In this document: positions 1 to 64,000 of the stretch, one piece after another
Numbering within the stretch: the first letter of the stretch is position 1
Layout: each line of letters begins with the position of its first letter
Source: Ignavibacteria bacterium
GTDB lineage: Bacteria > Bacteroidota > Ignavibacteria > UBA10030 > SZUA-254
Direction: 5' to 3'
Length of the DNA stretch: 64,000 nt
NCBI GenBank assembly: GCA_031379665.1
Contig: JANNFI010000089.1
Span: forward strand, 18,170 to 82,169
The notes under the pieces: generated by a model
What the model was told of the DNA's origin: nothing
Seen by the model: only the letters and a program-made list of their open reading frames with translations
Databases searched by the model: none
Made by a program: the position numbers and the translations under genes

Positions 1-1152
1 GCCCGATGTAAGCTCGACCGGGTCGCTGATTTCCCCCGTTTTGATGGAATCCGCCACTTTCACCAGCTCGGCGTCGAACTGGTCCGCGGTCAGGCGGCCG
101 ACCAGCCCCCCGAGCGCCCCCGACTCCTTGTCGTCGGAATGCCTCCTCGCGAGGTCGGTGAATGGGACGCCCGACTTCACGCTGTCCTTCAGCGAGAGGA
201 GGAGGGTGATCGCCTCCGCGGTTGAGGTCGAATCGACCTCCGCGCGGAAGAGGATGTGCCGGGCGTTGACCTTGTCGCCGCGACGCTCGACCACCTGGAT
301 GATGTGGAACCCCCGGGACGTCTCGACGATTCCCGAGAGCTGACCCTCCTTGAGGGAGAAGACGATCTCCTCGAAATCGGGAACGAATTCGCCGCGCTTC
401 CAGAAGCCGAGGTCGCCCCCGGACGATGCCGTTGCCTTGTCCTCCGAATACAGTTTGGCGAGCGCCCCGAAGTCGGCGCCGAGGATGATCGAGTCGCGCA
501 CCATCGTGGCCTTCTTCACGATCGCCTCGCGCATCGCCACACTCACCCGGGGGAAACGAAAGATGTGGTAAATTTCCAGCTCCTCGGGGACCTCAGGCAG
601 ACTGTCCTTGTACGTGGCGAAGAATTCTTCCACCTCCCGGCGCGACACCTTCACGCCGTCGAAGCGGACCTGCTGGAGCTGCTGCGCGAGGATCTGCTTC
701 CGCATCTCGTCGCGGAACTCCCGCTTCATCCGGCTGACCGGCATGCCATAGAGCTCCTCGAGTTTCAGCTGCGTGCCGACCTGCGGGTGTGCGATCCGCT
801 GGGCGATCAGCTCGTCGAGGCGGGTCGAGATCTGGTCTTCGGTGACCTTGAGCGCGGTATCGCGCAACGCCTGGGCCAGCAGCAGCTTCTCGTTAATCAT
901 CGCATCGAGGACCTGCTCCTTCAACCCCGGGGTCTCCGGGTTGATGCGATTCGAGAGGGCGTAGAAATCGGTTTGGGCCTTCAGGTCGGAGAGGAAGATC
1001 GCCTCCTTCCCGACGACTGCGATGATCCTGTCGAGGTATTCGTCTTGTCCCGTGGCCTGCGCCGGGGCCGGAGCCGGGGAAAGGAGCGTCATCGCCGCTG
1101 CGACGGCGAGGATTGCGGTGGCGGGCCCCCTGGAACTGTCACTCCTGGTCAT
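1..1152 (-). CDS. SurA-like periplasmic chaperone / parvulin-type peptidyl-prolyl isomerase (C-terminal end beyond window start)
   Basis: Manual reverse translation gives MTRSDSSRGPATAILAVAAAMTLLSPAPAPAQA (signal peptide), then a SurA N-domain-like region and a rotamase core (GDLGFWKRGEFVPDFEEIVFSLKEGQLSGIVETSRGFHIIQVVERRG). The ATG at 1152 is preceded by an in-frame TGA. There is no stop inside the window, so it is absent from the ORF track. Confidence 0.75.
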   Translation of the reverse strand, partial: MTRSDSSRGPATAILAVAAAMTLLSPAPAPAQATGQDEYLDRIIAVVGKEAIFLSDLKAQTDFYALSNRINPETPGLKEQVLDAMINEKLLLAQALRDTALKVTEDQISTRLDELIAQRIAHPQVGTQLKLEELYGMPVSRMKREFRDEMRKQILAQQLQQVRFDGVKVSRREVEEFFATYKDSLPEVPEELEIYHIFRFPRVSVAMREAIVKKATMVRDSIILGADFGALAKLYSEDKATASSGGDLGFWKRGEFVPDFEEIVFSLKEGQLSGIVETSRGFHIIQVVERRGDKVNARHILFRAEVDSTSTAEAITLLLSLKDSVKSGVPFTDLARRHSDDKESGALGGLVGRLTADQFDAELVKVADSIKTGEISDPVELTSG

Positions 1153-2011
1153 TGGTATCGGTGGATCCTTTCCGACGCCTGGCGTCATTCATGTTCAATT
1201 CAACACCGTATCTCTCACGGAGAGTTCCGAGCAGGGCTTCGAGCCGTGAGCGGCGGTTCTCGATCAACACCCGGTGGAGCACTTCGTCGCGCACGAGGTC
1301 GAATTCGTTTGTTTTCCCGGCGGGGGCCAGCGCGAGATACTGGAGTACGGTGTAACCGCCGACCGTCTTCACGGGAAAGGACACTTCACCGGGGCCGAGC
1401 GGTCCGGCCACTTTCCAGAGTTCCGGGGGATAGAGGGTGGATCGGGTGTACCACCCATCCGGGACCAATGAAATGAGCTCCTGCGACATTTTCGGGTCTT
1501 TCCTGACCGTATCGAGGACCGTCGTCCAGCCTCTGGCCGGCGTCACCGACACGGAAAACCTCCTGGCAAAATCCCTCCCGCGGAAGGTGACGAGCCGGAG
1601 TTTCAGGTGGTTCTCGGCGATCGTGAATTCGTCCGGGTGGGCGGTGAAATATGACCGGAGGGTGTCTTCGCCGAACGACGCCGTGTCGCCGTAGATCAGC
1701 CGGTCGAGGAGCTCCTGGTTGGCGAGCTGGCGTTGCACCACGTTCAGCCGGGCGCTGAAGCCGGGGTCGTCCTCGATCCCGAGCCGGAGCGCCTCCTGGT
1801 GCAGGAGTTCCGAGGTCACCCACGACGAGGCGTACCGCGTGACCCGCTCGTCCAGATCCGCGGCCGTTGTGTCGAGGTCGGCCCTGGCCGCTTCGAGCGT
1901 GAGCATTGCGTCGCCCACCCGCGCGATCACCGTAACCTCCGGCTCGGTGGTACAGCCGCCGGCGAGCAGGGCGATCACGATGATCAGGTAGGAGACCGGG
2001 ACGATGTTCAT
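1139..2011 (-). CDS. SurA N-terminal-domain lipoprotein chaperone (no rotamase domain)
   Basis: 290-aa ORF with a lipoprotein signal (LLAGGC). Similarity to SurA_N/PpiD-like chaperones is by eye. Its stop overlaps the downstream surA-like start, and its start overlaps the upstream PPIase stop (ATGA at 2008-2011). Confidence 0.6.
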   Translation of the reverse strand: MNIVPVSYLIIVIALLAGGCTTEPEVTVIARVGDAMLTLEAARADLDTTAADLDERVTRYASSWVTSELLHQEALRLGIEDDPGFSARLNVVQRQLANQELLDRLIYGDTASFGEDTLRSYFTAHPDEFTIAENHLKLRLVTFRGRDFARRFSVSVTPARGWTTVLDTVRKDPKMSQELISLVPDGWYTRSTLYPPELWKVAGPLGPGEVSFPVKTVGGYTVLQYLALAPAGKTNEFDLVRDEVLHRVLIENRRSRLEALLGTLRERYGVELNMNDARRRKGSTDTNDQE

Positions 2012-4023
2012 TTCATCGGCGGAAACGCGTGCTTGAGGAGTTCCCGGTGCTGGACCACCGGATGCTTCAGCTTGACCCTCTCGATCCAGAGGCCTTCGAG
2101 CCTCTTCGACTCGGCATCCTGGAAGGCGTTGGAGAGTTCGGCGCCCGCCTGTTCAAAGGTCTTCTGCTTCGGGGGATCCTTCGCTATCAATTTCACGATC
2201 ATCGTGATCCCGTCCCCCACCGACAGCGGCTCGGAGACATCGCCGACGTTCATCCCCGCGAGCATTTCCGTGACCTCGTCCTGGTTCGCCGGCTGCGGTG
2301 CGCTGAGGCCCCCGTTCGCCCTGATCGAATCGTCGAAGTTGTGCACACGGGCGAGCGTCGTAAAGTCCGCCCCGCGCGTGAGTGAATCGAGGATGATCAG
2401 CGCGAGTGTGTCGCTCTCGAAATTCATCTCGGCGTAGGTCACCTTCGCCGGGATATTGAAATCCGACATATGCGAGTACCAGTAGAGCTGGAGGGCCGAA
2501 TCGGAGACGCTGACGTTATTCCACACCTCGAGCTGTTCCGCCCTGTAGAGCACGATGCCGTCGCGGTAATCGCGCATCAGCGCGCCAAACTCCGGCGAGC
2601 GCTCCTCGAGCCCCCTCGACTGCGCGTCGAGGAGGATCGTTTCGGAGATTTTCCTGAACTGCTTCTCGAGATCGCCCCTGCGCAGGAGCGTGTTCTGGAG
2701 CTCGGGTCGGTTCAGGAGCATCGAGAGCGACGTGTCGACGCTGTACATCATGCTGTCCACCGTGAACAGGGGAGCGCTCCGGATCGACGCGGTCAGCTTG
2801 GCGTCCCAGCCGCTGTCCTGCGTGGTCGTGTTCGAATCGAGGACGTTGAGCAGCGATGAAAACGTCCCTTCCTGGAAGGCGTAATTGAATTTTTTCATCA
2901 ACCCGGCGATGTAGGAGTTGAAATCGTCGGTGAACCTGATCTGCTGGTACTGTTTCTTGAGGGGATCCCCCTGCTGCGAACGCATCTCGGCGTACGAAGG
3001 CAACGGCTTCGCGCTGTCGCACTTGATCAGGTGATACCCGTAGGGGGTCTTAACCAACGGTGAAACCTCACCCGGCTTCAGAAGGAACGACGCCTCGTCG
3101 AACGGCTGGACGTAGCGTTTCCGTTCGAACCATCCGAGGTCCCCGCCACGCGACGCGCTGCCCTGGTCCTCGGACGCGGCCGTCGCGAGCTGAGCGAAGT
3201 CGACTCCCTTCGCGAGGCTGTCCTGCCAGGCGCTGATCTTCGCGAGCGCCGAGGCCGTGTCGCCGGTGTCGGTCGGAGAGGTCTTCACGAGGGCCATGAT
3301 GTGGCGCACCTTAATCGACCCGCGGACGGGCTGCCGGGCCGTGATCTTCAGAACGTGGTAACCGAACGAGGTGCGCATAGGGACGGTCGAGATCTCATTC
3401 AATTTCATCGCGTATGCCCCGTTCTCGAACGGTATCACCATCTGTCCCCCGGTGAAGAAATAGAGGTCGCCACGGTTCGACTTCGCCGTCGGGTCTTCCG
3501 ATTCCGCCATCACGAGCGAATCGAAATCCGCGCCGGCCTTCAGCTTCGCGATCAGGTCCATCGCCTTGGCGTACGCCTTGAGGGTGTCGGCCGGCGAGGC
3601 CTCGGGCTTCACGGCGACGAGGATGTGTTTCCCGCGGATCTCTTCGGTCTTCCGGTCGTAGAGCAGTTTGATCCCCGGTTCCGTGATTTCCTTCTCGATG
3701 ATGTACGTGGCGGCGAGGCTCGCTCGATAGTCGCGTAGTTCGACCTCGACCTCGGGATCGGCGGCGATATCCCTGTCGGCCGCGTCCTGAAGTTTCAATC
3801 TGTACCGGGTCAGCAGGTCGAGGAAACGTTCGCGTTCCGCCATCGGGGTATTGGAGAGAGTATCCGCCGTGCTGCTGTTCCTGGCGAAGAAATTCTCATA
3901 CTCGTTGAGCGTGATCTTCGAGGACCCGACCTCGAGGAGGACCGATTCGCCGACCTTGGGGGAACAGGCGCCGAGCAGGAACGCAGCCAGAACCGCCGCG
4001 ATGGATGCGGATTTAACGACCAT
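2008..4023 (-). CDS. PpiC/parvulin-type peptidyl-prolyl cis-trans isomerase with two rotamase domains, lipoprotein
   Basis: 736-aa ORF with two parvulin cores (GKHILVAVK...FGYHVLKI and GGDLGWFERKRY...YGYHLIKC). The likely start is the ATG at 4023 (MVVKSASIAAVLAAFLLGAC lipobox). The upstream extension lacks a signal peptide. Confidence 0.75.
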   Translation of the reverse strand: MVVKSASIAAVLAAFLLGACSPKVGESVLLEVGSSKITLNEYENFFARNSSTADTLSNTPMAERERFLDLLTRYRLKLQDAADRDIAADPEVEVELRDYRASLAATYIIEKEITEPGIKLLYDRKTEEIRGKHILVAVKPEASPADTLKAYAKAMDLIAKLKAGADFDSLVMAESEDPTAKSNRGDLYFFTGGQMVIPFENGAYAMKLNEISTVPMRTSFGYHVLKITARQPVRGSIKVRHIMALVKTSPTDTGDTASALAKISAWQDSLAKGVDFAQLATAASEDQGSASRGGDLGWFERKRYVQPFDEASFLLKPGEVSPLVKTPYGYHLIKCDSAKPLPSYAEMRSQQGDPLKKQYQQIRFTDDFNSYIAGLMKKFNYAFQEGTFSSLLNVLDSNTTTQDSGWDAKLTASIRSAPLFTVDSMMYSVDTSLSMLLNRPELQNTLLRRGDLEKQFRKISETILLDAQSRGLEERSPEFGALMRDYRDGIVLYRAEQLEVWNNVSVSDSALQLYWYSHMSDFNIPAKVTYAEMNFESDTLALIILDSLTRGADFTTLARVHNFDDSIRANGGLSAPQPANQDEVTEMLAGMNVGDVSEPLSVGDGITMIVKLIAKDPPKQKTFEQAGAELSNAFQDAESKRLEGLWIERVKLKHPVVQHRELLKHAFPPMK

Positions 4024-4189
4024 TGGTGAAATTCCTTTCGTTGTGCGGATTAGGGGTGAAATGCCCTGAAATAGATATAAATAATAGCAAAATATAGGAA
4101 AAAATACAAGGTTTTGGGAGTCTGATCGTTGGATGGTGCGGCAGGATGTGGCAAAATCAACTGACTGAGGCGGAGCCAGTCCGACGGTC

Positions 4190-4232
4190 GTAAAAATAAA
4201 AAAGGCGGCCGCACCCAAAAAGGCGACCGCCC
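4190..4232 (-). terminator. Rho-independent terminator after the 4254-4961 gene
   Basis: On the minus strand GGCGGTCGCC/GCGGCCGCC form a GC-rich hairpin followed by TTTTTTATTTTT, about 20 nt past the stop. Confidence 0.55.
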
Positions 4233-4253
4233 GATATCAGGGGGAAGGACGTA

Positions 4254-4961
4254 TCAGTTGCAGAGCGCTCCGGACCAGGTCCCGCCCGGGTCCCCGAAAT
4301 ACTGGCCGCTCACGGTGTGGGCGGTCGGATTCAACACCCCCGTCGCTACGACGATGGCCGTGTTCTCGGGATTGTAGATCGAGATGACGTTCTCGGCGTT
4401 GATTGACCCGGTCGTGGCGAAGGCCGAGCCGCCGCCGTCGTCCGGATATACAAGCACGTAAATCGCAGTCCCGTTGACCGTCATGTTGAAATATCCGGTC
4501 TCGGTCCCCGGGGTATTGTCCTGGTACCGTCCGCAATACGACTGGGTGTTTGCCGAAGTTCCCTCTTCGCAATTGAAGATGCCGCCGCCGCCGGCGTAGG
4601 TGAAGGTGCCGGTGATCCCGTCAGCGGTGACAATGCCGTCGAAGGTGTACCCGCCGCCGGTGAGATGGATCGCGCCCGTGGCGACGATGTAGTGACCGGT
4701 GAGGGGGATGGTGGCCCCGCCGTTGATTTTCAACGTTGCGGTGACTTCGACCGTGTCGCCGGGCTCGGCAGATGGTGTGAAGACGCGCTTCGCGGTCGGT
4801 ATGACGATGCTGAGCGTACCGGAGACTCCGGTACCTGCCATCACGCCGACGTAACTCGTGGATGTTGGACCAGCCGGACCGGCCGGATTCTCCTCATCCT
4901 TGCATCCGCCGAGGATCAGCGCGAATATCGCAAGGAGGAGGAACAGGGATCGTAGCTTCAT
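4254..4961 (-). CDS. Gly/Thr-rich lipoprotein, hypothetical
   Basis: 235-aa ORF with MKLRSLFLLLAIFALILGGC lipobox. No recognisable domain. Confidence 0.6.
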   Translation of the reverse strand: MKLRSLFLLLAIFALILGGCKDEENPAGPAGPTSTSYVGVMAGTGVSGTLSIVIPTAKRVFTPSAEPGDTVEVTATLKINGGATIPLTGHYIVATGAIHLTGGGYTFDGIVTADGITGTFTYAGGGGIFNCEEGTSANTQSYCGRYQDNTPGTETGYFNMTVNGTAIYVLVYPDDGGGSAFATTGSINAENVISIYNPENTAIVVATGVLNPTAHTVSGQYFGDPGGTWSGALCN

Positions 4962-5127
4962 GTTGAAATTTCCTTATAGTGATGGTTGATGTGATAATGA
5001 CAACTCGCTGAATTTACAATTACCCCCGAATAATGTCAATATCTTCCGGCGGTGGGCGAAAAAAAATCGTCCGCCGCATCCTTCGCGATTCCTTGATTGA
5101 CTCTCCCCTTTTGGGTATATTTTTCAA

Positions 5128-5985
5128 TTGTCATCTGGAAATCAGCCCCCATTGAAGAAATTCGTCAATTTCGTCAAGATCGAGCATACGCTGTTCACCT
5201 TGCCGTTGATCTATTCCGGCGTCATCCTCGGCCTGGACGGGTCGCCCCGGTTTTCCCTCCTTCTCCTGGTCCTTCTCGCGGCGGTCGGCGCGCGCACCGC
5301 CGCGTTCGCCCTCAACCGGATCATCGACAGGAAGATCGACGCACAGAACCCCCGCACCGCCGGCCGCGAACTGCCGAGCGGCAGGATGTCCGTCCGGGAG
5401 GGGTACCTGGTACTCGCTCTCGGCTGCGCCGCCTACTTCGTTTCCGCCGCGGCGATCTCGACGTTCTGCCTCGCCCTTTCACCGATCCCGCTTGCGGTGT
5501 TCACTGTCTACCCCTACATGAAACGTTTCACCATCCTCGCGCATTTCGGCGTCGGGCTCGGAATGTCGATGGCGCCGCTGGGCGGCTACTTCGCCGCCGC
5601 GCAGTCGTTCAATAATATCATGCCGGCACTCTGGCTCTGCCTCTTCACGGTCTTCTGGGGCGCCGGGTTCGACATCATTTATGCCACGCTCGACGAGGAA
5701 TTCGACAGGCGCTTGAACCTTCGGTCGTTCGTCTCGCGCTTCGGCCGCGAGAAGGCGCTCCGCTGGTCGGCCGGCTTCCACCTCGCCGCGTTCGCGTTCC
5801 TCGCGATGCTCTTCGCCACCACGATCCGGTCGTGGTACGCCTCGCCGTTTCTCCTGCTCACCGGCGCGCTCCTCTGGGTCGAGCAGCGCCGCGCCGCAGA
5901 CGTCGACCTGGCGTTCTTCAGGATCAACGCCTGGCTTGGCTTCGTCGTCTTCGGGATGATCATCGCCGGCACGGTGATCCATTGA
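5128..5985 (+). CDS. UbiA-family aromatic prenyltransferase (MqnP-like candidate for menaquinone prenylation)
   Basis: Polytopic membrane protein with UbiA motifs (NRIIDRKIDAQNPRTAGR...YATLDEEFD). The TTG at 5128 is the track start. An in-frame TTG at 5152 gives MKKFVNFVKIEHTLF and is equally plausible. Confidence 0.8.
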   Translation: MSSGNQPPLKKFVNFVKIEHTLFTLPLIYSGVILGLDGSPRFSLLLLVLLAAVGARTAAFALNRIIDRKIDAQNPRTAGRELPSGRMSVREGYLVLALGCAAYFVSAAAISTFCLALSPIPLAVFTVYPYMKRFTILAHFGVGLGMSMAPLGGYFAAAQSFNNIMPALWLCLFTVFWGAGFDIIYATLDEEFDRRLNLRSFVSRFGREKALRWSAGFHLAAFAFLAMLFATTIRSWYASPFLLLTGALLWVEQRRAADVDLAFFRINAWLGFVVFGMIIAGTVIH

Positions 5986-6533
5986 GGATCGTCGTCGGCA
6001 TCACCGGATCGTCGGGCGCGGTCTACGCGCAGGACTTCCTGAAGCGCTGTCCGGGAGACAAGTTTTTAATTGTAAGCAAGTGGGGAAAAGCCTTGTTGAA
6101 AGACGAGCTGAAGATCAGCGAGAAGGACCTTCAGCCGTACGTGAAAAAGCAGTTCGCGGACGACGACCTCACCGCGCCGCTCGCCTCGGGCACGAACAGA
6201 TTCGACGCGTATGTCATCCTCCCCTGTTCAACCTCAACGCTGGGAAAGATCGCCTCCGGCATCGGAGACTCACTCATCACCAGGACCGCAGCCGTCGCCC
6301 TCAAGGAACGGTACAAACTCGTCCTCTGCATCCGCGAAACGCCCCTCTCGACCATCTCGCTCGAGCAGTGCGCGGCGCTTTCCCGGTCCGGCGTCGTCAT
6401 CATGCCGGTTTCACCGCCCCTCTATTATAAGCCGGACACGGTACAGGAATACGTCGCCGGGTTCGTGGACAGGGTCCTGCACGTCATCGGCGCCGGCAGC
6501 GGCAGGGGCTGGCGTTCCGAAGAGTTGGAGTAA
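5982..6533 (+). CDS. ubiX: UbiX-family flavin prenyltransferase
   Basis: RIVVGITGSSGAVYA...ILPCSTSTLGKIASGIGDSLITRTAAVALKE is the canonical UbiX/Pad1 fold. A TTG start at 5982 overlaps the UbiA stop (5983-5985). The longer track ORF from 5832 would overlap ubiA. Confidence 0.85.
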   Translation: MRIVVGITGSSGAVYAQDFLKRCPGDKFLIVSKWGKALLKDELKISEKDLQPYVKKQFADDDLTAPLASGTNRFDAYVILPCSTSTLGKIASGIGDSLITRTAAVALKERYKLVLCIRETPLSTISLEQCAALSRSGVVIMPVSPPLYYKPDTVQEYVAGFVDRVLHVIGAGSGRGWRSEELE

Positions 6534-6538
6534 CCCCG

Positions 6539-8377
6539 ATGGCGCTCAGGGAATACCTGCGGCTCCTCGAGTCGAAGGGGCAGCTCCACCGCACTTCCGT
6601 CGAAATCGATCCGGTCCTTGAACTCACTGAAATCTCCACCCGCGCGCTGAAGGAGGGGAAACCAGCCCTTCTGGTCGAACGACCGCGCGGGGCAGCGTTC
6701 CCTTTGGTCGTCAACCATTTTTCGAACGACGAGCGGATCCGGCTCGCCCTCGGCGAAGACCCGGACCCCCTCGGGGAGGCGCTCGTCCGGTTCGCCGAAC
6801 GAATCTTTCCCCCCTCATTGAAAATCGTCCGCAGCGAGTGGTCGATGGTCCGCCGGGCGTTGAACGCCAGACCGAAGGATTCATCGGGCCCCGCGCTCAG
6901 CCAGCAGAACGTCGTCTCCCCCGACCTCGGCCGGCTTCCGATACAACAATGCTGGCCCGGCGACGGCGGGAAATTCATCACCTACGGCCAGGTACACACC
7001 GCCGACCCGGAAAACGGAAAGAGAAACATCGGGATCTACCGGATGCACGTCTTCGATGCTCGCACCACCGGGATGCACTGGCAGATCCAGAAAGGCGGCG
7101 GTTTCCACTATTATAAATCCGAAAAGGCGGGGCGCGGCCTCGAGGTCGCTGTCGCACTCGGCACCGATCCGGCGCTCCTGTTCGCGACGATCGCCGCCCT
7201 TCCCGAGGGGATCGACGAGGCGATGTTCGCCGGCTTTTTAATGAACAAAAGGATTGAGTTTGCGCGGGGAAAGACCATCAACCTCCCGGTGCCGGCGTCT
7301 GCGGAGTTCATCCTGGAGGGGGTAGTCCCCACGGGCGAACGCCGGATGGAAGGACCGTTCGGCGACCACTTCGGGCATTATTCGGCCGCGTCCGAATTCC
7401 CGGTGTTCCATATCCGTACCATCACGCACCGCAACGACCCCGTGTATCCGGCGATCGTCGTTGGGAAGCCGCCGATGGAGGACAAATTCCTCGGCGACGC
7501 GACGCAGAAAATCCTCGGGCCGCTGATAAAGCTCATCCATAAGGAGGTCACGGGACTCTGGGCATACTACGAGGCGGGCTTTCACAATTTACTCGTCGTC
7601 TCGATCGAACAGCGCTATCAAAAAGAGGCGCTCAAAGCCGCGCTCGGCATCATGGGCACCGACCAGCTCTCCCTCACGAAGTGCATCGTCACGGTGTCGG
7701 CCGGCGTCGACCCGCGCGACTGGGATGGTGTGCTCCGTGAACTCCGCGAGCATTTCGATCCGCATCACGACTTCGTGATGATCCCGAAGGTCCCGCTCGA
7801 CACGCTCGACTTCACGAGTTTCACGATGAACCTCGGGAGTAAAATGATCATCGACGCGACCCGCAAGCCGGGTCGGACTGCGGCGGACAGGAGCGTGCCA
7901 GGCGGCGGTACCAGCGGGGAAGACCGTACGGGGGATCGCGGTGACGCTTCAAACCGGGGACACGGATCGGCATTTTCCGAAGCGATCGTTCGCGACGCCC
8001 GGTCGTTCGACTCCCGCATCGTCGACGCCGCGTTCCCCCAGTCGACCATTCTGCTCGTCAAGGTCTCCTCGGGTGGCAGGGAGATCGTCGAAAAGCTGGT
8101 TCGCGACCCGCGCTTCGCGATGATCCCGGTCATCGCCGCGGTGAGCGACGACGTGGACATTCACGACCGGGAGAGTTATATTTGGGGAGTTTTCACACGG
8201 TTCGACTGCGAAAGGGACGTCATTTTCACCGAAAGCCGGCTGATCGGCATTTCGCCGGTCTATAAAGGGGCGATGGGGATCGACGCGACGTGGAAGCCGG
8301 GCTATCCCAAACCCCTCGTGATGGACGACGACATCGTCCGCCGCGTGGACGAAATGTGGGGCAAGCTCTGGAAATGA
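6539..8377 (+). CDS. ubiD: UbiD-family (prFMN-dependent) aromatic decarboxylase
   Basis: 612 aa with UbiD-like N-terminal and central domains. A Gly/Arg/Asp-rich low-complexity insert (RKPGRTAADRSVPGGGTSGEDRTGDRGDASNRGHGS) precedes the C-terminal domain. Confidence 0.85.
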   Translation: MALREYLRLLESKGQLHRTSVEIDPVLELTEISTRALKEGKPALLVERPRGAAFPLVVNHFSNDERIRLALGEDPDPLGEALVRFAERIFPPSLKIVRSEWSMVRRALNARPKDSSGPALSQQNVVSPDLGRLPIQQCWPGDGGKFITYGQVHTADPENGKRNIGIYRMHVFDARTTGMHWQIQKGGGFHYYKSEKAGRGLEVAVALGTDPALLFATIAALPEGIDEAMFAGFLMNKRIEFARGKTINLPVPASAEFILEGVVPTGERRMEGPFGDHFGHYSAASEFPVFHIRTITHRNDPVYPAIVVGKPPMEDKFLGDATQKILGPLIKLIHKEVTGLWAYYEAGFHNLLVVSIEQRYQKEALKAALGIMGTDQLSLTKCIVTVSAGVDPRDWDGVLRELREHFDPHHDFVMIPKVPLDTLDFTSFTMNLGSKMIIDATRKPGRTAADRSVPGGGTSGEDRTGDRGDASNRGHGSAFSEAIVRDARSFDSRIVDAAFPQSTILLVKVSSGGREIVEKLVRDPRFAMIPVIAAVSDDVDIHDRESYIWGVFTRFDCERDVIFTESRLIGISPVYKGAMGIDATWKPGYPKPLVMDDDIVRRVDEMWGKLWK

Positions 8378-8447
8378 TCTGGAAGTAACCGCGGCCCCAC
8401 CGGCCTCGAGTCTCGACAGTATTTCGAAAGAAGAAACAGACGCACAG

Positions 8448-10310
8448 ATGACATTCAATTTCCGCGACACCGCGCTCATCCCGATCTGGGAGAAGGTCCG
8501 AAGTGGCGAACGCCTCTCGATGGCCGACGGCCTGGCCCTCTACGCGACGCCGGACCTCATCTCGCTCGGAAAGATGGCGCATTTCGCCAAGCAGCAGAAG
8601 AGCGGCGACGCCGTCTATTTCGTCCTCAATCAAAAAATCGAGCACACCAACATCTGTGTCCTGTCGTGCAAGTTCTGCGACTTCGCCGTGAAGAAGGGGG
8701 ACGCCGACGCCTACGAGATGACGACCGAAGAGATCGTCTCGAAGCTCACCCCCGAGATCGCGGAGGTGCACATCACCGGCGGCATGCCCGCCGACTGGCC
8801 CTGGGACCGGTATCTCGACATTGTCCGTACAATCTGTAAAAGATTCCCGAACACCGACGTCAAGGCGTTCACCGCGGTCGAGATCGACTTCTTCCACAAG
8901 AAGTTCAAAATGCCGATCGAGGAGGTCCTCCGGCAGTTGAAAGAGGCGGGACTCAAGACGATGCCGGGCGGTGGCGCGGAAGTATTCTCCGAGCGGGTGC
9001 GGAAACTCCTCTTCAACCAGAAGATCGGTGCGAAGGGATGGTTCGGCGTGCACAAGGCGGCGCACCGCCTCGGCATCCCGACCAACAGCACACTCCTCTA
9101 CGGCCACATCGAGACGCTCGAAGAGCGGCTCGACCACATGATTCAGCTGCGCGAGGCGCAGGATGAGACGGGCGGATTCCTGACGTTCATCCCCCTCGCC
9201 TTCCAGCCGGGCGACACCGGCATCAAGCCGCGCGAACGGTTCACATCGGCCATCGACGACTTGAAGACCATCGCGATTTCCCGGTTGATGCTCGACAACT
9301 TCCCTCACATCAAAGCCTACTGGGTGATGCTCACCGAGGAGGTGGCCTCGGTCGCGCTCAACTTCGGCGCCGACGACATGGACGGCACGGTGGGCCAGGA
9401 ACGCATCGCGCACGACGCCGGCGCCACGAGCCCGATGATGCTCGCGAAGGACCAGATCATTCGCATCATCAGGGATGCCGGCAAGATACCGGTCGAGAGG
9501 GACGTCTATTATAACCCCCTCAGGGTACACGCCGACAACGTCATCGGTAAAATCCCGTACCTCAACTCACTCCCGTTTTACAGCGGTTTCGAGAAGGGGC
9601 CGTTTAAGATCCTCCCGATCGTCCCGCGGAGGATGGGGATGCTCGCGGCGGACGGACAGTTGGTGGCGGGTTTGTTTTCACTGATGGATTACTACCGGAA
9701 TGAGTCGACGCTCGAGCCGCTCGACTGGGGCATCGCCACGCGCGACCAGGTGAAGAGCGTGATGCTCTTCTCGAACCACGGCTGGGCCGGCCTCGACGGG
9801 AAGCGGATCGGCGTCACCGACGAGACCGCCACGTCCATCCAGCTTCTGCGACTCCTGCTCGGGAAGAAGTACAACGTGAATGCCGAATTCGTCCGCCTCC
9901 ACGCCGGCGTGAACAGTTATGCCGACTTCGACGCGGTGCTCCTGATCGGCGACCAGGCGCTCTACCATAACAGGCGCGGCCTCGAGGGATTCGAACTCGT
10001 CTACGACCTCGCGGCCGAGTGGTACGACTGGAAGAAGATGCCGTTCGTCTTCGCGGTGTGGGCGGTGAAGAAGGACCTCCCGGCCGCGACGAAGGCCGCC
10101 CTCTCGGCCACAATCGCGGAATCACTCCGCAGGACAGAGGGCCGCTACCGGGCGATCGGTGAACTCCACGGCAGGGTCCTGGGCCTTGACCCGTCCTACG
10201 TCGAGGAATACCTCGAGGGGTTCAATTACACTCTCGGCGACAGGGAAAAAGAATCAATGCGGGAATTCAGGAAACTCACCGCCGCAGTGAACCCGGGGGT
10301 GATGATATGA
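8448..10310 (+). CDS. Radical-SAM MqnE/MqnC-family enzyme fused to a C-terminal MqnA-like (chorismate dehydratase fold) domain
   Basis: The N-terminal ~360 aa carry the CxxxCxxC motif (CVLSCKFCDF) and resemble aminofutalosine or cyclic-DHFL synthases. The C-terminal ~250 aa start IGKIPYLNSLPFYSGF, which is MqnA/MqnD-fold like. Confidence 0.8.
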   Translation: MTFNFRDTALIPIWEKVRSGERLSMADGLALYATPDLISLGKMAHFAKQQKSGDAVYFVLNQKIEHTNICVLSCKFCDFAVKKGDADAYEMTTEEIVSKLTPEIAEVHITGGMPADWPWDRYLDIVRTICKRFPNTDVKAFTAVEIDFFHKKFKMPIEEVLRQLKEAGLKTMPGGGAEVFSERVRKLLFNQKIGAKGWFGVHKAAHRLGIPTNSTLLYGHIETLEERLDHMIQLREAQDETGGFLTFIPLAFQPGDTGIKPRERFTSAIDDLKTIAISRLMLDNFPHIKAYWVMLTEEVASVALNFGADDMDGTVGQERIAHDAGATSPMMLAKDQIIRIIRDAGKIPVERDVYYNPLRVHADNVIGKIPYLNSLPFYSGFEKGPFKILPIVPRRMGMLAADGQLVAGLFSLMDYYRNESTLEPLDWGIATRDQVKSVMLFSNHGWAGLDGKRIGVTDETATSIQLLRLLLGKKYNVNAEFVRLHAGVNSYADFDAVLLIGDQALYHNRRGLEGFELVYDLAAEWYDWKKMPFVFAVWAVKKDLPAATKAALSATIAESLRRTEGRYRAIGELHGRVLGLDPSYVEEYLEGFNYTLGDREKESMREFRKLTAAVNPGVMI

Positions 10311-11404
10311 TCCAGCTCTCTTCGGTCTACGAAAAAGTGCGGGCCGGCGGGCGCCTGACGCCTGATGAGGCGGTCGTCCTCCTGAAGCACGGCGAACTTC
10401 TCGAGCTCGGCGACCTCGCAAACGGCGTCCGCGCCGAGAAGAACCCCGTGCCGAGGGTGACATTCGTGGTCGACACCAACCCGAACTACACCAACGTTTG
10501 CAACATCGATTGCATCTTCTGCGCCTTCTACCGGCACCCGGGGGACGAAGGCGAATACACCTACAGTGTCGATCATATGATCGGCGAGTTCAAGCGGTCG
10601 GCCGCCAGCGGGGTCACCACCATCCTCCTGCAGGGGGGCGTGAACCCGGCCCTGCCGTTTTCGTACTACCTCGAAATGGTGCGCCGCACGGTGGTGGAAG
10701 TTCCCGAAGTCCATCCGCACTTCTTCTCCACATCGGAGATCATCGGGATGGCGAACGTTTCGGGGCTGAGCGTGCCGGAAGTGCTGAAACAGTTGTGGGA
10801 GGCTGGGTTGCGGACCATTCCCGGCGGCGGCGCCGAGATCCTCAACGACCGGGTCAAGAAGAAAATCAGCCACCTGAAGGGGAGCTCCGACGACTGGCTG
10901 ATGGTGATGCGCGAGGCGCACAGGCTGGGTTATCGCTCGACCGCGACGATGATGTACGGCCACCTCGAAACCGACGAGGAGCTCGTAGAGCACCTCGACC
11001 GGATCCGTCGGTTACAGGACGAGACGGGCGGGTTCACGGCGTTCGTCCCGTGGAGCTTCAAGCCGGGGAACACGCCGCTCGAGAAGATCATCCCACACTA
11101 CGCCACGCCGGTGCGCTACCTCCAGGTGCTGGCGATATCAAGAATGTATCTCGACAACTTCGACCATATCCAGGCGTCGTGGTTCTCGGAAGGAAAGAAG
11201 ACGGGACAGATCGCGCTCCACTTCGGCGCCGACGATTTCGGGGGGACGCTCTTCGAGGAAAACGTACACGCGGCGGCCAACTTCGTCAATAAGAGCAACA
11301 CCGAAGAGGTCGTGAACCTCATCCGCGAGTCGGGGTTCATTCCCGCGCAGCGGGACACGCTCTATAACATTCTGAGAGTCTTCGACCCCGCGGCGGCGGC
11401 GTAG
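10307..11404 (+). CDS. Radical-SAM MqnC/MqnE paralog (futalosine pathway)
   Basis: 365 aa with CNIDCIFCAF motif. Its ATG overlaps the upstream stop (ATGATATGA). It is a paralog of the N-domain of 8448..10310. Confidence 0.8.
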   Translation: MIQLSSVYEKVRAGGRLTPDEAVVLLKHGELLELGDLANGVRAEKNPVPRVTFVVDTNPNYTNVCNIDCIFCAFYRHPGDEGEYTYSVDHMIGEFKRSAASGVTTILLQGGVNPALPFSYYLEMVRRTVVEVPEVHPHFFSTSEIIGMANVSGLSVPEVLKQLWEAGLRTIPGGGAEILNDRVKKKISHLKGSSDDWLMVMREAHRLGYRSTATMMYGHLETDEELVEHLDRIRRLQDETGGFTAFVPWSFKPGNTPLEKIIPHYATPVRYLQVLAISRMYLDNFDHIQASWFSEGKKTGQIALHFGADDFGGTLFEENVHAAANFVNKSNTEEVVNLIRESGFIPAQRDTLYNILRVFDPAAAA

Positions 11405-11408
11405 CCGC

Positions 11409-11903
11409 TCAGGGTGCGATCCGCTTGTATTCACCCGCCAGATCGCGGTCGAGCGCTTTCCCCAACGACCGCAGCCATTTCTCCAGGTAGGCGTCATCCA
11501 TTTTCGGCGACCGGGCGAGGATGCCGCGGATGTCTTCCAGGTCGCGCGGACGCCCCGCGACGATTTTATGGATGATCAGGTCTTCAACCGCAATGAATCG
11601 CACTTCTCCGGATCCAAGAGGAACTGACACAACCCGCTGCAGGGCCGATCGCTCGTATTCGCTGAATGAAAATATCAAGTCAACCCTGATGCCGGTGGCC
11701 GTTTCGATCAGGGGGAGAACGTGCGTTTCGGAAACAAACCGCCCGACGTCCTTCGTCGCAACGTCCAGCCCTGAGCCCTCAATCGGCCGAAGGACGGATT
11801 GCAACTTGTCGATGTCGACGCCCAGGGTGATGTCAATATCGCGCGTCAGCCTTGGTTCCCCGTAATAGAGCACGGCCTGGCCGCTGATCACCATATAGGG
11901 CAT
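11409..11903 (-). CDS. Minimal nucleotidyltransferase-fold protein (MNT-like, TA-module-like)
   Basis: 164 aa. N-terminus VISGQAVLYYGEPRLTRDIDITLGVDI matches the GS...DxD Pol-beta NTase signature. Confidence 0.55.
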   Translation of the reverse strand: MPYMVISGQAVLYYGEPRLTRDIDITLGVDIDKLQSVLRPIEGSGLDVATKDVGRFVSETHVLPLIETATGIRVDLIFSFSEYERSALQRVVSVPLGSGEVRFIAVEDLIIHKIVAGRPRDLEDIRGILARSPKMDDAYLEKWLRSLGKALDRDLAGEYKRIAP

Positions 11904-11944
11904 CGAGGCCGCTGTCGAGCAGGGAGGCGAGCAGGGAGGCGAGC

Positions 11945-12190
11945 TTAACGAGGAGGGCTTGAAACATCGATGTTCAACATCGCGGCCAGCCGGATGACAT
12001 CGTCGATACCCTCCAGGGGATCGTCGGATTTGAAGTGGCCGAAATGGCGCGCCTCCGCATAGAGTCCATCCAGGATCCGCAACTTCATTTCCAGAGTGAG
12101 ATGATCCGCGGCCCTGGAACGTCGATCGAAGTCCGCATATTTATCGGGGTTCGTGATCATCTGTAAATATACGCATCTCACCAACGACAA
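11945..12190 (-). CDS. Small hypothetical protein, upstream partner of the NTase gene
   Basis: 81-aa ORF, co-directional with and 41 bp upstream of the NTase gene. No recognised domain. A possible R-x3-H motif is not a canonical HEPN Rx4-6H. Confidence 0.4.
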   Translation of the reverse strand: MSLVRCVYLQMITNPDKYADFDRRSRAADHLTLEMKLRILDGLYAEARHFGHFKSDDPLEGIDDVIRLAAMLNIDVSSPPR

Positions 12191-12236
12191 TCTATCGTTG
12201 CAGGTGGTGCGCGGGTCCCGACCCCCCCCCTGCGGT

Positions 12237-13070
12237 TTACACCAGCCGGAATTCCTTCACCGCGGGCAGTCCGACCTTCTCGCTCGCCCTCCGGTAGAGC
12301 TCCTTCAGTCCCGCCTCTCCCCTTTCTCCCATGTCGATCGTCAACTCGTTGACATACATTTTCACGAACGTTTCGCCCTTTTGGGCGTCGATCCCGCGGC
12401 CCCACTCGAGCGCGTAAGGGATCGAGTCCTCCTGGTGCTTGTATCCGAAATCGATGCTGTCCCGGAGGCCGACAGACAGATCGTGCCCCATCTTTTCCCC
12501 GAGGTCCTTCCGGACCACATCGAGTCCGAGGGGAAGGGGAAGCCCGTTCGTCTCGTCGCGCCAGAGCTCGCCGAAGTCGAGGATTTTATGGTAGCCCTGT
12601 TCCTGGTAGGTAATTTGTCCTTCGTGGATCACGACGCCTGCGTCGATCCTCCCCTCGTCGATCATCGGCATCAACTGGTCGAATGGCCGGTCGACGTGCT
12701 CTATCCCTTCGGTGAACATCCTGAAGAGGAGGGTCGCGGTCGTCAGGGGTCCGGGCGTGCCGACGGTTTTTCCCTTCAGTTCGGCGAGGGTTGTGTATTT
12801 TTTCGAGATGAGGACCGGGCCGTACCCGTCTCCCATGCTTGCGCCGGTGCGCATGATCCAGTATTTGTCCTGGACGTAGGGAAAAGCGTGCGCCGAGATC
12901 GCCGTGACTTCCAGCTCCCCCTTCATCGCGCGGACGTTCAGCGATTGGATGTCCTCGAGCATATGCTCGATCCTGATCCCCTCGAGCTTGACCCTGCCGC
13001 TGGCGAGGCCGTAGAACATGAACGCGTCGTCGGGGTCCGGGCTGTGCCCCACGCGGATGATTTTTTCCAT
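12237..13070 (-). CDS. mqnD: MqnD (1,4-dihydroxy-6-naphthoate synthase), futalosine pathway
   Basis: 277 aa with the VGHSPDPDDAFMFYGL motif typical of MqnD/MqnA-fold proteins. Confidence 0.8.
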   Translation of the reverse strand: MEKIIRVGHSPDPDDAFMFYGLASGRVKLEGIRIEHMLEDIQSLNVRAMKGELEVTAISAHAFPYVQDKYWIMRTGASMGDGYGPVLISKKYTTLAELKGKTVGTPGPLTTATLLFRMFTEGIEHVDRPFDQLMPMIDEGRIDAGVVIHEGQITYQEQGYHKILDFGELWRDETNGLPLPLGLDVVRKDLGEKMGHDLSVGLRDSIDFGYKHQEDSIPYALEWGRGIDAQKGETFVKMYVNELTIDMGERGEAGLKELYRRASEKVGLPAVKEFRLV

Positions 13071-13148
13071 CGGGATTCGATTGAGGTGGTGAACGAGCCA
13101 CCAATATAAATAATCAGCGGGTGATTTCCACGCCTCCGGACGCGCGGT

Positions 13149-14687
13149 TCAGGCCTCTTCGGCCTGCTTCTTCTCGATCCGCTTGATGGTGAGGTAGAGT
13201 GCGATCGCCACGATCGTGATGATCAGCGTGGCCACTCCCAGCCCATACCGGCGGAAGTAGAACTCGTCGATGCTCTCCTGCCCCTGCACCGCCACCACGC
13301 CGGCCACGGCGATCCCCTGGTTCACCACTTCGGCAAATTTCGGCTCGTTGAAGGCGTGCACCGCTGTGCGCGACAACAGGCGCGATTGCCGGATTTCGCG
13401 GAGTCGGAACTTCGCCTCCGAGATTTCCATCCCCTTCTGCTCGGCGTTCGTCACGAGCGAATCGGCCCGCCGTTCAGAGCGCTCGAGCGAGTCGATCATC
13501 GTCCGCATCAGCGCGGCCGCCTGGTAGCCTTTCGGGTTGTCGGCCGGCGAGTGGCAGCGGGAGCAGACCGCCTCGTCGGAAGTCCCGAGGAGGGCGTCGG
13601 TGGCGTTGATGATCGCGTGGTTGCCATGGCACGTCTCACACTCCGGCAGCCCGAGTTCGTCGTACGCCTTCTTGTGGGGGCTCTCGGCGAACAGCGATGC
13701 GTTCATCGCGTGGCAGGTCCCGCACACTTTCGAGATGGAGGCCACTTCCGGCGGCGCCGCGCCGTGGTTGCCGTGACAGTCGTTGCACGAGGGGGCTCCG
13801 AGGTCGTGTTTTTCCAGAAGAGCTTTGCCGTGGACGCTGGTGCGGAACTCGGCGAGCTGGTCGGTCCCGATGGAATACTCCTTCATATACTCGGCGTTCG
13901 CGTGGCAGGTGCCGCAGGTGTTGGGCAGGTTGATCGCGTTGACGCTCGATTTCGCGTCGACGGCCCTGAGGATGTCGTGGCTGCCGTGGCAACTGGAGCA
14001 GACGGCCACATTTGAGTCTCCCTTCGCGAGCCTCATCCCGTGGACGCTCGTTTTGTATTTCTCCTCCTGGTCGATCGGCAGGGCCTGGTTGTACGACCGC
14101 ATGAAGACAGCGCTGGAGTGACAGGTCGCGCAGGTCTTGTTGACGTTCAGGTGATTGACGGGGGACCGGGGATCCTTGACGCTTTTGATGTCGTGGACGC
14201 CGTGGCAGGTGACGCACTGGACCATTTTCTCCACCCCCGAGACGGCCATTTTCCCGTGGACGCTGGCCGCGAGGTTTTCCATCTGGTTCAGACTGAGCGA
14301 CGACTTGAAGTTCGTCTTCATCACTTGCGCGTCGGAGTGGCACCGCTGGCAACTCTTCGAGATGTCGTCGCCCTTCGGGACGCCGATGAATCCGTGGTCG
14401 GCCGACATCGACTTTTCCTGGTCGTCGGAAGATGGATCACCGCCGTGGCACCCCGCGCACGATATCCCTTTCTGATAATGTATGTCGGCCGCGTATTTCA
14501 TCCCTACCGCTTCTCCAAGGGCCTTGTGGCAGGTGAGGCAATTGTCCGGCTTCGCGGTCGCGGTCCTGAACAGGGCGTCGGCGGATTGCGCGTGGAGCGC
14601 GCCGGCGAGGATGAGCTGGATAGCGGCGATGACGATCGGTAGCGACGGCGCGATGCGGATGACCGTTCGTGTTTTCATGAGAGCCAT
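13149..14687 (-). CDS. Undecahaem c-type cytochrome with C-terminal transmembrane anchor
   Basis: 11 CxxCH motifs counted (CLTCH, CAGCH, CQRCH, CVTCH, CATCH, CSSCH, CGTCH, CNDCH, CGTCH, CETCH, CSRCH). Signal peptide [37 protein letters not shown]-terminal helix [18 protein letters not shown]. The alternative ATG at 14678 overlaps the cyt b stop (ATGA). The track extension to 14969 is an antisense overlap. Confidence 0.8.
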
Positions 14688-15769
14688 CCGATGATGGTCA
14701 TGACGATGATGAACATGACGGCGATGAGGCCGCCGTAGGTGACGAGCCGGCTCTTCTTCCCCCTCGCGCTGCTCCTGTCCCAGAACGGCACCAGCGTCCA
14801 GAGCAGCCCGGCGAGGCCGAAGAACATGATGCCGAGCACCTCCCCTTCGAAGACGAGGATGTTCGCCGGAAGGTACTTGAGCGTCTGGAACATGAACATG
14901 AAGTACCACTCCGGTTTGATCCCCGCCGGGGCCGACGCGAAGGGGTCGGCCTTCACGCCGAGCTCCCACGGGAAGAGCACCGCGAGCACGGCCAGAAGGT
15001 TCAGGACGATGAGCCAGAGCAGGAGGTCCCGGTAGAGGAAGTTCGGGAAGAAGGGCATCTTCTTCATTGGGATGGGCGGCGCCGCGCCCGGGGCCGCGAC
15101 ATCGGAGCCCAATGGCTCGCTCATCCCCTGCCGCTGGACCAGAACGAGGTGGATCCCGAGGAGGACGGTGAAGAGGCCGGGAAAGACCGCCACGTGGAAC
15201 CCGAAGAACCTCGAGAGGGTCGCGCCGGTGACGTCGGGGCCGCTCCGGAGGAATTCCAGGATCGGCTCGCCGATGAACGGCACCACGCCGGCGATGTCGG
15301 TGCCCACCTTGGTGGCGAAGAACGCCAGCTCGTTCCAGGGAAGCAGGTATCCGCTGAACCCGAAGCCCATCCCGAGGAAGAGCATCAGCATCCCGGTGAG
15401 CCAGGTGATCTCGCGCGGTTTGCGGTAAGTCCGTTCGAAGAAGACGCTGAACATGTGGATCATCGCCGACAGGATGAAGAGGTTCGCCGCCCAGCTGTGG
15501 ATCGACCGGATCAGCCAGCCGAACTCCACCTTCGACATGATATATTGAATGCTCTCGTACGCCAGGTCCTCGCTGCCTTTATAGTAGAGGAGCAGCATGA
15601 TCCCGGTGACGACCTGGATGATGAAGAGGAAGAGCGTCACACCGCCGAAGTAGTACCAGATGGAGTGGCGGTGCACGGGCACGTACTTCTTCCCCATGAA
15701 GTTCACCAGGTCCTCGAGGTGGACCCGCTCGTTGACCCAGCCGTAGGCCTTTTCGAGGGCCTTCTTCAT
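14675..15769 (-). CDS. Cytochrome b of a bc/b6f-type complex
   Basis: [21 protein letters not shown]..., polytopic with conserved His-containing helices. Start ATG at 15769 overlaps the Rieske stop (ATGA). Confidence 0.85.
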
Positions 15770-16227
15770 ACAATTTTCGCGATCACGATTTCGTCCCCCT
15801 GGACGACGACCTTGTACGGTTCGAGCGGTCTTGGCGGCGGTCCCGCGACGTTCCGGCCGGTCAGGTCGTACTTGCCGTTGTGGCAGGCGCACCAGATCAT
15901 CCCGATCTCCTTGTTGAACTGAACGGTGCAGTCGAGGTGCGTGCAGGTGGCGTCGAACGCCTTGAGCTCGTCGTCGGCCGTGCGCACGAGGATCACCGGC
16001 TTGTTGCCGAACTTGATGATCTTTCCTGAATCGCGCGCAAGGTCGTCCTTCTTCCCCGCGTTCACCGACTTCACCTCCACCTCCGCCTGCACCGGCGGCT
16101 TCAGGTACGCGAGGATGGGGTAGAAGATCGAGGCGAAGAAGGCGAGAAGGCCGCCCGAGAGGACGTACCGTAAAAAGTTTCGTTTTCCCTCATCGGGCGC
16201 CGGCCGGGAGCTGGTTGCGTTCATCAT
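15766..16227 (-). CDS. Rieske 2Fe-2S protein
   Basis: CTHLDC...CACHNGKY Rieske boxes, N-terminal TM helix, 153 aa. Confidence 0.9.
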
Positions 16228-16260
16228 TCCATGTGCTCAGTCGTTACGGGGTCGTCCGGG

Positions 16261-17760
16261 CTATTGCGCGCCCGGCGCGTGACACTCGCTGCAGTTCATT
16301 TCCATCCAGGCGTCGCCGATGTCGACCGGGTGTTTGTAATCGATCCCCCCGAGCGAAATTCTCAGTGTGTCCTCCTCGAATTTCTGCGCGAGGATCGTAT
16401 GGCAGGTGTTGCAGTCCTTCGAGAGAACCTTCCCCTGCTCGTTGACGTGCTTGCCGTCGTGGCAGCGGAAACAGCCGTTATAATAGAGGTGCCCCAGGTT
16501 GTCGGGAAACTTCCTCCAGTCGGTCTTCATCTCGGGGAAGTAATTCCGGTTGTAAATCTTCTGGACCTCCGCGATGGCGCTGTCGAGCGTCGGCTTCCCC
16601 GACGCGAAAACCTCCGGGTGGTTGTCCCGGTAATAGCCTTCCATCGTGAGCCGGATGGTGTCGAGCGCGCCCTCCCTGGTGGAGTAGTCTGCCTCGAGCG
16701 CCTCGACGCTCACCGACTTCACCGACGGCAGCGACGGGCTGATCCAGCCGAGCGACATCACGTGGTTCACCGAGCGGGCTGGTGGATGGTAGATGTGCGA
16801 CGGGCGGTTGTGGCAATCGATGCAGTCCATCCGGCGCGTGAAGGCGGTCTCGAGCGAATCCTCCGTGACCTCGACCTCGGTGCTCCGGTAGATCGTCTCC
16901 GCGCCGTCCGGTGTCCTCGACCTGACCCACGGGATCACCTGGCGCCCGCGGTCGAGCGCCTTGTAGGTTACCTCGTGCGCGATGTTCATGTGCCAGTGGA
17001 TGCCGGAGGTGGGCCCCGCCTCTGCGTTTCCTCCCCCGATTTTCATCAGCAAATTAATGTCCCACCGGGTGTTTTTGTCGTCGGCGAGGTAGTAGGTGTT
17101 CGTCCGCTGTTTCTCACTGAAGAAGTGCTTCGGCCAGTGACACTGTTCGCACGTCCCCTGCGCCGGACGGAGGTTTTCGATCGGGGTGGGGATCGGCTTC
17201 GGGTATTTGTCGAAGGCGACTGCGTAAAGCTGGTAACTACCGGAGATCTTCGCCTTCACGAACCAGTCCGCCCCCGACCCGATGTGGCACTGCACGCAGC
17301 CCACCCTCGCGTGGGGGGAGAACTGGTAGGCGGTGTACTCGGGCTCCATCACCGTATGGCACGTTTCCCCGCAGAACTCGTCGGACTCCGTGTACTCGTA
17401 CGCCTTGAAGCTGCCGAACGCCGAGAAGAGAAGGAGCGCGAGGCCGCCGGCCGAAATGCTCACGAACGCGGTCCGGTGCCTCGGGTTGTTCAGGTCGATC
17501 TGCGGGAGGTGCAGACCGTGGGGCTTGCCGAGCCGCTCGCGGCGATTTTCGCGCATCACGCCGTAGGTCATCAGCGCGATCCCCAGGAGGAGGAACACCG
17601 GCATGATCACGAACGTGATGATGCCGACGTAGGGATTCTCGACGGCGGCCATCAACTCGAGGATCGTCAGGAACAGGATCAGGCCGAAACTGATGCCTGC
17701 GATGGCCGCCCCGATGAGCGTGACAAGGTTGTAGAACGATTGGGGGAAGATGCGTTTCAT
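16261..17760 (-). CDS. Heptahaem membrane cytochrome c with three N-terminal TM helices (ImcH-like architecture)
   Basis: 7 CxxCH (CGETCH, CVQCH, CEQCH, CIDCH, CFRCH, CNTCH, CSECH). Three hydrophobic helices precede the first haem. The ATG at 17760 (MKRIFPQSFYNL) is preferred. Confidence 0.75.
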   Translation of the reverse strand: MKRIFPQSFYNLVTLIGAAIAGISFGLILFLTILELMAAVENPYVGIITFVIMPVFLLLGIALMTYGVMRENRRERLGKPHGLHLPQIDLNNPRHRTAFVSISAGGLALLLFSAFGSFKAYEYTESDEFCGETCHTVMEPEYTAYQFSPHARVGCVQCHIGSGADWFVKAKISGSYQLYAVAFDKYPKPIPTPIENLRPAQGTCEQCHWPKHFFSEKQRTNTYYLADDKNTRWDINLLMKIGGGNAEAGPTSGIHWHMNIAHEVTYKALDRGRQVIPWVRSRTPDGAETIYRSTEVEVTEDSLETAFTRRMDCIDCHNRPSHIYHPPARSVNHVMSLGWISPSLPSVKSVSVEALEADYSTREGALDTIRLTMEGYYRDNHPEVFASGKPTLDSAIAEVQKIYNRNYFPEMKTDWRKFPDNLGHLYYNGCFRCHDGKHVNEQGKVLSKDCNTCHTILAQKFEEDTLRISLGGIDYKHPVDIGDAWMEMNCSECHAPGAQ

Positions 17761-17875
17761 TCTGGCGTCGTTGGCTGGAAACAGCTGGCAATGTAATGAT
17801 TCCAGCGGTGAATGCAAATCTCAGCGGCGTTCGCGGCGGGGCTGGAGGCCCCCGTGAGCACACGATTCGTCCGGT

Positions 17876-20125
17876 TCATCGACCGTCGCCCGGCGGCTTT
17901 TCGGGTTCCTGTTCCGTCCCGTCCCCGGCCGCGAGCTCTTCCCTCGTCCTGTCGGCCACGATCCGTTGCAGCTCGAGCGGATGGTCCTCTTCCATCTCTT
18001 CCTCGGTCAGCGTCCCCTTCCAGAACGCCACGTTCAGGGGATACACGTCCGGGTTGAAGATCACGAAGTAGAAGTGCCACACGACGATGGCGAGCGTCGC
18101 CAGCCACGCCTCGTAGTAGTGTATGGTTCGGGCCACGTCATATCCCATTTTCGTGAGGAGGCCGATGAACGTGTTGTCGAACCACATGACGACGCCTGTT
18201 ACGCCCATGATGAAGGTGCCCCATATGAGAGCCCAGTATTCGGCTTTCTCGATGTAGGAAAACCGGTCGAAGAGCGGGCGCTCCGCTTTGAGGCCGAGGT
18301 TGTACCTCACCATCGCGACGGCGTCCCTGGCGTCACGGAGCCGCGGGAGCATGTCGTTGATAAGGCGTCGCCCCGGATGGGTGAAGAGGACGTACCAGAC
18401 GTGGTAGAAGCTCGCCCCCAGCATCACCACCCCGGCGACGCGGTGGATGACGCTGCGGGTGTCGAACACCGATCCGCTCAGCGACCTGATCCACTGCACC
18501 CACCACGCCTCGGGGAAGCGGAGCATGAACCCGGTAACGACCAGCGTCGTGAAGCTCAAAAGGAGCGCTGCGTGCTGGAACCTTTCGTTGGCCCCCATCC
18601 TCGGGTAGAGCTCGTGGCTCGTATGGGGGTGGGGGATGAGGCCGCGCCGGACCATCAGTTTCCGGCGTGATTTCCTCACGAAGTCGAGCGCGTTGTGGAC
18701 GAGCATCCCCCCGATAATGACCACGATCAACGCGATGTAGGCCGTCGAGATCCAGTAGAGCGTCGGCTCTTCCGCGCGGGAGGTCTCGTCGACGTGGACC
18801 TTGCCGACGGTAAACCGTTCGTTCGCCCCGGGATGGCAGCTGCCGCAGGTCTTTGCGAGGTTCGCGTGGTTGATCGTGGAGGTGGAATCGTCCGACGACC
18901 TGATGTTGTGCGTCCCGTGGCAGCTCGCGCAGTTGGCGACCTCGATCGAGCCGCCGCGGATGGCGAGGCCGTGGTAGCTGTCGGAGAAAGTGCGGAAACG
19001 GTCGCTCGCGATGCCGTACTTGGTCGAGAGGGCGGCGGAGCTGTGGCACGGCGAGCAGACCTGTGCCGAGAGGTTTTTCTTCGAGACGGGCGAGTTCGGG
19101 TCGTCGTGCCTGAGAATCGTATGTTCCCCGTGGCAGTCGGTACAGGTCGGCGCGTCGACAACCCCCTTCCGCACGGCCTCGCCGTGTACGCTCCCGTTGT
19201 AAACGTTCGCGATCTCCTCGTGACACTTGGAGCAGGTTTCGGAGATGTTCATCTTGCTGACTTTCGCCGTCGGGTCGTACCCCTTCGCCATCTCGTGGCT
19301 GCCGTGGCAATCGACGCAGTTGGGCGCGTCACCGTTACCGTTGACCAGCGCCCGCCCGTGGACGCTCTGTTCGTACGCGGCGATGAAGCCCGCCGACGGC
19401 GAGGACCTTTCCCTGACATCGGGGTTGTCGAGGTGGCAACTCAGGCAGAGGTGTTCCTGCGCCAGCTTCAAACCGACGGCGTCGTCGGGGTGGCTCGCAG
19501 ACGTGATGTCGTGGTCGTGACAGCTTATGCATTCCGGCGCGCCCTTCACCCCTGCGGAAAACGCCACGCCGTGCGCCGATGCGGCAAACTGCCCGACCAC
19601 ATCGTCGTGGCACCGGCTGCAGCCGTCGGAAATGTTCGCGCGGTTGAACGGCGATTCCTTCGTGTCGGGTGAAATGACGTCGTGGGTACCGTGACAGTCC
19701 TTGCACGAGACCGTGGGTTCTTCCTTCGCGGCGATTGCCCTCGCCATCCCGGGATGGAACGAGTGTTTCAATTCGACGCCCCTGTGGCAGGTGAGGCACT
19801 CCACCGGCCGTATGGTTTTCTTGTGCGGGAGCTCGTTGATGTCGAAGCCCGCGTGACAGGCCGAACAGACCAGTTTCCGATGCGGCGACCTGTCGAGGAC
19901 TGCGGCGTCGACGTGGAGCGACACCGGCGACCCGTTTCTCTCGGTCGCGAGCGATGCGTCGGAGTGGCAGGCCAGGCAGTCGTCCTTCGACTGGGCCCTC
20001 GCGGGACCGTTCAACATCCAGAACGCGGCCAGGAGGAACGCCACGGCCGCGAGGGCCACCACGAGCATCAGCCGCGCGAGCGGACTGCGTGCGGTGTATC
20101 CGGCGGATTGATCGTTGGTGTTCAT
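17876..20125 (-). CDS. 13-haem cytochrome c fused to a C-terminal dihaem b-type membrane domain (CbcL-like architecture)
   Basis: 13 CxxCH in the N-terminal ~450 aa. The C-terminal ~280 aa has 4-5 TM helices with conserved His pairs (HRVAGV...YHVWY, HYYEAW...WHFYF), resembling FdnI/HydC Ni_hydr_CYTB domains. Confidence 0.8.
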   Translation of the reverse strand: MNTNDQSAGYTARSPLARLMLVVALAAVAFLLAAFWMLNGPARAQSKDDCLACHSDASLATERNGSPVSLHVDAAVLDRSPHRKLVCSACHAGFDINELPHKKTIRPVECLTCHRGVELKHSFHPGMARAIAAKEEPTVSCKDCHGTHDVISPDTKESPFNRANISDGCSRCHDDVVGQFAASAHGVAFSAGVKGAPECISCHDHDITSASHPDDAVGLKLAQEHLCLSCHLDNPDVRERSSPSAGFIAAYEQSVHGRALVNGNGDAPNCVDCHGSHEMAKGYDPTAKVSKMNISETCSKCHEEIANVYNGSVHGEAVRKGVVDAPTCTDCHGEHTILRHDDPNSPVSKKNLSAQVCSPCHSSAALSTKYGIASDRFRTFSDSYHGLAIRGGSIEVANCASCHGTHNIRSSDDSTSTINHANLAKTCGSCHPGANERFTVGKVHVDETSRAEEPTLYWISTAYIALIVVIIGGMLVHNALDFVRKSRRKLMVRRGLIPHPHTSHELYPRMGANERFQHAALLLSFTTLVVTGFMLRFPEAWWVQWIRSLSGSVFDTRSVIHRVAGVVMLGASFYHVWYVLFTHPGRRLINDMLPRLRDARDAVAMVRYNLGLKAERPLFDRFSYIEKAEYWALIWGTFIMGVTGVVMWFDNTFIGLLTKMGYDVARTIHYYEAWLATLAIVVWHFYFVIFNPDVYPLNVAFWKGTLTEEEMEEDHPLELQRIVADRTREELAAGDGTEQEPEKPPGDGR

Positions 20126-20132
20126 ATTGGCC

Positions 20133-20972
20133 TCAGCGCGCGAGTTTCACGTCGTTGATCGCCTCGACCACGAGGGGAAAATACCGGTCGAGGGCGCATT
20201 CGACGTCGTCGCGCAGGTTGCAGCTTCCGCCCGGAGACTGGTGCACGCAGACCGAACAGACTTTTTCCCTCAGCCGTGCGACGAATGGCCCGATGTCGTC
20301 GCCTCCGGTGGTGAGCACGATGTCGATGATCTCAGGCAGGTAACGGTTGATGGCACACTCGTCAAAGGTGGAGGTGACGCAAAGCCCCGTCGGGGTGCGG
20401 TCGAGGCATTTCGCGCACACCCTCTGCCGGATCTCCCGGAGATACAGTTCTTCGTGCGACATGGAGTTCTCCCCTTCCATTTCCCAGTTTGTGGTTTCGG
20501 CAGGCTTCCGCGCGGTCCGTCCGGGCTTCACGACCATCACCGGTATGGAGGCGCCTCGCAGGATCTCCCCGGCGATTCCACCGGTGCGGACAGGATCACC
20601 CGCCGGCTCCCCTCCGGCCGGAAGCGGGAGCACGATGATGTCCATCCCTTCCTCCCGCGCGAACCTCAGGATCTCCGCGGCGGGCACCCCCCTGCGGACG
20701 ATACAGGCAAGCCGGGAATTCGGCCTGACCTTCTTCAGGAAGAACTCTTCCATCGCGTGGTATTTTTTCCGGAGATCCGGATCATCCTCCGCCGGTGATG
20801 CGTGATTTCCCGGGGCGAACCTCTCTTCGGGCGGGGTGATGACGTGAATCAGGTATATCTGTGATTTTTTTCCGTCGGAGAGGGCCAGGGCGGCATCGAG
20901 CGCGCATAATGAGGTGTCGGTGAGGTCGACCGGTACCAGAATCTTGTCGATATGTGCGGCTTTCTTCGACAT
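20133..20972 (-). CDS. Universal stress protein domain fused to a duplicated 4-Cys C-terminal module
   Basis: UspA-like N-terminus (KILVPVDLTDTSLCALDAALAL...VLPLPAGG). C-terminal repeats are VCAKCLDRTPTGLC..ECAINRYLP and VCSVCVHQSPGGSC..ECALDRYFP. Lies 7 bp upstream of the CbcL-like gene. Confidence 0.7.
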   Translation of the reverse strand: MSKKAAHIDKILVPVDLTDTSLCALDAALALSDGKKSQIYLIHVITPPEERFAPGNHASPAEDDPDLRKKYHAMEEFFLKKVRPNSRLACIVRRGVPAAEILRFAREEGMDIIVLPLPAGGEPAGDPVRTGGIAGEILRGASIPVMVVKPGRTARKPAETTNWEMEGENSMSHEELYLREIRQRVCAKCLDRTPTGLCVTSTFDECAINRYLPEIIDIVLTTGGDDIGPFVARLREKVCSVCVHQSPGGSCNLRDDVECALDRYFPLVVEAINDVKLAR

Positions 20973-21033
20973 ACCTGTATGAATAATAGACATCCGCGGA
21001 CACACGGGGTATGACCTCTGAAAGGTTCCGATA

Positions 21034-21045
21034 TGATTTTTATCA
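21034..21045. promoter_or_regulatory. Candidate FNR/CRP-family operator (TGAT-TTTT-ATCA) in the usp/respiratory-operon promoter
   Basis: A perfect TGATnnnnATCA palindrome sits about 60-75 bp upstream of the USP start, in the gap between the Crp/Fnr gene end and the USP gene. Confidence 0.35.
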
Positions 21046-21139
21046 GGTTCCGGGATTGATCTTGCGAATCGGAGGGAATTTCAAGGCGCCGGCGAGGGAG
21101 CGTGGCGGCTGACGGATGTCGTGTGGAGGGTTGCCGGGG

Positions 21140-21853
21140 CTAGTCGGGAATGCGTGCCGCCTCTCGAAGGGCGCGCAGGTTCACAATGCTGATCTTTTTC
21201 CCCTCGAGAACGATCGTCCCCTCCCTCGCGAGTTCGGAGAGCACTCGGATGACCGTCTCCGACACCGTGCCGATGTAGCTGGCGATTTCTTCCCTGGTGA
21301 GCCTGCTGCGCAGCGTGTGCCCGTCGTCCTCGGTGCCGTAGAATTCCTTCAGCATCAGGAGCGTCTCGGCCAGACGCTCCCTCACCTGTTTCTGGGCGAG
21401 TGACACCTGCTTCTGTTCGGCCCTGGCGAGGTCCTGCGTCAGTTGACGCATGATGCCTGCGGTGAGCGCGGGGTTTTCTTTCAACAATAGTTGGAAGGTC
21501 TGGCGTGGAATGAAGCAGATCGACGCGTCCTCCAGCACGGTGGCGGTGAGTTCGTACGGCGTCCCGCTCACGAGCGCCCGGTACCCGACCACGTCCCCCT
21601 CGCGCGCCAGGCGGACGATCTGTTCACGCCCCGCCTCGCCGACTTTCGTCAGCTTGACCTTGCCCTGATTGAGGCAATAGAGTCCCGACGGGTAATCGCC
21701 CTCGTAGAAGAGGACCTGGCCGCTCCTGTGGAAGTTGCATCCTTTGTGGAGTTGGAGTTTTCCGAGTTCCTCCTGGGAGAGGACGCTGAACATCGAATGG
21801 AGCCGCGGCAGGCAGGTCTCGCAGTGCGGTATCTCGAAAAGATTTTTCATCAC
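21140..21853 (-). CDS. Crp/Fnr-family transcriptional regulator with N-terminal Cys cluster
   Basis: cNMP-binding domain plus C-terminal HTH (EIASYIGTVSETVIRVLSELAREG). The N-terminal HCETC...C pattern is reminiscent of Fnr. Confidence 0.8.
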   Translation of the reverse strand: MMKNLFEIPHCETCLPRLHSMFSVLSQEELGKLQLHKGCNFHRSGQVLFYEGDYPSGLYCLNQGKVKLTKVGEAGREQIVRLAREGDVVGYRALVSGTPYELTATVLEDASICFIPRQTFQLLLKENPALTAGIMRQLTQDLARAEQKQVSLAQKQVRERLAETLLMLKEFYGTEDDGHTLRSRLTREEIASYIGTVSETVIRVLSELAREGTIVLEGKKISIVNLRALREAARIPD

Positions 21854-21854
21854 G

Positions 21855-22790
21855 CTATAAAATCTCGGAGATCTCGTGAAGGGTGAAGCGCGTGCGTTTC
21901 CCCTTGAGCGCGACGTCGTTGAACGTTTCCCTTGGGCGCACCCGCCCGAAGACCTCGCGCAGCGCCGCGTCGGAAATGAGCATCGACGTGCCGGTCTGTT
22001 TGTTGGCCTCCTCGATTCGCTCGGCCACGTTCACCGCATCGCCAATGACGGCCATTTTTTCCATGTTGGCCATGCCAATGGTGCCGATCACCACAGGGCC
22101 GTAATGGATCCCGATGCGGACACGGAACTTCCGCCGGTACATCGCCTGCAGGTAGGGGTTCAGCGAATCGACCTCCCAGAGCATCTCGAGTCCGGCGCGG
22201 ATCGCGCGGTAGACCGGATCAGGAGCGTCGTCGATCCCGAAGAGCGCCATGATGCCGTCGCCGATGTAGTCGTTGATCCGGCCGCCGTGAGAGTCGATCA
22301 CCCGCCCCATTGTGATGAAGTACCTCCGGAGCGCGTGGATGACATCGTACGCCGGGAGCGACTCCGCGAACGATGTGTAATCGCCGATGTCCGCGAAGAG
22401 GATGGCCAGGTGTTTCTCCTCTCCGACCGACCCTAGCTTGAGACCATGGCCCGTCTGGTCGGCGAGCTGAATGTCGAGCGTGTCGAGGACCGTACGCCGG
22501 ACGGTGACGTCGCCGTTGACCCTGGTCTGACAGGCGAGGCGCACCTGGGGATCGAAGTTGAGCCTGCCCGCAATTTTCTCTTCGGCGCCCTGGCGCGGCG
22601 AGCAACGGTCGAGGCCGGCGATTACCACGACACGGCAGGTGGAGCACCTGGCCTTCCCGCCGCAAACGTGGACGTGGGGGATCCCGGAATCGAGGGAGGC
22701 CTCGAGGATGGTGGTCTCTCCGGATGCCTCCATCTCTTTCTCGTCGGGGAGCATCAAGATCTTGTTCATCGCCTCACCGTCAGTTGCCAT
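21855..22790 (-). CDS. 2Fe-2S ferredoxin domain fused to class III adenylate/guanylate cyclase catalytic domain
   Basis: N-terminus has CGGKARCSTCRV...C (plant-type ferredoxin). The C-terminal CHD has FADIGDYTSF...RIGIHYGPVVIGTIG...GDAVNVAERIE. An alternative start at 22769 (MNKILMLPDEK) also fits. Confidence 0.8.
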   Translation of the reverse strand: MATDGEAMNKILMLPDEKEMEASGETTILEASLDSGIPHVHVCGGKARCSTCRVVVIAGLDRCSPRQGAEEKIAGRLNFDPQVRLACQTRVNGDVTVRRTVLDTLDIQLADQTGHGLKLGSVGEEKHLAILFADIGDYTSFAESLPAYDVIHALRRYFITMGRVIDSHGGRINDYIGDGIMALFGIDDAPDPVYRAIRAGLEMLWEVDSLNPYLQAMYRRKFRVRIGIHYGPVVIGTIGMANMEKMAVIGDAVNVAERIEEANKQTGTSMLISDAALREVFGRVRPRETFNDVALKGKRTRFTLHEISEIL

Positions 22791-22814
22791 CCCTGATACC
22801 CGGTACGGGCTGAA

Positions 22815-23414
22815 TTATTCCTTCTTCTCCGGCTGGACCTTCTTCATCTCCACCCTGATGGTGAGCCTGACATCCTTCGAGACAACGAGACCGCCGGCTT
22901 CGAGCGCCTTGTTCCATTTGACGCCAAAATCGAACCGGTCGATGGTGGTTTCAGCTTTCCAGCCCATCCTCACGCCGCCTCGCGAATCGGTCATGCTGCC
23001 GAAGTAGATCGCGTCGAGCACGACCGGCTTCGTCGTATCGCGGATTGTGAGATTCCCGGTAATTTTGTACTTGCCATCCGGGGTCTTCTCGAACTTGGTG
23101 CTCTTGAAGGTCGCCTCAGGGTGCTTCGTCGCGTCGAAGAAGTCAGGGCCGAGCAGGTCGTTGTCGCGGTATTCGTTGTCGGTCGCGATGGTGCCGGTCT
23201 TGATGACGGCTTCGATGGTCGCAGCCGAGAAATCCTCACCCGCGGAGGTCATCTTGACGTCGAAGTCCTTGAACCGTCCGGTGGCTTCGGCGATGATCAT
23301 ATGGGTGACGGCGAATTCGACCGAACTGTGCGACCGGTCGACCTGCCAGGCGTCCTGGCCGGCGAGCGGTCCCGCGGCGAGGATGAGACCGAAGAGAACT
23401 GAGAGTATCTTCAT
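22815..23414 (-). CDS. YceI-family periplasmic protein
   Basis: MKILSVLFGLILAAGPLAGQ signal peptide plus the YceI-like HSSVEFAVTHMIIAEATGRF motif. The ATG at 23414 was chosen over the extended track ORF. Confidence 0.75.
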   Translation of the reverse strand: MKILSVLFGLILAAGPLAGQDAWQVDRSHSSVEFAVTHMIIAEATGRFKDFDVKMTSAGEDFSAATIEAVIKTGTIATDNEYRDNDLLGPDFFDATKHPEATFKSTKFEKTPDGKYKITGNLTIRDTTKPVVLDAIYFGSMTDSRGGVRMGWKAETTIDRFDFGVKWNKALEAGGLVVSKDVRLTIRVEMKKVQPEKKE

Positions 23415-23562
23415 GATGGTTGTACCCCGGTATAAGTGTTTGTGATTGGAATCGATCATTTTAGCCCAAGGGAAGGAATTGCAAGATAACAACGGCGGAG
23501 GGTAAATACAAGTTCCGCGCGACAGGCCGGGGACAACAGTCCTTAAAAATGAGGGGATTACC

Positions 23563-23931
23563 CTATTGTAGCAGTACTGTTCCATTAAAGCGTGAATAAT
23601 GACAACTGGTTACAGGATCTGTGGGGACCAGGGCCCCATTGGCATGAGCCAGCGTGTTCCGTGCGACGACGCCGCGTAAACTACAATGGTAAAGTTTCTT
23701 CCGGAGCGCACCAAGACATGTTTCGATATCCCGGAGACTTTTTCTGAGGGTAATCTGGGCAAATGCCAGAGCTACGAACTGACTGCGCCGCGAGAACCGT
23801 TTGACGTAACGATCCCCCTGATATCGTCTGACGCACCGGCGGAACTCCGGCATCGGGAGGAAGTCCCTGAGTTGAGCGAAGACCGTTTTTCCCCTGTGTT
23901 CATCTACCCATCCTAACCCGAGGAGAAACAT
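23563..23931 (-). mobile_element. IS4-family (DUF4372-type) transposase N-terminal fragment, truncated remnant
   Basis: MFLLGLGWVDEHRGKTVFAQLRDFLPMPEFRRCVRRYQGDRYVKRFSRRSQFVALAFAQITLRKSLRDIETCLGA matches the N-terminal region of IS4/ISPg1-like transposases. The ORF stops after 122 aa and the DDE catalytic part is absent. Confidence 0.6.
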
Positions 23932-24205
23932 CAGAATAGGTGGGGAATTGACACTGTCAAAGTTCTAATCTATTGCTCTCTTTTAATGTCGTAACGCGGT
24001 CACGTACAATGTGTTACAAGGATTTATGAAAAGTTTTTTGAGACAGTATTGCTATTGTATCTCAAGATAATCGTTCCTACCTTACGGTATGTTACAACAT
24101 TCAGCGATTTACATATCGGAAGTTCGGGACGCACGTGAACGATTATTAAGGTAGGCGTCAAGCTTCAATTCTCGCTTAGAAACTCGGTGGAGATTTAATC
24201 AAGCG

Positions 24206-24709
24206 ATGCGAATAACAAAAGTACTTGGCATTCGCATATTTGGGGTCGTTATATTTTGCATCCTAATGCTTGATGTAATTTTTCTCACGTTGGAAAATAG
24301 AGAACTTAAAACCGCTCTCGATGCCGTTGCCCAGCGCGACGAAAGCCCTCAGCTTCCCGGGATGGTTATACCTACTTTTGGTGCTTTGACTCTGGGAAGA
24401 AACGCAGTCACACTTAATCTTGCTGATTCAGGTAAGCATTATCTTCTTTTTTTACTCTCCGCAGACTGTCACGCGTGTGAATCCACGTTAGGCTCATGGA
24501 ACTCCTTTAAGACCGAGGGTAACGTCGAGATACTGGGTGTATCGCTCAGTAATTACGAGGAGACCGTCCGATATGTGGGTTCTAATAGTGTCGAGTTTGA
24601 TGTCTTGACGCTGTCAGATCCGAATTTTATCCCCACAATCAAAATTAGAAGTATCCCATTAACCATCCTCATAAACCCGAGAGGGGTCGTCGTTAAATCG
24701 TGGGGGTGA
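24206..24709 (+). CDS. Membrane-anchored thioredoxin-fold (TlpA/ResA-like) protein with CHAC active-site motif
   Basis: N-terminal TM helix. YLLFLLSADCHACES is a CxxC motif in a thioredoxin-like context, and IPLTILINPRGVVV is a cis-Pro region. Confidence 0.55.
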   Translation: MRITKVLGIRIFGVVIFCILMLDVIFLTLENRELKTALDAVAQRDESPQLPGMVIPTFGALTLGRNAVTLNLADSGKHYLLFLLSADCHACESTLGSWNSFKTEGNVEILGVSLSNYEETVRYVGSNSVEFDVLTLSDPNFIPTIKIRSIPLTILINPRGVVVKSWG

Positions 24710-24825
24710 ATACTGTCACCAAGCGATCTACAAGATATTCGATCCCTCCTCATATCGGAGAATATTTCAGATAATTCCAAGCCATAAATAATTATCAACT
24801 CAATCAACCAACCTAGGAGGGAGTC

Positions 24826-25047
24826 ATGAATGCTTTTCCGAAATCCAGCCTGCTTTATGTTATTGGATTCGTCATTGCCATGGCGGGTTTAATTCAGCTA
24901 AATGTTACCGTAGCCAAAGCGGACCTCCCTCCATGTCCCACAGTGTGTTCTTGTGATGACCCGAGGCCGGGTGGGTGTGCGTGGAACTGTAACGGACAAA
25001 TCATCTCAAATTGTGGGGCATACTACAGTTTCTGCTGTCATTCTTGA
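24826..25047 (+). CDS. Secreted cysteine-rich small peptide (10 Cys in the C-terminal 42 aa)
   Basis: AGGAGG lies 7 nt upstream of the ATG. Signal peptide ends ...VTVAKA, followed by DLPPCPTVCSCDDPRPGGCAWNCNGQIISNCGAYYSFCCHS. Confidence 0.55.
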   Translation: MNAFPKSSLLYVIGFVIAMAGLIQLNVTVAKADLPPCPTVCSCDDPRPGGCAWNCNGQIISNCGAYYSFCCHS

Positions 25048-25179
25048 TGTTCCAGGGGAGTGAGGGTCACGCTCTCTCGTCCTGAATGAACAGCGGATTG
25101 CTGTCCTTTGACAAACATCACCCCTAAGTTATCATTAAAAATAAAAGATAGTGCATTGATAACATAGGGGTGAAATATT

Positions 25180-25938
25180 ATGATGAAAGTATGCTTGGGA
25201 CTAGCATTATTCTTACTCGGCTGTGTGCCGTGGGGATTTGATAAATCGGATGCTATTGTTGCACGCTCAATGACATCATGGTCTGATCGCGATTGTTTGA
25301 CAATCATGCTTTCAGCGATGCAGCATAATTATTACGATCCTGAGAAACCGCCGATTTTGGCTTGTGTGACACCGTACACACCGAGAGTTGTCATGGCATT
25401 GAACCGAATGTCTCAGCTTAAACATCGATGGTCAGATGAGACACTCCAGCACCACGCGGATGCGCTCCTCAAAGACGCGTCAGGGCTGTATGCGGATTGG
25501 GAGCATAATGCTCAGATCTATGATTCAAAGTTAAATCGACTTCGGGATCCAACACAGATGGATTCGATAACATTTCTCGTTACCCTTTCGAATCGGACAT
25601 GGCCGTGCGCTCCGCCGGTACTACTTACGTTGGACAACCTGACTGGTGACAAAACCCCACAGTTCATGCAGTTGTCAGACTGGCCGTGCGAGGTTCCCGA
25701 TCTCACTAATATTGAGTCGAATATATTTTTGATCAACGATCGCGGTGATACCGTGAGACCGAGGTATGTCTGGGGACGGAAAGATGACCAACTCAGAACC
25801 GACGAGACGTTACTAGTGATGTTTCCACTTCGGTCTGAAAATACACATTTATTCGAAAATTCAACTCAGATAACCATCGCATTCGCCGAGTTCACACCTA
25901 AACTCCAGCTGACGTTTCCTTTGGCCTCCTTGCGATAA
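25180..25938 (+). CDS. Lipoprotein, hypothetical (island cargo)
   Basis: 252-aa ORF with MMKVCLGLALFLLGC lipobox. No recognised domain. Confidence 0.5.
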   Translation: MMKVCLGLALFLLGCVPWGFDKSDAIVARSMTSWSDRDCLTIMLSAMQHNYYDPEKPPILACVTPYTPRVVMALNRMSQLKHRWSDETLQHHADALLKDASGLYADWEHNAQIYDSKLNRLRDPTQMDSITFLVTLSNRTWPCAPPVLLTLDNLTGDKTPQFMQLSDWPCEVPDLTNIESNIFLINDRGDTVRPRYVWGRKDDQLRTDETLLVMFPLRSENTHLFENSTQITIAFAEFTPKLQLTFPLASLR

Positions 25939-26213
25939 CTGTAGGTCAACCCCATCAGATTAGGCAAAAGCATTGGCCCAACAATTGTTGGACATTTTTT
26001 TATTATAGAACATTTCAATAGTTATCTCTGCTCTTTGGGGTCGTAGATACTAATTTCCGAGGTGGATCACTTTGAGGGGAGCCGGTCATTCATCGAGACG
26101 CCGCTAATTTTTCAACAAAGCCATTGCGCTTCTCACCGAATATCCCTTTACACCTATGTCGATTCGTTACCAATCACCAGCATTGCTCCCAATAAAATCT
26201 GACCGGAACGGAG

Positions 26214-26396
26214 TCACGAGCAAAATTGATTCTTCAAATTTCCATATGTAGGCGAAATAGCTTTTGATGGATCGTACCCTAAAAATTCGACAATTTTGGA
26301 AGACCGGCACTTTCCAGGATTCTCCCTTCCACTTTCCCACCCCAAGTACGTATTTCGATTGACACCTAGAAGTGCCGATGCTTGATAGGCAGTCAA
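26214..26396 (-). pseudogene. XRE-family HTH regulator, 5'-truncated at the island/host junction
   Basis: LTAYQASALLGVNRNTYLGWESGRENP is a canonical HTH_XRE second half. Upstream in frame the HTH continues as LRQRRVDLNL into GC-rich sequence with no ATG/GTG before a stop, so the ORF-track start is a TTG. Confidence 0.45.
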
Positions 26397-26481
26397 GTTG
26401 AGGTCAACCCGCCTCTGCCTCAGGTGATCCGGGGGCGACAGGCTGGGGATGGGGCGGGGGGAACACGGTGCGGCGCGGCCC

Positions 26482-28056
26482 CTATTTCATCAGGTTCATT
26501 TTTCGCACCATCTGGTGGGACCCGCTCCGCATCCTGCAAAAATAGATGCCGGAGGGGAGCGCCGAAGCGTCGAAGGTGACGCTGAACCGGCCCGTCCCCG
26601 GGTTGCCGTCCACCAGGGTTGCGACCTCGGCGCCGAGCGTGTCGTACACCCTGATGTTCACCGGTCCGCCGTCGGACAGAAACGAAATGACGGTCGAGGG
26701 ATTGAACGGGTTGGGATAGTTCTGGCTGAGGCTGATGGTCTCAGGGAGGCCGTCCGCGGCGGCCGCGGTCGGATCGACGATCGGGAGCACCTGGAAATTC
26801 TGCAGCAGGACCGCGTCGAGGACATCCTGCGGCACGCCGAACCACTGCCGGAGCACCGATGCGTACACCTGACGGAAGTCGTATTGCATCTCCAGGTTGT
26901 CGTTGTTCGAGACCAGATCGGGAATCACCGGATTCGCGCCCGTGATGCCGTGGTTGATCGCTTTGCCAAAGAGGATGACGGGCGCCGCCTCGCCGTGGTC
27001 CGTCCCGAAGCTGGAGTTCGACTTGATCCTGCGACCGAACTCAGAGAAGGTCATCCCGATCACGCGGTGGTCCGCCCTCAGCAATCGGAGGTCCTCCTGG
27101 AACGCGAAGATCGCCTCTGAGAGTTTGCCGAGGAGGTCGGCGTGGTTTCCGAACTCCGTCCCGAGCGTGCCGTCGACCTGGCCGGCGTGGGTGTCGAATC
27201 CCCCGATGTTGGTGACGTAAATGCGTGTCTTCAGCCCGCCCGCGATGAGTTTGGCGACGATCTTGAGCTGGTCGGCGAGCCTGTTCGACCCGGACGGCGG
27301 ATAGACCGGCGACTGCGACGGCACTCTTTCTGCGGCCGCCTTGATCCTGTCGGTGTAGACCGACGTCTGATTTACGACCTGCCGGATGAACGTCAGCTCG
27401 TGGCCGGCGGGCGTGTCTGGGGCGGTATCGACGCCGCCGGTGAGCAGCTGGTAGAACGACGTGGGGCTGGTGATGGCCATTCCGAGCGAGCCGTTTGGTC
27501 CCTGGAGCCCCGTCGAGACCACCGAACCGATCTGGATCGCCAGTGGGTCAGGCATGATTTCATTCGGATACCCGATGGGAAAATCGGCGTAGGTCTGGTC
27601 CAGCCACCTGCCGAGCCATCCCGAGTTCAACGTCTCGTCAGCGTCCGAACCCGTCAACCAGATGTCCATGCCGCGGAAATGCGATTTGTTCGGGTTCGGA
27701 TAACTCACTCCCTGGACGATGTTCAGCCGGCCGTCGGTGTAGAGGTTCTGCAGCCCCGACATCGAGGGGTGGAGCCCCGTCTCGTCGGTGAGCTTCAGTA
27801 CCTTGTTCTCGGGGATCACGATGTTTCCACGGGCGTTCATGAGGGCAGGGTACTGGTCGAGCGGGATCACCGTGTTGAGCCCGTCGTTGCCGCCGTTGAG
27901 CTGGATCAATACGAGGACTCGGTCGCTCGGCGTTCCCGCGCTGATCAGGCTCTCGAGGACCTTTGACCGCCCGTAGGTTTTGATGTTGAAGCCCCCGAGG
28001 AGGAACGGGAGGAGGGCGACGGGGGCGGAATTCCTGATGAATGACCTTCTTCTCAT
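26482..28056 (-). CDS. DUF1501-family (alkaline-phosphatase-like superfamily) protein with Tat-like signal and T9SS C-terminal sorting domain (copy A)
   Basis: MRRRSFIRNSAPVALLPFLLGGF is a twin-arginine-like motif. The C-terminus NYPNPFNPSTVISF...VYDTLGAEVATLVDG...GIYFCRM...KMNLMK matches the Por_Secre_tail pattern. Confidence 0.75.
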   Translation of the reverse strand: MRRRSFIRNSAPVALLPFLLGGFNIKTYGRSKVLESLISAGTPSDRVLVLIQLNGGNDGLNTVIPLDQYPALMNARGNIVIPENKVLKLTDETGLHPSMSGLQNLYTDGRLNIVQGVSYPNPNKSHFRGMDIWLTGSDADETLNSGWLGRWLDQTYADFPIGYPNEIMPDPLAIQIGSVVSTGLQGPNGSLGMAITSPTSFYQLLTGGVDTAPDTPAGHELTFIRQVVNQTSVYTDRIKAAAERVPSQSPVYPPSGSNRLADQLKIVAKLIAGGLKTRIYVTNIGGFDTHAGQVDGTLGTEFGNHADLLGKLSEAIFAFQEDLRLLRADHRVIGMTFSEFGRRIKSNSSFGTDHGEAAPVILFGKAINHGITGANPVIPDLVSNNDNLEMQYDFRQVYASVLRQWFGVPQDVLDAVLLQNFQVLPIVDPTAAAADGLPETISLSQNYPNPFNPSTVISFLSDGGPVNIRVYDTLGAEVATLVDGNPGTGRFSVTFDASALPSGIYFCRMRSGSHQMVRKMNLMK

Positions 28057-28063
28057 GGCATCC

Positions 28064-29767
28064 TCACGTCAGCTGGTATTCGGGCATCGAGAGCATCACC
28101 GAGAGGAGTTCACGGAGCTTTGTGGTGATGGCGGCGGCCTTCCCGGGATCCGTGGGATCCGACACGTAATCGGACCATTCGATCGTCCACTCGTAATCGG
28201 GCAGGCCCGGGAGCAACGCGTCCTTGAGGAACTCCTTCTGCACCGGGGTGATCGCGATGGGGTAGAGGAATTCGGCCCACTCGTCGATGAGCCCGTTCGG
28301 ATCGGCCGGGTTTGAGCAGAGATTTGCGAACGCGATCGGGTCGATGGACTGCCTGAACCCGTTCTGGAAGTACCCGGTCCCGGACAATCTGTCGGTGAAC
28401 TCCGTCCTCCCGGCGAGCGTGTCGGCGTTGATCCACATTTCATAATACAGCGGGTCCTGGTGGTACGCCGGCCACCCGGCCACGCCGGGCGGATCGAGCA
28501 GCTCCTGCTGCATGGCCGTGGCCCGCGTGGAGAGGTACCGCCAGTGATTGTACTGTGCGAGGAGCGCCGGGTTGTCGACGGCCACGGGATACGAAACAGA
28601 ATGGGTGCGCGCCGTGCCCACGGTCAATTCGACCGGGCTCTTGATCACGCATCCGACGTTGACGTTGTCGTAGAAATGGGCGCTCTTGAGGAGGGCGGCG
28701 AGCGCCGGCTTGATCTCGTAATTGCTGTTCCGGAGGATGTCGGCCATCGGTGCGATGACGTTGGCCTCCGCCGCGGCGTCGATCACATAGTAGACGAACC
28801 AGCGGTAGAACTTTCTGCATATGTACCTGGCGGTCTCGGCCTGCAGGAAAATCATGTTCAGGAGGTCGTCCACTTCGTTGGCGCCGGCCGCGCCCTCCTG
28901 TCCCGCGATCACGGTGTTGCCGTACGCCTGCGAAAACTGCTTGTTCCCCGCGTCGTGCCTGCTGGCGGTGAAATAGGATACGAAGGTCGCGCTGCTGTCC
29001 CTCCACCCGCTCAGCACGCGAGCGGCCTCCTGGACGTCGAGTTCCGTGTAATTGGTGTAATTCCCGGGACCGATCTCGGCGCCCTTCCCGATGGTGAAGA
29101 GCTCCTGCAGCTCTCGCGCGTAATTTTCGTTCTGGTTGTTATCCGTGTTCGAGTTCCCGTTGAGGAACCGGAGCATCGCGCCGTCGAGTGTGACGAGCTT
29201 CGTCAGGTCCCGAAAATTCCCGAGGGCGTGCTGACGCAGGAGGACGTGGTTCCTGTAGGTGTGGCGGGCGTCCCCAATCACCGCGGATTCGGTGGCGAAA
29301 TGGTTGTGCCAGAAGAGCGTCATTTTTTCGCGCAGCGAAGGACCCTGGCCGAGCATCAGGCTGACCCACCACGACCGGAGCGAGTTGTGGCGCAATCCGC
29401 CGGATGCGGACGTCGGCGCGTTGATCCAGGTCGTGCCCGCCGGCGCCTCGGGGTCGCTGTCGTTGTAACTCACCGGAGGATCGGGGACGGCCGGCTCGGT
29501 GAGGAGGAGGTCCACGAGGTCGCCGACACTCAGGGCGGACAAGGTCGCCACCTCCTGTGGCTTCAGCCCGAACATCGTTCGGCGAAGGAGGTGCCTGACC
29601 TGCCCGACTCCCCAGGGCCCGCCGTAAGGCTCCAACCCTGCGACGCTCCTCGGGACTGCCGGGATCGATTTATTGGCGAAATCGCTCGGCTCGAATTTCC
29701 TGCGCTCGCGCCGCTCGACCGGCCGGTCCGTTTCGGCGACGGTTGAGATGAATTCCCTGCGTTTCAT
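28064..29767 (-). CDS. DUF1800-family protein (copy A)
   Basis: HLLRRTMFGLKPQEV... is DUF1800-like. It pairs with the DUF1501 gene in the widespread pairing seen in other genomes. The ATG at 29767 (MKRREFIST) was chosen by alignment with copy B. Confidence 0.7.
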   Translation of the reverse strand: MKRREFISTVAETDRPVERRERRKFEPSDFANKSIPAVPRSVAGLEPYGGPWGVGQVRHLLRRTMFGLKPQEVATLSALSVGDLVDLLLTEPAVPDPPVSYNDSDPEAPAGTTWINAPTSASGGLRHNSLRSWWVSLMLGQGPSLREKMTLFWHNHFATESAVIGDARHTYRNHVLLRQHALGNFRDLTKLVTLDGAMLRFLNGNSNTDNNQNENYARELQELFTIGKGAEIGPGNYTNYTELDVQEAARVLSGWRDSSATFVSYFTASRHDAGNKQFSQAYGNTVIAGQEGAAGANEVDDLLNMIFLQAETARYICRKFYRWFVYYVIDAAAEANVIAPMADILRNSNYEIKPALAALLKSAHFYDNVNVGCVIKSPVELTVGTARTHSVSYPVAVDNPALLAQYNHWRYLSTRATAMQQELLDPPGVAGWPAYHQDPLYYEMWINADTLAGRTEFTDRLSGTGYFQNGFRQSIDPIAFANLCSNPADPNGLIDEWAEFLYPIAITPVQKEFLKDALLPGLPDYEWTIEWSDYVSDPTDPGKAAAITTKLRELLSVMLSMPEYQLT

Positions 29768-29969
29768 CGTTTGATCCTTATTTCGTGCGGTCTTCATAGG
29801 TAGGGAAAACCCGCCGGCGAAACAAGATTTCGCGGAGAGAGTGTGTCGGGGATCACTTTAAAACAGGAGGGGAACGCCACCTTCACGAACGAAGATGCGC
29901 GCCGTCACCTTTTTCGAAGGGGAGCGAGCAAGAAAAAAATCGTCCCGGTGGGGGGATTGTCGGGGTGGG

Positions 29970-31577
29970 TTACTTCACGAGGATCATTTTCCGGACTTCC
30001 TCGTGGGCACCGCTCCGCATCCTGTAATAATAGATACCCGCCGGAAGCGACGAGGCGTCGAACGTGACGCTGAATCGGCCCGCCCCCCGGTCGCCGTCGA
30101 CGAGCGTCGCCACCTCAGCGCCCAGCGTGTCGTACACCCTGATGCTCACCGGGCCGCCGGCGGACGTGAAAGAGATGGTCGTCGATGGGTTGAACGGGTT
30201 CGGATAGTTCTGGTCGAGCGCACCATTCACCGGAATGCCGGCGGCGAGCGCACCCTCTCCGCTGACGATCGGAAGTCGCGGCTGGGGCAGCGGCCCGATC
30301 AGCGGCAGCGCCTGGAAGTTCTGCATCAGCACGGCGTCGAGCACGCCCTGTGGCACGCCGAACCATTGTTGAAGGACGGACGCATACACCTGTCTGAAGT
30401 CGTACTGCATTGCCAGGTTGTCGGTGTTCGTCACGACGGCCGGGATCAGCGGGTTCGTGCCGGTGATGCCGTGTTTGATCGCCTTGCCGAACAGGATGAC
30501 GGGCGCGGCCTCCCCGTGGTCGGTCCCGAAGCTGGCGTTCGACTTGATCCGCCGGCCAAACTCCGAGAAGGTCATCCCGATGACGCGGTGGTCAGCCCGC
30601 AGGACGCGAAGATCTTCCTGGAACGCGAGGATCGCCTGGGAGAGTTTTCCGAGGAGGTCCGCGTGATCGCCGTACTCGGCGCCGAGCGCCTGGTCGATCT
30701 GCCCCGCGTGCGTGTCGAACCCCCCCAGGTTCGTGATGTAGATTCGGGTCTTGAGGCCCCCCGCGATGAGTTGGGCGACGATCTTCAGCTGGTCGGCGAG
30801 CTTGTTGGTCCCGGGAGCCGGGTAGAGAGACGACTGCGCCGGCACCTTGGCGGCCGCATCCTTGATCCGTTGGGCATAGACCGACGTCTGTTGTGCGACC
30901 TGCCGGATGAACGTCAGCTCGTGGCCGGCGGGCGTGTCGGGCGCCGCGTCCACACCGCCGGTGAGTAGCTGGTAGAACGAGGTGGGGCTGGTGATGGCCA
31001 TTCCGAGCGAACCGGCAGGCCCCTGAAGTCCGGTCGAGACGACCGACCCGATCTGGATCGCGAGCGGGTCGGGGGCTATCTCGTTGGGGTACCCGTTCGG
31101 GAAATCGGGGTACGTCTGGTCGAGGTACCGTCCGAGCCAGCCGGTGCTCAGCGTCTGGTTTGCGTCCGAGGCGGTCAACCAGATGTCCGTGCCGCGGAAG
31201 TGTGACTTGTTCGGGTTCGGGTAGGTCACCCCCTGCACGATGTTCACCCGTCCGGCCGTATAGAGATCCCGCAACCCTGTCATCGAGGGGTGGATCCCCG
31301 TCGCGTCGGTGAGTTTCAGGACCTTGTTCTCCGGGATGACGATGTTTCCGCGGGCGCTGACCAGGGCCGGGTATTGGTCGAGCGGGATCACCATGTTCAG
31401 CCCGTCGTTCCCGCCGTTGAGCTGGATGAGGACCAACACGCGGTCGCCGGGCGTGCCTGCGCCGATCATCCCCTCGAGGACCTTCGAACGGCCGTACGTC
31501 CTCACGTTGAAACCGCCGAGGAGGAACGGGAGGACGGCGACGGGTACGGAATTCCTGATGAAAGCTCTTCGTTTCAT
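29970..31577 (-). CDS. DUF1501-family protein with Tat-like signal and T9SS C-terminal domain (copy B)
   Basis: MKRRAFIRNSVPVAVLPFLLGGF, and high identity to copy A along its full length. C-terminal Por_Secre_tail-like domain. Confidence 0.75.
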   Translation of the reverse strand: MKRRAFIRNSVPVAVLPFLLGGFNVRTYGRSKVLEGMIGAGTPGDRVLVLIQLNGGNDGLNMVIPLDQYPALVSARGNIVIPENKVLKLTDATGIHPSMTGLRDLYTAGRVNIVQGVTYPNPNKSHFRGTDIWLTASDANQTLSTGWLGRYLDQTYPDFPNGYPNEIAPDPLAIQIGSVVSTGLQGPAGSLGMAITSPTSFYQLLTGGVDAAPDTPAGHELTFIRQVAQQTSVYAQRIKDAAAKVPAQSSLYPAPGTNKLADQLKIVAQLIAGGLKTRIYITNLGGFDTHAGQIDQALGAEYGDHADLLGKLSQAILAFQEDLRVLRADHRVIGMTFSEFGRRIKSNASFGTDHGEAAPVILFGKAIKHGITGTNPLIPAVVTNTDNLAMQYDFRQVYASVLQQWFGVPQGVLDAVLMQNFQALPLIGPLPQPRLPIVSGEGALAAGIPVNGALDQNYPNPFNPSTTISFTSAGGPVSIRVYDTLGAEVATLVDGDRGAGRFSVTFDASSLPAGIYYYRMRSGAHEEVRKMILVK

Positions 31578-31584
31578 GTCGTCC

Positions 31585-33291
31585 TCACGTCAACTGGTAT
31601 TCGGGCATCGCGAGCATCACCGAGAGCAGTTCGCGGAGCTTCGTGGTGATCGCGGCGGCTTTCCCCGCGTCGCCCGGATCGGACACGTAGTCCGACCACT
31701 CGATCGTCCATTCGTAATCGGGCAGTCCCGGGAGGAGCGCATCCTTCAGGAACTCCTTCTGCGCCGCCGTGATGGCGATCGGGTAGAGGAAATCCGCCCA
31801 CTCGTCGATCAGGACGTTCGGGTCCGCGGGGTTGGAGGAGAGGTTCGCGAACGCCACAGGGTCGATGATCTGGGTGAAGGCGTTCTGCTTGTACCCCGGC
31901 CCGGCCAGGACGTCGGTGAACTCGGTCCTGTTGGCGAGCGTATCGGCATTGATCCACAATTCGTAGAAGATCGGGTCCTGGTAGTACGCCGGCCATCCGG
32001 CGACGCCCGGGGGGTCGAGCAGCAGCTGCTGCATCGCCGACGCCTGGGTCGACAGGTACCTCCAATGGTTGTACTGCGCGCTCAGGTTCGTCCCGTTGGG
32101 CAGCGCCACCGGATAGACGACGGAGAACGTCCGCGCGGCGCCGACCGTCAGGTCGGCCGGACTCTTGATCACGCAGCCGGTGTTTACGGGGTCGAAGAAA
32201 TGGGCGCTCTTGAAGAGGGCCGCGAGCGCGGGTTTCACGTCGTAGTTGTTGTTCCTGAAGATGTCGGCCATCGGCGTGATGACGTTGGTTTCAGCCGCAG
32301 CGTCGATGACGTAGTACACGAACCAGCGGTAGAGCTTGCGGCAGATATACTTCGCCGTTTCGGGCTGCGCGAAGATCATCGTGATGAGGTCGTCGATCTC
32401 GTTGGCGCCCGCGGCGCCGGCCTGCCCCGTGATGATCGTGTTGCCGTAGGCCGCGGAGAACTGCTTGTTCCCGGCGTCGTGCCGGCTCGCGGTGAAGTAC
32501 GACACGAAGGTGGCGTTGCTCTCCCTCCAGCCGCTCAGCACCCGGGCGGCCTGCTGGACGTCCACCTCGGTGTAGTTGGTGTAGTTGCCCGGGCCGATTT
32601 CCGGGCCCTTGCCGATGGTGAAGAGCTCCTGCAGCTCGCGCCCGTAATTTTCGTTCGGGTTCGCGGCGGTGTTGGTGTCGCCGTTGAGGAACCGGAGCAT
32701 CGCGCCGTCGAGGGTGACGAGCTTCGTCAGGTCCCTGAAGTTTCCGAGGGCGTATTGCCGGAGCAGCGCGTTGTTCCGGTAGGTGAACCGGGCGTCGCTG
32801 ATGATGGCGGCCTCGGTGGCGAAATGGTTGTGCCAGAAGAGTGTCATTTTTTCCCGCAGGGACGCGCCCTGCGCGAGCATCAGGCCCACCCACCACGAAC
32901 GGATAGAGTTGTGCCTCGAGCCGTTCGAGGTGGACGTCGGTGCGTTGATCCAGGTCGTTCCCACGACCGAGCCGGTGTCGGCGGCATTGATGTTCAGCGG
33001 GGGATCGGGAAGCGCGGGTTCGGTGAGCAGGAGGTCCACAAGCGCGTTGACGCCCAGACCGGATAGCGCCGTCACGTCCTCGGGTTTCACACCGAACATC
33101 GTCCGGCGCAGGAGGTGCCTCACCTGCGCGGCGCCCCAGGGCCCGGCGTACGGTTCGAGTCCGGAGGCGCTCCGCGGAACACTCGGCAGCGACTTGTTGG
33201 CGAAATCGCTTGCCTCGAACGCACGCCGCGCTCGCCGCTGAACCGGCCGGTCGGCCTCGCCGACGGTCGAGATGAATTCCCTGCGTTTCAT
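31585..33291 (-). CDS. DUF1800-family protein (copy B)
   Basis: Paralog of 28064..29767. Begins MKRREFISTVGEADRP. Confidence 0.7.
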   Translation of the reverse strand: MKRREFISTVGEADRPVQRRARRAFEASDFANKSLPSVPRSASGLEPYAGPWGAAQVRHLLRRTMFGVKPEDVTALSGLGVNALVDLLLTEPALPDPPLNINAADTGSVVGTTWINAPTSTSNGSRHNSIRSWWVGLMLAQGASLREKMTLFWHNHFATEAAIISDARFTYRNNALLRQYALGNFRDLTKLVTLDGAMLRFLNGDTNTAANPNENYGRELQELFTIGKGPEIGPGNYTNYTEVDVQQAARVLSGWRESNATFVSYFTASRHDAGNKQFSAAYGNTIITGQAGAAGANEIDDLITMIFAQPETAKYICRKLYRWFVYYVIDAAAETNVITPMADIFRNNNYDVKPALAALFKSAHFFDPVNTGCVIKSPADLTVGAARTFSVVYPVALPNGTNLSAQYNHWRYLSTQASAMQQLLLDPPGVAGWPAYYQDPIFYELWINADTLANRTEFTDVLAGPGYKQNAFTQIIDPVAFANLSSNPADPNVLIDEWADFLYPIAITAAQKEFLKDALLPGLPDYEWTIEWSDYVSDPGDAGKAAAITTKLRELLSVMLAMPEYQLT

Positions 33292-33608
33292 CGTTCAATC
33301 CTTGTCAATGGTACATATGACCTTGCCCGGCCCCACTGGAAAGGGACTATTCCCCCGAATAGTAACCTGTGGGATTGATCCGGAAGGGACGGGTTCCCCG
33401 AAACCCGCGTACAGAGTGATGTTAATATATAGAGAAAAACCCCGAGCGAATCAAGCTCCCCCTCAGTGAAAACTGTTATCTGGGGGATAAAAACGGGTAG
33501 AAATGCCCGTTTTCGGAACGATTCCCCGCCAGGCCCCCTTTACCTTCATCGGTCCTCTGGCTATATTGGGGCGTCCATAACCGTACACAACCTCGGAAGG
33601 AATCACTA

Positions 33609-34205
33609 ATGAAAAAGATCGTCTTCGCCAGCATCGTCGGGGGTGTCATACTTTGGGTTTGGGGATTCATTTCGTGGGTCGTCCTCCCGCTCCACGTCTC
33701 CGCCCTGCACCCGATTCCGAATGAAACTGAAGTCCTCGCTTCGCTCGGGGGCGCACTCACCGAAAAAGGCGTCTACAGGTTTCCCACGATGCCGGAAGGC
33801 GCAGCCGACCTTCCACCCGCCGAACAGGAGGCCGCGATGGCCGCGTACATGGCAAAGGTCCAGGCTGGCCCCAATGGGATGATATTCTTCGACCCGGCGG
33901 GAAAGGACCCTCTCATGGCCGACCGGATGATCCCCGGATTGCTGATCTTCATGGTCTCGGCGGGCATCGTCGCGTGGCTGCTCTCGAGGAGCACGGCCGT
34001 CGGGGAGTCGTTCCTGTCGAGGGTGATGTACTGCGGGATGATCGGGACGCTCATCGCCGTCGGGTGTTACCTCTCCGACTGGAACTGGATGGGGTGGTCG
34101 TTCGACTGGACGAGGGCCCTGATGCTCGACAGTATCGTGGCGTGGCTTCTGGCAGGCGTCGGCATCTCGGCCATCGTCAAACAGAAACCAGTCGCGGCAA
34201 TGTGA
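33609..34205 (+). CDS. Integral membrane protein, hypothetical (4 TM)
   Basis: 198-aa ORF with four hydrophobic helices. Confidence 0.55.
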   Translation: MKKIVFASIVGGVILWVWGFISWVVLPLHVSALHPIPNETEVLASLGGALTEKGVYRFPTMPEGAADLPPAEQEAAMAAYMAKVQAGPNGMIFFDPAGKDPLMADRMIPGLLIFMVSAGIVAWLLSRSTAVGESFLSRVMYCGMIGTLIAVGCYLSDWNWMGWSFDWTRALMLDSIVAWLLAGVGISAIVKQKPVAAM

Positions 34206-34300
34206 TCGGGTCCCGGCGCCACGGAATGTGTCAGGGGCGCGGACTCCGGACGGAAAAAGTTGAATCCGAAGCCGGAATTTAATACCATTTCCTCACCCGG

Positions 34301-34748
34301 ATGCGGGCCAAAACGAATGATGTGAATAAATTCTGGAATGTCCATATAAAAAACCGCACTTCTGATCGTCCTCCTCGCCGCCTGTCTCAGCGTCACCGCA
34401 CAGGCGCAGAACACCTTCACACCATCCTGGCTCTGGGGGATCGTTCCACTGCTCGGCGGTGTCAAGGTATACTTCAACGAGGGCGATACGCGGTTTTATG
34501 CCGCGGGCGAGGCGGGGATGTTCTTCCTCTCGGCCACCTACGACGTGAAGAACAGCCTCGGGGGAGCGGTCACCAGCGGCAGCGACAGCGATTCGAGATT
34601 CGGCTATGCGCCGGCCGTGGGCGCGCAGTTCAGGGCGGGCCGCACGATGATGGTCGACGCGCACGTCGATTACACCGCCATCCCTGACGATACGGGTGAC
34701 CTCAGCTGGGTCACGTTCGCCATCGGAATGGAGTGGACGCTGGAGTGA
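34301..34748 (+). pseudogene. Outer-membrane beta-barrel (OmpW/OMP_b-brl-like) gene interrupted by a frameshift at an A6 homopolymer
   Basis: The frame-0 ORF (from 34350 to 34748) encodes KTALLIVLLAACLSVTAQAQ... with beta-barrel-like alternating segments but has no start. The only ATG (34301) is in another frame and joins it if the A6 run at 34348-34353 changes by one base. A strong terminator follows at 34807-34842. Confidence 0.5.
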
Positions 34749-34806
34749 TATCCTCCATCGAACCCGCGCAGGCCTGAACGACCGGCTGGAGGTTGATGTT
34801 TCAAGT

Positions 34807-34842
34807 GCTGCCCCGAATTTTTTCCGGGGCAGCCTTTTTTTT
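34807..34842 (+). terminator. Rho-independent terminator after the OMP gene
   Basis: GCTGCCCCG-aattttttc-CGGGGCAGC hairpin followed by T8. Confidence 0.75.
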
Positions 34843-34856
34843 GTACCTTACCACTG

Positions 34857-36815
34857 ATGAACCTCCCGCACAAGCCCCTCCTCCTCTACGACGGACAGTG
34901 CGCATTCTGCCGGATGTGGATCGACCGGTGGAAGGCAATGACGGGCGACCGCGTGGAGTACGCGACCTCCGCCGATTATACCGCTGCGGCGAAGGTCTCA
35001 TCCCCGGCCGGCGCCTCCGCTACCACATCTGCATCTGATAATCCCGCGGTTGGTCCCCGCGTCCCCATACCCCGTGAAGAATTCAAGAAGAGCGTCGTCC
35101 TCATCCTCCCTGACGGGTCCCGCCAGAGCGGGGCGCAGGCGGTGCTCACGGCGATCGGGACATCGCCCGTCGCCTGGATGCTCCTTTTCCTCTATCGAAA
35201 GTTTTCCATTTTTAGGGATGGGGCCGAGGCCGCGTACCGGATCGTCGCCGGACACCGGGAAGAGATGTACCTGTTGACGCGCGTCCTCTGGGGGAAATCT
35301 GTGGTGCCACCCGGCTTCGCGGCCGGTCGCTGGCTGTTCCTGAGGGGAATGGCGCTGGTGTACGGCGTCGCCTTTGCATCACTCGGCTCACAGATCCTTG
35401 GTCTGGTGGGCTCACGGGGCATTTCACCGGCAACGATGTTCCTCGACGCGGTGCACGAACGGATGGGGAGCGCAGGGGCACTCCTCTATCCCACGCTTGC
35501 CTGGCTTGATCCGGGCGACGGCTTCCTCGGCGGCCTCTGCGTCGCGGGAATGGTGGCATCGGGCCTGCTCCTGCTGGGGCTCGCCCCGCGGGTGGCCGCG
35601 TTCGCCTGCTGGGTGCTTTACTTTTCGCTCGTCGTCGTGGGACAGGTCTTCCTCCAGTTCCAGTGGGACGTGTTGTTGCTCGAAGCAGGCTTCCTCACGA
35701 TCTTCTACGCTCCGTCCGGATTCCTCCGCGCGCTCCCCGACGCCGCCGAACCGCCGCGGTTCGTCCGCTGGCTTCTCTGGTTGCTCGTGTTCCGGCTTAT
35801 GTTCATGTCCGGCGTGGTGAAGCTCGCGGCGGGAGACCCGAACTGGTGGAACCTCTCGGCGCTCTCGTTCCACTACCAGACCCAGTGCCTCCCGACCCCC
35901 CTGGCGTGGTACGCCCACCAACTGCCGGCCTGGCTCCACCAGGCGTCTGCGTTCGTGATGTTCACGATCGAGATCGGGGCGCCGCTCCTCCTGTTCACGC
36001 CCAGGCGACTCCGGCACCTCGGGGTATTCCTCCTGCTGGGCCTGCAGGTCCTCATCCTGCTCACCGGAAATTTTGCGTTCTTCAACTGGCTCTCGATCGT
36101 GCTCTGCCTGAGCGTGCTCGACGACGCACTGACGAAAAAACTGATCCCGGGGTTTCTCACCGTGAAGACGGGGAAGCCCGCCATCGCGGGCGACAGCGCG
36201 CTTCGACGACCGGCCGGCTCCGTCCCGCCGACAAGACTCCGGCGCCTGCGAAGCGCCGTCGTCATCGGGGCGTTCTCCCTGATGCTCGCCCTGAATTTCA
36301 ACCAACTCGCAGGCCTCGTGATCCCCCGCTCCTGGTGGCCCGGGACGGTGGCATCGTTGTCGGCTTGGGCCTCCCATTACCACGTCGTGAACGGTTATGG
36401 CCTCTTCCGCGTGATGACGACGAAACGTCCGGAGATCGTGGTCGAGGGGAGTAACGACCGGGCGAACTGGACGCCGTACGAATTCCGCTTCAAGCCGGGC
36501 GACGTCTCGCGGGAACTGCCCTGGGTGGCCCCTCACCAGCCGCGCCTCGATTGGCAGACATGGTTCGCCGCGCTCGGGCGTTACCAGGACAACGGATGGC
36601 TCGTCAATCTTGCTATCAGGCTGATGGAGGCATCGCCCGAGGCGACGGACCTGCTCGTCGCAAACCCGTTTCCGGACCGGCCACCCGCTTTCGTTCGCGC
36701 CCTCCTGTACGAATACAGGTTTTCCACGACCGCCGAACGCGAGGCCACCGGCGCAATCTGGGTGAGAACGCTGAACTCCGTCTACCTCCCGCCGTTTTCA
36801 CTCGACGGGCGATGA
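34857..36815 (+). CDS. DCC-family thiol-disulfide oxidoreductase (DUF393) fused to lipase-maturation-factor-like (LMF/DUF1222) polytopic membrane domain
   Basis: N-terminus LLLYDGQCAFCRMWIDRW matches DCC1-like proteins. The remainder is a multi-TM domain with WYAHQLPAWLHQASAFVMFTIEIGAPLLLF, as in LMF1-like proteins. Confidence 0.65.
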   Translation: MNLPHKPLLLYDGQCAFCRMWIDRWKAMTGDRVEYATSADYTAAAKVSSPAGASATTSASDNPAVGPRVPIPREEFKKSVVLILPDGSRQSGAQAVLTAIGTSPVAWMLLFLYRKFSIFRDGAEAAYRIVAGHREEMYLLTRVLWGKSVVPPGFAAGRWLFLRGMALVYGVAFASLGSQILGLVGSRGISPATMFLDAVHERMGSAGALLYPTLAWLDPGDGFLGGLCVAGMVASGLLLLGLAPRVAAFACWVLYFSLVVVGQVFLQFQWDVLLLEAGFLTIFYAPSGFLRALPDAAEPPRFVRWLLWLLVFRLMFMSGVVKLAAGDPNWWNLSALSFHYQTQCLPTPLAWYAHQLPAWLHQASAFVMFTIEIGAPLLLFTPRRLRHLGVFLLLGLQVLILLTGNFAFFNWLSIVLCLSVLDDALTKKLIPGFLTVKTGKPAIAGDSALRRPAGSVPPTRLRRLRSAVVIGAFSLMLALNFNQLAGLVIPRSWWPGTVASLSAWASHYHVVNGYGLFRVMTTKRPEIVVEGSNDRANWTPYEFRFKPGDVSRELPWVAPHQPRLDWQTWFAALGRYQDNGWLVNLAIRLMEASPEATDLLVANPFPDRPPAFVRALLYEYRFSTTAEREATGAIWVRTLNSVYLPPFSLDGR

Positions 36816-36847
36816 CGGCCGGTGCGTCTCCGCGGGTCGGGGTTGTG

Positions 36848-36882
36848 CCGCGGGACCGGGTTGCGCCCCGCCCGGATTTTTT
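36848..36882 (+). terminator. Candidate rho-independent terminator after the DCC::LMF gene
   Basis: GCCGCGGGACCGGGTTGCGCCCCGCCCGG hairpin followed by T6. Confidence 0.45.
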
Positions 36883-36960
36883 GTAATTTTTCAGATCATC
36901 AACCGCACGCTCCTTCAACTCCATCCATCAACCGGACATTCAACATTCAAGGACATCGCC

Positions 36961-37572
36961 ATGAAACTGACCGCCGTTCTCGCCGCCGCCGCACTCATCG
37001 TCACGACAAGCGCCTTCCCCCAGGATACGCCGCCCCCGCCGCCCCCGGCGATGGACGACGCGATGATGAAATTCATCGAAGCGGCGTCACCCAACGACAA
37101 CCACAAGAAGATCGAGGCCTTCGCCGGTACGTGGGACACCGAGACGTCGTTCTGGACGGAGGGTCCGGACAAACCCCCGATGGTCAGCAAGGGGACGGCG
37201 AGGAACACCCCGGCGTTCGGCGGCCGGTTCCTCAAACAGGATTTCAAGGGATATTTCATGGGGATGCCGATGGACGGGCTCGGGTTCACCGGATACGATA
37301 ACATGAAAAAACATTACACGATGTTCTGGATGGACAACACCTCGACAGCCATGTTCCTCGGTACCGGGACCTTCGACGCGACAGGCACGGCCCTGACGAT
37401 AACAGGGAAGACAGACGATCCAATGACCGGACAGATGGACAAGACGGCAAAATTCATCGTCCGGCTGACCGGCAAGGACCGATATGTGTTTGAAATGTAC
37501 GAGGTGTCGGAGAAAGTCCCGGACATCAAGGTCGGGGAGATCGTCTACACGAGGGCACAGGAACACCATTAA
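36961..37572 (+). CDS. DUF1579-like secreted protein, hypothetical
   Basis: Signal peptide MKLTAVLAAAALIVTTSAFPQ. Family resemblance is by eye. Confidence 0.5.
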   Translation: MKLTAVLAAAALIVTTSAFPQDTPPPPPPAMDDAMMKFIEAASPNDNHKKIEAFAGTWDTETSFWTEGPDKPPMVSKGTARNTPAFGGRFLKQDFKGYFMGMPMDGLGFTGYDNMKKHYTMFWMDNTSTAMFLGTGTFDATGTALTITGKTDDPMTGQMDKTAKFIVRLTGKDRYVFEMYEVSEKVPDIKVGEIVYTRAQEHH

Positions 37573-37599
37573 CTTCCCGCGCCCCCAACGAGCCCCCCG

Positions 37600-38547
37600 A
37601 TGAACGCGGACCCCACCCTCACCGGAATTGCATCGGCCGGGGAACAGAAGTTCGCGATGCGGATTTCGCTGGCCGTCGGGGTACTGATGCTCCTCGGGAA
37701 GTCGTACGCCTACCTCATCACCAATTCCGCCGCCATCCTCTCGGACGCGGCGGAATCGGTCGTTCACGTACTGGCCGTCGGTTTCGCGGCCTTCAGCCTC
37801 TGGCTCAGCTTCAAGCCCGCCGACAGCGATCACCCCTACGGACACGACAAGGTCAGCTTCTTCTCGGCGGGGATCGAGGGCGGGCTGATCGTCGTCGCGG
37901 CCCTCTTCATCATCTTCGAATCGGTCGCCAAGTGGGCGCAAGGCCTTCGGATCGAAAACCTCGACGATGGTACCGTGATCGTCGCGGCCGCCTCAGCGGT
38001 GAACGCCGTGCTCGGCTTCTATCTCGTCTGGAAGGGTAAGCGGCACGGTTCCCTCATCCTCGTCGCCAACGGCAGGCACGTCCTGACGGATTCCTGGACC
38101 AGCTTCGGCATCGTGGGAGGCCTGGGGCTGGTTCTCCTGACCGACCGGCTGGAGTTCGACCCGATCCTCGCGATCGCCGTGGCGCTGAACATTCTCTGGT
38201 CGGGGGGGAAACTGATCCGCATCTCGATCGGAGGACTGATGGATGAGGTGGACCCGGACGTGGACCGGGACGTCCACGCGATCCTCGACGCCGAGACGAA
38301 GGCCCGATCGCTGAAGTACCACGAGTTGCGGCACCGGAGGAGCGGCAACGCCGTCTGGATCGATTTCCACCTTCTCTTCCCTTCGGGGACGAGCCTCGAG
38401 GATGCGCACGCCCAAACCACGGAGATCGAGGCGATCCTCCTCCGGGGCCTGAAAGTACCCTGCACCGTGACCACCCACATGGAACCGATCGAGGACCACG
38501 AGGGGACGCACAGGATTCTCAATCCCTCCCGCCCCCCATCCCCCTGA
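37600..38547 (+). CDS. Cation diffusion facilitator (CDF) family metal efflux transporter
   Basis: HVLAVGFAAFSLWLSFKPADSDHPYGHDKV is the CDF signature. Six TM helices plus a C-terminal cytoplasmic domain. Confidence 0.85.
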   Translation: MNADPTLTGIASAGEQKFAMRISLAVGVLMLLGKSYAYLITNSAAILSDAAESVVHVLAVGFAAFSLWLSFKPADSDHPYGHDKVSFFSAGIEGGLIVVAALFIIFESVAKWAQGLRIENLDDGTVIVAAASAVNAVLGFYLVWKGKRHGSLILVANGRHVLTDSWTSFGIVGGLGLVLLTDRLEFDPILAIAVALNILWSGGKLIRISIGGLMDEVDPDVDRDVHAILDAETKARSLKYHELRHRRSGNAVWIDFHLLFPSGTSLEDAHAQTTEIEAILLRGLKVPCTVTTHMEPIEDHEGTHRILNPSRPPSP

Positions 38548-38549
38548 CG

Positions 38550-39161
38550 ATGTCCCCTGAGCCGAAGCGTTGCGGCTGGGCCGGCACGGACCCGCTCTAC
38601 GTTCGATACCACGATAACGAGTGGGGCATCCCGCTCCACGACGACCGGCGGTTGTTCGAGATGCTCTGCCTCGAAGGCGCGCAGGCCGGCCTCAGCTGGA
38701 TCACGATCCTGAGGAAGAGGGAGAACTACCGAAAGGCGTTCGACGATTTCAACCCGAAGAAAATCGCGAGGTACGACCGGCGGAAGATCGAACGATTGCT
38801 GAAGGACGAGGGGATCGTGCGGAACAGGCTCAAGGTGGAGGGGGCCGTGAAGAACGCTCTCGCGTACCTGCGCGTCGTGGAGGAATTCGGTTCCTTCGAC
38901 CGCTACATCTGGGGGTTCACACTCGGGAGGCCGATTGTCAACCGGCGCCGGACGATGAAGAACGTCCCCGCCGCGACGCCGGAGTCCGGGGCGATGAGCA
39001 AGGACCTGAAGAAGCGGGGGTTCACGTTCGTCGGTCCGACCATCTGTTACGCGTTCATGCAGGCCTGCGGGATGGTCGATGACCATCTCGTCTCCTGCTT
39101 CCGGTACAAGGCACGCCCGGGCGCGGTACGACAGGTCCCCGGGGCGGCAGGGTTCCGTTAA
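38550..39161 (+). CDS. tag: DNA-3-methyladenine glycosylase I
   Basis: KRCGWAGTDPLYVRYHDNEWGIPLHDDRRLFEMLCLEGAQAGLSWITIL is the canonical Tag N-terminus. Confidence 0.9.
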   Translation: MSPEPKRCGWAGTDPLYVRYHDNEWGIPLHDDRRLFEMLCLEGAQAGLSWITILRKRENYRKAFDDFNPKKIARYDRRKIERLLKDEGIVRNRLKVEGAVKNALAYLRVVEEFGSFDRYIWGFTLGRPIVNRRRTMKNVPAATPESGAMSKDLKKRGFTFVGPTICYAFMQACGMVDDHLVSCFRYKARPGAVRQVPGAAGFR

Positions 39162-39169
39162 GCGGAGCG

Positions 39170-39205
39170 GTGCCTCCCCCCGTCCCCGACGGGTCACCGC
39201 CTCAG
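39170..39205. terminator. Possible bidirectional hairpin between convergent tag and ybgA-like genes
   Basis: GCGGTG...CACCGC stem enclosing CCGTCcccGACGG. No flanking T-runs. Confidence 0.25.
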
Positions 39206-40164
39206 ACGTGGTTGCGGAGCATCAGCTCCTTCGGGTGTGGATTGAGGTAGACCTGGTCCCGGATGTACTCAATCGAATGCGCCCTGACGTAGTGGCGCAG
39301 GAGCGTCACCGGAACGACCAGCGGTACGAACCCCTTCCGGTAATCCTCGATCACCCCGAGAATTTCCTTCTTCTCCCCCGCCGGGACCGCGTCCGGCAGA
39401 TAGCCTATGATGTGCTGGAGCACGTTGACGTTATTTTTGACCGTGCTCTTCACCTTCAGGCACTCCATGAAGAGTGTGGTATATTTTTCCTTCAGTTCGG
39501 CGACCGGCATCTTCTTCGCGTTGGCGACGAGCGGACCAAGTTCACGGTAATGCCTGGGGCTGTGCGCGAGGAGCAGGTATTTTTCCGCGGTGTGGAATTC
39601 GACCAGTTTCCTGAGGGAGAATTTTCCGACCATCAATTTTGACAGCCGGTGGTACGCGAAGACCCTCACGATGAAATTGTCCCTCAGGTGCGGATCGTTG
39701 AGCCTCCCTTCCTCCTCGACCGGGATGAGAGGATGGCCCTTGATCAGGACACGGGCGAAGAGACCGATTCCATCCTTTTCCGCCATCCCCTTCGGATTGT
39801 AGACCTTTACCCGCTCCATCCCGCACGACGGCGACTTGCTCTTCAGGACATACCCGGAGAGGTTCATCTTTCCGAGCTGGGCCACGCGGCGCGCGGAGTA
39901 GGCGAGCATCCTCTCCGTCCAGTCCTCGGCCGAATCGATGCCGACCATTTTCGGGGCGGACGACGGCCCGACCAGCCGCACCGCTTCCCTCGGCACGCCC
40001 ATACCCACTTCGAGCTCCGGGCAGACGGAGACCCACTCGACGTACGGGCCGAAGACGTCGGTGAGAAAATGGTCGTGCTTGTGGCCGCCGTCGTAGCGTA
40101 CGTTCTCGCCGAGGAGGCAGGTGCTGATGCCGATCCGGATTTGTTCTTTCATCTCTTCAGACAT
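39202..40164 (-). CDS. DUF523/DUF1722 (YbgA-like) protein
   Basis: IGISTCLLGENVRYDGGHK matches DUF523. The C-terminal half resembles YbgA/DUF1722. Confidence 0.7.
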   Translation of the reverse strand: MSEEMKEQIRIGISTCLLGENVRYDGGHKHDHFLTDVFGPYVEWVSVCPELEVGMGVPREAVRLVGPSSAPKMVGIDSAEDWTERMLAYSARRVAQLGKMNLSGYVLKSKSPSCGMERVKVYNPKGMAEKDGIGLFARVLIKGHPLIPVEEEGRLNDPHLRDNFIVRVFAYHRLSKLMVGKFSLRKLVEFHTAEKYLLLAHSPRHYRELGPLVANAKKMPVAELKEKYTTLFMECLKVKSTVKNNVNVLQHIIGYLPDAVPAGEKKEILGVIEDYRKGFVPLVVPVTLLRHYVRAHSIEYIRDQVYLNPHPKELMLRNHV

Positions 40165-40167
40165 TCT

Positions 40168-41085
40168 TCAGGTATTTTTCAGGGCATCATCGAGGGCGTT
40201 TGGTAATTCAGGATACCGGAAGCCGTACCCGGCCTTCAACAGGGCCGACGGGACCACCTTCTGCCCGCCCAGGACCATGTCCGCCAGCTCGCCGAGGAGC
40301 AATCGGACAACGAACCCCGGGACCGGCGCCCACGAAGGCCGTCCCAGCGCGGCGCCCAGCGCGGCGCAGAATTCCCGCATCCGCGCCTGTTGGGGCGCGA
40401 CGACGTTCACCGGTCCGCGCAATTGTTCCGCGGTCAGGGCGTAGCGCGCGACGCCGGTGACGTCCGAGACGTGCACCCAGGGGAGCCATTGCTTCCCCGT
40501 GCCGATGGGTCCGCCGACGAACATCCGGAACGGCAGCGCCATCTTACCGAGAGCGCTCCCCTTCCCGCCGACCACGAACCCGATGCGCAGCGCCACGACA
40601 CGGACGCCGAGCGTCCCCGCTTTGTTCGCCGCGCTCTCCCACTCCGCGCAGAGGGACGCAAGGAACCCTTCGCCGGCAGGACGGCCTTCCGGCACGTCAC
40701 CTTCGTCAACGTTCCCATAGTAGCCGACGGCCGACGCGTTTACCAGCACACGCGGCTTCGATGCCGCCTTCGCGATCGCCCCAACGATCGCCGCCGTCGG
40801 CCCGACACGGCTCGAGACCAGCGATTTCTTCCGTGTTTCGTTCCATCGTCCGTTCGCGATCGACTCGCCGGCAAGGTTGATGACGGCATCCGCCCCGTCC
40901 ACGAGGCTCAGGAGCGGGCCGGCGTCACGGCCGTCCCACGTCACGTACCTGACGTTCTTCGCCGGGAAAAACCCTGAATGGTCCTTCCTTCTCGTCAGGG
41001 AGACGATGTCGTGGCCTTCAAGGGCCAGTTCCTTCGTCAGCCGGCCTCCGATAAATCCGGTGCATCCGCACAAGAGGATCTTCAT
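40168..41085 (-). CDS. TIGR01777 (YfcH-like) NAD-dependent epimerase/dehydratase family protein
   Basis: MKILLCGCTGFIGGRL Rossmann motif plus a DUF1731-like C-terminus. Confidence 0.8.
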   Translation of the reverse strand: MKILLCGCTGFIGGRLTKELALEGHDIVSLTRRKDHSGFFPAKNVRYVTWDGRDAGPLLSLVDGADAVINLAGESIANGRWNETRKKSLVSSRVGPTAAIVGAIAKAASKPRVLVNASAVGYYGNVDEGDVPEGRPAGEGFLASLCAEWESAANKAGTLGVRVVALRIGFVVGGKGSALGKMALPFRMFVGGPIGTGKQWLPWVHVSDVTGVARYALTAEQLRGPVNVVAPQQARMREFCAALGAALGRPSWAPVPGFVVRLLLGELADMVLGGQKVVPSALLKAGYGFRYPELPNALDDALKNT

Positions 41086-41597
41086 CGCGAGCGCCTCCCC
41101 CCGGCCAATTCCGTTTTTGCATCGACCGCGACGGCCTGTCCCCCCTCCTGGAATATTCCAACGATCACCCGCGCCCTGAAGTCGAAAACCTCTTCAAGCT
41201 GATCTCTGACCGTCAGAGAATGGACGAATCGACCGACCGGCCCGAAGGGGAGCGCGTACCGGATCTCGTCCCGCACGAGGGTCCCGCCCGGCGCGGATTC
41301 AAAGACGTGCGTGTGGTGCCAGAACGAGTAGGGCCCCTTCAATTGTTCGTCGACGAAGGACCGCCCCGGTTCGTAGGCCGTGATGAGCGTCGTCCACCGC
41401 ACCCTGATCCCGAGGAGGCGGATCGTGTAATCGATCAGCGCGCCCGGTTTCATTTCGATCGGTGAGGGCGTGAGGATGACGAAACCCAGGCCGGGAGGGG
41501 TCAGCTTCGAGAGGTTTTCGGGCCGCGAAAAGAAGTCGAACACCGTTTCGAGGGGCGCCGGCACGAACTGTTCCTTCTTGAGGGTATGGATGGTCAT
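41082..41597 (-). CDS. SRPBCC (START/Bet v1-like, polyketide cyclase/dehydrase-type) protein
   Basis: 171 aa. Fold-family similarity by eye. Overlaps the downstream gene start. Confidence 0.55.
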   Translation of the reverse strand: MTIHTLKKEQFVPAPLETVFDFFSRPENLSKLTPPGLGFVILTPSPIEMKPGALIDYTIRLLGIRVRWTTLITAYEPGRSFVDEQLKGPYSFWHHTHVFESAPGGTLVRDEIRYALPFGPVGRFVHSLTVRDQLEEVFDFRARVIVGIFQEGGQAVAVDAKTELAGGRRSR

Positions 41598-41625
41598 CGC
41601 CTGAATGTTGGAATAATTTCACAAA

Positions 41626-41668
41626 TAAAAAAACCGGCCCCCGGCGGAACGCTCCTCCGGAAGCCGGC
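41626..41668 (-). terminator. Rho-independent terminator after the 41689-42195 OMP gene
   Basis: On the minus strand a GC-rich hairpin (GCCGGC...GGGGGCCGG) is followed by T7, about 20 nt past the stop. Confidence 0.55.
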
Positions 41669-41688
41669 TGTCTCGGTCCGCCAGTGCG

Positions 41689-42195
41689 TCAGTCGAAGTA
41701 AAAATGGAACCCGACGTTCTCGAACGAGAGAGCGCGAAGTGCCGTGATGCCCCAGTCATCCGAACCTGAGATCTGGTAGACCTGCAGGCCGTGTCCGACG
41801 CTGAGCGAGAACTGCTCGGATACGAACCATTCGGCGCCAAGGTCGGCGGTGATGTAGGTCGTGCCGGTCAGTTCGCCCGCCGCATCGTTGCGCGAGTTGG
41901 TCTGGAATTCCACGCCGGGACGGATGAAGAAGTTCACCTTTTCGGTCGTGACGACGTTGACCGGGAACCCGACGTTGATGTGGACCCTGGAGTCCGACGT
42001 GCCGAGCGCCTTGTCGTTGGCGAAGCCGAGGCCGAGGTCGAGCCCGATCTGCGGCGAGAGCCATACCCTGCCACCGATCGGTGCAGTAGACGAGTACCAG
42101 CCGAGGCCGAAGGTCCCGGGTTTCGGCTCGCCGGCGAACACGGACGGGACCGCGGTGAACAGGAGGAGCATTGAAAGGACGATGGAGCGTTTCAT
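41689..42195 (-). CDS. Outer-membrane beta-barrel protein (porin-family small barrel)
   Basis: Signal peptide MKRSIVLSMLLLFTAVPSVFA, alternating beta-strand pattern, and C-terminal ...FHFYFD ending in aromatic residues. Confidence 0.7.
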   Translation of the reverse strand: MKRSIVLSMLLLFTAVPSVFAGEPKPGTFGLGWYSSTAPIGGRVWLSPQIGLDLGLGFANDKALGTSDSRVHINVGFPVNVVTTEKVNFFIRPGVEFQTNSRNDAAGELTGTTYITADLGAEWFVSEQFSLSVGHGLQVYQISGSDDWGITALRALSFENVGFHFYFD

Positions 42196-42276
42196 GGTAA
42201 TATTCCTTGTTTATCGTTTATGGTTGATGGTTTGTTGTTCGATACTGTTACGTTTGACTATTCAATTTTTCGTCGC

Positions 42277-43749
42277 TCACCCGGCCAGCGCCGCGACAAT
42301 ACTTTCCCTCACCAAGTTCTTCGTTTTCGCACCCGGCCTGTACCGTCCGAGGGCATTTTTCCTCTCCTCGGAGTGGTCAACGACTGGCGAGGGATAGTCC
42401 CGGCCAATCCGCACCCCGGATTCCCGCGCCGCCGATTCAGGCATCTCCCACGGGGCGTGTACGTATCGCGCCGGGACCCCCGAGAGTTCGGGAACATATT
42501 TTTTTACGTATGCTCCCTCGGGATCGAATTTCCTTCCCTGCAGGACCGGGTTGAAGATCCTGTACCAGGGCTGGGCGTCGGTGCCGGTGCCGGCGCACCA
42601 CTGCCAACCGCCGTTGTTCAGCGCGAGGTCCCCGTCGACCAGCCATTCCATGAAGTGGCGCTCCCCCATCCGCCAGTCCACGTGCAGGTCCTTCGTGAGG
42701 AAACTCGCCACGATCATCCGGCCACGGTTGTGCATCCACCCTTCCGTCCTGAGCTGGCGCATCGCCGCGTCGACGATCGGGTAACCGGTGATCCCGTCGC
42801 GCCACGCGTTGAAAAGGCCGACGTTCGTCCTCCAGGGGATCTCGTCCAGTTTCCTTTTGAAAGATTTTCCGTCGACGTGCGGATAGTTCGCCAGGATCTG
42901 CTTGTAGAACTCCCTCCAGATGACCTGGTTCAGGAAGGTGTTGAGTCCTTCCAGACCGTCGACATCGGCGCCCTCCCGGTTTTCAAGATGCGCGACGATG
43001 GATTTGTACGCCCTCCTCACGCTCAGCGAACCGAGGGCGAAGTGGTGCGAGAGACGCGACGTTCCGTCCCCGGCCATCATGTCGCGATTCGCCCTGTATG
43101 CCCCCGCGCGATTCGTCAGGAAGCTGTTGAGTGTCACCAGTGCGGATGCTTCTCCAGCCTCCGGCACGGTCAGCTTCGGCGAGAGTCCGAGTTCGTGGAG
43201 TTGCGGTATTTCCCCCGGATCGATGGACGGACTCTCCAGCTCGCGCAGCGTGGGAAGGGGAGGAGCAATGTCGTCGCGCCGGCCGAGCCAGGCCCTTCGG
43301 TACGCGGTGTACACTTTGAACGGCTCACCTGATGAATTCAGCAGTTCTGACTTTTCGAAGATCACATCGTCCTTGAACTCGCGGAAGATTCTCCCCTCGG
43401 CTTCGAGAGCGGCCCTGAGTCGCGCGTCCGATTTCACGATCTCCGGCTCGTACGACCTGGTGAGGTAGAGGCCGGCTGAGGCCGTTTCCCGCGCCAGCCG
43501 GACGAGGACTTCGTGCGGTTCCCCGCTCCGGACGAAGAGATTGCCGCCGAGTTTATTCAGTTCGTCGCGCAGGAGACGCAGCGACTTGAGGATGACGACC
43601 TGCTTTGCAGGAGCGGACGAAAGAAAAGCCCTGTCAAGTATGTAGAGAGGGAGTACCGAAGAGGAGTCCTGGGTGGCCGACCAGAGCGCAAGGTGGTCCT
43701 GTACGCGAAGCTCGCGCCTGATCCAGACAATAAGCCTGGCCTTGCCCAT
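42277..43749 (-). CDS. phr: Deoxyribodipyrimidine photolyase/cryptochrome family protein
   Basis: FAD-binding C-terminal domain motifs (WREFY, GWMHNRGRMIVASFL, DGDLALNNGGWQW). The ATG at 43749 (MGKARLIVWIRREL) is preferred. Confidence 0.9.
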   Translation of the reverse strand: MGKARLIVWIRRELRVQDHLALWSATQDSSSVLPLYILDRAFLSSAPAKQVVILKSLRLLRDELNKLGGNLFVRSGEPHEVLVRLARETASAGLYLTRSYEPEIVKSDARLRAALEAEGRIFREFKDDVIFEKSELLNSSGEPFKVYTAYRRAWLGRRDDIAPPLPTLRELESPSIDPGEIPQLHELGLSPKLTVPEAGEASALVTLNSFLTNRAGAYRANRDMMAGDGTSRLSHHFALGSLSVRRAYKSIVAHLENREGADVDGLEGLNTFLNQVIWREFYKQILANYPHVDGKSFKRKLDEIPWRTNVGLFNAWRDGITGYPIVDAAMRQLRTEGWMHNRGRMIVASFLTKDLHVDWRMGERHFMEWLVDGDLALNNGGWQWCAGTGTDAQPWYRIFNPVLQGRKFDPEGAYVKKYVPELSGVPARYVHAPWEMPESAARESGVRIGRDYPSPVVDHSEERKNALGRYRPGAKTKNLVRESIVAALAG

Positions 43750-44321
43750 TCTTATGACGGGACTTTTTCCGGGTAGTATCACGGACGTCGCGCCACCGGC
43801 TGACGTAGAATTTTGACCTCTGGAACGCATCTAAGTGATATAGACGTAATGTATGTTTTGGACGATTTAATATAAGGAAGGTAATTCACATTGTCAAGGA
43901 AAAAGTGACGATGAGTGACTATAATTCTTTTAACTCCTTATATTATATCATTTTATCGACCACTCATGATCGACCGCGCATCCTCCGGCATCACCCTGCC
44001 TTCTGAGCAAAACCCCGCGTCCAGGGCAAAACTCTGGGGCACGTCGAACCCTGCATTTTGGTACATTGTTGTTCGAGTTCGTCGTGAAAAATCCCGGTCA
44101 TCGTGATCCACGCCCCCGGCATAGAAGCCGTGACAGCGGCCGGGAGTTACAGGGAAAAACATTCGGTCGATAATCCCAACCTGAGCATCATCCGGGACCT
44201 GGAAAACGCGGTGGCATAGTTCATCGTCTACCGTCAGGCCATGGCATATTTTGACGTCGCTCGCTGTCGCACGGATAATTTCGATACCATCTCCAACGGA
44301 AAAATGACAACGGTAACTCAT

Positions 44322-47300
44322 ATGAAATCCCTTTCGACGATCCTCGCCCTCCTGTTCTGCTTCCAGGTTCCGGACGTTTTCGCTCAGGGGAAAAAAACCG
44401 ACGGCGCAGCGCAGGCCGACACGGGTTCGTCGGTATTCAGCGGCCTGAAGTTCCGCTCCATCGGCCCGGCGGTGACCTCGGGCCGCGTGGTCGACTTCGC
44501 CGTCCACCCGGAGGACAGGTCGCAGTATTACGTCGCGGTCGCGTCCGGCGGTGTGTGGAAGACTACGAACGCCGGCACGAACTGGATCCCCGTCTTCGAC
44601 GACCAGGCGTCGTATTCCATTGGCTGCATCGCGATGGACCCGCGGAACCCCTCGGTCGTCTGGGTGGGCAGCGGCGAGAACAACAGCCAGCGGAGCGTGT
44701 CGTATGGCGACGGCGTCTACCGTTCGGAGGACGGGGGAAAGAGCTGGCAGAACATGGGGCTTAAGGCGTCGGAGCACATCGGAAAGATCGTCATCGACCC
44801 TCGGAACTCGAACATCGTGTATGTCGCCGCGCAGGGTCCGCTCTGGTCGGCCGGCGGAGACCGCGGGCTCTACAAGACGACCGACGGCGGGAAAACCTGG
44901 GACACCGTCCTCTCGATCAGCAAGTATACCGGCGTGTCGGACCTGGCGATGGACCCCAGGAACCCCGACGTCCTCTACGCGACGTCGTACCAGCGCGCCC
45001 GGCGCGTCTGGACGCTGATCGACGGCGGCCCGGAGTCCGCGATCCACAAATCCACCGACGGCGGCGCGACCTGGAAGAAGCTGACGAGCGGCCTGCCCAA
45101 GGACGACGTCGGCAGGATCGGACTGACGCTCTCACCGGTGAACCCCGACGTCGTCTACGCCGTCATCGAGCTGCCGAACCGGAAGGGCGGGTTCTACCGC
45201 TCCACCGACCGCGGCGCGACCTGGGAGAAACGCAGCGACCACGTCAGTGGCAGTCCCCAGTACTACCAGGAGATCGTTGCGGACCCGAAGGAGGTCGACC
45301 GCGTCTACTCGATGGACACCTATTTGAAGGTGACCGTCGACGGCGGCAAGACGTTCCGGAACCTCGGCGAGAAGAACAAGCACGTCGACAACCACGCGAT
45401 CTGGATCGATCCGGAGAACACGAATTATTATCTGGTCGGCGGCGACGGCGGGGTGTACGAGAGCTTCGACCGCGCGGCGACGTGGGTGTTCAAGAGCAAT
45501 CTCCCGATCACGCAGTTCTACCGGGTCGCGCTCGACAATGCGCTGCCGTTCTACACGGTCTACGGGGGGACCCAGGACAACAATACCCTGGGCGGCCCGT
45601 CGAGGACCATCAGCGCGAGCGGCATCACCAACGCCGACTGGTTCGTCACCACGGGGGGAGACGGGTTCTACACGCAGATCGACCCGGAGGACCACAACAT
45701 CGTCTACTCCGAATCACAGTACGGTGGACTGGTTCGCTTCGACCGCCGGAGCGGCGAAACGGCAGGCATCAGGCCGCAGGAAGGGAAGGGGGAAGCCGCA
45801 TACCGCTGGAACTGGGATTCCCCGCTGCTCATCAGCCCGCACTCGCGCACGCGCCTCTACTTCGCGGCGAACATCCTCTTCCGGAGCGACGACAGGGGCG
45901 ATTCGTGGAAGGCGGTCAGCGGCGACCTCACGCGCTCCCTCGACCGCAACAGGCTGCCCGTAATGGACAAGGTCTGGGGCGCCGATGCCGTCGCGAAGAA
46001 CGCCTCGACATCCCTCTACGGCAACATCACGGCGCTATCGGAGTCGCCGATGAAAGCGGGGTTGATCTATGCCGGTACCGACGACGGCCTGATCCAGGCG
46101 ACCGGGGACGGCGGCGGGAGCTGGCGGAAGATCGACCGTTTCCCCGGCGTTCCGGAAATGACCTACCTGAGCAGGGTCCTTGCTTCGCAACACGACGTGA
46201 ACACGGTCTACGCGGCGTTCGACAACCACAAGAGCGGCGATTTCAAACCGTACATCCTGAAAAGCACCGATGCGGGAAAGAGCTGGACCTCCCTGACCGC
46301 CAACCTGCCGGCGAACGGGCCCGTGTACGCGCTCGCCGAAGACCACGTCCAGGCCGGGCTCCTTTTTCTTGGGACGGAATTTGGCGCCTATGTCTCCACC
46401 AACGGGGGAGAGCGCTGGCTGCCGCTCAAGGGTGGACTCCCGACGATCGCCGTCCGGGACATCGCCATCCAAAAAAGGGAGAACGACCTGGTGCTCGGGA
46501 CGTTCGGACGCGGGTTTTACATCCTCGACAACTACTCCCCCCTGAGAGACGGGGGTAGGGACGCGCTGGCGCAGGAGAGCCGTCTCTTCCCGGTGAAAGA
46601 CGCGTTGATATACGTCCCGTCGAGCCCGTACGGCGGCCGTGGAAAGTCCTTCCAGGGGGAGGCTTTCTATACGGCGGACAACCCGCCCTTCGGCGCCACA
46701 TTCACCTATTACCTGAAGGAAACCATCAAGACGAAGAAGGCGATCCGTCAGGACGCGGAGAAGGAGGCCGTGAAGAAGGGCGGGACGCCCCCCTACCCGT
46801 CCTTCGACGAACTCCGGATCGAGGATGATGAGGAGGCGCCGGCGATCATCCTCACGGTGAAGGACGAATCGGGAAGCGTCGTCCGTCGGCTGACCGGCCC
46901 CGTTTCGAAGGGATTCAGCCGCGTGGCGTGGAACCTGCGCTATTCCGCCTTGAACCCGGCGTCACTCGCTCCTCCCGATGAAGACGATCCGTCGGCGGAG
47001 GGCCCCCAGGGACCACTGGCTCTCCCGGGAACATACTCGGTCTCCATCGCGAAACGCGTGGGCGGTGTCGAGACCGAGCTCGCGGGTCCCCAGGCGTTTT
47101 CCGCGGCGCCGCTGGCCAACACGACGTTGCCGGCCGCCGACCGGAGTGCCCTGCTCGCGTTTCAGAAACAAGTCGCCGAATTGCAGCGGGCTGTGCTTGG
47201 GGCGTCGAGGGTCGCGGACGACGTGAAAGGCCGGATCGCTCTCATCAAGAAGGCGCTGCACGACGCGCCGGCCGCGCCGGCTCAACTGAGAACCGACGTG

Positions 47301-47615
47301 CTCACGCTCGAAACTCAAATGAACGAAATCGTCCGGGCGTTGCGCGGCGATAACGCGCTCCGCAACCGCAACGAAGGGACGCCCCCCTCCATCAACGAGA
47401 GGGTGAACGGCATCGTGGACGACCTGTGGCAAACCACCTCGGCGCCGACGCAGACACAGCTTCGCGCATACGACATCGCCGGCGGGGAATTCACTCCCCA
47501 ACTGGCGAACCTGAAAGCGCTCGTCGAAATCGATCTGAAGCGGATCGAAGCCTCGATGGAGGACGCCGGCGCCCCCTGGACGCCGGGGCGGATCCCCGAT
47601 TGGAAACAGAAGTGA
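44322..47615 (+). CDS. Large secreted BNR/Asp-box repeat protein (sortilin/VPS10-like beta-propellers)
   Basis: About 10 SxDxGxTW Asp-box motifs (SEDGGKSW, TTDGGKTW, STDGGATW, ...). Signal peptide MKSLSTILALLFCFQVPDVFAQG from the ATG at 44322. Confidence 0.8.
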   Translation: MKSLSTILALLFCFQVPDVFAQGKKTDGAAQADTGSSVFSGLKFRSIGPAVTSGRVVDFAVHPEDRSQYYVAVASGGVWKTTNAGTNWIPVFDDQASYSIGCIAMDPRNPSVVWVGSGENNSQRSVSYGDGVYRSEDGGKSWQNMGLKASEHIGKIVIDPRNSNIVYVAAQGPLWSAGGDRGLYKTTDGGKTWDTVLSISKYTGVSDLAMDPRNPDVLYATSYQRARRVWTLIDGGPESAIHKSTDGGATWKKLTSGLPKDDVGRIGLTLSPVNPDVVYAVIELPNRKGGFYRSTDRGATWEKRSDHVSGSPQYYQEIVADPKEVDRVYSMDTYLKVTVDGGKTFRNLGEKNKHVDNHAIWIDPENTNYYLVGGDGGVYESFDRAATWVFKSNLPITQFYRVALDNALPFYTVYGGTQDNNTLGGPSRTISASGITNADWFVTTGGDGFYTQIDPEDHNIVYSESQYGGLVRFDRRSGETAGIRPQEGKGEAAYRWNWDSPLLISPHSRTRLYFAANILFRSDDRGDSWKAVSGDLTRSLDRNRLPVMDKVWGADAVAKNASTSLYGNITALSESPMKAGLIYAGTDDGLIQATGDGGGSWRKIDRFPGVPEMTYLSRVLASQHDVNTVYAAFDNHKSGDFKPYILKSTDAGKSWTSLTANLPANGPVYALAEDHVQAGLLFLGTEFGAYVSTNGGERWLPLKGGLPTIAVRDIAIQKRENDLVLGTFGRGFYILDNYSPLRDGGRDALAQESRLFPVKDALIYVPSSPYGGRGKSFQGEAFYTADNPPFGATFTYYLKETIKTKKAIRQDAEKEAVKKGGTPPYPSFDELRIEDDEEAPAIILTVKDESGSVVRRLTGPVSKGFSRVAWNLRYSALNPASLAPPDEDDPSAEGPQGPLALPGTYSVSIAKRVGGVETELAGPQAFSAAPLANTTLPAADRSALLAFQKQVAELQRAVLGASRVADDVKGRIALIKKALHDAPAAPAQLRTDVLTLETQMNEIVRALRGDNALRNRNEGTPPSINERVNGIVDDLWQTTSAPTQTQLRAYDIAGGEFTPQLANLKALVEIDLKRIEASMEDAGAPWTPGRIPDWKQK

Positions 47616-47641
47616 TCTCGTCGGTCAAGAACATCTTCAGG

Positions 47642-48199
47642 ATGCTCTATTTCCGCTCGGCGTGGTACAGCGACGACCACGTCGAACTCGAAAGGATCTT
47701 CAAGACCCTGAAGGACCCCTGGAACTTCGAAAGCTCCCCCTACGAAAAGGAACGGCTGAAGCTCCTCCTCGCCGAGGTCGGACAATACCCGCACGGCTCG
47801 GTCCTCGAAGTCGGATGCGCCGAGGGCGTCTTCAGTTCGATGCTCTCGACGATCTCGGACCGAGTCGTGGGTATCGACGTCAGCCCGACCGCCGTCGCGC
47901 GCGCCACGGAACGGTGCCCCGGATTGACCTTCATGACGTCCAGTCTGGACGCGTTCAACCCCGGCGAAAAATTCGACGTCGTCGTCTGCGCGGAAACGCT
48001 CTATTACATTCAGGACGTTTCGGAAGCAATTCGGAAAATCTCCACCCTCGGCCGGCGCTGCATCGTGAGTTACATCCAGCGCGAATCGGGACGCCTCGAC
48101 GCCGAGATCGGGAAGATCCCCGGGGTCGAGATCCGGCGATACGACATCGGCGCGGCCATCCTCGGGCGCGGCATGGTCGTCGCGTCGTGGAAAACCTGA
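47642..48199 (+). CDS. Class I SAM-dependent methyltransferase (NodS-like)
   Basis: VLEVGCAEGVFSSML is SAM motif I and VVCAETLYYI is a post-I motif. A GTG at 47612 overlapping the upstream stop is an alternative start. Confidence 0.75.
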   Translation: MLYFRSAWYSDDHVELERIFKTLKDPWNFESSPYEKERLKLLLAEVGQYPHGSVLEVGCAEGVFSSMLSTISDRVVGIDVSPTAVARATERCPGLTFMTSSLDAFNPGEKFDVVVCAETLYYIQDVSEAIRKISTLGRRCIVSYIQRESGRLDAEIGKIPGVEIRRYDIGAAILGRGMVVASWKT

Positions 48200-48232
48200 C
48201 CGGCTCCCCTCATCCCACCGGAGAGACATCCA

Positions 48233-48850
48233 ATGGAACGCTCCTGCAACTTACGTCCGCCCTTCAATCCCGCCCCATCCACGCATTCCGTGGTCCTCCC
48301 TTTCCTTCAACTTCTTTGCCTGATGCTCATATTCGGATGTGGACCGGCCCGGGATGGATTCCGCTTTCAGGGCCGCTACGAGGCCGCGATCTCCGGATTT
48401 GACCTTCAGATCGTGTCTGAAGGGTACATCGAAGAGGGCCGCGACACCGCGCGGGCGGCATTCGCCGTCGTCCGGATCTGTCCGGCGGGACGATCAAACG
48501 CCCGCGCGATCAGGATGACGCTGATGTCAGTCCCGGGACGTCCGATCGAGATGGAGGCGGAGGAACTCGGGCCCGTGTTCATGGAATGGAATTCGAAGAC
48601 GGCGGAAGGGCTGTTGAGGGGACTCCTCTCGGCGGCGAATTTCAGGAACATCCAACCCGACGAACTCCGGGGCAGCGTCGCTGTGATCGACCGCTCGCTG
48701 GCAGGACCGAATGCGGCGATGCGCTCAGACCAGCCCGGGTCTCTCCGGGTTCTCAGCGCCGGCATCGAAGATGCTTTCCCGCTGGACAAAGACGCACCGC
48801 CGAGGGAGTGGATTTCACCCTCCGAAGTTCCGGCCTGCGTCATCCATTGA
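48233..48850 (+). CDS. Hypothetical lipoprotein
   Basis: 205-aa ORF with LLCLMLIFGC lipobox-like N-terminus. Confidence 0.45.
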   Translation: MERSCNLRPPFNPAPSTHSVVLPFLQLLCLMLIFGCGPARDGFRFQGRYEAAISGFDLQIVSEGYIEEGRDTARAAFAVVRICPAGRSNARAIRMTLMSVPGRPIEMEAEELGPVFMEWNSKTAEGLLRGLLSAANFRNIQPDELRGSVAVIDRSLAGPNAAMRSDQPGSLRVLSAGIEDAFPLDKDAPPREWISPSEVPACVIH

Positions 48851-48873
48851 GTTGACCACTACTGCCCGGCCCG

Positions 48874-49611
48874 ATGGACCCCGTATCAGTCGCATTCCTC
48901 ACCCTGTTGATCTTTGCTGCGGCGTTGCTCTATTCTTCGGTGGGACACGCGGGGGCGTCGGGATATCTTGCGGCTTTGGCCCTTTTCGGGGTATCACCGG
49001 CCGTGATGAAACCGACCGCCCTCTCGCTGAACATCCTCGTAGCGGCGATCGCGTTCGCGATGTTCTACAGGGCCGGATGTTTTTCGTGGCCGCTTCTGCG
49101 GCCCTTCGCCCTCGGCGCTGTCCCGTTCGCATTCATCGGGGGGGCGGTGACGCTGCCCGGGGCAGCTTACAGGGTCCTCGTGGGGGTGGTGCTGATCTAC
49201 GCCGCGGCCAGGATGTTCCTCACGATCAGGCGCCCCCAGCCGGCCATCGGACCAGTGCCCTTCATTCCGGCGGTCGGACTCGGGATGGTGATCGGGCTCT
49301 TGTCAGGCCTGGTCGGTGTGGGCGGGGGCATCTTCCTCAGCCCGATACTGCTTTTCATGGGATGGGCGGATGCGAAGACCACCTCCGGCACATCGGCGGC
49401 GTTTATCCTCGTCAACTCCGTCGCCGGACTGCTCGGCCACGCGTCGTCGGTGGCGAGTGTACCGGGGGAGATTCCATTCTGGGCGGCGGCCGCCGCGGCG
49501 GGTGGATTGATCGGCTCGAGATACGGGAGCGCGCGGTTCACCGGCCCGACGATCAGGCGGCTGCTCTCCCTCGTTCTCCTCATCGCCGGACTGAAAATGA
49601 TGTTCACGTGA
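48874..49611 (+). CDS. TauE/SafE (DUF81) family membrane transporter
   Basis: Two-repeat polytopic topology with Gly-rich helices (GVGGGIFLSPILLF). Confidence 0.8.
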   Translation: MDPVSVAFLTLLIFAAALLYSSVGHAGASGYLAALALFGVSPAVMKPTALSLNILVAAIAFAMFYRAGCFSWPLLRPFALGAVPFAFIGGAVTLPGAAYRVLVGVVLIYAAARMFLTIRRPQPAIGPVPFIPAVGLGMVIGLLSGLVGVGGGIFLSPILLFMGWADAKTTSGTSAAFILVNSVAGLLGHASSVASVPGEIPFWAAAAAAGGLIGSRYGSARFTGPTIRRLLSLVLLIAGLKMMFT

Positions 49612-49634
49612 ACACCGCCTGAGCGGCGCGCCTC

Positions 49635-50846
49635 TCAGGCGGCCGCGGCTCGCAGCGTGATCACCGTGATCTCGGACCTGGCCCCAAGCCGTACCGGCGG
49701 TCCCCAGTATCCCGTTCCCTTGCTGACGTAAATCCAGGTGCCGGCGTGCCGGTGCAACCCCTTGATGTAGGGCTGCGCGAGCGTCGCCACCAGATTCCAG
49801 GGGAAGAATTGCCCACCGTGGGTGTGGCCGGAGAGCACCAGGTCCACGCCGAGCGAGCCGGTCTGGAGGATGGTGCGCGGCTGGTGCGCGAGCAGGATTT
49901 TCACGGTGTGGGCGGGGGCGCCGCGCAATGCGACCGCCGGATCGGATTCGTGGCCGGGGAGGAATTGTCCTCCCGACGGATCGGTCACGCCCGCCAGCAC
50001 GATCGACGCTCCGTTCCTGCTGACGATCCGGTGCTCGTTGAGCAGCACGTCATAACCGAGGCGCCTGGCTTCGTCCACCCAGGGAAGGACGCCGGAATAA
50101 TATTCGTGGTTTCCCGTCACGAAGAATTTTCCGTGGGGCGCGGTGAGCCCGCCGAGGGGCGCGACGTCGTTGCGGAGGTGTGCGACCGTGCCGTCGGCCA
50201 GATCGCCGGTGAACGCGATCAGGTCGGGACGAAGTGCGTCGACCTCGCGCGCGATTGTTTCGATCCAATCCCGCTTGACGGTGAGCCCTGCGTGGATGTC
50301 CGTGATCTGCACGATCCTGAATCCGGCGAACTCCGCCGGAAGATTTGCGATGTCGACCGAGACTTCGACGATCCCCGGCTTCCTCCGGGCTTCGTAGACC
50401 CCGTAGGCGGTGAGCAGGCCCGCGGCCCCGAGAACGCCGAGGCCGGTCATTTCGAGGAGCATCCGCCGTCGCGACGGATCGGCCGGCACCGGTTCAGCGT
50501 CCGAGAAAAGCCCCTGGGCGAACGCAACGATCTTCGCCGCGGCGAGCGTGCCGAACCAGGCGAGGTCGCGAAAGAGCAGGAGCGTGAACACCAGGGAGAG
50601 GAACCCGAGACCCACGTACGCGATCCAGGCGAACGGGTCCATCAGGCCCTCTGCAGTTCGCATCAGGATCGAGGAGAGGAAGGGCAGCACGACGAGGAGG
50701 GCGAGCCCCGACCAGGCGACGAGGTTCCAGGGCGGGCCGAGGCGGAGCGGCGCGATGAGCCTCCACCCGATATAGGCGTAACCGCCACCGAGAACCCCGA
50801 GAACGATCGCAAACCAGAGGATGTACATCGACACTTTATTCTCCAT
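49635..50846 (-). CDS. Membrane-anchored calcineurin-like metallophosphoesterase
   Basis: N-terminal TM helices. Motifs DIHAG, GDLADG and GNHEY. Confidence 0.8.
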   Translation of the reverse strand: MENKVSMYILWFAIVLGVLGGGYAYIGWRLIAPLRLGPPWNLVAWSGLALLVVLPFLSSILMRTAEGLMDPFAWIAYVGLGFLSLVFTLLLFRDLAWFGTLAAAKIVAFAQGLFSDAEPVPADPSRRRMLLEMTGLGVLGAAGLLTAYGVYEARRKPGIVEVSVDIANLPAEFAGFRIVQITDIHAGLTVKRDWIETIAREVDALRPDLIAFTGDLADGTVAHLRNDVAPLGGLTAPHGKFFVTGNHEYYSGVLPWVDEARRLGYDVLLNEHRIVSRNGASIVLAGVTDPSGGQFLPGHESDPAVALRGAPAHTVKILLAHQPRTILQTGSLGVDLVLSGHTHGGQFFPWNLVATLAQPYIKGLHRHAGTWIYVSKGTGYWGPPVRLGARSEITVITLRAAAA

Positions 50847-50923
50847 TTCCCTGTCCGAATATTTGCTAATATATGGATAGTCCGTTACCTTTGCGAATCG
50901 AAATAACGTTCACCCCGACGCCC

Positions 50924-51232
50924 ATGAAACCCACTCGCGTTCAACTGCGCCTCGCCACGTTCGCCGCGATCGCCGTGGTCACGATGACCCTGGCCGGCTG
51001 TTTTCCCGGCGGCGATTCCTTCTCCGTCCTGGAACCGGCCGGCTTCTTCACCGGTGTCTGGCACGGCTGGATCGCGCCGCTTTCGCTCATCGTAGGCATC
51101 TTCAGCGACGGGGTCAGGATCTACGAACCTTTCAATACCGGCTGGTGGTACGACGCCGGATTTTACATGGCGATCATCTCGGGGTTCGGCGGCCTCGCGT
51201 TGTCGCGAAAGAAAAAACCGAACGATCGTTGA
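50924..51232 (+). CDS. Small membrane lipoprotein, hypothetical
   Basis: MKPTRVQLRLATFAAIAVVTMTLAGC plus two further hydrophobic helices. The track ORF starts at 50873. Confidence 0.45.
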   Translation: MKPTRVQLRLATFAAIAVVTMTLAGCFPGGDSFSVLEPAGFFTGVWHGWIAPLSLIVGIFSDGVRIYEPFNTGWWYDAGFYMAIISGFGGLALSRKKKPNDR

Positions 51233-51316
51233 GGCGGCATCGGTACCGGGCGTGCAAGCCCGGGGTGTCCTTCGGATCATCCCCACAGCGCACCACCAAT
51301 CATCAGGAGTCACACA

Positions 51317-53425
51317 ATGAGATCGCTCCTCTGCTCCATCCTCTCGTTCCTTTTCCTCGTCGCGTGCGCGACGGCGTCCGCCCAGCCCGGATGGGAGTGG
51401 CAACAGCCCCATCCGCAGGGAAGCGACCTCTTGTCCGTCGCCGTCCTTGGCGTGAACACCGCCGTCGCGGTCGGGTCCTTCAACACGATCCTCCGCACCA
51501 CCGACGGGGGCGCCTCCTGGACGGAGCAGTCCGACGGCGGCGAGTACGGCCTCAATGACGTTTCCTTTTCGGACGCGCTCAACGGCACGGCCGTGGGCGA
51601 TCTCGGCGTGATCTTCCGGACCATCAACGGCGGAGCGACGTGGACCGAACAATTCAGCGGCGCCACGCCCTGGTTTCCCTCGGCCGTCCATTTCACCGAC
51701 GCGAACACCGGGACGGTGGTGGGCAGCAACGGAAAGATCCTTCGCACCACCGACGGCGGCGTCTCCTGGAACCCGCAGACGAGCGGTACGAGCCAGCGGT
51801 TGTTCGGACTCTGGTTCCTCGACGCGGACACCGGTGTGGCCGTCGGGGCGGGAGGGACGATCATTCGTACGACCGACGGCGGGGCGAATTGGGTCCCCCA
51901 GGTGAGCGGATTGTCCAGCACCCTCAACGCCGTCTTTTTCACGGGCGGATCGACGGGGACGGCGGTCGGGTGGAGCGGGAAGATCCTCCGGACCACCGAC
52001 GGCGGCACGAACTGGAACCCCCAGACGAGCGGATCGATCGGGATGCTCGCCGACGTCCACTTCGCCGACCCGTCCAATGGCGTCATCGTCGGGCTCGACC
52101 CGGGCGGCAACCACGTCTTCACGACGACCGACGGCGGGACGAACTGGACGCCGGTGAATCCCGGCTCAATGTGGTCGCTGACCAGCGTGCGGCTCCTCAA
52201 CGCGAACGACGGAGTCGCGGTCGGACAGCTGGGCACGATCCTGCGCACCAGCGACGGTGGTACCACGTGGACTCCCGAATCCGCCGGTCCGTACGGTAGC
52301 CTCAACGGGGTCGCATTCACCGACGCGAACAACGGGACGGCCGTCGGCGCCGGCGGAATCCTCGGCACGACCGACGGGGGGACGACGTGGCTCCCGGAAG
52401 GGGGGGTCGGCGGCGGGTTCAACGCCGTTTCGTTCGGCGACGCCGATCACGGCACGGCGGTCGGCCAGTCGGGACTGATCCGAAGGACGACCAACGGCGG
52501 GACGTCGTGGATCTTCCAGCTCGGGGCCGGGACGACGACGCTCAGTTCCGTCTGGTTCACCGACGCGAATACCGGGACCGCGGTCGGGGTGGGCGGAACG
52601 ATCCTCCGGACCACGAACGGCGGGGCGAACTGGAACCCGCAGACGAGCGGGGTCAACCAGTGGCTTTACGGCGTGCATTTCATCAATTCCGACACCGGTA
52701 CGATCGTCGGGTCGAACACGTCAACCGGCACGATCCTGCGCACGACCGACGGGGGTGCGAACTGGATCCCCCAGGCGAGCGGCACCCCGTTTGCGTTGCA
52801 CGCGGTTTTTTTCACCGACGCGAACAACGGCTGGGCGGTCGGCGACGCCGGGGTCGTGCGACGCACCACCGACGGCGGAGCGAACTGGACGGTGCAGACG
52901 GGCGGCACGGCGTATTCACTCCGCGGCGTCGCCTTCGTCGACCAGAATAACGGGCTCATCGTGGGCGAAGGAGGTTTCGTCGCCGGCACCACCGACGGCG
53001 GGGTGACGTGGACGAAACAGGTCGGCCGCACCGCGAACACGTTCAGGTCTGTGTCGATGATCGACGCCGTCACCGCCACGATCGTCGCGGACAACGGGTG
53101 CATTCTCCGGACGTCAACCGGAGGCGTGACGGCAGTGGAGGGACCGGTCGACGGAAGCCCGTCCGGGTTCCGCCTGGCCCAAAACTATCCCAACCCGTTC
53201 AATCCGGTGACGACGATCCGGTTTGACCTGCGGCGGCAGGGATTCGTTTCGCTCAAGGTGTACGACCTGTTGGGACGTGAAGTGGCGACGATCCTCGGCG
53301 CCTCGATGGAGCCGGGCAGCCACGAGGTCGCGTGGGCGGCGCCCGGAATCCCGAGCGGCGTCTATTTTTACCGGCTGCAGGCAGAAGGCCTGAGCGAGAC
53401 TCGAAAAATGGTGCTGGCGAAGTGA
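51317..53425 (+). CDS. Ycf48/BNR-like tandem-repeat beta-propeller protein with T9SS C-terminal sorting domain
   Basis: About 15 consecutive ~43-aa repeats of the form ILRTTDGGxxWxxQxSGxxxxLxxVxFxDxxxGxAVG. C-terminus NYPNPFNPVTTIRF...VYDLLGREVATIL...GVYFYRL...KMVLAK. Confidence 0.8.
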   Translation: MRSLLCSILSFLFLVACATASAQPGWEWQQPHPQGSDLLSVAVLGVNTAVAVGSFNTILRTTDGGASWTEQSDGGEYGLNDVSFSDALNGTAVGDLGVIFRTINGGATWTEQFSGATPWFPSAVHFTDANTGTVVGSNGKILRTTDGGVSWNPQTSGTSQRLFGLWFLDADTGVAVGAGGTIIRTTDGGANWVPQVSGLSSTLNAVFFTGGSTGTAVGWSGKILRTTDGGTNWNPQTSGSIGMLADVHFADPSNGVIVGLDPGGNHVFTTTDGGTNWTPVNPGSMWSLTSVRLLNANDGVAVGQLGTILRTSDGGTTWTPESAGPYGSLNGVAFTDANNGTAVGAGGILGTTDGGTTWLPEGGVGGGFNAVSFGDADHGTAVGQSGLIRRTTNGGTSWIFQLGAGTTTLSSVWFTDANTGTAVGVGGTILRTTNGGANWNPQTSGVNQWLYGVHFINSDTGTIVGSNTSTGTILRTTDGGANWIPQASGTPFALHAVFFTDANNGWAVGDAGVVRRTTDGGANWTVQTGGTAYSLRGVAFVDQNNGLIVGEGGFVAGTTDGGVTWTKQVGRTANTFRSVSMIDAVTATIVADNGCILRTSTGGVTAVEGPVDGSPSGFRLAQNYPNPFNPVTTIRFDLRRQGFVSLKVYDLLGREVATILGASMEPGSHEVAWAAPGIPSGVYFYRLQAEGLSETRKMVLAK

Positions 53426-53472
53426 CCCGGGGATCCGGGCCTACCCAAGGACTGGCTGCGTCGGACAACCGG

Positions 53473-54435
53473 ATGGGCGCGAGACTCGTCCCCCTCTTGA
53501 TACTCCTGCAGCTCCTCATCCCCGCGGCCGTTTTCGGTTCAGGCGACGGGGACATCGTCGACCGACTGGCCGTGGCGCTCCCCGAATCGACGATCGCGTC
53601 GCTCGAACGAACCTCACCCGACATCCGGCAGACGCTCGCCGGCGTCGAACTGCAGTCGATCACGTATATGTCCGACGGGCTCAGAGTGAAAGGATATATT
53701 GCGTTCCCGAAGAGCGCCGGCCCGCATCCGTGCGTCGTCTATAACCGCGGGGGAAACAGGGAGTTCGGTTCCTGGACCGACGCTCGGGCCGCGAGGATCC
53801 TTGCAAAGATCGCGTCGTGGGGGTATGTCGTCGTGGCGAGCCAGTACCGCGGGAACGGCGGAGGCGAGGGGAAGGAAGAATTTGGCGGGAGCGATGTGAA
53901 CGACGTCCTGAACCTGGTGCCTCTCCTCGCCGGTGAACCCCGCGCCGATACGTCACGGATCGGTATCTATGGCTGGAGCCGCGGCGGGATGATGACCTAC
54001 CTCGCCTTGAAGCGCACCTCTCGGTTTCGCGCCGCAGTGGTGGGATCGGGGATGGCTGACCTCGCCGAGACGCTCGTCGCGCGCCCCGAAATGGACACCG
54101 CCGTTTTTGCGCAGCTCATTCCGGAGTACGTCCTGGCCCGCGACTCGGTCGTGGCCGCACGATCGGCTGTGGCGTGGCCGGAGAGCATCTGCAAGACCAC
54201 ACCGCTCCTCATCATGCACGGGAGCGCTGACTGGAGGGTGTCGCCGTCACAGGCGCTCGACCTCGTGGGTAAACTCCACCGCGTGAAACATCCGGTCCGC
54301 TTCGCGTTCCTCGAGGGCGGGGACCACGCCCTCTCGGAGCACCGCGCCGAAGTCGACAGACTCGCCAGGGATTTTCTCGACCGGTACGTACGGGACCGGA
54401 AACCGTGGCCCGACCTCGCGCCGCACGGCGAATGA
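53473..54435 (+). CDS. S9/dienelactone-hydrolase-type alpha/beta hydrolase (prolyl oligopeptidase family)
   Basis: GWSRGGMMT nucleophile elbow and signal peptide MGARLVPLLILLQLLIPAAVFG. The ATG at 53473 was chosen over the 53332 extension. Confidence 0.7.
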   Translation: MGARLVPLLILLQLLIPAAVFGSGDGDIVDRLAVALPESTIASLERTSPDIRQTLAGVELQSITYMSDGLRVKGYIAFPKSAGPHPCVVYNRGGNREFGSWTDARAARILAKIASWGYVVVASQYRGNGGGEGKEEFGGSDVNDVLNLVPLLAGEPRADTSRIGIYGWSRGGMMTYLALKRTSRFRAAVVGSGMADLAETLVARPEMDTAVFAQLIPEYVLARDSVVAARSAVAWPESICKTTPLLIMHGSADWRVSPSQALDLVGKLHRVKHPVRFAFLEGGDHALSEHRAEVDRLARDFLDRYVRDRKPWPDLAPHGE

Positions 54436-55292
54436 TGCGCCTCCTGACCGGGATCCTTCTCCTTCTCACGTCGCAGGCCGTCGTGCTCGCCCATCCGGGT
54501 ATCGGCATCGTCTCGGATTCCCGGGGGGTCATCTATTATACGGACCTCAGCCGGGTGTGGCGTATTTCTCCTGACGGCAAAAAGACTATCGCCGTTCCGG
54601 AGGTCCACACTCACGAACTCTGGTTCGATTCGCTCGACAACCTCTACGGCGAACACCTCTGGTACGAGGGCGACGCCACGGGGAAGTGGGGCCACCGGAT
54701 TTGGAAACGCTCCCCCGACGGCGCCGTTACTGACGTCATTCCTTCCCGCACCGGTTTCCGCGACGACTACGACGACTTTCACTTCGCGTGGGATCGGTCG
54801 GAAAATATGTACTGGACGGACGGGGACAGCGTGACCGTGATCCGGAAACGCGCGCCCGGCGGCACGGCGACAGACCTCGCACGGAGGACGATCCGGCGCG
54901 CCGGCTGGATGACGATCTCGCGGTCGGGTACGGTGTTCCTGGTCGACGGCGCCGACCTCATCGCCGTTTCGGCGGACGGGGCGGTGAGGACGGTGGCTCG
55001 GGGCGTCACCGCAGACGAGAGCGGGCGCGCCCCCGCAGACGAGAGACACTCAGTGATGGGTCTCTGGATGGACCGGCAGGAAAACATCTACGTCGCCCTG
55101 CCGGTGCGTGGATGCGTGAAGCGGATCTCCCCCGACGGCGCGGTGACGGTCCCGGACCGGAGCGCATCCCCCTGGAAACCCTCAGGAGGCCTCTTCGCGG
55201 CTAATGGCGACCTCTGGATCCTCGAATTCTCACCCGCCAACGCCGTCCGCGCACGCCAGGTGGGGCCGAACGGCGTCCCCCGGATCCACTGA
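54432..55292 (+). CDS. Secreted hypothetical protein (beta-propeller-like)
   Basis: Signal peptide MMRLLTGILLLLTSQAVVLA. The ATG overlaps the upstream stop (ATGA). Confidence 0.5.
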   Translation: MMRLLTGILLLLTSQAVVLAHPGIGIVSDSRGVIYYTDLSRVWRISPDGKKTIAVPEVHTHELWFDSLDNLYGEHLWYEGDATGKWGHRIWKRSPDGAVTDVIPSRTGFRDDYDDFHFAWDRSENMYWTDGDSVTVIRKRAPGGTATDLARRTIRRAGWMTISRSGTVFLVDGADLIAVSADGAVRTVARGVTADESGRAPADERHSVMGLWMDRQENIYVALPVRGCVKRISPDGAVTVPDRSASPWKPSGGLFAANGDLWILEFSPANAVRARQVGPNGVPRIH

Positions 55293-55375
55293 CCGCAACG
55301 ATTCCGGAACTTTATCGCCGGCGATTTCGTATTTTCCTGCAACAGGTTCGACTCACCTTCAACCACGATCAATCA

Positions 55376-56551
55376 ATGAAAACCCAGATTGTCCTCCCGC
55401 TCCTGGCCGCCTTCCTGGCCCTGGCCCCGTCGGCATCCTCCGCCCAATCAAACAGCCAGACGAACGCCATCTCCGGCGCGGGCGACGGCCTCTACTTCAT
55501 GTACTACGACTCGTCGCAGTCGAAGAGCACGATCGTCGAGTTCGACGATTTCGTCGTGCTGATCGAGGTGCCGGTCAAGGACCAGGGCGGAAGCGCGACG
55601 GTGCTCGAGGAGCACGCGGATGGTGGAGAAAAAGTCCTCCGCACGCTGAAGGAGCATTTCCCCACGAAACCGCTCCGCTACGTCATCCACAGCCACTGGC
55701 ATCCACACAGCATCTCCTCGGTTCTTCCCTTCATCACGAACGGCGTGACGCTGGTCTCGACGAGGAAGAATTTCGAGCGGCTGAAGGAGTTCGTCAGCCC
55801 CGACGATGTCGCGCGGTACGGCCAGTACATTGCGTTCGTGGACGGCGACTCCCTCGTCATCGGCGATCCCGGCAACCGGATCGTCGTCCATCGGTTCACG
55901 CAGGAGGAGTACCCGAACACGCCGTCGGCGGACTATCTCTACTGTTACCTTCCGAAGTACAACTACCTCCATTGCGCGTGCATGTACAACAAGTGGACGG
56001 GTGAGCCGGTCGACGGGAAGGAACTGCTGACCGGGCGGGAAGAGGACCTGAACCGGTTCCTCGCGGTGAGGAACATCAGGCCGGAGTACCTGATCCGGCT
56101 CAACAAGGAAAAAACAGAGACGAACGACATGCAGCCCTACGACGGTTTACGGGACGTCATGGAGAACGGCATCAGCGCGACCGCGCTGTCCGACGGCTAC
56201 CTCGCCCTCGACGAATCGACCCTTCGCGTCTCGCGCGACAGTCTCGTCCGCACTGTCGTCCGCGACCATATCCCGGTCTCTGTCATCAACCGGGCGGTCT
56301 ATTCGGCGATCGGAAGGAACGCGTATTCGAAGGCCGCGCAGCTGGCCCACCTCCAGGCGGCCGCGAACCCCTCCGACCCGAACGTGTGGGACACGCTCGG
56401 AGAGGTGCACTATTTCATCGGCGACACCCTGATGGCGCGGTCGTTCGGTAAACAGGCGAAGCTCATCTCCCCCTCGTTCGAGGGTGGAGGGGAAAACACA
56501 TGGCGGAAGAACCTCGCGGAACACCAGAAGAAAACGGGTGCAGGGAAATAA
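55376..56551 (+). CDS. Secreted MBL-fold-like hydrolase, hypothetical
   Basis: Signal peptide plus HSHWHPH, which resembles the HxHxDH motif. Confidence 0.45.
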   Translation: MKTQIVLPLLAAFLALAPSASSAQSNSQTNAISGAGDGLYFMYYDSSQSKSTIVEFDDFVVLIEVPVKDQGGSATVLEEHADGGEKVLRTLKEHFPTKPLRYVIHSHWHPHSISSVLPFITNGVTLVSTRKNFERLKEFVSPDDVARYGQYIAFVDGDSLVIGDPGNRIVVHRFTQEEYPNTPSADYLYCYLPKYNYLHCACMYNKWTGEPVDGKELLTGREEDLNRFLAVRNIRPEYLIRLNKEKTETNDMQPYDGLRDVMENGISATALSDGYLALDESTLRVSRDSLVRTVVRDHIPVSVINRAVYSAIGRNAYSKAAQLAHLQAAANPSDPNVWDTLGEVHYFIGDTLMARSFGKQAKLISPSFEGGGENTWRKNLAEHQKKTGAGK

Positions 56552-56572
56552 CGAACCGAAGGATCACCCCCG

Positions 56573-57577
56573 ATGCTCAAAAAATTCGCCATCGTCAATA
56601 ACGCGCTCGTCCCGGCCGAGTCGTCGGACTCGCCGGTACTCGTGTTCATCAACCCCGACGCTACAGAGGCGGAGCTGATTCGTAGCGGGTTCGACATCGA
56701 CGAACATTCCCTCCTGTCGGCCCTTGACCCGGACGAGGAATCCCGCATCGAGTCCCACGGTGAGAACATCACGATGATCTGGAAGCGCCCGATGAACTAT
56801 TCGGGTCAGGATAATTTTTATTTCAACGTCGCCTCCGTCGGGCTCTTTCTCGCCGGCGGCCGCCTCGCCGTGGTGCTCACCGAGGACGTCTCCATCGCGC
56901 CGACCGGCGCGCGCAAGTCCCAGAAACTCGGCTCCCCGCTCGACGTGCTACTCGCCTTCCTCACTGAGAACATCCACCACTATCTGGAACACCTGAAGGC
57001 GATCAAGTTGATCGGCCGGGACCTCCAGCAGAAGATCAACACCTCGATGGAGAACAGGCACCTGATCCAGATGTTCAACCTCACCGAGAGCCTGGTGTAT
57101 TACACGAACGCGATCAACGGCAACCACGCGGTCCTCGCGAAGCTGAAATCCCACGCCGAGAAGACCTTGCTCCCCGAACGGATGCGCGACCTCCTCGACG
57201 ACCTCATTATCGAGAACAACCAGTGCTTCCGCCAGACGGAAATCTACGCGACGGTCTTCTCGGGGTTGATGGACGCCCGCAGTGGGCTGGTCAACAACAA
57301 CATGAACGTCCTCCTGAGGAATCTCACGATCATCAACATCGTCTTCCTCCCCCTCAACCTCGTCGCCGGCATCGGCGGGATGAGCGAATTTACGATGTGG
57401 ACCAACGGCATCGACTGGAGGGTTTCATACTCCGTTCTCTTCGTGGCGATGCTTCTGATCGGTTGGTTGACGGCATTCTTACTCGGGAGGATGGGATTCG
57501 CGCAACAGGGAACCCAAAAACGCGTACACCGGCGAAAGCCCTCTTCACCTCAACAATCATCAGGAGTCAAACATTGA
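56573..57577 (+). CDS. corA: CorA-family divalent cation transporter
   Basis: Cytoplasmic N-domain plus two C-terminal TM helices. The GMN-like motif is GIGGMSEF. Confidence 0.7.
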   Translation: MLKKFAIVNNALVPAESSDSPVLVFINPDATEAELIRSGFDIDEHSLLSALDPDEESRIESHGENITMIWKRPMNYSGQDNFYFNVASVGLFLAGGRLAVVLTEDVSIAPTGARKSQKLGSPLDVLLAFLTENIHHYLEHLKAIKLIGRDLQQKINTSMENRHLIQMFNLTESLVYYTNAINGNHAVLAKLKSHAEKTLLPERMRDLLDDLIIENNQCFRQTEIYATVFSGLMDARSGLVNNNMNVLLRNLTIINIVFLPLNLVAGIGGMSEFTMWTNGIDWRVSYSVLFVAMLLIGWLTAFLLGRMGFAQQGTQKRVHRRKPSSPQQSSGVKH

Positions 57578-57810
57578 AACCACCCGTCACCGCAACACTC
57601 CTGCTCCTTGCGCTCATCCTGTTCGCCTCCTGCGGGCCCCGGAAGCCGGAAGCGCCAAATAGCATACCCCAGTATTCCATCGGGCAATTCTATAAGAACG
57701 CCCGAATCTTCGCCGGGGCCTTCTCGCCGGACGAGACGCGGCTCCTCGTGACGAGCGACCAGTCCGGCATTTTCAATCTCCGCGAGATCGCCATATTCAG
57801 AACGCCATGA
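57574..57810 (+). CDS. Small lipoprotein ORF resembling the N-terminus of a PD40/TolB-type beta-propeller protein (possible gene remnant)
   Basis: TTG start with AGGAG 8 nt upstream. Sequence is MKPPVTATLLLLALILFASCG...FSPDETRLLVTSDQSGIFNL. Start overlaps the corA stop and stop overlaps the channel start. Not listed as a separate ORF in the track. Confidence 0.35.
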   Translation: MKPPVTATLLLLALILFASCGPRKPEAPNSIPQYSIGQFYKNARIFAGAFSPDETRLLVTSDQSGIFNLREIAIFRTP

Positions 57811-58610
57811 GGGAGAACCTTCGTCGTTTCATCGAGAGCGGCCGCGTCCAGAACGGCATCGTCGCTCTCATCGTGCTGAACTCGGTCACGATCGGACTGG
57901 AGACGTCGGCGCCGGTCATGGAATCGTGGGGCGGCCTCCTCCTGACGATTGACGCCGTGATCCTCGCGGTCTTCGTCGCTGAAATGACGTTGAAACTCTT
58001 CACGTACGGGCTGTCGTATTTCCGCAGCGGATGGAACGTCTTCGACTTTCTCGTTATCTGCGTCGCCCTGCTGCCGACGTCCAATGGCTTGTCGGTCATG
58101 CGTGCCCTGCGGATATTTCGGTCGCTCCGCCTCATCAAGAACATCCCGAAGCTCCGGTTCATCGTGGAGGCGCTGCTGCATTCGATCCCCAGCCTGGGCT
58201 GGATCTTCCTCCTGCTGATCCTCGTGTTCTACGTCTTTGCGGTGGTCGGCACCAAGGCATTCGGGGCGGACTTCCCCCAATGGTTCGGCACGCTCGGTGC
58301 AAGCATGTACACGCTCTTCCAGATTATGACCCTCGAGGGGTGGGCCGAGATCGCCCGCGCAGTCCAGGTGCTCTACCCCGCCGCATACATCTTCTTCACC
58401 TCGTTCATCCTGATCTCCTCCTACACGACCCTGAACATCTTCATCGCGATCATCGTCAACACCATGAGCGAGATCCAGGCCGAGGCCGGGAGCAAAAACG
58501 TCCGTTCGATCGGGAGCATGATCGAGGGTGAAAAGGCGGAATTGAAGGAAGACCTCCTCGCGTTGAAGGACGCGATCAGCCGGATCGAGCAGAAGATCGT
58601 CGGACGCTGA
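57807..58610 (+). CDS. Bacterial voltage-gated ion channel (NaChBac/NavBac family)
   Basis: S4 with regularly spaced Arg (RALRIFRSLRLIKNIPKLR). Pore FQIMTLEGWAE resembles NaChBac TLESWAS. Six TM helices. Confidence 0.8.
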   Translation: MRENLRRFIESGRVQNGIVALIVLNSVTIGLETSAPVMESWGGLLLTIDAVILAVFVAEMTLKLFTYGLSYFRSGWNVFDFLVICVALLPTSNGLSVMRALRIFRSLRLIKNIPKLRFIVEALLHSIPSLGWIFLLLILVFYVFAVVGTKAFGADFPQWFGTLGASMYTLFQIMTLEGWAEIARAVQVLYPAAYIFFTSFILISSYTTLNIFIAIIVNTMSEIQAEAGSKNVRSIGSMIEGEKAELKEDLLALKDAISRIEQKIVGR

Positions 58611-58695
58611 TGATCCCCGGGGTCCAGCTCCTGTTTGAATTGCAGCGACCGACCCGTATATTTCTCAATTCCATCAACTAACCAAAAGACCCAAC

Positions 58696-59763
58696 GTGAC
58701 ACTGATCTGGTTCGGCTTCACCCTTTTCGTTCTTCTCCTCCTCGCGCTCGACCTCGGCGTCCTCCACCGCAAGGCCCACAGGGTGTCGATGAAAGAGGCG
58801 TTATGGATGTCCGCCCTCTGGATCGCGCTCGGGCTGGGTTTCACCGTCTTCGTCTACCACGGCTACGAGAACCACTGGCTCGGGCTCGGCGACACGATCG
58901 ACTCCGTCGACGGCGTGATCAACGACGGCGAATCGGCGGCGGTGAAATACCTCACGGGATACGTGGTGGAGAAATCGCTGAGCGTCGACAACATCTTCGT
59001 GATCGCGATGCTCTTCGGGTTCTTCGCCGTCCCCGACATCTACCAGCACAGGGTCCTCTTCTGGGGCATCATCGGCGCGCTGGCCATGCGGGCCGTGATG
59101 ATCGTCGTCGGCGCCGCCCTCATCGCGCAGTTCCACTGGATCCTCTACGTCTTCGGCGGATTCCTGATACTCACGGGATTGAAGATGTTCTTCATCGAAT
59201 CGGAGAATACCGACCCGAACCAGAATATCGTGGTCCGCACGACCCGAAAATTCTTTCCCGTCACGTCCCGCTATCACGGCGAGCATTTCATCGTCAGGGC
59301 GGGCGCCCCTGCTTCGCTCGAGGACGCATACCCCGGCGCGGCGCATCTCACGGACGAAATCGTCGACAGGACAAAGCCGGGGACGCTGATGCTCACCCCC
59401 CTCGCGATCGCGCTCATCATGGTTGAGACAACCGACCTGATCTTCGCCGTCGACTCGATACCGGCCATCTTCGCCATCACCGCAGACCCGTTCCTCGTCT
59501 TCACGAGCAACGTCTTCGCGGTGCTCGGCCTCCGTTCGCTCTATTTTGCTCTTGCGGGGATGATAACGAAATTCAGGTTCCTGAAGCCCGCGCTTGCGAT
59601 GGTGCTCCTGGTGGTCGGGGTCAAGATGCTCATCGCGCCATGGCTGAAAGAGGTGCTGGGCGAACATTTCAATTTCTACCTCCTGGGCGCGGTGCTCTTC
59701 ATCATTGCCGCCGGCGTCGCGGCGTCGATGCTCGTCCCCGCGAGGGAGGACCACCCCCGATGA
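58696..59763 (+). CDS. TerC-family integral membrane protein
   Basis: KSLSVDNIFVIAMLF and TDLIFAVDSIPAIFAIT are TerC signature repeats. Confidence 0.85.
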   Translation: MTLIWFGFTLFVLLLLALDLGVLHRKAHRVSMKEALWMSALWIALGLGFTVFVYHGYENHWLGLGDTIDSVDGVINDGESAAVKYLTGYVVEKSLSVDNIFVIAMLFGFFAVPDIYQHRVLFWGIIGALAMRAVMIVVGAALIAQFHWILYVFGGFLILTGLKMFFIESENTDPNQNIVVRTTRKFFPVTSRYHGEHFIVRAGAPASLEDAYPGAAHLTDEIVDRTKPGTLMLTPLAIALIMVETTDLIFAVDSIPAIFAITADPFLVFTSNVFAVLGLRSLYFALAGMITKFRFLKPALAMVLLVVGVKMLIAPWLKEVLGEHFNFYLLGAVLFIIAAGVAASMLVPAREDHPR

Positions 59764-60053
59764 CACTCCGTTCGTCCGGCTCGATGGTGAAGGGGCTGAC
59801 CGTCATCCCCGGTGTCGGTCCGTCGATTGCGAAGGACCTCGCCGACATCGGGATCCGGAAGGTCTCCGATCTGCGGGACAAAAACCCCGAGATCCTCTAC
59901 CGGAAGTCGAACCGCATCGCCGGCCAGGTCCAGGACCGGTGCCTCCTCTACGTCTTCCGGTGCGCCGTGTACTTCGCTGAGACGGATGGGAAGAAGCGCG
60001 ATCCCGAAAAATTGAAGTGGTGGAACTGGAAGGACGGTCGACTCCGTCGATGA
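59760..60053 (+). CDS. Small helix-hairpin-helix domain protein
   Basis: LTVIPGVGPSIAKDLADIGIRKVSDL is an HhH motif. The ATG overlaps the terC stop. Confidence 0.55.
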   Translation: MTLRSSGSMVKGLTVIPGVGPSIAKDLADIGIRKVSDLRDKNPEILYRKSNRIAGQVQDRCLLYVFRCAVYFAETDGKKRDPEKLKWWNWKDGRLRR

Positions 60054-60096
60054 GCAGACGCACCACACGACACGTACGATCATCCGGAGGTACTAC

Positions 60097-61029
60097 TTGA
60101 AATTCGCGATAGCCCTCTCGTTCCTCGCCATTGTCTTCACACTCACATTTCCGGAGACCCTCCACGCACAACAGGTCGCGGATTCCGCGTACAACCCTCC
60201 CCTCAGCGCGCCCTCCCACCGGCCGGGGGAAGGCCCGACGGTGATGATCGACGAGGCCCACCATAATTTTCATACCGCGTCGGAGCGATTTCTGGCGTTC
60301 GCGCGGCTCCTGGAGCGGGACGGATACGAGGTCGTCGCAAATGGTTCGAAGTTCACGCGCGAGGGTCTCGCCGGCGCGAGCATTCTCGTGATTTCGAACG
60401 CGCTCGCGGCGAAGAACACTGAGGAGTGGAGCCTGCCGACCCCGTCGGCGTTCGACTCCGCTGAGATCGCAGCCGTGCGAGACTGGGTGCACGACGGCGG
60501 TTCCCTCTGGCTCATCGCTGACCATATGCCCTTTCCCGGGGCCGCGGCCGGCCTCGCCCGGGAATTCGGGATCCTGATGTCGAACGGGTTCGCTCTCGAC
60601 GAAGGCGAACAGGACGGACGGATGCGATTCACCAGGGGAGACGGGTCCCTCGCCGACCACCCCATCACGCGGGGCGCGAACGGGTCGGGACCGATCGACA
60701 CCGTCATCTCGTTCACCGGCCAGGGGTTCCGGCTGGACGCGCCGGGACATCCGTTGATGACCCTCGGCCGCAACGTTGTCGTCCTGCTCCCCGAAGTCGC
60801 GTGGCAATTTTCGACGTTGACCCAGCGCATTTCGGGCTCCGGGTTGCTCCAGGGGGCCACTCTCGAACCGGGGAAGGGCCGCGTCGCGGTCTTCGGCGAG
60901 GCGGCGATGTTTTCAGCCCAGCTCGGCGGCCCCAACAGGGCGCCGATGGGGATGAACGATCCAACCGCCGGGCAGAACCACCAGTTTCTCCTCAACGTGG
61001 CGCACTGGCTCGACGGGACACTGAAATAA
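60097..61029 (+). CDS. Secreted hypothetical protein (DUF4350-like)
   Basis: Signal peptide MKFAIALSFLAIVFTLTFPETLHAQ. Family assignment is by eye only. Confidence 0.45.
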   Translation: MKFAIALSFLAIVFTLTFPETLHAQQVADSAYNPPLSAPSHRPGEGPTVMIDEAHHNFHTASERFLAFARLLERDGYEVVANGSKFTREGLAGASILVISNALAAKNTEEWSLPTPSAFDSAEIAAVRDWVHDGGSLWLIADHMPFPGAAAGLAREFGILMSNGFALDEGEQDGRMRFTRGDGSLADHPITRGANGSGPIDTVISFTGQGFRLDAPGHPLMTLGRNVVVLLPEVAWQFSTLTQRISGSGLLQGATLEPGKGRVAVFGEAAMFSAQLGGPNRAPMGMNDPTAGQNHQFLLNVAHWLDGTLK

Positions 61030-61073
61030 ACGGTCCCTCGGCCCATCGCCCGATCCATCAACGACAACGACCA

Positions 61074-61436
61074 ATGGCAAACATCTCACTCTACATCCTC
61101 CTCGGCCTCGTCGCCGGCGCCCTCAGCGGTCTGGTGGGAATCGGCGGCGGGATCGTCATCATCCCGGCGCTGATCTACTTCTTCGGGTTCACGCAGCACC
61201 AGGCGCAGGGTACCACGCTTGCGCTGATGGTGCCGCCGATCGGACTTCTCGCGGCGTGGACCTATTACGCTCAGGGGCACGTCGACCTGAAAATCGCGGG
61301 TTTCATCTGCCTCGGTTTCCTCGTCGGCGGCTATTTCGGGGGCAAACTCGCCGTCACGATACCTGCCGCATTGATGCAGAAGGTCTTCGGCGGATTCCTG
61401 CTGCTGATCTCGCTGAAGATGCTCTTCGCGAAATAA
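61074..61436 (+). CDS. Half-size TauE/SafE (DUF81)-like membrane protein
   Basis: MANISLYILLGLVAGALSGLVGIGGGIVIIPALIYFFG, about 120 aa, four TM helices. Confidence 0.65.
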   Translation: MANISLYILLGLVAGALSGLVGIGGGIVIIPALIYFFGFTQHQAQGTTLALMVPPIGLLAAWTYYAQGHVDLKIAGFICLGFLVGGYFGGKLAVTIPAALMQKVFGGFLLLISLKMLFAK

Positions 61437-61472
61437 GGCATACGCCTCATTACCGACATCCTGACACCACGC

Positions 61473-63683
61473 GTGAAAGCAATGCCGCACCCTCACCGCC
61501 TGCTCAGGACGATCCAGCTCCTGCTCCTCGCCGCGTCCACGCTCAGCGCCCAGGATCCGTCACCGACTCCGTATCTCGATGAACGGCTCGCCCCCTGGGA
61601 CCGGGCCACGGACCTCCTCTCACGCCTGACGACCGAAGAAAAGATTTCACTCCTCCAGTACAAACAGCCCGCCATAGCGCGACTCGGGATGCACGCCTAT
61701 AGCTGGTGGAACGAGGCGCTCCACGGCGTCGCGAGGAATGGACTCGCGACGGTGTTTCCGCAGGCGATCGGGATGGCCGCGACGTGGGATACGGCCCTCA
61801 TCAGGCGACAGGGCGACGCGGTCGCGGCGGAGGCGCGGGTGAAGTACGACCGGGCGCTCTTGGAGAAAGGAGCCACCGATACCTACCAGGGGCTGACATT
61901 CTGGTCACCCAACATCAACATCTTCAGGGACCCCCGCTGGGGACGGGGACAGGAAACGTTCGGTGAGGACCCGTTCCTCACCGCGTCGATCGGCGCCGCG
62001 TACGTCCGCGGCCTCCAGGGCGACGACCCGGTCTACCTGAAAACGGCGGCTACCGCGAAACATTTCGCGGTGCACAGCGGGCCGGAACATTCGCGTCACA
62101 GTTTCGACGCGGCCGCGCCCCCTCGGGACCTTCGCGAAACGTATCTCCCGGCGTTCGAACACCTGGTGAAATCTGCCCGCGTTGAGGCGGTGATGTGCGC
62201 TTATAATAGTATCGACGAACAGCCGTGTTGCGCGAACGATTCGCTGCTCAACGGCATCCTTCGGCGTGAGTGGGGATTTCGCGGGCACGTGGTCAGCGAC
62301 TGCTGGGCGATTTCGGATATGGTCGACGGGCATAAAACGCATTCCTCGGAAAAAGATGCCGCCGTCGCATCGCTGGCGGCCGGGTGTGACCTCTCCTGCG
62401 GACCGGAGATGTCCGCTATCACCGTCGCCCTTCAGGAAGGGCTCGTCACGATGGCCGCGATCGACAACGCCGTCCACCGGCTCCTCGTAAGCCGCGTCCG
62501 CCTTGGAATGTTCAGCGACCGATCGGTCCGCCCCTGGTTCAACACCAACGACCGGGAGCTGAATTCCCCGGAACACGACAGCCTCGCATTGCTCGTCGCC
62601 TCCGGGAGTATGGTCCTTCTCCGTAACGAAGACGGGATTCTTCCGCTGCCGTCCGGCATCGGCCGGATCGGCATCGTCGGACCGATCGCCTCCGACACCC
62701 TGGTCCTGCTGGGGAACTACAACGGCACGCCGGCCGACCCCGAGACCTTCCTCCGCGGGATTACCGATCACATCGCACCCGGATCAGAGATCGTATATAC
62801 GGCTGGCTACGCGATCCCCTGGGATTCCGCGTGGAAGGACGGAACCTCCGCGTCGCTGACGACATTTGCCTACACCGACCTCTTCGGCATCGACACGGTG
62901 ATCGTATTCGCCGGGATATCCGCGGCGCTCGAGGGCGAAGACGGCGATACCCGGAACCGGATCGGGGGATTCCATCGTGGCGACAGGACGACACTCGACC
63001 TCCCCTCAGACCAGAAGCGCCTGATCCGGGCGCTTCGTGATGCCGGTAAAAAGATCATCCTCGTCGTCACATCGGGGGGTCCGATATCACTCACCGAGGA
63101 GGTCGATCTGGTCGATGCCATCGTGCAGGCGTGGTACCCGGGACAGCGCGGCGGAACGGCGCTCGCCCGGTTGCTCTTTGGACTCGAAAGTCCTTCGGGG
63201 AGGCTGCCCGTCACCGTGTACCGGTCCGTCGCGGACCTCCCGGAATTCGAAAATTATTCCATGGAAGGAAGGACCTACCGGTATTTTCGCGGTGAGCCGC
63301 TCTTCGCGTTCGGCCACGGTCTGAGCTACGCGTCGTTTCGGTACGAGGACCTCCGCGTCGGGCCGGAATCGGTGGATCCAGGCGACACCGTGCGGTTGAC
63401 CGTCCGCGTCACCAACACGAGCGACCTCGACGGTGTCGAGGTCGTGCAGGCGTACGTGAACAAACCGGCCGACGACCGGACGAATCGGAGCCTCTGTGCG
63501 TACGCGATGGTGTTCATCCCCGCCGGCGGGAGCATCGACGTGGAGATGGCAATTTCCCCCGAACAATTGCGGTCGTTCGACCAGCGCGCCGGCGTGCTGG
63601 TCATCCGTCCGGGAGAGTACCGGCTGGGCGTCGGGCGCTCTTCCGGCGACATCCTGATCGAATCCCATTTATCCGTACATTGA
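61473..63683 (+). CDS. Glycoside hydrolase family 3 (BglX-like beta-glucosidase/xylosidase), secreted
   Basis: WNEALHGVARNGLATVFPQAIGMAATWD and the C-terminal domains are typical of GH3. Signal peptide present. Confidence 0.9.
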   Translation: MKAMPHPHRLLRTIQLLLLAASTLSAQDPSPTPYLDERLAPWDRATDLLSRLTTEEKISLLQYKQPAIARLGMHAYSWWNEALHGVARNGLATVFPQAIGMAATWDTALIRRQGDAVAAEARVKYDRALLEKGATDTYQGLTFWSPNINIFRDPRWGRGQETFGEDPFLTASIGAAYVRGLQGDDPVYLKTAATAKHFAVHSGPEHSRHSFDAAAPPRDLRETYLPAFEHLVKSARVEAVMCAYNSIDEQPCCANDSLLNGILRREWGFRGHVVSDCWAISDMVDGHKTHSSEKDAAVASLAAGCDLSCGPEMSAITVALQEGLVTMAAIDNAVHRLLVSRVRLGMFSDRSVRPWFNTNDRELNSPEHDSLALLVASGSMVLLRNEDGILPLPSGIGRIGIVGPIASDTLVLLGNYNGTPADPETFLRGITDHIAPGSEIVYTAGYAIPWDSAWKDGTSASLTTFAYTDLFGIDTVIVFAGISAALEGEDGDTRNRIGGFHRGDRTTLDLPSDQKRLIRALRDAGKKIILVVTSGGPISLTEEVDLVDAIVQAWYPGQRGGTALARLLFGLESPSGRLPVTVYRSVADLPEFENYSMEGRTYRYFRGEPLFAFGHGLSYASFRYEDLRVGPESVDPGDTVRLTVRVTNTSDLDGVEVVQAYVNKPADDRTNRSLCAYAMVFIPAGGSIDVEMAISPEQLRSFDQRAGVLVIRPGEYRLGVGRSSGDILIESHLSVH

Positions 63684-63703
63684 CCGCGACAACAGGGGAC
63701 CTC

Positions 63704-64000
63704 GTGAACATCGACGTACTCGACGGGAGCAACTACTTCAAGGGCCTGCTCCTCCTGGTCCGGAAAGACTTCTCGATCGACGGAAAGGAGGCGGCGCTGA
63801 TGAAATCGATCGGCCATTCGCTCGGCCTTGAGCCACGCTTCTGCGAAGAGGCGGTCCGGGACATCCTCGACAACCGCTACATCGACGACGCACCGCCGAA
63901 ATTCTCCACCGACGAACTGGCCAGGAAATTCCTCCGGGACGGATTGCGGCTCGCCACCGTCGACGGGGAGGTTCATCCTCTCGAGGAGGAATGGCTCATC
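63704..64000 (+). CDS. Hypothetical protein (5' part; continues beyond window)
   Basis: Open frame from the GTG at 63704 to the window end. No assignable domain. Confidence 0.35.
   Translation, partial: MNIDVLDGSNYFKGLLLLVRKDFSIDGKEAALMKSIGHSLGLEPRFCEEAVRDILDNRYIDDAPPKFSTDELARKFLRDGLRLATVDGEVHPLEEEWLI

Follow-up and report, generated by a model that had tools for sequence, protein, structure and literature searches.

A putative iron-sulfur-regulated class III cyclase encoded beside an FNR-like regulator upstream of a multihaem cytochrome locus in Bacteroidota

Described systems and the layout of the locus

Among [2Fe-2S] redox-sensing regulators are SoxR, which is of the MerR type, and the AirS kinase. 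In these proteins the cluster reportedly acts as a reversible sensor of redox state or damage and controls an output domain. Class III nucleotide cyclases in which an N-terminal sensor is fused to a C-terminal cyclase homology domain (CHD) include Cya2 (CHASE2-GC), BLUF-PACs such as OaPAC and the pH sensor Rv1264; globin- or H-NOX-coupled cyclases are further fusions of this kind. Rv1900c of M. tuberculosis, whose N-terminal domain is an alpha/beta-hydrolase, carries an Asn-Asp pair and is said to be an active adenylate cyclase of relaxed specificity. Adjoining genes for a cyclase and a CRP-type regulator reportedly have a precedent in GcyA-CgrA of Rhodospirillum centenum. Base specificity in class III cyclases follows a K-D versus E-x rule (PMC4215837), and the E488K exchange converts Cya2 from a guanylate into an adenylate cyclase (PMC5995499). 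No characterised fusion of a [2Fe-2S] ferredoxin domain to a CHD was found in the literature searched.

The window, i.e. the whole stretch of 64,000 nucleotides that was analysed, encodes a putative fusion of this type from an Ignavibacteria bacterium (Table 1). It resembles the sensor-domain–CHD fusions in having an N-terminal sensor, a C-terminal CHD and conserved catalytic residues. However, the sensor is predicted to be a [2Fe-2S] ferredoxin domain, and the base pocket is Asp/Asn-Asp, unlike the Lys-Asp/Thr or Glu-Cys/Gly pairs of those proteins. The likeness to SoxR and AirS is a functional analogy only; the fold is unrelated and the output is also different. Rv1900c has Asn in place of the specificity Lys and retains the Asp; the window protein retains the Asp too, but has Asp and not Asn at the Lys position, and its N-terminal domain is different. 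Rv1900c was not among the PDB matches of the cyclase at E<=1e-3.

The three genes named in the original prediction (cyclase, regulator and USP-Cys gene) were all found where predicted on the minus strand. The regulator gene had been described as overlapping the cyclase gene, which is contradicted by their coordinates: the cyclase stop codon TAG lies at 21855-21857 and the regulator ATG at 21850 (a GTG at 21853 is possible), leaving a spacer of 1-4 nt. A database protein identical to the regulator is 236 aa long, in agreement with the ATG start. In the upstream operon yceI is first (start ATG 23414, aligned with orthologues), followed by the cyclase after a gap of 24 nt and then by the regulator. 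No terminator-like sites were found on the minus strand between these three genes. Together with the short gaps, this argues that yceI, cyclase and regulator are co-transcribed in this Bacteroidota clade. As predicted, the USP-Cys gene opens the cytochrome operon, with a gap of 7 nt to the first cytochrome gene and further multihaem and Rieske–cytochrome b genes downstream. Its start is most likely ATG 20972, not GTG 21005. The gene order Rieske, cytochrome b, multihaem c, MqnA-like is also found in two related loci (L001, L089).

Table 1. Features of the locus, with coordinates in the window
Feature	Position	Strand	Basis or detail
YceI-like periplasmic protein gene	22815..23414	(-)	Pfam YceI, E 3.3e-44
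Fer2-CHD fusion, 311 aa, putative [2Fe-2S]-regulated class III nucleotide cyclase	21855..22790	(-)	Pfam Fer2 + Guanylate_cyc
Fer2 domain, aa 10-100	22491..22763	(-)	putative ligands C43, C49, C52, C87; extra C63
Cyclase homology domain (CHD), aa 123-311	21858..22424	(-)	alignments to Cya2, OaPAC
Crp/Fnr regulator, apparently FNR-type, 236 aa	21140..21850	(-)	Pfam, NCBIfam, PDB matches, family alignments
Palindromic candidate operator CCTGAT-AAAA-ATCATA	21032-21047	(-)	~67 bp upstream of USP start codon
USP domain + C-terminal Cys8 domain protein, first gene of respiratory operon	20133..20972	(-)	Pfam Usp
Cys8 domain	20136..20450	(-)	two repeats C-x2-C-x8-C-x7-C-A-[IL]-[ND]-R-[YF]-[LF]-P
749-aa multihaem cytochrome c with a fused cytochrome b561-type membrane domain	17876..20125	(-)	Pfam Cytochrome_C7, Cytochrom_c3_2, Paired_CXXCH_1, Ni_hydr_CYTB
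NrfH/NapC-like membrane multihaem cytochrome	16261..17817	(-)	Pfam Cytochrom_NNT; NCBIfam NrfH below cut-off
Remainder of respiratory locus	12237..16227	(-)	Pfam
Rieske	15766-16227	(-)	Pfam
Cytochrome b	14675-15892	(-)	Pfam
Multihaem c, start uncertain	13149-14969	(-)	Pfam
MqnA-like	12237-13070	(-)	Pfam

The ferredoxin–cyclase fusion

The N-terminal domain was matched by Fer2 (PF00111) at aa 17-91 (E 3.5e-10; 40.1 bits, cut-off 21). Its ligand spacing is C43-X5-C49-X2-C52-X34-C87, and these four cysteines and a fifth, C63, are invariant in the 29 sequences of the family alignment. The corresponding C-X5-C-X2-C-X10-C-Xn-C pattern was present in 111/120 Fer2-CHD homologues. Judged from these sequences, the domain would bind a [2Fe-2S] cluster. 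The original prediction of a plant-type ferredoxin domain was right as to the Fer2 domain, whose cysteine set is intact, but not as to the subtype. The spacing is not the C-X4-C-X2-C-X29-C of plant and chloroplast ferredoxins, and the relatives in PDB and NCBIfam were limited to ISC Fdx (1i7h), adrenodoxin-like P450 ferredoxins and NqrF types, with no plant-type relatives among the matches. Spacing and relatives therefore place the domain outside the plant subtype.

The C-terminal domain is a class III CHD (Guanylate_cyc, PF00211, aa 126-266, E 1.4e-21; 77.4 bits, cut-off 21.9). In PDB it is matched best by the guanylate cyclase Cya2 (2w01, E 2.4e-23), with OaPAC also among the closest solved CHDs. 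The metal aspartates D134 (FADI) and D178 (IGDG) are present in 29/29 sequences and align with those of Cya2 and OaPAC. The transition-state residue N254 is invariant, and at the position of R258 the 120 homologues have Arg 115 times and Lys three times. Since the metal aspartates and the transition-state Asn and Arg are all kept, the domain does not appear to be a pseudo-cyclase, an outcome against which the original prediction had been staked, and catalytic competence is plausible from its residues.

That prediction also called the enzyme an adenylate cyclase. The class III assignment holds, whereas 'adenylate' is assumed, given that Asp174 stands where the base-specifying Lys would be. This position is Asn in 69, Asp in 42 and Thr in 3 of the 120 homologues, and never Lys or Glu. 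The second specificity residue (D251 here) is the Asp typical of adenylate cyclases in 118/120. With Asp174 and Asp251 in its base pocket, the cyclase has neither the adenylate-specifying Lys-Asp or Lys-Thr pair (no Lys across all 120) nor the guanylate-specific pair of Glu followed by Cys, Ser or Gly, as represented by Glu488 of Cya2. The phosphate-contacting Arg (R226 here) is replaced by Gly in 75/120 homologues. With Asp in place of Lys the identity of the cyclic nucleotide (cNMP) produced is uncertain; it is probably cAMP. HMMs of the pyrimidine cyclase PycC matched the protein at 77.8 bits, about the score of Pfam's generic CHD model. A Pycsar anti-phage system was considered and rejected, there being no TM/TIR effector gene nearby and the sole cNMP-fold protein in the window being the HTH regulator. 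No cyclase-transducer-element motif was evident in the Fer2-CHD protein, whose linker was modelled with low confidence.

The regulator, its candidate operator and the USP gene

The regulator consists of an N-terminal cNMP-binding fold and a C-terminal HTH_Crp, which places it in the Crp/Fnr superfamily (cNMP_binding PF00027, 75.7 bits; HTH_Crp_2 PF13545, 63.3 bits; Crp PF00325, 28.2 bits). Superfamily, fold and cNMP_binding domain are shared with the cAMP-CRP proteins (E. coli CRP, Vfr, M. tuberculosis Rv3676), and the two-domain fold with the FNR/FixK/Anr class (E. coli FNR; Aliivibrio fischeri FNR, 5cvr/5e44). The top NCBIfam models were Fnr and FnrL, ahead of CRP, both scoring below cut-off (93.7 versus 228 bits for Fnr). 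The closest PDB match was an uncharacterised P. gingivalis protein (2gau), followed by A. fischeri FNR; E-values were 1e-21 for FNR versus 1e-13 to 1e-14 for CRP. The G-E...R-[ST]-A phosphate-binding cassette of the cAMP-CRP proteins is missing, with G89-Y90 in place of CRP G71-E72 and L101-T102-A103 in place of R82-S83-A84. Across 25 family members the Glu72 position is near-invariantly Tyr (Tyr90 here) and the Arg82 position is Leu, Ala or Ser, never Arg; the Ser83 position alone is kept, as Thr102. The recognition helix, S197-E198-T-V-I-R202, retains Glu and Arg from the E--SR motif of FNR, with Ser changed to Ile, and is without Arg180 of the RE--R motif of CRP. As a control, the cNMP-binding neighbours of four distant Fer2-CHD genes (L024, L032, L040, L044) do keep the cassette. 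Loss of the canonical cassette does not formally preclude a non-canonical mode of nucleotide binding by the regulator.

In the family alignment C59 and C112 are invariant, and conservation of C10, C13 and C38 is 90% or higher. C10, C13 and C112 align with C20, C23 and C122 of A. fischeri and E. coli FNR, and the C29 position is Ser19, giving 3/4 of the FNR cluster ligands. An N-terminal Cys cluster had been predicted for this protein; it is present as the C-x2-C pair, but the third FNR position is not a cysteine. The fourth ligand might be C38, C59 or a non-Cys residue. C38 and C59 have no counterpart in FNR, and identity to FNR is only ~29%. In sum, the regulator looks like an FNR-type, O2- or redox-sensing protein and not a cAMP-binding one.

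A candidate operator for this protein lies in the regulator–usp spacer and is the single TGAT-N4-ATCA in the 64-kb window. In comparison with L001, L088 and L089 it stands out as a conserved block, the rest of the intergenic spacer being unalignable. In 6/6 further loci examined (L001, L088, L089, L091, L093, L094) an ATGAY-N4-ATCAT box comes shortly after the regulator gene. Counting the window there are seven such loci, three of which (L091, L093, L094) have no cyclase. The background was 15 sites in 1.13 Mb, or 0.013 per kb. The family consensus is aCATGAY-N4-ATCATGt; the copy in the window (CCTGAT...ATCATA) is the least perfect of the boxes. Its TGAY-N4-ATCA core is similar to the FNR site TTGAT-N4-ATCAA, but the half-site of the regulator family starts with CATGA and that of FNR with TTGA. 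No TGTGA-N6-TCACA CRP site was found near the locus, and the only CRP-like site with one mismatch in the 64 kb lies within a low-GC island. Control of the downstream cytochrome operon by the regulator, as originally proposed, is plausible given the conserved box ahead of the USP start. The respiratory context is also FNR-like, with multihaem and Rieske–cytochrome b genes in the window and, in L092, a regulator gene adjoining the cbb3 oxidase genes ccoNOQP-ccoGHIS.

The Usp fold of the first protein of the cytochrome operon was matched at 57.9 bits. Assignment to the ATP-binding (MJ0577) class was rejected, as the G-x2-G-x9-G-[ST] motif is absent; the corresponding stretch is LP-AGG-x9-GG, with a single Gly invariant across the family. 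Around 30 homologues were found, all of identical architecture, and the eight cysteines in the C-terminal ~110 aa after Usp are invariant among them. This Cys8 domain had no Pfam match. Its AlphaFold model predicts a helical fold of four helices (pLDDT 75), for which there was no PDB fold match.

Synteny and competing readings

The Fer2-cyclase family is widespread, being found in Leptospira, cyanobacteria, Acidobacteriota, Alphaproteobacteria and Bacteroidota among many phyla. Among 87 cyclase loci, an orthologue of the regulator was found only in the close relative L001, with weak cNMP-domain matches in three others. L088 and L089, which belong to the clade of L001 and stand outside this count, show the arrangement of L001. 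The order yceI-cyclase-(ydjM)-regulator-usp-cytochromes recurs in L001, L088 and L089, with the YdjM gene between cyclase and regulator in the latter two, and the cyclases of the four syntenic loci are 77-91% identical. Linkage of cyclase and regulator is limited to this one Bacteroidota clade. Elsewhere the neighbours of the cyclase are heterogeneous and generally not Crp/Fnr genes; in L002 and L003 a GTP cyclohydrolase I gene precedes it at a distance of 13 nt. In L091 and L093 yceI, USP and regulator occur together without the cyclase. Moreover, the region is plastic: YdjM may be present or absent, MarR has given way to a 3-kb low-GC island and, compared with L001, a cytochrome segment of 3.2 kb is lacking.

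The reading we favour, with a probability of roughly 55%, is that two metal- or thiol-based sensors are encoded side by side without a linear relay. The regulator would sense O2 or redox state, most likely through an Fe-S cluster or possibly through a thiol switch. In its active form it would bind the CATGAY-N4-ATCATG palindrome at 21032-21047 and activate the usp-Cys8/multihaem/Rieske–cytochrome b operon, although the direction of regulation is a presumption and activation as opposed to repression is a guess. The Fer2-CHD protein would be a soluble nucleotide cyclase of class III, presumably a homodimer, whose ISC/adrenodoxin-type [2Fe-2S] domain may signal redox state or cluster integrity to the CHD through the ~25-aa linker. 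Its cNMP, probably cAMP, would act on a receptor encoded elsewhere. Apparent co-transcription with yceI and the regulator would mean that the cyclase is expressed under common conditions, and because the regulator appears to be FNR-type and not cAMP-binding, the cyclase is probably a parallel sensor and not its input.

The original prediction had instead placed the two in series, the redox state of the [2Fe-2S] cluster setting cyclase activity, cAMP binding to the neighbouring Crp-type regulator, and the multihaem locus being switched on. The cyclase core and the control of the operon survive as plausible, but the step from cAMP to the regulator is unsupported, and the relay as a whole appears very improbable. 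Its attraction lies in two genes on one strand 1-4 nt apart, in an order kept in L001, L088 and L089, which encode a catalytically plausible cyclase and a cNMP_binding fold as in the GcyA-CgrA precedent. However, the cassette Glu and Arg are missing from all 25 aligned regulators, recognition helix and box are FNR-type and not CRP-type, and the adenine-specifying Lys is missing from the cyclase. Regulator and box also occur without the cyclase in L091, L093 and L094, the regulator lies beside cbb3 genes in L092, a YdjM gene intervenes in L088 and L089, and the cyclase family elsewhere is not linked to Crp/Fnr genes. It is also unlikely that the cyclase is non-canonical, with cGMP, a pyrimidine cNMP or nothing at all as its product, or with a main role in dimerisation or scaffolding under redox control. 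The absence of both Lys and Glu at the first specificity position, Cya2 as best PDB match, the frequent Gly at the R226 position, the PycC match and the GTP cyclohydrolase I neighbour would all fit such a protein. Against this, the (near-)invariant metal aspartates and transition-state Asn and Arg are unexpected for a pseudo-enzyme, the second specificity position is nearly always the adenylate-type Asp, Rv1900c is reportedly an active adenylate cyclase despite its Asn-Asp pair, and a Pycsar effector gene was not found nearby.

We also consider it doubtful that the arrangement is a lineage-specific accident, in which a widespread stand-alone Fer2-cyclase gene landed in an older neighbourhood of yceI and an FNR-type regulator without a functional link to respiration. 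The joint travel of YceI, USP and regulator without the cyclase in L091 and L093, the heterogeneous cyclase neighbours elsewhere and the plasticity of the region speak for such an insertion. However, in four loci the cyclase keeps its place between yceI and regulator, on one strand and separated by short gaps, which suggests selection for co-expression, and both proteins are plausible redox sensors that fit the respiratory context. The kept co-transcription also suggests a functional tie that the two-sensor model leaves unexplained. A more speculative proposal, which we hold to be improbable, is that Fer2-CHD proteins are widespread and so far uncharacterised Fe-S-gated cyclases, and that the copy in this clade was recruited to an FNR-type operon where cNMP and O2/Fe-S signals converge via a non-canonical receptor. 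Candidates for that receptor would be the altered pocket of the regulator or the lineage-specific USP-Cys8 protein, and the signals would meet at anaerobic multihaem respiration.

If the Fer2 domain truly gates the cyclase, iron-sulfur input would join haem, flavin, pH, bicarbonate and lipids among the signals sensed by class III cyclases. The Asp/Asn-Asp base pocket is unusual, which makes the product worth determining. The locus also calls for caution in annotation: a 'cNMP_binding + HTH_Crp' protein beside a cyclase need not be a cAMP receptor, and here its sequence points to the FNR type. Finally, with the conserved box there is an operator that can be tested for an FNR-like regulon among uncultured Bacteroidota whose respiration uses multihaem and Rieske–cytochrome b complexes.

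Organisation of the locus

A Pfam domain scan confirmed the three co-oriented genes of the original prediction, in both position and domain content (see table). The regulator gene had been described as overlapping the cyclase gene. However, the cyclase gene ends with TAG at 21855-21857 and the regulator gene begins at ATG 21850 or GTG 21853, which leaves no overlap. For usp, ATG 20972 is the most likely start codon. A yceI gene lies 24 nt upstream of the cyclase gene, and the gaps downstream of usp through the respiratory genes measure only a few bases. No RNA genes turned up when the window was scanned with Rfam and for tRNAs. A sigma-70 promoter and terminator scan, whose coverage does not extend to Bacteroidota promoters, returned 0 minus-strand promoter matches and was uninformative.

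Features of the locus and of the low-GC island upstream (window positions)
Feature	Position	Strand	Details
Downstream genes, in order			749-aa multihaem c/cytochrome b561 fusion, NrfH-like multihaem protein, Rieske, cytochrome b, another multihaem cytochrome, MqnA
USP gene	20133-20972/21005	minus	Pfam Usp, then Cys-rich tail
Cys8 domain	20136-20450	minus	C-terminal 110 aa of USP protein; eight invariant cysteines
Regulator	21140-21850/21853	minus	Pfam cNMP_binding, HTH_Crp_2, Crp
Fer2-CHD cyclase, 311 aa	21855-22790	minus	Pfam Fer2 aa 17-91, E 3.5e-10; Guanylate_cyc aa 126-266, E 1.4e-21
DUF4372 transposase fragment	23563-23931		low-GC island
Thioredoxin/AhpC-like ORF	24206-24709		low-GC island
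73-aa Cys-rich peptide ORF	24826-25047		low-GC island

In three close relatives carrying the cyclase (L001, L088 and L089), the cytochrome c/b fusion and the NrfH-like gene are separated by a cytochrome segment of ~3.2 kb. This segment is absent from the window at about 17818-17926 (L001 counterpart, 14933-18127); it codes for two proteins, a multihaem cytochrome of 672 aa and a cytochrome b of 329 aa. On the other side of the locus, between a DUF1501 gene and yceI, is a low-GC island of ~3 kb (23423-26465, GC 0.45 versus 0.61), which also carries a 252-aa ORF without a Pfam match; L001 has a MarR gene in its place. Further upstream are two tandem DUF1800/DUF1501 gene pairs (26482-29797 and 29970-33291), also duplicated in L001, with a T9SS sorting domain on the DUF1501 protein of the pair scanned against Pfam. 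T9SS sorting domains nearby are consistent with Bacteroidota. Between its two pairs L001 has a perfect CRP-consensus palindrome (5142-5157, TGTGATCCCGGTCACA), with no equivalent perfect site in the window.

The Cys8 domain of the USP protein consists of two repeats, C-x2-C-x8-C-x7-C-A-[IL]-[ND]-R-[YF]-[LF]-P, and had no Pfam match even at E<=10. Its structural model has four helices at moderate confidence (pLDDT 75), and a fold neighbour was not found in the PDB. Only about 30 homologues were found, all of the same architecture, and the protein may add a third metal- or thiol-containing member to the locus. Mycobacterial Rv1636 is a USP that acts as a cAMP receptor. The same role by analogy is unsupported here, because the conserved G-x2-G-x9-G-[ST] nucleotide motif is absent from the Usp domain, being degenerate in the window protein and not kept across the family.

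The ferredoxin-cyclase fusion and its family

The ferredoxin domain had been described as plant-type. However, its cysteine spacing (C43-X5-C49-X2-C52-X34-C87), its PDB relatives (1i7h, 3lxf, 3ah7, 3hui, 1e9m) and its top NCBIfam model (fdx_isc) place it in the ISC/adrenodoxin/NqrF subtype. A 29-sequence alignment of the cyclase family shows no variation at the ligand cysteines or at an additional, fifth one, C63. Among solved structures, the cyclase homology domain (CHD) comes closest to Cya2, a guanylate cyclase of Synechocystis (2w01, E 2.4e-23), with BLUF-activated adenylate cyclases next. PDB alignments and the 29-sequence alignment show the metal aspartates D134 and D178 and the transition-state Asn254 to be invariant, and position 258 is Arg in 115 of the 120 best homologues; the CHD is therefore not a pseudo-cyclase by its catalytic residues. 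In the full-length AlphaFold model each domain is confident on its own, but pLDDT falls below 50 in the linker (aa 101-121) and in the cluster loop (aa 41-50), so that the model is uninformative on domain coupling. A Pycsar defence system was ruled out, the CHD similarity being generic only and an effector gene being absent.

At the base-specifying position adenylate cyclases have Lys and guanylate cyclases Glu (PMC4215837), and the E488K substitution converts Cya2 from a guanylate to an adenylate cyclase (PMC5995499). In the window protein this position is Asp174, and the best 120 homologues have Asn (69), Asp (42) or Thr (3) there, with Lys and Glu in none. The second specificity residue is the Asp typical of adenylate cyclases in 118 of these 120. 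Since Rv1900c, an Asn-Asp enzyme, is an active adenylate cyclase, cAMP is by analogy the most likely product.

All of the best 120 database matches to the cyclase (50-91% identity) contain both Fer2 and CHD, and the architecture is common in databases. Among the matches listed from species-representative genomes, the top identity is 53% and the relatives come from Poribacteria, Acidobacteriota, Alphaproteobacteria, cyanobacteria (Microcoleus), Verrucomicrobiota, Hymenobacter, Planctomycetota, Leptospira and others. Gene neighbourhoods differ across the family: near the fusion gene, L002 and L003 encode GTP cyclohydrolase I and a Pyr_redox_2 reductase, L004 and L005 an alcohol dehydrogenase, L006 a Ser/Thr kinase and L007 a Rieske protein. 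A gap of 13 nt separates the end of GTP cyclohydrolase I from the gene of a 58%-identical family member (L002, 6027-8930; L003, 427-2040), and in L002 a ferredoxin-reductase-like Pyr_redox_2/AIF_C gene precedes it, a hint of either a reductase partner or a connection with GTP. In four alphaproteobacterial genomes with distant Fer2-CHD genes, stand-alone cNMP-binding proteins of ~147 aa are encoded 1-3 kb from the fusion (L024, 3370-3810; L032, 7225-7692; L040, 4792-5235; L044, 3246-3686). These are candidate cognate receptors in those lineages and, as a positive control for the regulator comparison below, show an intact cassette (G-E...P-R-[ST]-A).

A tblastn search of 87 cyclase loci found orthologues of the window regulator, USP, cytochromes and YceI only in L001, whose cyclase is 91% identical. 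The order yceI, cyclase, regulator, usp, cytochromes is also that of L088 (77%) and L089 (86%). Therefore, the linkage of cyclase and regulator is real but restricted to a single narrow clade. In L088 (5821-6882) and L089 (3086-4114), though not in the window or L001, a gene for a YdjM-family membrane hydrolase sits between cyclase and regulator.

An FNR-like regulator and a conserved palindrome

The top PDB match of the regulator was 2gau (E 5.8e-35), an uncharacterised protein of P. gingivalis; in the same search Aliivibrio fischeri FNR matched at E about 1e-21 and E. coli CRP at 1e-13 to 1e-14. Its top NCBIfam models were Fnr and FnrL, every model falling below its own cut-off. Residues were aligned with E. 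coli FNR and CRP sequences that did not come from a database; PDB alignments show the FNR correspondences independently, and this CRP sequence as query recovers the regulator ORF (E 5e-16). Numbered from ATG 21850, C10 and C13 align with FNR C20 and C23, and C112 with C122, but FNR C29 is replaced by Ser19. Across 25 family members (47-82% identity), C59 and C112 are invariant, and C10, C13, C38 and Ser19 are each at least 90% conserved. The recognition helix (S-E-T-V-I-R) keeps the Glu and Arg of the FNR E--SR motif. In contrast, CRP Arg180 has no counterpart, and neither does the phosphate-binding G-E...R-S-A: CRP G71-E72 correspond to G89-Y90, the Tyr being near-invariant, and R82-S83-A84 to L101-T102-A103, with Arg at the first position in 0 of the 25 members. 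The cyclic-nucleotide phosphate-binding cassette is thus absent. By these residues the regulator is predicted to be FNR-like and not CRP-like, a putative FNR-class member with an atypical ligand set. No other protein in the 64-kb window has a cNMP fold.

The motif TGAT-N4-ATCA occurs once in the window (21034-21045; 0.76 expected per window), and this sole site sits in the 167-bp spacer between the regulator gene and usp. Aligning the spacer with those of L001, L088 and L089 left nearly all sequence upstream of the box unalignable; the four share an ATGAY-A(A/T)AA-ATCAT block and the stretch from there to the start codon, and nucleotide BLAST of the window against L001 picks up again exactly at the box. 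In these four loci the usp start codon follows 66.5-68.5 bp downstream of the box centre, a position compatible with an activator site. The palindrome also lies directly 3' of orthologous regulator genes (56-61% identical) in L091 (ACATGACGAAAATCATGC), L093 (AACATGACGAGAATCATGTT) and L094 (AACATGACAATTATCATGTC), loci without a cyclase. Over the 1.13 Mb searched there were 15 ATGAY-N4-ATCAT sites, six of them in ~1.5 kb of regulator-downstream spacers. The genes downstream of the regulator in L091, L093 and L094 are, respectively, usp-yceI-porin-yceI, adh-yceI-porin-yceI and tonB-adh, and a 51%-identical orthologue adjoins ccoNOQP-ccoGHIS (L092). Therefore, the pairing of regulator and box is older and broader than the association with the cyclase, and its tie to respiratory and envelope genes fits an FNR-type function. 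In L092 (439-7792) a complete cbb3 oxidase cluster (ccoS, ccoNO, ccoP, ccoG, ccoH) lies immediately upstream of the orthologue, and a second cNMP_binding-fold gene, which lacks an HTH, comes after it.

Perfect FNR (TTGA-N6-TCAA) and CRP (TGTGA-N6-TCACA) sites in the window occurred at chance level only and away from the locus. A relaxed search (CATGAYN4RTCATG, 2 mismatches) gave eight sites in the window against 6.2 expected, which is no enrichment. A wider regulon cannot be claimed from the window. Autoregulation was also considered and rejected, as a conserved box upstream of yceI was not found.

Separate sensors or a single relay

We favour, at a probability of roughly 0.55, a reading in which an FNR-type regulator drives the respiratory operon and Fer2-CHD is a separate sensor making a cNMP for a receptor elsewhere. 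The regulator would sense O2 or redox state via its cysteines, likely carrying an Fe-S cluster, and would bind the palindrome and activate the usp, multihaem and Rieske-cytochrome b operon. Fer2-CHD would be co-transcribed with yceI and the regulator and act as a [2Fe-2S]-based sensor, its cNMP acting on a receptor encoded outside the window. The original prediction instead joined the two in one relay, from redox state through cAMP to a Crp-type regulator of the multihaem locus. The genes are indeed neighbours and cAMP is the likeliest product, but the sequence evidence does not support this relay, the regulator having no phosphate-binding cassette and occurring with its box where there is no cyclase. 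We consider it very improbable.

That the adjacency is purely accidental is unlikely: cyclase-free loci are in keeping with such a view, and the gene order shared by the close relatives speaks for a real linkage. The readings are not fully exclusive, and accidental adjacency could be combined with the separate-sensor model. Somewhat more doubtful still is a non-canonical product or role for the CHD, to be judged from a pocket with neither Lys nor Glu at the base-specifying position and from the intact catalytic residues.

Taken together, ordinary FNR-type control of anaerobic respiration accounts for most of the locus. The cyclase is a variant of known sensor-CHD fusions, with a ferredoxin sensor and an Asp/Asn-Asp pocket. 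A literature search turned up no report of a class III cyclase fused to a ferredoxin, and as far as that search shows both features are uncharacterised. The Fer2-CHD family merits biochemical study.

Follow-up and report, generated by a model that had tools for sequence, protein, structure and literature searches.

Results

Gene content and composition of the AT-rich segment

The window analysed here is a 64-kb stretch of DNA from an Ignavibacteria MAG with a GC content of 62%. At 23534-26434 it carries a 2.9-kb AT-rich segment that lies between two host genes. To the left is a yceI-like gene (22815-23414, minus strand; Pfam YceI, E 1.5e-44; GC3 0.81), which is syntenic with and ~85% identical in nucleotide sequence to its counterpart in the relative L006. 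The host spacer upstream of this gene (23415-23518) is kept in relatives, and the alignment with L006 and a second relative, L007, extends to ...AAATACAAGTTCC. The right flank (26450-28056, minus strand; GC3 0.86) consists of a host spacer (26450-26481) followed by the first DUF1501 copy with its T9SS sorting tail (26482-28056; Pfam DUF1501 and Por_Secre_tail); it is also syntenic with L006, at 85% nucleotide identity. Within the segment we find, from left to right, the remnant of an IS4-family transposase, the genes for a TlpA/ResA-like oxidoreductase, a cysteine-rich peptide and a lipoprotein, and an XRE-type HTH gene.

The sequence-only reading of this DNA had described a sharp compositional break relative to the GC-rich flanks, and the sliding-window analysis bears this out. 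The GC content of 23534-26434 is 0.458 (45.8%), compared with a mean of 0.622 (sd 0.017, minimum 0.576) for the other 2.9-kb intervals, giving z = -9.5. In 300-nt steps the GC content drops from ~0.62 to 0.37-0.50 between ~23.4 and 26.4 kb. This is the sole compositional break in the 64 kb, with all other 1-kb bins at or above 0.567 GC. Codon usage deviates from that of the host along with base composition, the ORFs of the segment having GC3 values of 0.45-0.53 vs 0.75-0.86 for the flanking host genes. A composition-normalised trinucleotide signature did not discriminate between the host (r = 0.69) and the putative donor (0.71). The segment is thus real as it had been described, at 23563-26430, but its boundaries are slightly wider, running from 23534 (or 23551) to 26434. 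A further claim, that genes in the segment have canonical AGGAGG or GGAG ribosome-binding sites that host genes generally lack, holds only in part. Most of the ~44 long host ORFs are indeed without SD-like motifs, but within the segment a properly spaced AGGAGG occurs only at the peptide gene (24815), while the TlpA-like gene has GGAG ~15 nt upstream and the lipoprotein gene has GGGGTG.

The transposase remnant and the start-less XRE gene

The leftmost ORF (23563-23931, minus strand) aligns at 23638-23898 to residues 2-88 of the 389-aa IS4 transposase of ISGme2 with 56% identity (Pfam DUF4372, E 1.7e-28); the NCBIfam model transpos_IS4_1 scores it at 26.5 bits vs a cut-off of 115. The window lacks the remainder of the transposase and with it the DDE catalytic region. 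A weak candidate for an IS terminal sequence, AATACTGTCTCAAA on the minus strand at 24037-24050, is found ~140 nt ahead of the start of the transposase; in ISGme2 the terminal repeat, ACTACTGTCCGGTAAA, is located 130 nt upstream. No second terminal repeat was found on the expected side, and a weak partner of the candidate end at 24709-24722 is 12/14 complementary to it (inverted pair I11). The remnant shares with IS4 elements of the ISGme2/ISPosp4 type, which carry an N-terminal DUF4372, residues 2-88 and a possible end at a similar upstream distance, but it is missing three quarters of the transposase and the second end, and the window contains no other copy. We also considered a composite transposon and rejected it, as the window holds one IS remnant only and no second IS copy flanking the cargo.

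This mobility-gene remnant had been taken as the left bound of the segment. It does lie at the left, but the true edge of the insert is outside the fragment: 104 nt intervene (23534-23637), of which the last 87 (23551-23637; 40-nt GC 0.38-0.40) are AT-rich, have no assignable homology and make up the tail by which the transposase ORF extends beyond the end of homology at 23638. Because these 104 nt separate the host junction from the IS remnant, the IS fragment lies within the insert, as a passenger or a scar, and does not form its boundary.

At the right end, the XRE-type HTH gene (26214-26435, minus strand) has a complete HTH_3 domain: with the frame read as far as 26435, the match covers positions 1-53 of the 55 in the profile and scores 33.8 bits, above the gathering cut-off of 23. 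Its start codon is missing. Between the upstream stop (~26489) and 26396 there is no ATG, GTG or TTG ahead of helix 1, and the first possible start is a TTG at 26396, within the HTH domain, so that as found the gene is a pseudogene. The open frame continues to ~26489, into the GC-rich host spacer. This agrees with the description of the right bound as an XRE gene whose 5' end is replaced by GC-rich host sequence, with the HTH domain itself being complete. When the two ends of the insert are joined in silico, an ATG-initiated XRE ORF of 95 aa results that is open into the complete HTH domain. No homologues of this circular-junction ORF were found, and the restored reading frame could be open by chance, as the added part is 27 codons long and partly GC-rich.

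Insertion site and flanking repeat

The segment occupies the yceI-DUF1501 spacer and directly adjoins the 3' end of the first DUF1501 copy, which confirms the insertion point that had been read from the sequence. Empty sites were sought in two relatives, L006 and L007, that have 74-87% amino acid identity. Both lack the segment despite syntenic flanks. In L007, the yceI-DUF1501 spacer is 134 bp, vs the 151 bp that remain in the window when the insert and one repeat copy are subtracted. In L006 (~85% nucleotide identity, synteny over more than 20 kb), a GC-rich marR gene occupies a different point of the spacer.

The insert is bracketed exactly by a 15-bp direct repeat, GCGACAGGC(C/T)GGGGA, in which 14 of 15 positions are identical. 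The left copy, GCGACAGGCCGGGGA (23519-23533, plus strand), and the right copy, GCGACAGGCTGGGGA (26435-26449, plus strand), form repeat family D2 with a spacing of 2916, and both coincide exactly with the breakpoints of homology to the relatives. The 15-mer has only these two matches within the window at up to 2 mismatches. A 14/15 match was obtained in 0 of 3000 shuffles and in 1 of 3000 random pairs of host windows. The counterpart of the repeat in L006 is a single copy, and the window from 26450 onward aligns colinearly with the part of the L006 spacer that begins right behind that copy, so the duplicated 15-mer is host spacer sequence; the alignment supports a repeat that was probably single-copy ancestrally. 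The repeat is compatible with att-like or with microhomology-mediated insertion and does not in itself identify the mechanism. Target duplications of IS4 elements are ~9-13 bp, and the repeat seen here is longer.

The cargo genes

The first of the three cargo genes (24206-24709, plus strand) encodes a TlpA/ResA-like thiol:disulfide oxidoreductase that is anchored in the membrane and has a C-H-A-C motif. Matches to Pfam AhpC-TSA, Redoxin and Thioredoxin_8 have E values of 3e-5 to 3e-4, with scores of 21.4-24.5 bits that fall just under the gathering cut-offs of 26-27, and NCBIfam gives ResA at E 7e-6 (26 bits vs a cut-off of 170) and StoA at E 4e-5. The protein thus resembles TlpA, ResA and StoA in its N-terminal membrane anchor, its thioredoxin-like domain with CxxC and its weak but consistent profile matches; it differs in scoring under the family cut-offs, in the unusual CHAC motif and in the lack of any cytochrome-maturation or Sco/Cox context in the insert. 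It is 33-41% identical to the proteins encoded upstream of lipoprotein homologues in two other contigs, L002 and L093. A scan of JGI metagenomes with the TlpA-like protein returned only two relatives, both 30% identical and both without the module.

The second gene (24826-25047, plus strand), preceded by AGGAGG at 24815-24820, encodes a predicted secreted peptide of 73 aa whose N-terminus is hydrophobic and signal-like (...VAKA/D) and whose ~42 mature residues include 8 Cys. No homologues were detected in 5.8e9 clusters, and a phmmer search of 1.8e9 representatives gave only repetitive, compositionally biased matches. The AF2 model of the peptide alone (pLDDT 61) was uninformative.

The lipoprotein gene (CDS 25180-25938, LLGC lipobox) forms a self-contained transcription unit at 25106-25999 on the plus strand. 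The promoter/terminator scan identified a promoter-like TTGACA-16-TATCAT at 25108-25135, a hairpin at 25118-25173 and a terminator-like hairpin with a T-run at 25976-26000. Exactly this unit, from promoter to terminator only, is 83% identical in nucleotides to L003, a contig of 45% GC. Since the match is confined to the lipoprotein unit, the segment is of mosaic origin. The lipoprotein family is very rare, with 8 members in 5.8e9 clusters that conserve the lipobox and WPC motifs. The lipoprotein has no match in Pfam or NCBIfam, and its AF2 model (pLDDT 70) has no significant fold match in the PDB. The 25118-25173 hairpin was also inspected by eye as a possible attC site of an integron cassette, a reading we rejected as its arms misfit the RYYYAAC and GTTRRRY cores.

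The order of the three genes recurs outside the window. In L002, an unrelated contig, TlpA-like, Cys-rich peptide and lipoprotein genes occur in the same order, the peptide being a 69-aa ORF at the equivalent position that has part of its Cys framework in common with the 73-aa peptide. In L093, a TlpA-like gene is followed by the lipoprotein gene, and four further contexts have the lipoprotein gene but neither the TlpA-like nor the peptide gene. The oxidoreductase, peptide and lipoprotein may be a disulfide-peptide module not previously characterised.

Searches for integrative-element functions

The segment had been interpreted as a degraded, foreign integrative element. Foreignness is borne out by composition and by absence from the two syntenic relatives, and degradation by the IS4 remnant of residues 2-88 and the start-less XRE gene. 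As an integrative element in the sense of an ICE, prophage or IME, it finds no support. Pfam, NCBIfam and PHROGs detected no integrase or site-specific recombinase among the five ORFs of the insert, neither tRNA nor tmRNA genes occur in the 64-kb window, and Rfam gave no match. The blastn comparison of the island with phage collections, which had been proposed as a check, yielded no match, and the plasmid collections likewise yielded none. A tblastn search of plasmids with the lipoprotein and scans of IMG/VR that used either the lipoprotein alignment or the TlpA-like protein as query returned no loci. Prophage and defence-island readings were rejected, as PHROGs and PADLOC gave generic HTH matches only.

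Assembly evidence at the junctions

The 17 nt directly after the left repeat, CAACAGTCCTTAAAAAT (23534-23550), are also present in contig L089, scaffold_1403679 of ERZ28573521, which comes from a slightly different strain in another sample. L089 matches the window at 99.7% over 22804-23550 and then continues into 44 nt of unrelated GC-rich sequence, which matches neither the window nor any of the loci retrieved. As L089 has the left repeat and these 17 nt in common with the window before diverging, the left boundary could lie at 23551. The site may also have been shaped in several steps, for example by an earlier GC-rich insert that was partly replaced.

No independent assembly crosses either host-island junction beyond 23550, and exact-protein look-ups for junction-spanning contigs with the DUF1501a protein, the transposase fragment and the 60-aa HTH ORF found no record. 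In other assemblies the island occurs only in short contigs of 834, 1224 and 1346 bp. In run SRR20217213, a 10.5-kb host contig (L088), 100% identical to the window, ends at 23521, and an island contig that is also 100% identical covers 23949-25172.

Discussion

The segment at 23534-26434 is compositionally foreign, absent from syntenic relatives, bracketed by a repeat, mosaic and devoid of a recombinase gene. We consider it probable that it is a recently acquired, strain-specific and degraded islet from a donor lineage of ~45% GC, which entered the ~150-bp yceI-DUF1501 spacer of a 62%-GC host in one piece and whose three cargo genes act together. Entry would have taken place by a single crossover between a circularised DNA fragment and the chromosome at the 15-bp identity, which may have been a microhomology arising by chance or else an att-like core on which a recombinase provided in trans acted. 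The exchange would duplicate the 15-mer and would split whatever crossed it in the circle. The ATG-initiated 95-aa XRE ORF that is restored on joining the ends fits this single-crossover model. The 2.9-kb circle, without a replication or recombination gene, is hypothetical. The IS would have been truncated already in the donor, and the islet is presumably now immobile. Like other genomic islets with IS scars, this one combines a deviation in GC and GC3, absence from syntenic relatives, a mobility remnant, short flanking repeats, an intergenic insertion point and secreted-protein cargo, but it is only 2.9 kb, has neither a tRNA target nor an integrase, and carries its IS scar internally and not at an end. 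Its cargo trio, a rare gene set for secreted Cys-rich proteins, is the one part that is out of the ordinary.

Three other histories were weighed against this acquisition. A CIME-like remnant of a site-specific integrative element would explain the imperfect 15-bp direct repeat exactly at both ends as attL and attR cores, the integrase having been deleted or supplied in trans, and L089, with the repeat and a 17-nt element-side arm before it differs, would represent another member of the family, or a fuller one, occupying this att site. A terminal XRE regulator is a typical trait of integrative elements, and the site varies among three genomes. We nevertheless regard this history as unlikely: the insert contains no integrase or recombinase beyond the DDE transposase remnant, the 64-kb window has no tRNA, the 15-mer does not recur in the window, no homologues were found in phages, plasmids or ICE-like elements, and 17 nt is short for an att arm.

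That a metagenome assembly chimera spliced 2.9 kb of AT-rich DNA from another organism into the Ignavibacteria contig is suggested by the short contigs to which the island is otherwise confined, by the end of L088 at the junction, by the different continuation of L089 and by the lack of an independent contig across either junction. It is nonetheless highly improbable, as both junctions fall in one ~150-bp host spacer whose flanks are colinear with the relatives, which would need exit and re-entry at the same point; the 15-mer common to both ends is not a perfect match and falls short of assembler k-mer length, and identical host and island sequences occur together in run SRR20217213. An ancestral region lost independently in the relatives, with no acquisition at all, would suit a spacer that is a variable spot, with marR in L006 and nothing in L007. 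It is hardly credible given a GC3 of 0.45-0.53 vs ~0.85 for the genome with no amelioration, the IS scar and start-less gene, the 83% identity of the lipoprotein unit to a 45%-GC contig, and a flanking duplication that consists of host sequence.

Under the preferred acquisition of a degraded islet, the three cargo genes would be jointly active outside the cytoplasm, with the oxidoreductase forming or editing disulfides in the Cys-rich peptide, and with the lipoprotein as an accessory or immunity partner. A comparable pairing is known from the bacteroidetocins, class IIf bacteriocins of Bacteroidetes whose loci encode a GG-leader peptide, a C39-peptidase ABC transporter and a 5-TM protein (PMC6671954). 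The toxin there reaches its full activity only with the oxidoreductase, which is presumed to make the disulfides of the peptide (PMC6671954). As there, a Cys-containing exported small peptide adjoins a dedicated thiol oxidoreductase gene in an FCB-group bacterium, a pairing seen also in L002. However, the peptide here has a Sec-type signal and no GG motif or leader, contains 8 Cys and not 4, is accompanied by a lipoprotein and has no sequence similarity to the bacteroidetocins; the insert contains no gene for a C39-peptidase ABC transporter or 5-TM protein. We tentatively propose, while holding it to be rather doubtful, that the cargo is an undescribed horizontally mobile module in which a TlpA-like oxidoreductase, a Sec-exported peptide with 8-10 Cys and a lipoprotein of an unannotated family jointly make a disulfide-knotted secreted peptide in FCB-group bacteria lacking general Dsb machinery. 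The product could be a toxin resembling a bacteriocin, with the lipoprotein as its immunity or accessory factor, or else a peptide that binds metal in the periplasm. This functional reading is based on gene order in two or three contexts.

As an island, the segment is of little weight: it is a textbook case of a small decaying HGT patch in a MAG, whose main use is to mark strain variation, and this region of the contig is a warning case for read-level validation. Its insertion signature, a duplicated 15-mer together with a gene that joining of the ends makes whole, is mildly instructive on how DNA without a recombinase can enter a chromosome. The recurring trio of oxidoreductase, Cys-rich peptide and lipoprotein, now seen at two or three loci, would merit attention should it prove to be a new peptide-toxin or metal-handling system.

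Composition of the islet and its absence from relatives

In 300-nt windows, GC content drops from ~0.62 to 0.37-0.50 between ~23.4 and 26.4 kb. Every other 1-kb bin of the 64-kb window has a GC content of at least 0.567, making this the single compositional break in the window. The AT-rich islet itself (23534-26434), located between the host yceI gene and DUF1501 copy 1, has a GC content of 0.458, corresponding to z = -9.5 against the remaining 2.9-kb windows (mean 0.622, sd 0.017, minimum 0.576). Third-position GC deviates as well, at 0.45-0.53 in the five islet ORFs compared with 0.75-0.86 in eight flanking host genes. The sharp GC break described in the sequence-only reading is therefore real and unique in the window. 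That reading also held that ribosome-binding sites distinguish islet from host genes, and this was weakly borne out. Most of the ~44 long host ORFs do lack an SD-like motif, but a well-placed AGGAGG occurs only at the islet peptide gene, the other two genes having GGAG at poor spacing or GGGGTG. Across the whole window an SD-like motif is almost never present upstream of likely host starts, as expected under Bacteroidota/Ignavibacteria-type translation initiation.

DUF1501 copy 1 served as the query in a scan of GTDB species genomes for relatives. The nearest were two Ignavibacteria MAGs, contigs L006 (87% amino acid identity) and L007 (74%), so that the empty site is compared in two relatives that are not very close. 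L006 is colinear with the window along the entire 21.6 kb, with blocks 17332-23422 and 26466-37669 at 77-87% nucleotide identity and only short gaps. The distance between yceI and DUF1501 is 3067 bp in the window, 134 bp in L007 and 752 bp in L006, the last because a GC-rich marR gene adjoins yceI. This MarR-family regulator gene (L006 ~11790-12232) is flanked by yceI and the conserved spacer segment and is missing in the window and L007. Three genomes thus show three different states, marking the spacer as a hot spot of gene-content change. The ~3-kb segment, which might have proved common to all relatives, is absent from both that were checked, and its reading as an insertion therefore stands.

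To the right of the islet is a tandem duplication of a gene pair encoding DUF1501, with a T9SS sorting tail, and DUF1800 (26482-29797 and 29970-33291). Since the pair is duplicated in L006 and single in L007, the duplication predates the island, yet is lineage-specific. The left flank (13004-22790) contains a multihaem cytochrome, Rieske and cytochrome b cluster; next come Usp, a Crp-family regulator and, adjoining yceI, a gene for a 2Fe-2S-adenylate cyclase fusion.

Junctions and mode of entry

A 15-bp direct repeat brackets the islet, with its left copy at 23519-23533 (GCGACAGGCCGGGGA) and its right copy at 26435-26449 (GCGACAGGCTGGGGA), exactly where L006 homology stops and restarts. When the two 71-nt junction windows were shuffled, a 14/15 match arose in 0/3000 trials; it arose in 1/3000 random host-window pairs, and the window holds no third copy of the 15-mer with 2 mismatches allowed. 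In silico removal of the insert and one repeat copy leaves a 151-bp spacer whose sequence past the repeat lines up colinearly with that of L006 past its single repeat counterpart. Because of this colinearity with a single-copy spacer, the repeat is read as a duplication of target sequence rather than a pre-existing pair. The junctions are as a single crossover would leave them had a circular DNA recombined with the chromosome at the 15-mer, and we infer such a step.

The islet ends carry two truncated genes, both much as the sequence-only reading described them. At the left, the IS4-family transposase remnant (23638-23898, minus strand, within an ORF at 23563-23931) matches DUF4372 with an E value of 1.7e-28 and aligns to residues 2-88 only of the 389-aa transposase of the IS4-family element ISGme2, at 56% identity. 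A tblastn search with the full transposase recovered nothing more in the island or window. A candidate terminal sequence (24037-24050) lies ~140 nt upstream of the remnant start, comparable to the ISGme2 inverted repeat 130 nt upstream. With 24709-24722 it forms a weak inverted pair (AATACTGTC..., 12/14) on either side of the TlpA-like gene; the pair is similar to the ISGme2 terminal repeat ACTACTGTCC and may be another IS-end scar or a coincidence.

At the right, the XRE HTH fragment (26214-26396, minus strand) can be extended upstream to 26435, which completes the HTH_3 domain (profile positions 1-53 of 55, 33.8 bits). The frame is open back to ~26489 with no ATG, GTG or TTG before 26396. 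All that the gene lacks is its start and N-terminal leader, which gave way to GC-rich spacer. Joining the islet ends in silico (26434, repeat, 23534) gives an ATG-initiated 95-aa ORF that enters the complete HTH domain, exactly as the single-crossover reading predicts. No homologue of this restored ORF was detectable, N-terminus included, and it is not improbable that its open 27-codon stretch arose by chance.

Independent assemblies of the locus

We considered whether the islet had been spliced into the host contig by misassembly. None of the independent assemblies found spans a host-island junction. From run SRR20217213, the 10.5-kb Logan contig L088 is 100% identical to 13004-23521 and breaks off after the first 3 nt of the left repeat, and the 1224-bp contig L090 is 100% identical to 23949-25172; island pieces from this run reach at most 1.2 kb. 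The ENA contig L001 matches 24300-25133 at 99.8% identity. Identical host and island contigs in one run indicate that the two co-occur and that the assembly graph breaks at the junction, and the end of L088 there points to branching of the graph or a shift in coverage, and thereby to strain heterogeneity. A chimera would further need to leave the host and re-enter it inside one 150-bp spacer, which makes it very improbable.

The 790-bp ENA scaffold L089 (ERZ28573521 scaffold_1403679), which represents a variant strain in a sister sample and has 2 differences in 747 nt relative to the window, complicates the left boundary. It follows the window across the left repeat and 17 nt more, up to 23550, then diverges into 44 GC-rich nt (L089 1-44) without a match in either the window or any of the loci retrieved. 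This may reflect a second, different insert at the site that has those 17 nt in common, an ancestral form of the islet that was fuller, or a scaffold artefact. The divergence at 23550/23551 places the left boundary at 23534 or 23551. The leftmost 104 nt (23534-23637), ahead of the IS remnant, comprise the 17 nt common to L089 and 87 AT-rich nt that could not be assigned.

Cargo genes

The islet encodes a TlpA/ResA-like membrane-anchored protein with a CHAC motif, whose profile matches are consistent and just under cut-offs, a 73-aa protein whose N-terminus is signal-like and which has 8 cysteines within ~42 mature residues, and a 252-aa lipoprotein with an LLGC lipobox. The Cys-rich protein is an orphan in a search of 5.8e9 clusters and in an exhaustive phmmer search. 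In the same clusters the lipoprotein family has 8 members only, with invariant WPC motifs; it has no match in Pfam, NCBIfam or PDB, and a fold search with the AF2 model (pLDDT 70) gave no significant match. The lipoprotein gene shares 83% DNA identity with contig L003 (45% GC) over a span running exactly from a promoter-like TTGACA at 25108 to a terminator T-run at ~25999, and neighbours differ on either side. Comparison of the two loci marks the gene as a self-contained unit; since it alone is conserved, the islet is itself mosaic, with a donor pool of ~45% GC. Just upstream of the gene (25108-25173) is a near-consensus sigma-70-type promoter (TTGACA-16-TATCAT, 11/12), notable for an FCB-group host. 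It overlaps a 17-nt inverted repeat (TCACCCCTAAGTTATCA / TGATAACATAGGGGTGA) in a region conserved in L003, which may be an operator.

Among the loci that hold lipoprotein homologues, the gene order TlpA-like, Cys-rich peptide, lipoprotein recurs in contig L002 (59% GC) at 3-1564, adjoining ffh-rpsP-rimM-trmD-rplS. Its TlpA-like gene is 33% identical with a CPHC motif, its lipoprotein is 41% identical, and an unannotated 69-aa ORF (462-671) encodes a signal-bearing peptide with 10 cysteines and part of the Cys framework (..NC.AY..) in common. The L002 module has a GC content of 0.516, compared with 0.597 in the remainder of the contig. In contigs L093 and L094 a TlpA-like gene immediately precedes a lipoprotein gene that is truncated at its N-terminus, and L003, L004 and L092 carry the lipoprotein gene but neither of its partners. 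These arrangements are suggestive of a linkage that is not obligate. In L004, a SulP/STAS transporter gene is preceded by two tandem lipoprotein paralogues (625-2131), which share 36% and 42% identity with the window protein.

In functional terms, the nearest parallel is offered by the bacteroidetocin loci of Bacteroidetes. These bacteria have no general disulfide machinery, and their exported, Cys-containing peptide toxin therefore requires a thiol oxidoreductase encoded next to it (PMC6671954). The islet likewise pairs a Cys-rich peptide with a TlpA/ResA-like protein, but lacks the defining GG leader, C39 ABC transporter and 5-TM protein. By analogy, the trio may work like these loci without being a member. 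That it constitutes an undescribed secreted-peptide module is a tentative proposal, and we consider it doubtful.

The islet was originally taken for a degraded integrative element. The foreign, inserted and degraded parts of that description hold, but no sign emerged of an integrative element equipped with a recombinase: no integrase or second IS end was found within the islet, no tRNA in the 64-kb window, and no Rfam element. The islet is best described as small, recently acquired and strain-variable; it probably entered by single crossover at the 15-bp identity and is by now immobile. Features of this kind are ordinary, and the modest extra interest of this one lies in the clean insertion signature and the rare trio of oxidoreductase, Cys-rich peptide and lipoprotein.

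Follow-up and report, generated by a model that had tools for sequence, protein, structure and literature searches.

A candidate mobile cassette for a cysteine-rich exported peptide, a thioredoxin-fold oxidoreductase and a lipoprotein, in apparent decay in an Ignavibacteria genome

The 64-kb stretch of DNA analyzed here, hereafter the window, contains an island of approximately 2.9 kb that stands out in the GC profile at about 45% against about 62% for the genome (0.445-0.458 within the island vs 0.616-0.631 in its flanks). The island holds three genes, encoding a thioredoxin-like (Trx-like) oxidoreductase, a small cysteine-rich peptide and a lipoprotein (Table 1). The only other genes found in it are remnants of an IS4-family transposase gene and of a helix-turn-helix (HTH) gene, both truncated and positioned at opposite island edges. 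The transposase fragment covers positions 1-73 of the 332 in NF033592, while the HTH_3 fragment has a frame that extends upstream, with no start codon, into sequence of host GC. T9SS sorting domains encoded by neighbouring genes point to an Ignavibacteria-like host. Two copies of a 15-nt direct repeat, identical at 14 of 15 positions, both coincide with the GC transitions, although the repeat pair taken alone is weakly significant. An Rfam search of the island returned no matches, and among viral contigs, plasmids and phages nothing matched the island DNA, the Trx-like protein or the lipoprotein.

Table 1. Features of the low-GC island, in window coordinates.
Feature	Position	Strand	Remarks
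15-nt direct repeat, left copy	23519-23533		GCGACAGGCCGGGGA; at left GC drop; candidate island junction
IS4-family transposase, truncated	23563-23931	-	122 aa, N-terminal DUF4372 part only; PF14294, E=1.7e-28
Membrane-anchored TlpA/ResA-like thioredoxin-fold oxidoreductase	24206-24709	+	167 aa as it stands; Pfam matches below cut-offs, PDB match to ResA
CHAC motif	24467-24478	+	Trx-like residues 88-91
cis-Pro loop IPLT	24653-24664	+	Aligned to ResA LPTT
Premature TGA and in-frame C-terminal-helix remnant	24707-24787	+	TGA at 24707-24709; ILSPSDLQDIRSLLISENISDNSKP; ancestral TAA at 24785-24787
Shine-Dalgarno AGGAGG, perfect	24815-24820	+	5 nt 5' of peptide ATG
Peptide ORF	24826-25047	+	73 aa
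Signal peptide	24826-24921	+	32 aa, ends AKA; by inspection
Mature peptide	24922-25047	+	41 aa, 8 Cys, 5 Pro, pI 4.4; stop codon included
Promoter-like TTGACA-16-TATCAT	25108-25135	+	5' of lipoprotein gene; common with locus L002
Lipoprotein, uncharacterised family	25180-25938	+	252 aa; lipobox LLGC with Cys15; no profile match
Terminator-like hairpin and T-run	25978-26001	+	3' of lipoprotein gene
HTH_3 (XRE-type) fragment, 5'-truncated	26214-26396	-	Right island edge; PF01381 positions 10-53
15-nt direct repeat, right copy	26435-26449		GCGACAGGCTGGGGA; at right GC rise

The peptide ORF lies where a first-pass annotation of this DNA had placed it, and its Shine-Dalgarno sequence, described there as strong, ranks first among the 23 genes checked in the window. 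The Sec-type signal ending in AKA that the same annotation proposed is also recognizable by inspection, with MNAFPK, a 19-residue hydrophobic stretch and NVTVAKA as the n-, h- and c-regions. The mature region, in contrast, had been miscounted as 42 residues with 10 cysteines; it comprises 41 residues with 8 cysteines, at mature positions 5, 9, 11, 19, 23, 31, 38 and 39. Cysteine makes up 19.5% of this region, in CxC, CC and CxxxC motifs alongside four aromatic residues (W, Y, Y, F). Among the 323 window ORFs of at least 60 aa none is more cysteine-dense, and an ORF with at least 8 cysteines in 41 residues arose in 0.15% of 2000 shuffles of the island (P about 0.0015); the cysteine density is non-random. 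The ORF is intact and identical across three assemblies. A single-sequence AF2 model renders residues 6-32 of the pre-peptide as a single helix and the mature region at a pLDDT of 48-56, with no disulfide connectivity readable.

Related loci were reached by following the lipoprotein family, and at two of them, L003 and L009, orthologues of the Trx-like and lipoprotein genes again accompany a small cysteine-rich ORF, co-oriented and tightly spaced. In L003, the Trx-like gene (3-404) is followed by a peptide ORF with 10 cysteines (462-671) and the lipoprotein gene (779-1564). L009, from an Ignavibacteria metagenome-assembled genome, carries the Trx-like gene (4332-4907), a lipoprotein gene (4917-5726), a peptide ORF with 9 cysteines and a GGAGG Shine-Dalgarno sequence (5799-6020), and a second lipoprotein gene (6590-7264) whose product is a paralogue without the Cys loop. 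The trio was considered as a fixed-order operon and this was rejected, the order being Trx-peptide-lipoprotein in the window and L003 and Trx-lipoprotein-peptide in L009. Both cassettes lie in islands of low GC within high-GC genomes, with no relation between the chromosomal sites, and the Trx-orthologue loci adjoin enolase (L009, assigned by product sequence) and ffh, not cytochrome genes. The low-GC island, the transposase remnants and the three different chromosomal contexts of the three loci together support horizontal acquisition of the module, as the first-pass annotation had suggested.

The three peptides are alike in character more than in sequence. All are acidic (pI 4.4), and by inspection each has n-, h- and c-regions and an AxA-type cleavage site (AKA in the window, ASA in L009, VQA in L003), although the 19-residue hydrophobic region of the window peptide could also serve as an anchor. 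The L003 ORF has only a TTG or a non-canonical ATA start and a weaker signal. At full length the peptides are mutually similar, weakly but significantly (z = 2.9-6.1 against composition-preserving shuffles); the mature parts by themselves show no significant similarity when composition is taken into account (z = -0.4 to 2.9), so that their homology is unproven, and the spacing of their 8, 9 and 10 cysteines is not conserved. When signal-like ORFs were required to have at least 4 cysteines, exactly one turned up across the 64 kb of the window and one in L009; the L003 ORF, with its weaker signal, was missed. A looser scan (at least 3 cysteines) of 10 lipoprotein loci without a Trx-like gene found no such ORF beside the lipoprotein gene. 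The peptide thus co-occurs with the Trx-like gene and not with the lipoprotein as such. Trx-like and lipoprotein genes are adjacent in four loci, the fourth being L007, where no peptide ORF lies between or 3' of them and the upstream side falls beyond the contig.

When 5.8 billion protein clusters were queried with the window peptide in a word-indexed search, only the peptide itself came back; phmmer, run exhaustively against 1.84 billion representatives, gave spurious matches only, namely tandem repeats in translation and repeat proteins of actinobacteria with a short 'LNVTV...PCD.PRP' stretch in common, which were rejected. Searches with all three peptides against Pfam, NCBIfam, PADLOC and PDB sequences yielded nothing or repeat artefacts. 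These empty searches are explained in part by the counterparts being uncalled small ORFs, since two of the three peptide ORFs were never called as genes and are missing from the protein collection. In two other genomes, ORFs with equivalent features adjoin orthologous Trx-like and lipoprotein genes, which makes it very likely that the small ORF is a genuine gene and that its product is an exported cysteine-rich peptide.

The gene preceding the peptide had been described as encoding a membrane-anchored thioredoxin-fold protein with a CHAC motif. The anchor, the motif and the fold matches all stand, but the gene is not intact. Past the premature TGA its frame continues as ILSPSDLQDIRSLL... to the ancestral TAA, and this remnant aligns with the C-terminal helix of homologues and of ResA, the ResA alignment spanning the whole reconstituted 193 aa. 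Locus L001 reads GGA at the TGA site and yields a 193-aa product, L019 confirms the TGA allele, and a contig with 99.8% identity carries the same oxidoreductase gene with a different nonsense mutation. The window allele has hence lost the last helix of the thioredoxin fold, which only the reconstituted reading or that of L001 retains. With the nonsense mutation having removed this helix, a sister strain bearing another, and the flanking transposase and HTH genes truncated, the cassette is by all appearances decaying in this genome, and the truncated Trx-like gene means that it is probably not fully functional here.

Matches of the Trx-like protein to Pfam families fall below the cut-offs (AhpC-TSA, 24.5 bits vs 26; Redoxin, 23.1 vs 26.6; Thioredoxin_8, 21.4 vs 27), whereas the L003 orthologue passes for AhpC-TSA (32.9 vs 26). 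Among solved structures the protein matches ResA (1st9, E=3.4e-6), and ResA and StoA are its best sequence matches. A word-indexed search returned only the protein itself and also missed the L009 orthologue present in the collection, which reflects its limited sensitivity. The orthologues in L009, L003 and L007 have in common an anchor motif LTLEN..LKT, the CxxC motif and the cis-Pro loop; CHAC in the window copy aligns with their DsbA-type CPHC and with the CEPC region of ResA. The first-pass annotation had allowed that the protein might be a standard ResA or CcmG. On testing, it scored 26 bits against the ResA profile NF002854, whose cut-off is 170, and no cytochrome-maturation genes (resB/resC, ccsBA, ccdA) were found in the islands of the window, L009 or L003. 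These observations, together with CPHC in the orthologues, support the view that the Trx-like gene is functionally linked to the peptide and is not a housekeeping ResA/CcmG.

Downstream of the peptide, the predicted lipoprotein was borne out. Its ORF begins MMKVCLGLALFLLGC, the lipobox is kept in homologues, and the family has two invariant motifs, WPC (Cys143) and DWPC (Cys170). The protein matched nothing in Pfam, NCBIfam, PADLOC or PDB; its AF2 model has a pLDDT of 69.7, and the best Foldseek match in the PDB, 3fjv, is a protein of unknown function at a TM score of 0.40-0.49, weak and uninformative. Homology to the L002 lipoprotein locus, the closest homologue, begins at 25106 and takes in the promoter-like sequence. 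An inverted repeat at 25118-25173 was considered as a conserved regulatory hairpin and rejected, its 5' arm having three uncompensated changes in L002. The role in immunity or as a receptor that had been suggested for this lipoprotein is unsupported and is pure conjecture, because the family is mostly found without a peptide or Trx-like gene (L002, L004, L006, L011, L014 and L017 all lack the latter) and because the gene is preceded by a promoter-like region of its own that L002 also has. With its two invariant cysteines, the lipoprotein could be a second substrate of the oxidoreductase.

Taken together, these features suggest that 24206-25938 is an acquired three-gene cassette in which a Sec-exported cysteine-rich peptide is accompanied by a dedicated oxidoreductase and a lipoprotein, a reading to which we give even credence. 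The original layout would have been a bicistron, with the peptide start 38 nt past the ancestral stop of the Trx-like gene, followed by a separately promoted gene. The first gene would encode a 193-aa membrane-anchored TlpA/ResA-fold thiol-disulfide oxidoreductase with its catalytic domain facing the periplasm, the second the 73-aa pre-peptide, and the third the lipoprotein under its own promoter-like region. The pre-peptide would be exported by Sec and cleaved after Ala32 (AKA|D), releasing a 41-aa acidic, proline-rich, 8-Cys peptide into the periplasm, where the dedicated oxidoreductase may make or shuffle up to four disulfides. That the oxidoreductase acts on the disulfides of the peptide is suggested by the strict co-occurrence of the two genes and by the DsbA-type CPHC of the orthologues (CHAC in the window copy). 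The peptide is probably disulfide-rich and fast-evolving, its mature sequence changing very quickly while position, signal, cysteine richness and charge would be maintained.

Several observations weigh against this model. There are only three instances; the mature parts show no significant similarity under composition control; cysteine number and spacing vary, with one peptide having an odd number; the L003 ORF has its unusual start and weaker signal; and L007 has the other two genes without a peptide between or after them. Moreover, the classical role of TlpA/ResA-type proteins is that of a reductant and not of an oxidase, no re-oxidizing partner (DsbB, VKOR) is encoded in the cassette, and the AF2 model of the mature peptide is uninformative. 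More tentatively still, and with the balance of probability against it, the loci may be a first glimpse of an unannotated cassette family that is mobile among Ignavibacteria-type (FCB-group) bacteria and combines in each case a Sec-exported, hypervariable multi-disulfide effector (for example an antibacterial knotted peptide), a TlpA-fold oxidase with the DsbA motif and a novel lipoprotein. In such a family gene callers would miss the peptide genes and so hide them from protein databases, and the two independent nonsense alleles within one population would reflect selection to switch the system off in this host.

The reducing character of the TlpA/ResA fold opens an alternative, which we consider unlikely, in which the peptide binds a thiophilic metal (Cu, Zn or Cd) in the periplasm through its thiolates, as a metallothionein-like buffer or chaperone whose cysteines are kept reduced by the TlpA-like protein. 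TlpA reduces ScoI and CoxB, Scs proteins act in copper tolerance, and copper-linked operons with Trx-like genes exist (e.g., scsABCD). The CxC, CC and CxxxC motifs, the acidic pI at all three loci and the odd cysteine number in L009 fit such a ligand. CPHC, in contrast, is the most oxidizing CxxC dipeptide known, as in DsbA, and it is this motif that the orthologues carry; cysteine spacing that is unconserved among the three peptides is unusual for a metal site, the four aromatic residues are atypical of metallothioneins, and none of the three islands encodes a transporter or sensor for metals or a CcdA/DsbD electron donor.

A second alternative, to our minds no more probable than the metal ligand, makes the oxidoreductase and the lipoprotein the functional pair, with the WPC...DWPC cysteines as substrate and the peptide as an accessory, a subunit anchored in the membrane by its uncleaved signal, or a hitch-hiker, and not the product of the module. 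The adjacency of the two genes in four loci, L007 without a peptide included, and the two invariant cysteines accord with this, as does a hydrophobic stretch long enough to anchor and modeled as one helix. Most lipoprotein loci, however, have no Trx-like gene, the Cys loop is missing from the second paralogue in L009, and the peptide tracks the Trx-like gene. The 38-nt interval between these two genes, set against the separate promoter-like region of the lipoprotein gene, and the AxA-type site in every peptide likewise argue against the pairing.

It is improbable that the 73-codon ORF is non-functional, a chance ORF or dead remnant in a junk island. Such a view draws on the absence of homologues among 5.8 billion protein clusters and 1.8 billion representatives and on the decay of the island, in which the transposase, HTH and Trx-like genes are all truncated. 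It is opposed by the perfect Shine-Dalgarno sequence, intact signal and extreme cysteine density, by equivalent ORFs in the same cassette of two other genomes, by the uncalled status of these counterparts, which explains the empty searches, and by the preservation of the ORF across three assemblies. Finally, it is highly improbable that the Trx-like protein is an ordinary ResA/CcmG serving the multihaem cytochrome c genes 4-10 kb to the left (13149-14969 and 17876-20125), with the peptide nearby by coincidence: ResA and StoA are indeed its best sequence matches, but it scores far below the ResA cut-off, lies in a foreign low-GC island whereas the cytochrome genes have host GC, has no adjacent resB/resC/ccsBA/ccdA, is inactivated by nonsense mutations in two strains, and has orthologues beside a lipoprotein and peptide near enolase (L009) and ffh.

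Should the cassette work as proposed, the pairing of a peptide with a disulfide catalyst of its own, as in bacteroidetocins and glycocins, would extend to Sec-exported peptides with 8-10 cysteines in a poorly studied lineage. Such peptide genes appear to be systematically absent from protein catalogues, two of the three here never having been called, and synteny-guided searches around orphan Trx-like genes could therefore reveal many more; the peptides would be candidates for new disulfide-rich scaffolds. As a passenger in decay, the cassette has little practical importance for this genome itself.

Toxin or bacteriocin activity, which the first-pass annotation had proposed, is unsupported. The three peptides are acidic, and the cassette has no transporter, double-glycine leader or recognizable immunity gene; an outer-membrane route, an immunity gene and cationic character, as many bacteriocins would have, were likewise not found in it. 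Compared with Sec-dependent class II bacteriocins, the peptides have a putative signal whose hydrophobic region may be an anchor, and no recognizable immunity gene accompanies them. Known systems nevertheless offer partial parallels. ResA, TlpA, CcmG and StoA share with the cassette protein an N-terminal anchor and a thioredoxin domain with CxxC and a cis-Pro loop, and provide its best sequence and PDB matches. The cassette protein differs in scoring far below the family cut-offs, in its CxxC dipeptide (PH in the orthologues, as in DsbA, and HA in the window, vs EP, VP or PT), in having a cysteine-rich peptide and a lipoprotein as partners where those families have cytochrome or Cu-center assembly genes, and in the truncation of the window allele.

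Defensin-like bacteriocins (actifensins, PMC6989792; laterosporulin) are likewise small, highly divergent, multi-disulfide peptides from variable loci. They are cationic, with 6 cysteines arranged as C...CxxxC...C...CxC in the CS-alpha-beta pattern, whereas the window peptide departs from it in having CxC (9-11) ahead of the second CxxxC (19-23) and CC at the C-terminus. For a knottin-type fold there was no Pfam or PDB sequence match, and the AF2 confidence for the mature region (pLDDT 48-56) is too low for connectivity. Glycocin clusters (sublancin, pallidocin, enterocin F4-9) encode thiol-disulfide oxidoreductases, so that a ribosomal multi-disulfide peptide again comes with dedicated thioredoxin-family genes; the cassette differs in having no glycosyltransferase or ABC transporter/peptidase, and in its diderm host, Sec leader and unrelated cysteine pattern.

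The closest parallel in logic is with the bacteroidetocins (class IIf) of Bacteroidetes. The cassette differs from these clusters in a Sec-type leader with AxA in place of their 15-aa double-glycine leader, with no GG before the mature part, in having neither a C39-peptidase ABC transporter nor a 5-TM protein, in acidic peptides with 8-10 cysteines where theirs have 2-4 and a charge of +2, without sequence similarity, and in its new-family lipoprotein. At bacteroidetocin loci, the Cys-containing peptide toxin reaches full activity only with a thiol oxidoreductase encoded in the cluster (Coyne et al., 2019, PMC6671954), and the authors cite the absence of general disulfide machinery in Bacteroides (PMC6671954). 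By analogy, the cassette is akin to these clusters in logic and not a member of their family: both place a small exported Cys-containing peptide, about 42 aa when mature, beside a dedicated thiol oxidoreductase, in a mobile or variable cluster and in a host phylum group reported to be without general Dsb machinery (PMC6671954).

Across approximately positions 23534 to 26434 of the window, GC content falls from ~0.62 to 0.445-0.458 and then returns to 0.63. This interval is a foreign island, and the cassette that it carries, comprising a thioredoxin (Trx)-like gene, a Cys-rich peptide gene and a lipoprotein gene, is decaying in this genome. The direct repeats at its edges represent a candidate island junction, weak evidence when considered alone.

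Features of the foreign island and its cassette (window coordinates)
Feature	Position	Strand	Description
Direct repeat	23519-23533 and 26435-26449		15 nt, 14/15 identical, at both GC transitions
IS4-family transposase	23563-23931	-	first ~100 codons (DUF4372); left island edge
Trx-like ORF	24206-24709	+	167 aa as it stands
Peptide ORF	24826-25047	+	73 aa
Lipoprotein ORF	25180-25938	+	252 aa; conserved lipobox LLGC
XRE-type HTH gene	26214-26396	-	5' end missing; right island edge

Host genes flanking the island encode YceI, a CRP regulator, a ferredoxin-cyclase fusion, two DUF1800/DUF1501 pairs with T9SS sorting domains, and multihaem cytochromes. The T9SS domains suggest that the host belongs to the FCB group. 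The fusion (21140-22790, -) joins a 2Fe-2S ferredoxin domain to an adenylate/guanylate cyclase domain directly 5' of the CRP-family cNMP-binding regulator, and the two could form a redox-sensing cyclic-nucleotide circuit. The tandem paralogous DUF1800 and DUF1501 pairs (26482-29797 and 29970-33291, -), with their T9SS C-terminal sorting domain, share a near-identical sequence 5' of both DUF1501 genes, gaataccag[c/t]tgacgtgagga. A respiratory cluster of host GC (13149-14969, 14675-15892 and 17876-20125, all -) encodes a cytochrome b and two multihaem cytochromes c (c7, c3, paired-CXXCH motifs), one with a fused cytochrome b561 domain. The product of 20133-21005 (-) couples a universal stress protein domain to a C-terminal extension with Cys pairs (CAKC, CVTSTFDEC, CSVC and others), and in a 652-aa protein (34857-36815, +) a DCC1-like thiol-disulfide oxidoreductase domain is joined to LMF1 and LMF1_C, of the lipase maturation factor family best known from eukaryotes.

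The three ORFs reported by the first-pass annotation are present, with a miscounted Cys content and a truncated Trx-like gene. By inspection, the peptide ORF begins with a predicted Sec-type signal ending in AKA, and a perfect AGGAGG lies 5 nt 5' of its ATG, the strong SD claimed for it; approximately half of 20 host genes checked carry any SD-like motif and none matches this strength. The predicted mature peptide comprises 41 residues with 8 Cys, 5 Pro and a net charge of -2, rather than the 42 residues and 10 Cys first described. This Cys density is not a chance outcome, since it ranks top among the 323 window ORFs of at least 60 aa, and just 0.15% of 2000 island shuffles produce an ORF reaching 8 Cys within 41 residues. 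The AF2 pLDDT of the peptide, ~50, is too low to judge a knottin fold.

The Trx-like ORF begins with a hydrophobic anchor (IRIFGVVIFCILMLDVIFLTL) and contains CHAC (residues 88-91) and an IPLT cis-Pro loop, and the gene is cut short by a TGA at 24707-24709. Matches to Pfam AhpC-TSA, Redoxin and Thioredoxin_8 fall slightly under their cut-offs, solved ResA structures are matched at E=3e-6, and the ResA/StoA models score far under threshold (26 bits, cut-off 170). Judged by its sequence, the protein is a divergent member of the TlpA/ResA fold and not a ResA/CcmG equivalog, the identity that the first-pass annotation, assuming cytochrome-maturation partners elsewhere, had named as refuting its reading. 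Past the TGA the frame reads ILSPSDLQDIRSLLISENISDNSKP, closing at TAA 24785-24787, and this remnant aligns to the C-terminal helix both of ResA and of Trx orthologues (GELSTKDVQELEDFM and similar). L001, an independent metagenome contig 834 bp long and 99.76% identical to the window, differs at exactly two sites (its positions 257 and 408). At 24707 it reads GGA for TGA, restoring a 193-aa protein, and at 24554-24556 TAG for TAC, a stop at codon 117; both differences are nonsense mutations in the Trx-like gene, each haplotype carrying one of them. L019, a third assembly, matches the window exactly. Because the window and L001 each carry one stop, the ancestral gene was intact and two haplotypes of this population acquired different nonsense mutations, which suggests parallel inactivation, possibly under selection. 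The ancestral stop codon lies 38 nt 5' of the peptide ATG, and this gap argues that the two genes form a bicistronic unit.

Direct protein searches with the window peptide returned no true homologue, and their hits were rejected as repeat artefacts. The key evidence on the peptide ORF comes instead from homologues of the lipoprotein, which led to their loci. At L003 a Trx orthologue (33% identity, E=3e-16) is followed by an uncalled 69-codon ORF with 10 Cys, ending ...LCSAICPPCDFCKQYPCQDICNRVCFNGLWTNCDAYCSTGCQ, and then by the lipoprotein gene. At L009, an Ignavibacteria MAG locus, a Trx orthologue of 191 aa comes first, then the lipoprotein, a 73-codon ORF and a second lipoprotein paralogue, the small ORF having a GGAGG SD, a signal ending ...NTDIASA and 9 Cys. 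GC profiles place both clusters in low-GC islands within high-GC genomes. The L003 cluster adjoins ffh and that of L009 what we take, from its product's sequence, to be an enolase-like gene; because the three cassettes differ in chromosomal neighbours, they point to three independent insertions.

A scan for ORFs that combine a signal-like N-terminus with 4 or more Cys gives a single hit each for the 64-kb window and L009, and misses the L003 ORF, whose signal is weaker. A looser scan (at least 3 Cys) finds no signal-like ORF beside the lipoprotein in ten loci without a Trx gene, and looser Cys-only scans agree with the signal-ORF scans. The three full-length pre-peptides share weak but significant similarity (z = 2.9-6.1), and the mature parts none after composition control (z = -0.4 to 2.9); common to all three are the first C-x3-C, Pro richness, a pI of 4.4 and an AxA-type site (AKA, ASA, VQA). 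The L009 and L003 peptides were not found in a 15-billion-protein collection, so the absence of peptide homologues is partly a gene-calling gap. Very probably, then, the small ORF is a genuine gene that evolves fast and is linked to the oxidoreductase.

Two further observations concern these loci. Neither ATG nor GTG is available to start the Cys-rich ORF of L003, and its sole canonical start, TTG at 462, yields a signal whose n-region is uncharged. Within 421-435, an ATA at 432 lies in frame, 5 nt past GAGAGG, and would give a better signal (MRTIERSLLV...); it may reflect either a non-canonical start codon or faulty assembly. The L009 cassette is flanked, at its Trx end, by a transposase-like fragment (3489-3779, -; ...DNLPLHQSE...AWTPTYSSRLNLIE..., IS630/DDE-like by eye), a counterpart to the IS4 remnant next to the cassette in the window.

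The lipoprotein is a member of an uncharacterised family, with homologues at 31-83% identity, invariant WPC (Cys143) and DWPC (Cys170), and a PxYVWGR motif. It has no match in Pfam, NCBIfam, PADLOC or the PDB, and its AF2 model (pLDDT 69.7) has one weak fold neighbour, 3fjv, of unknown function. The family's members are mostly solitary, in surroundings unrelated to one another: the 83% identical homologue at L002 lies 3' of a SET-domain gene, the 61% identical one at L017 has no gene called upstream, and L004, L006, L011 and L014 have neither a Trx nor a peptide gene. Window-L002 homology begins at 25106 and takes in a TTGACA-16-TATCAT promoter-like site. These solo relatives and the shared promoter-like site argue that the lipoprotein gene is a unit of its own that became joined to the Trx-peptide pair, and the immunity or receptor role first proposed for it finds no support. 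The family is duplicated in tandem at L004 (625-2131), and the Cys loop WPC...DWPC is missing from the second of the L009 paralogues (4917-5726 and 6590-7264). An inverted repeat of 17 nt with 94% complementarity (25118-25134/25157-25173) overlaps the SD of the window lipoprotein gene. In L002 its 3' arm is conserved and its 5' arm carries three uncompensated changes, making a conserved hairpin unlikely; the TTATCA...TGATAA halves persist there and could be an operator.

In the proposed mechanism, Sec would export the pre-peptide, with cleavage after AKA, and the oxidoreductase, membrane-anchored with a periplasmic catalytic domain, would form or shuffle as many as four disulfides within the 41-residue mature peptide. 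The L003 and L009 Trx orthologues carry CPHC, which contains the DsbA dipeptide, the most oxidising known. Bacteroidetes reportedly lack general Dsb machinery, and their bacteroidetocin loci carry a thiol oxidoreductase gene of their own, whose product is required for full toxin activity (PMC6671954). The CPHC orthologues and this precedent favour an oxidase role. Against so simple a reading, the cassette encodes no re-oxidant, transporter or immunity gene, the peptides are all acidic and one of them has an odd number of Cys (9), and TlpA/ResA proteins are usually reductants. The rival of greatest weight is a metal-thiolate peptide held reduced by the Trx protein. Second comes a pairing of Trx protein and lipoprotein, in which the peptide would be an accessory or an anchored subunit. 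Third, the small ORF could be non-functional, a reading that sits with the empty homologue searches and is opposed by its Cys density and recurrence. Weakest is an ordinary ResA serving the nearby cytochromes, which is contradicted by scores, composition, synteny and the nonsense alleles.

Of the toxin or bacteriocin module first envisaged, toxin activity and lipoprotein immunity find no support; what three instances do support, at the sequence level, is a real mobile pairing of an exported Cys-rich peptide with an oxidoreductase. Its Cys pattern does not match that of CS-alpha-beta defensins. Bacteroidetocin and glycocin loci are set apart by their defining features, since the module has no GG leader, C39-ABC transporter, 5-TM protein or glycosyltransferase. 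In logic, however, these loci appear closest, each pairing a peptide with a disulfide enzyme dedicated to it, as proposed for the module in the window.
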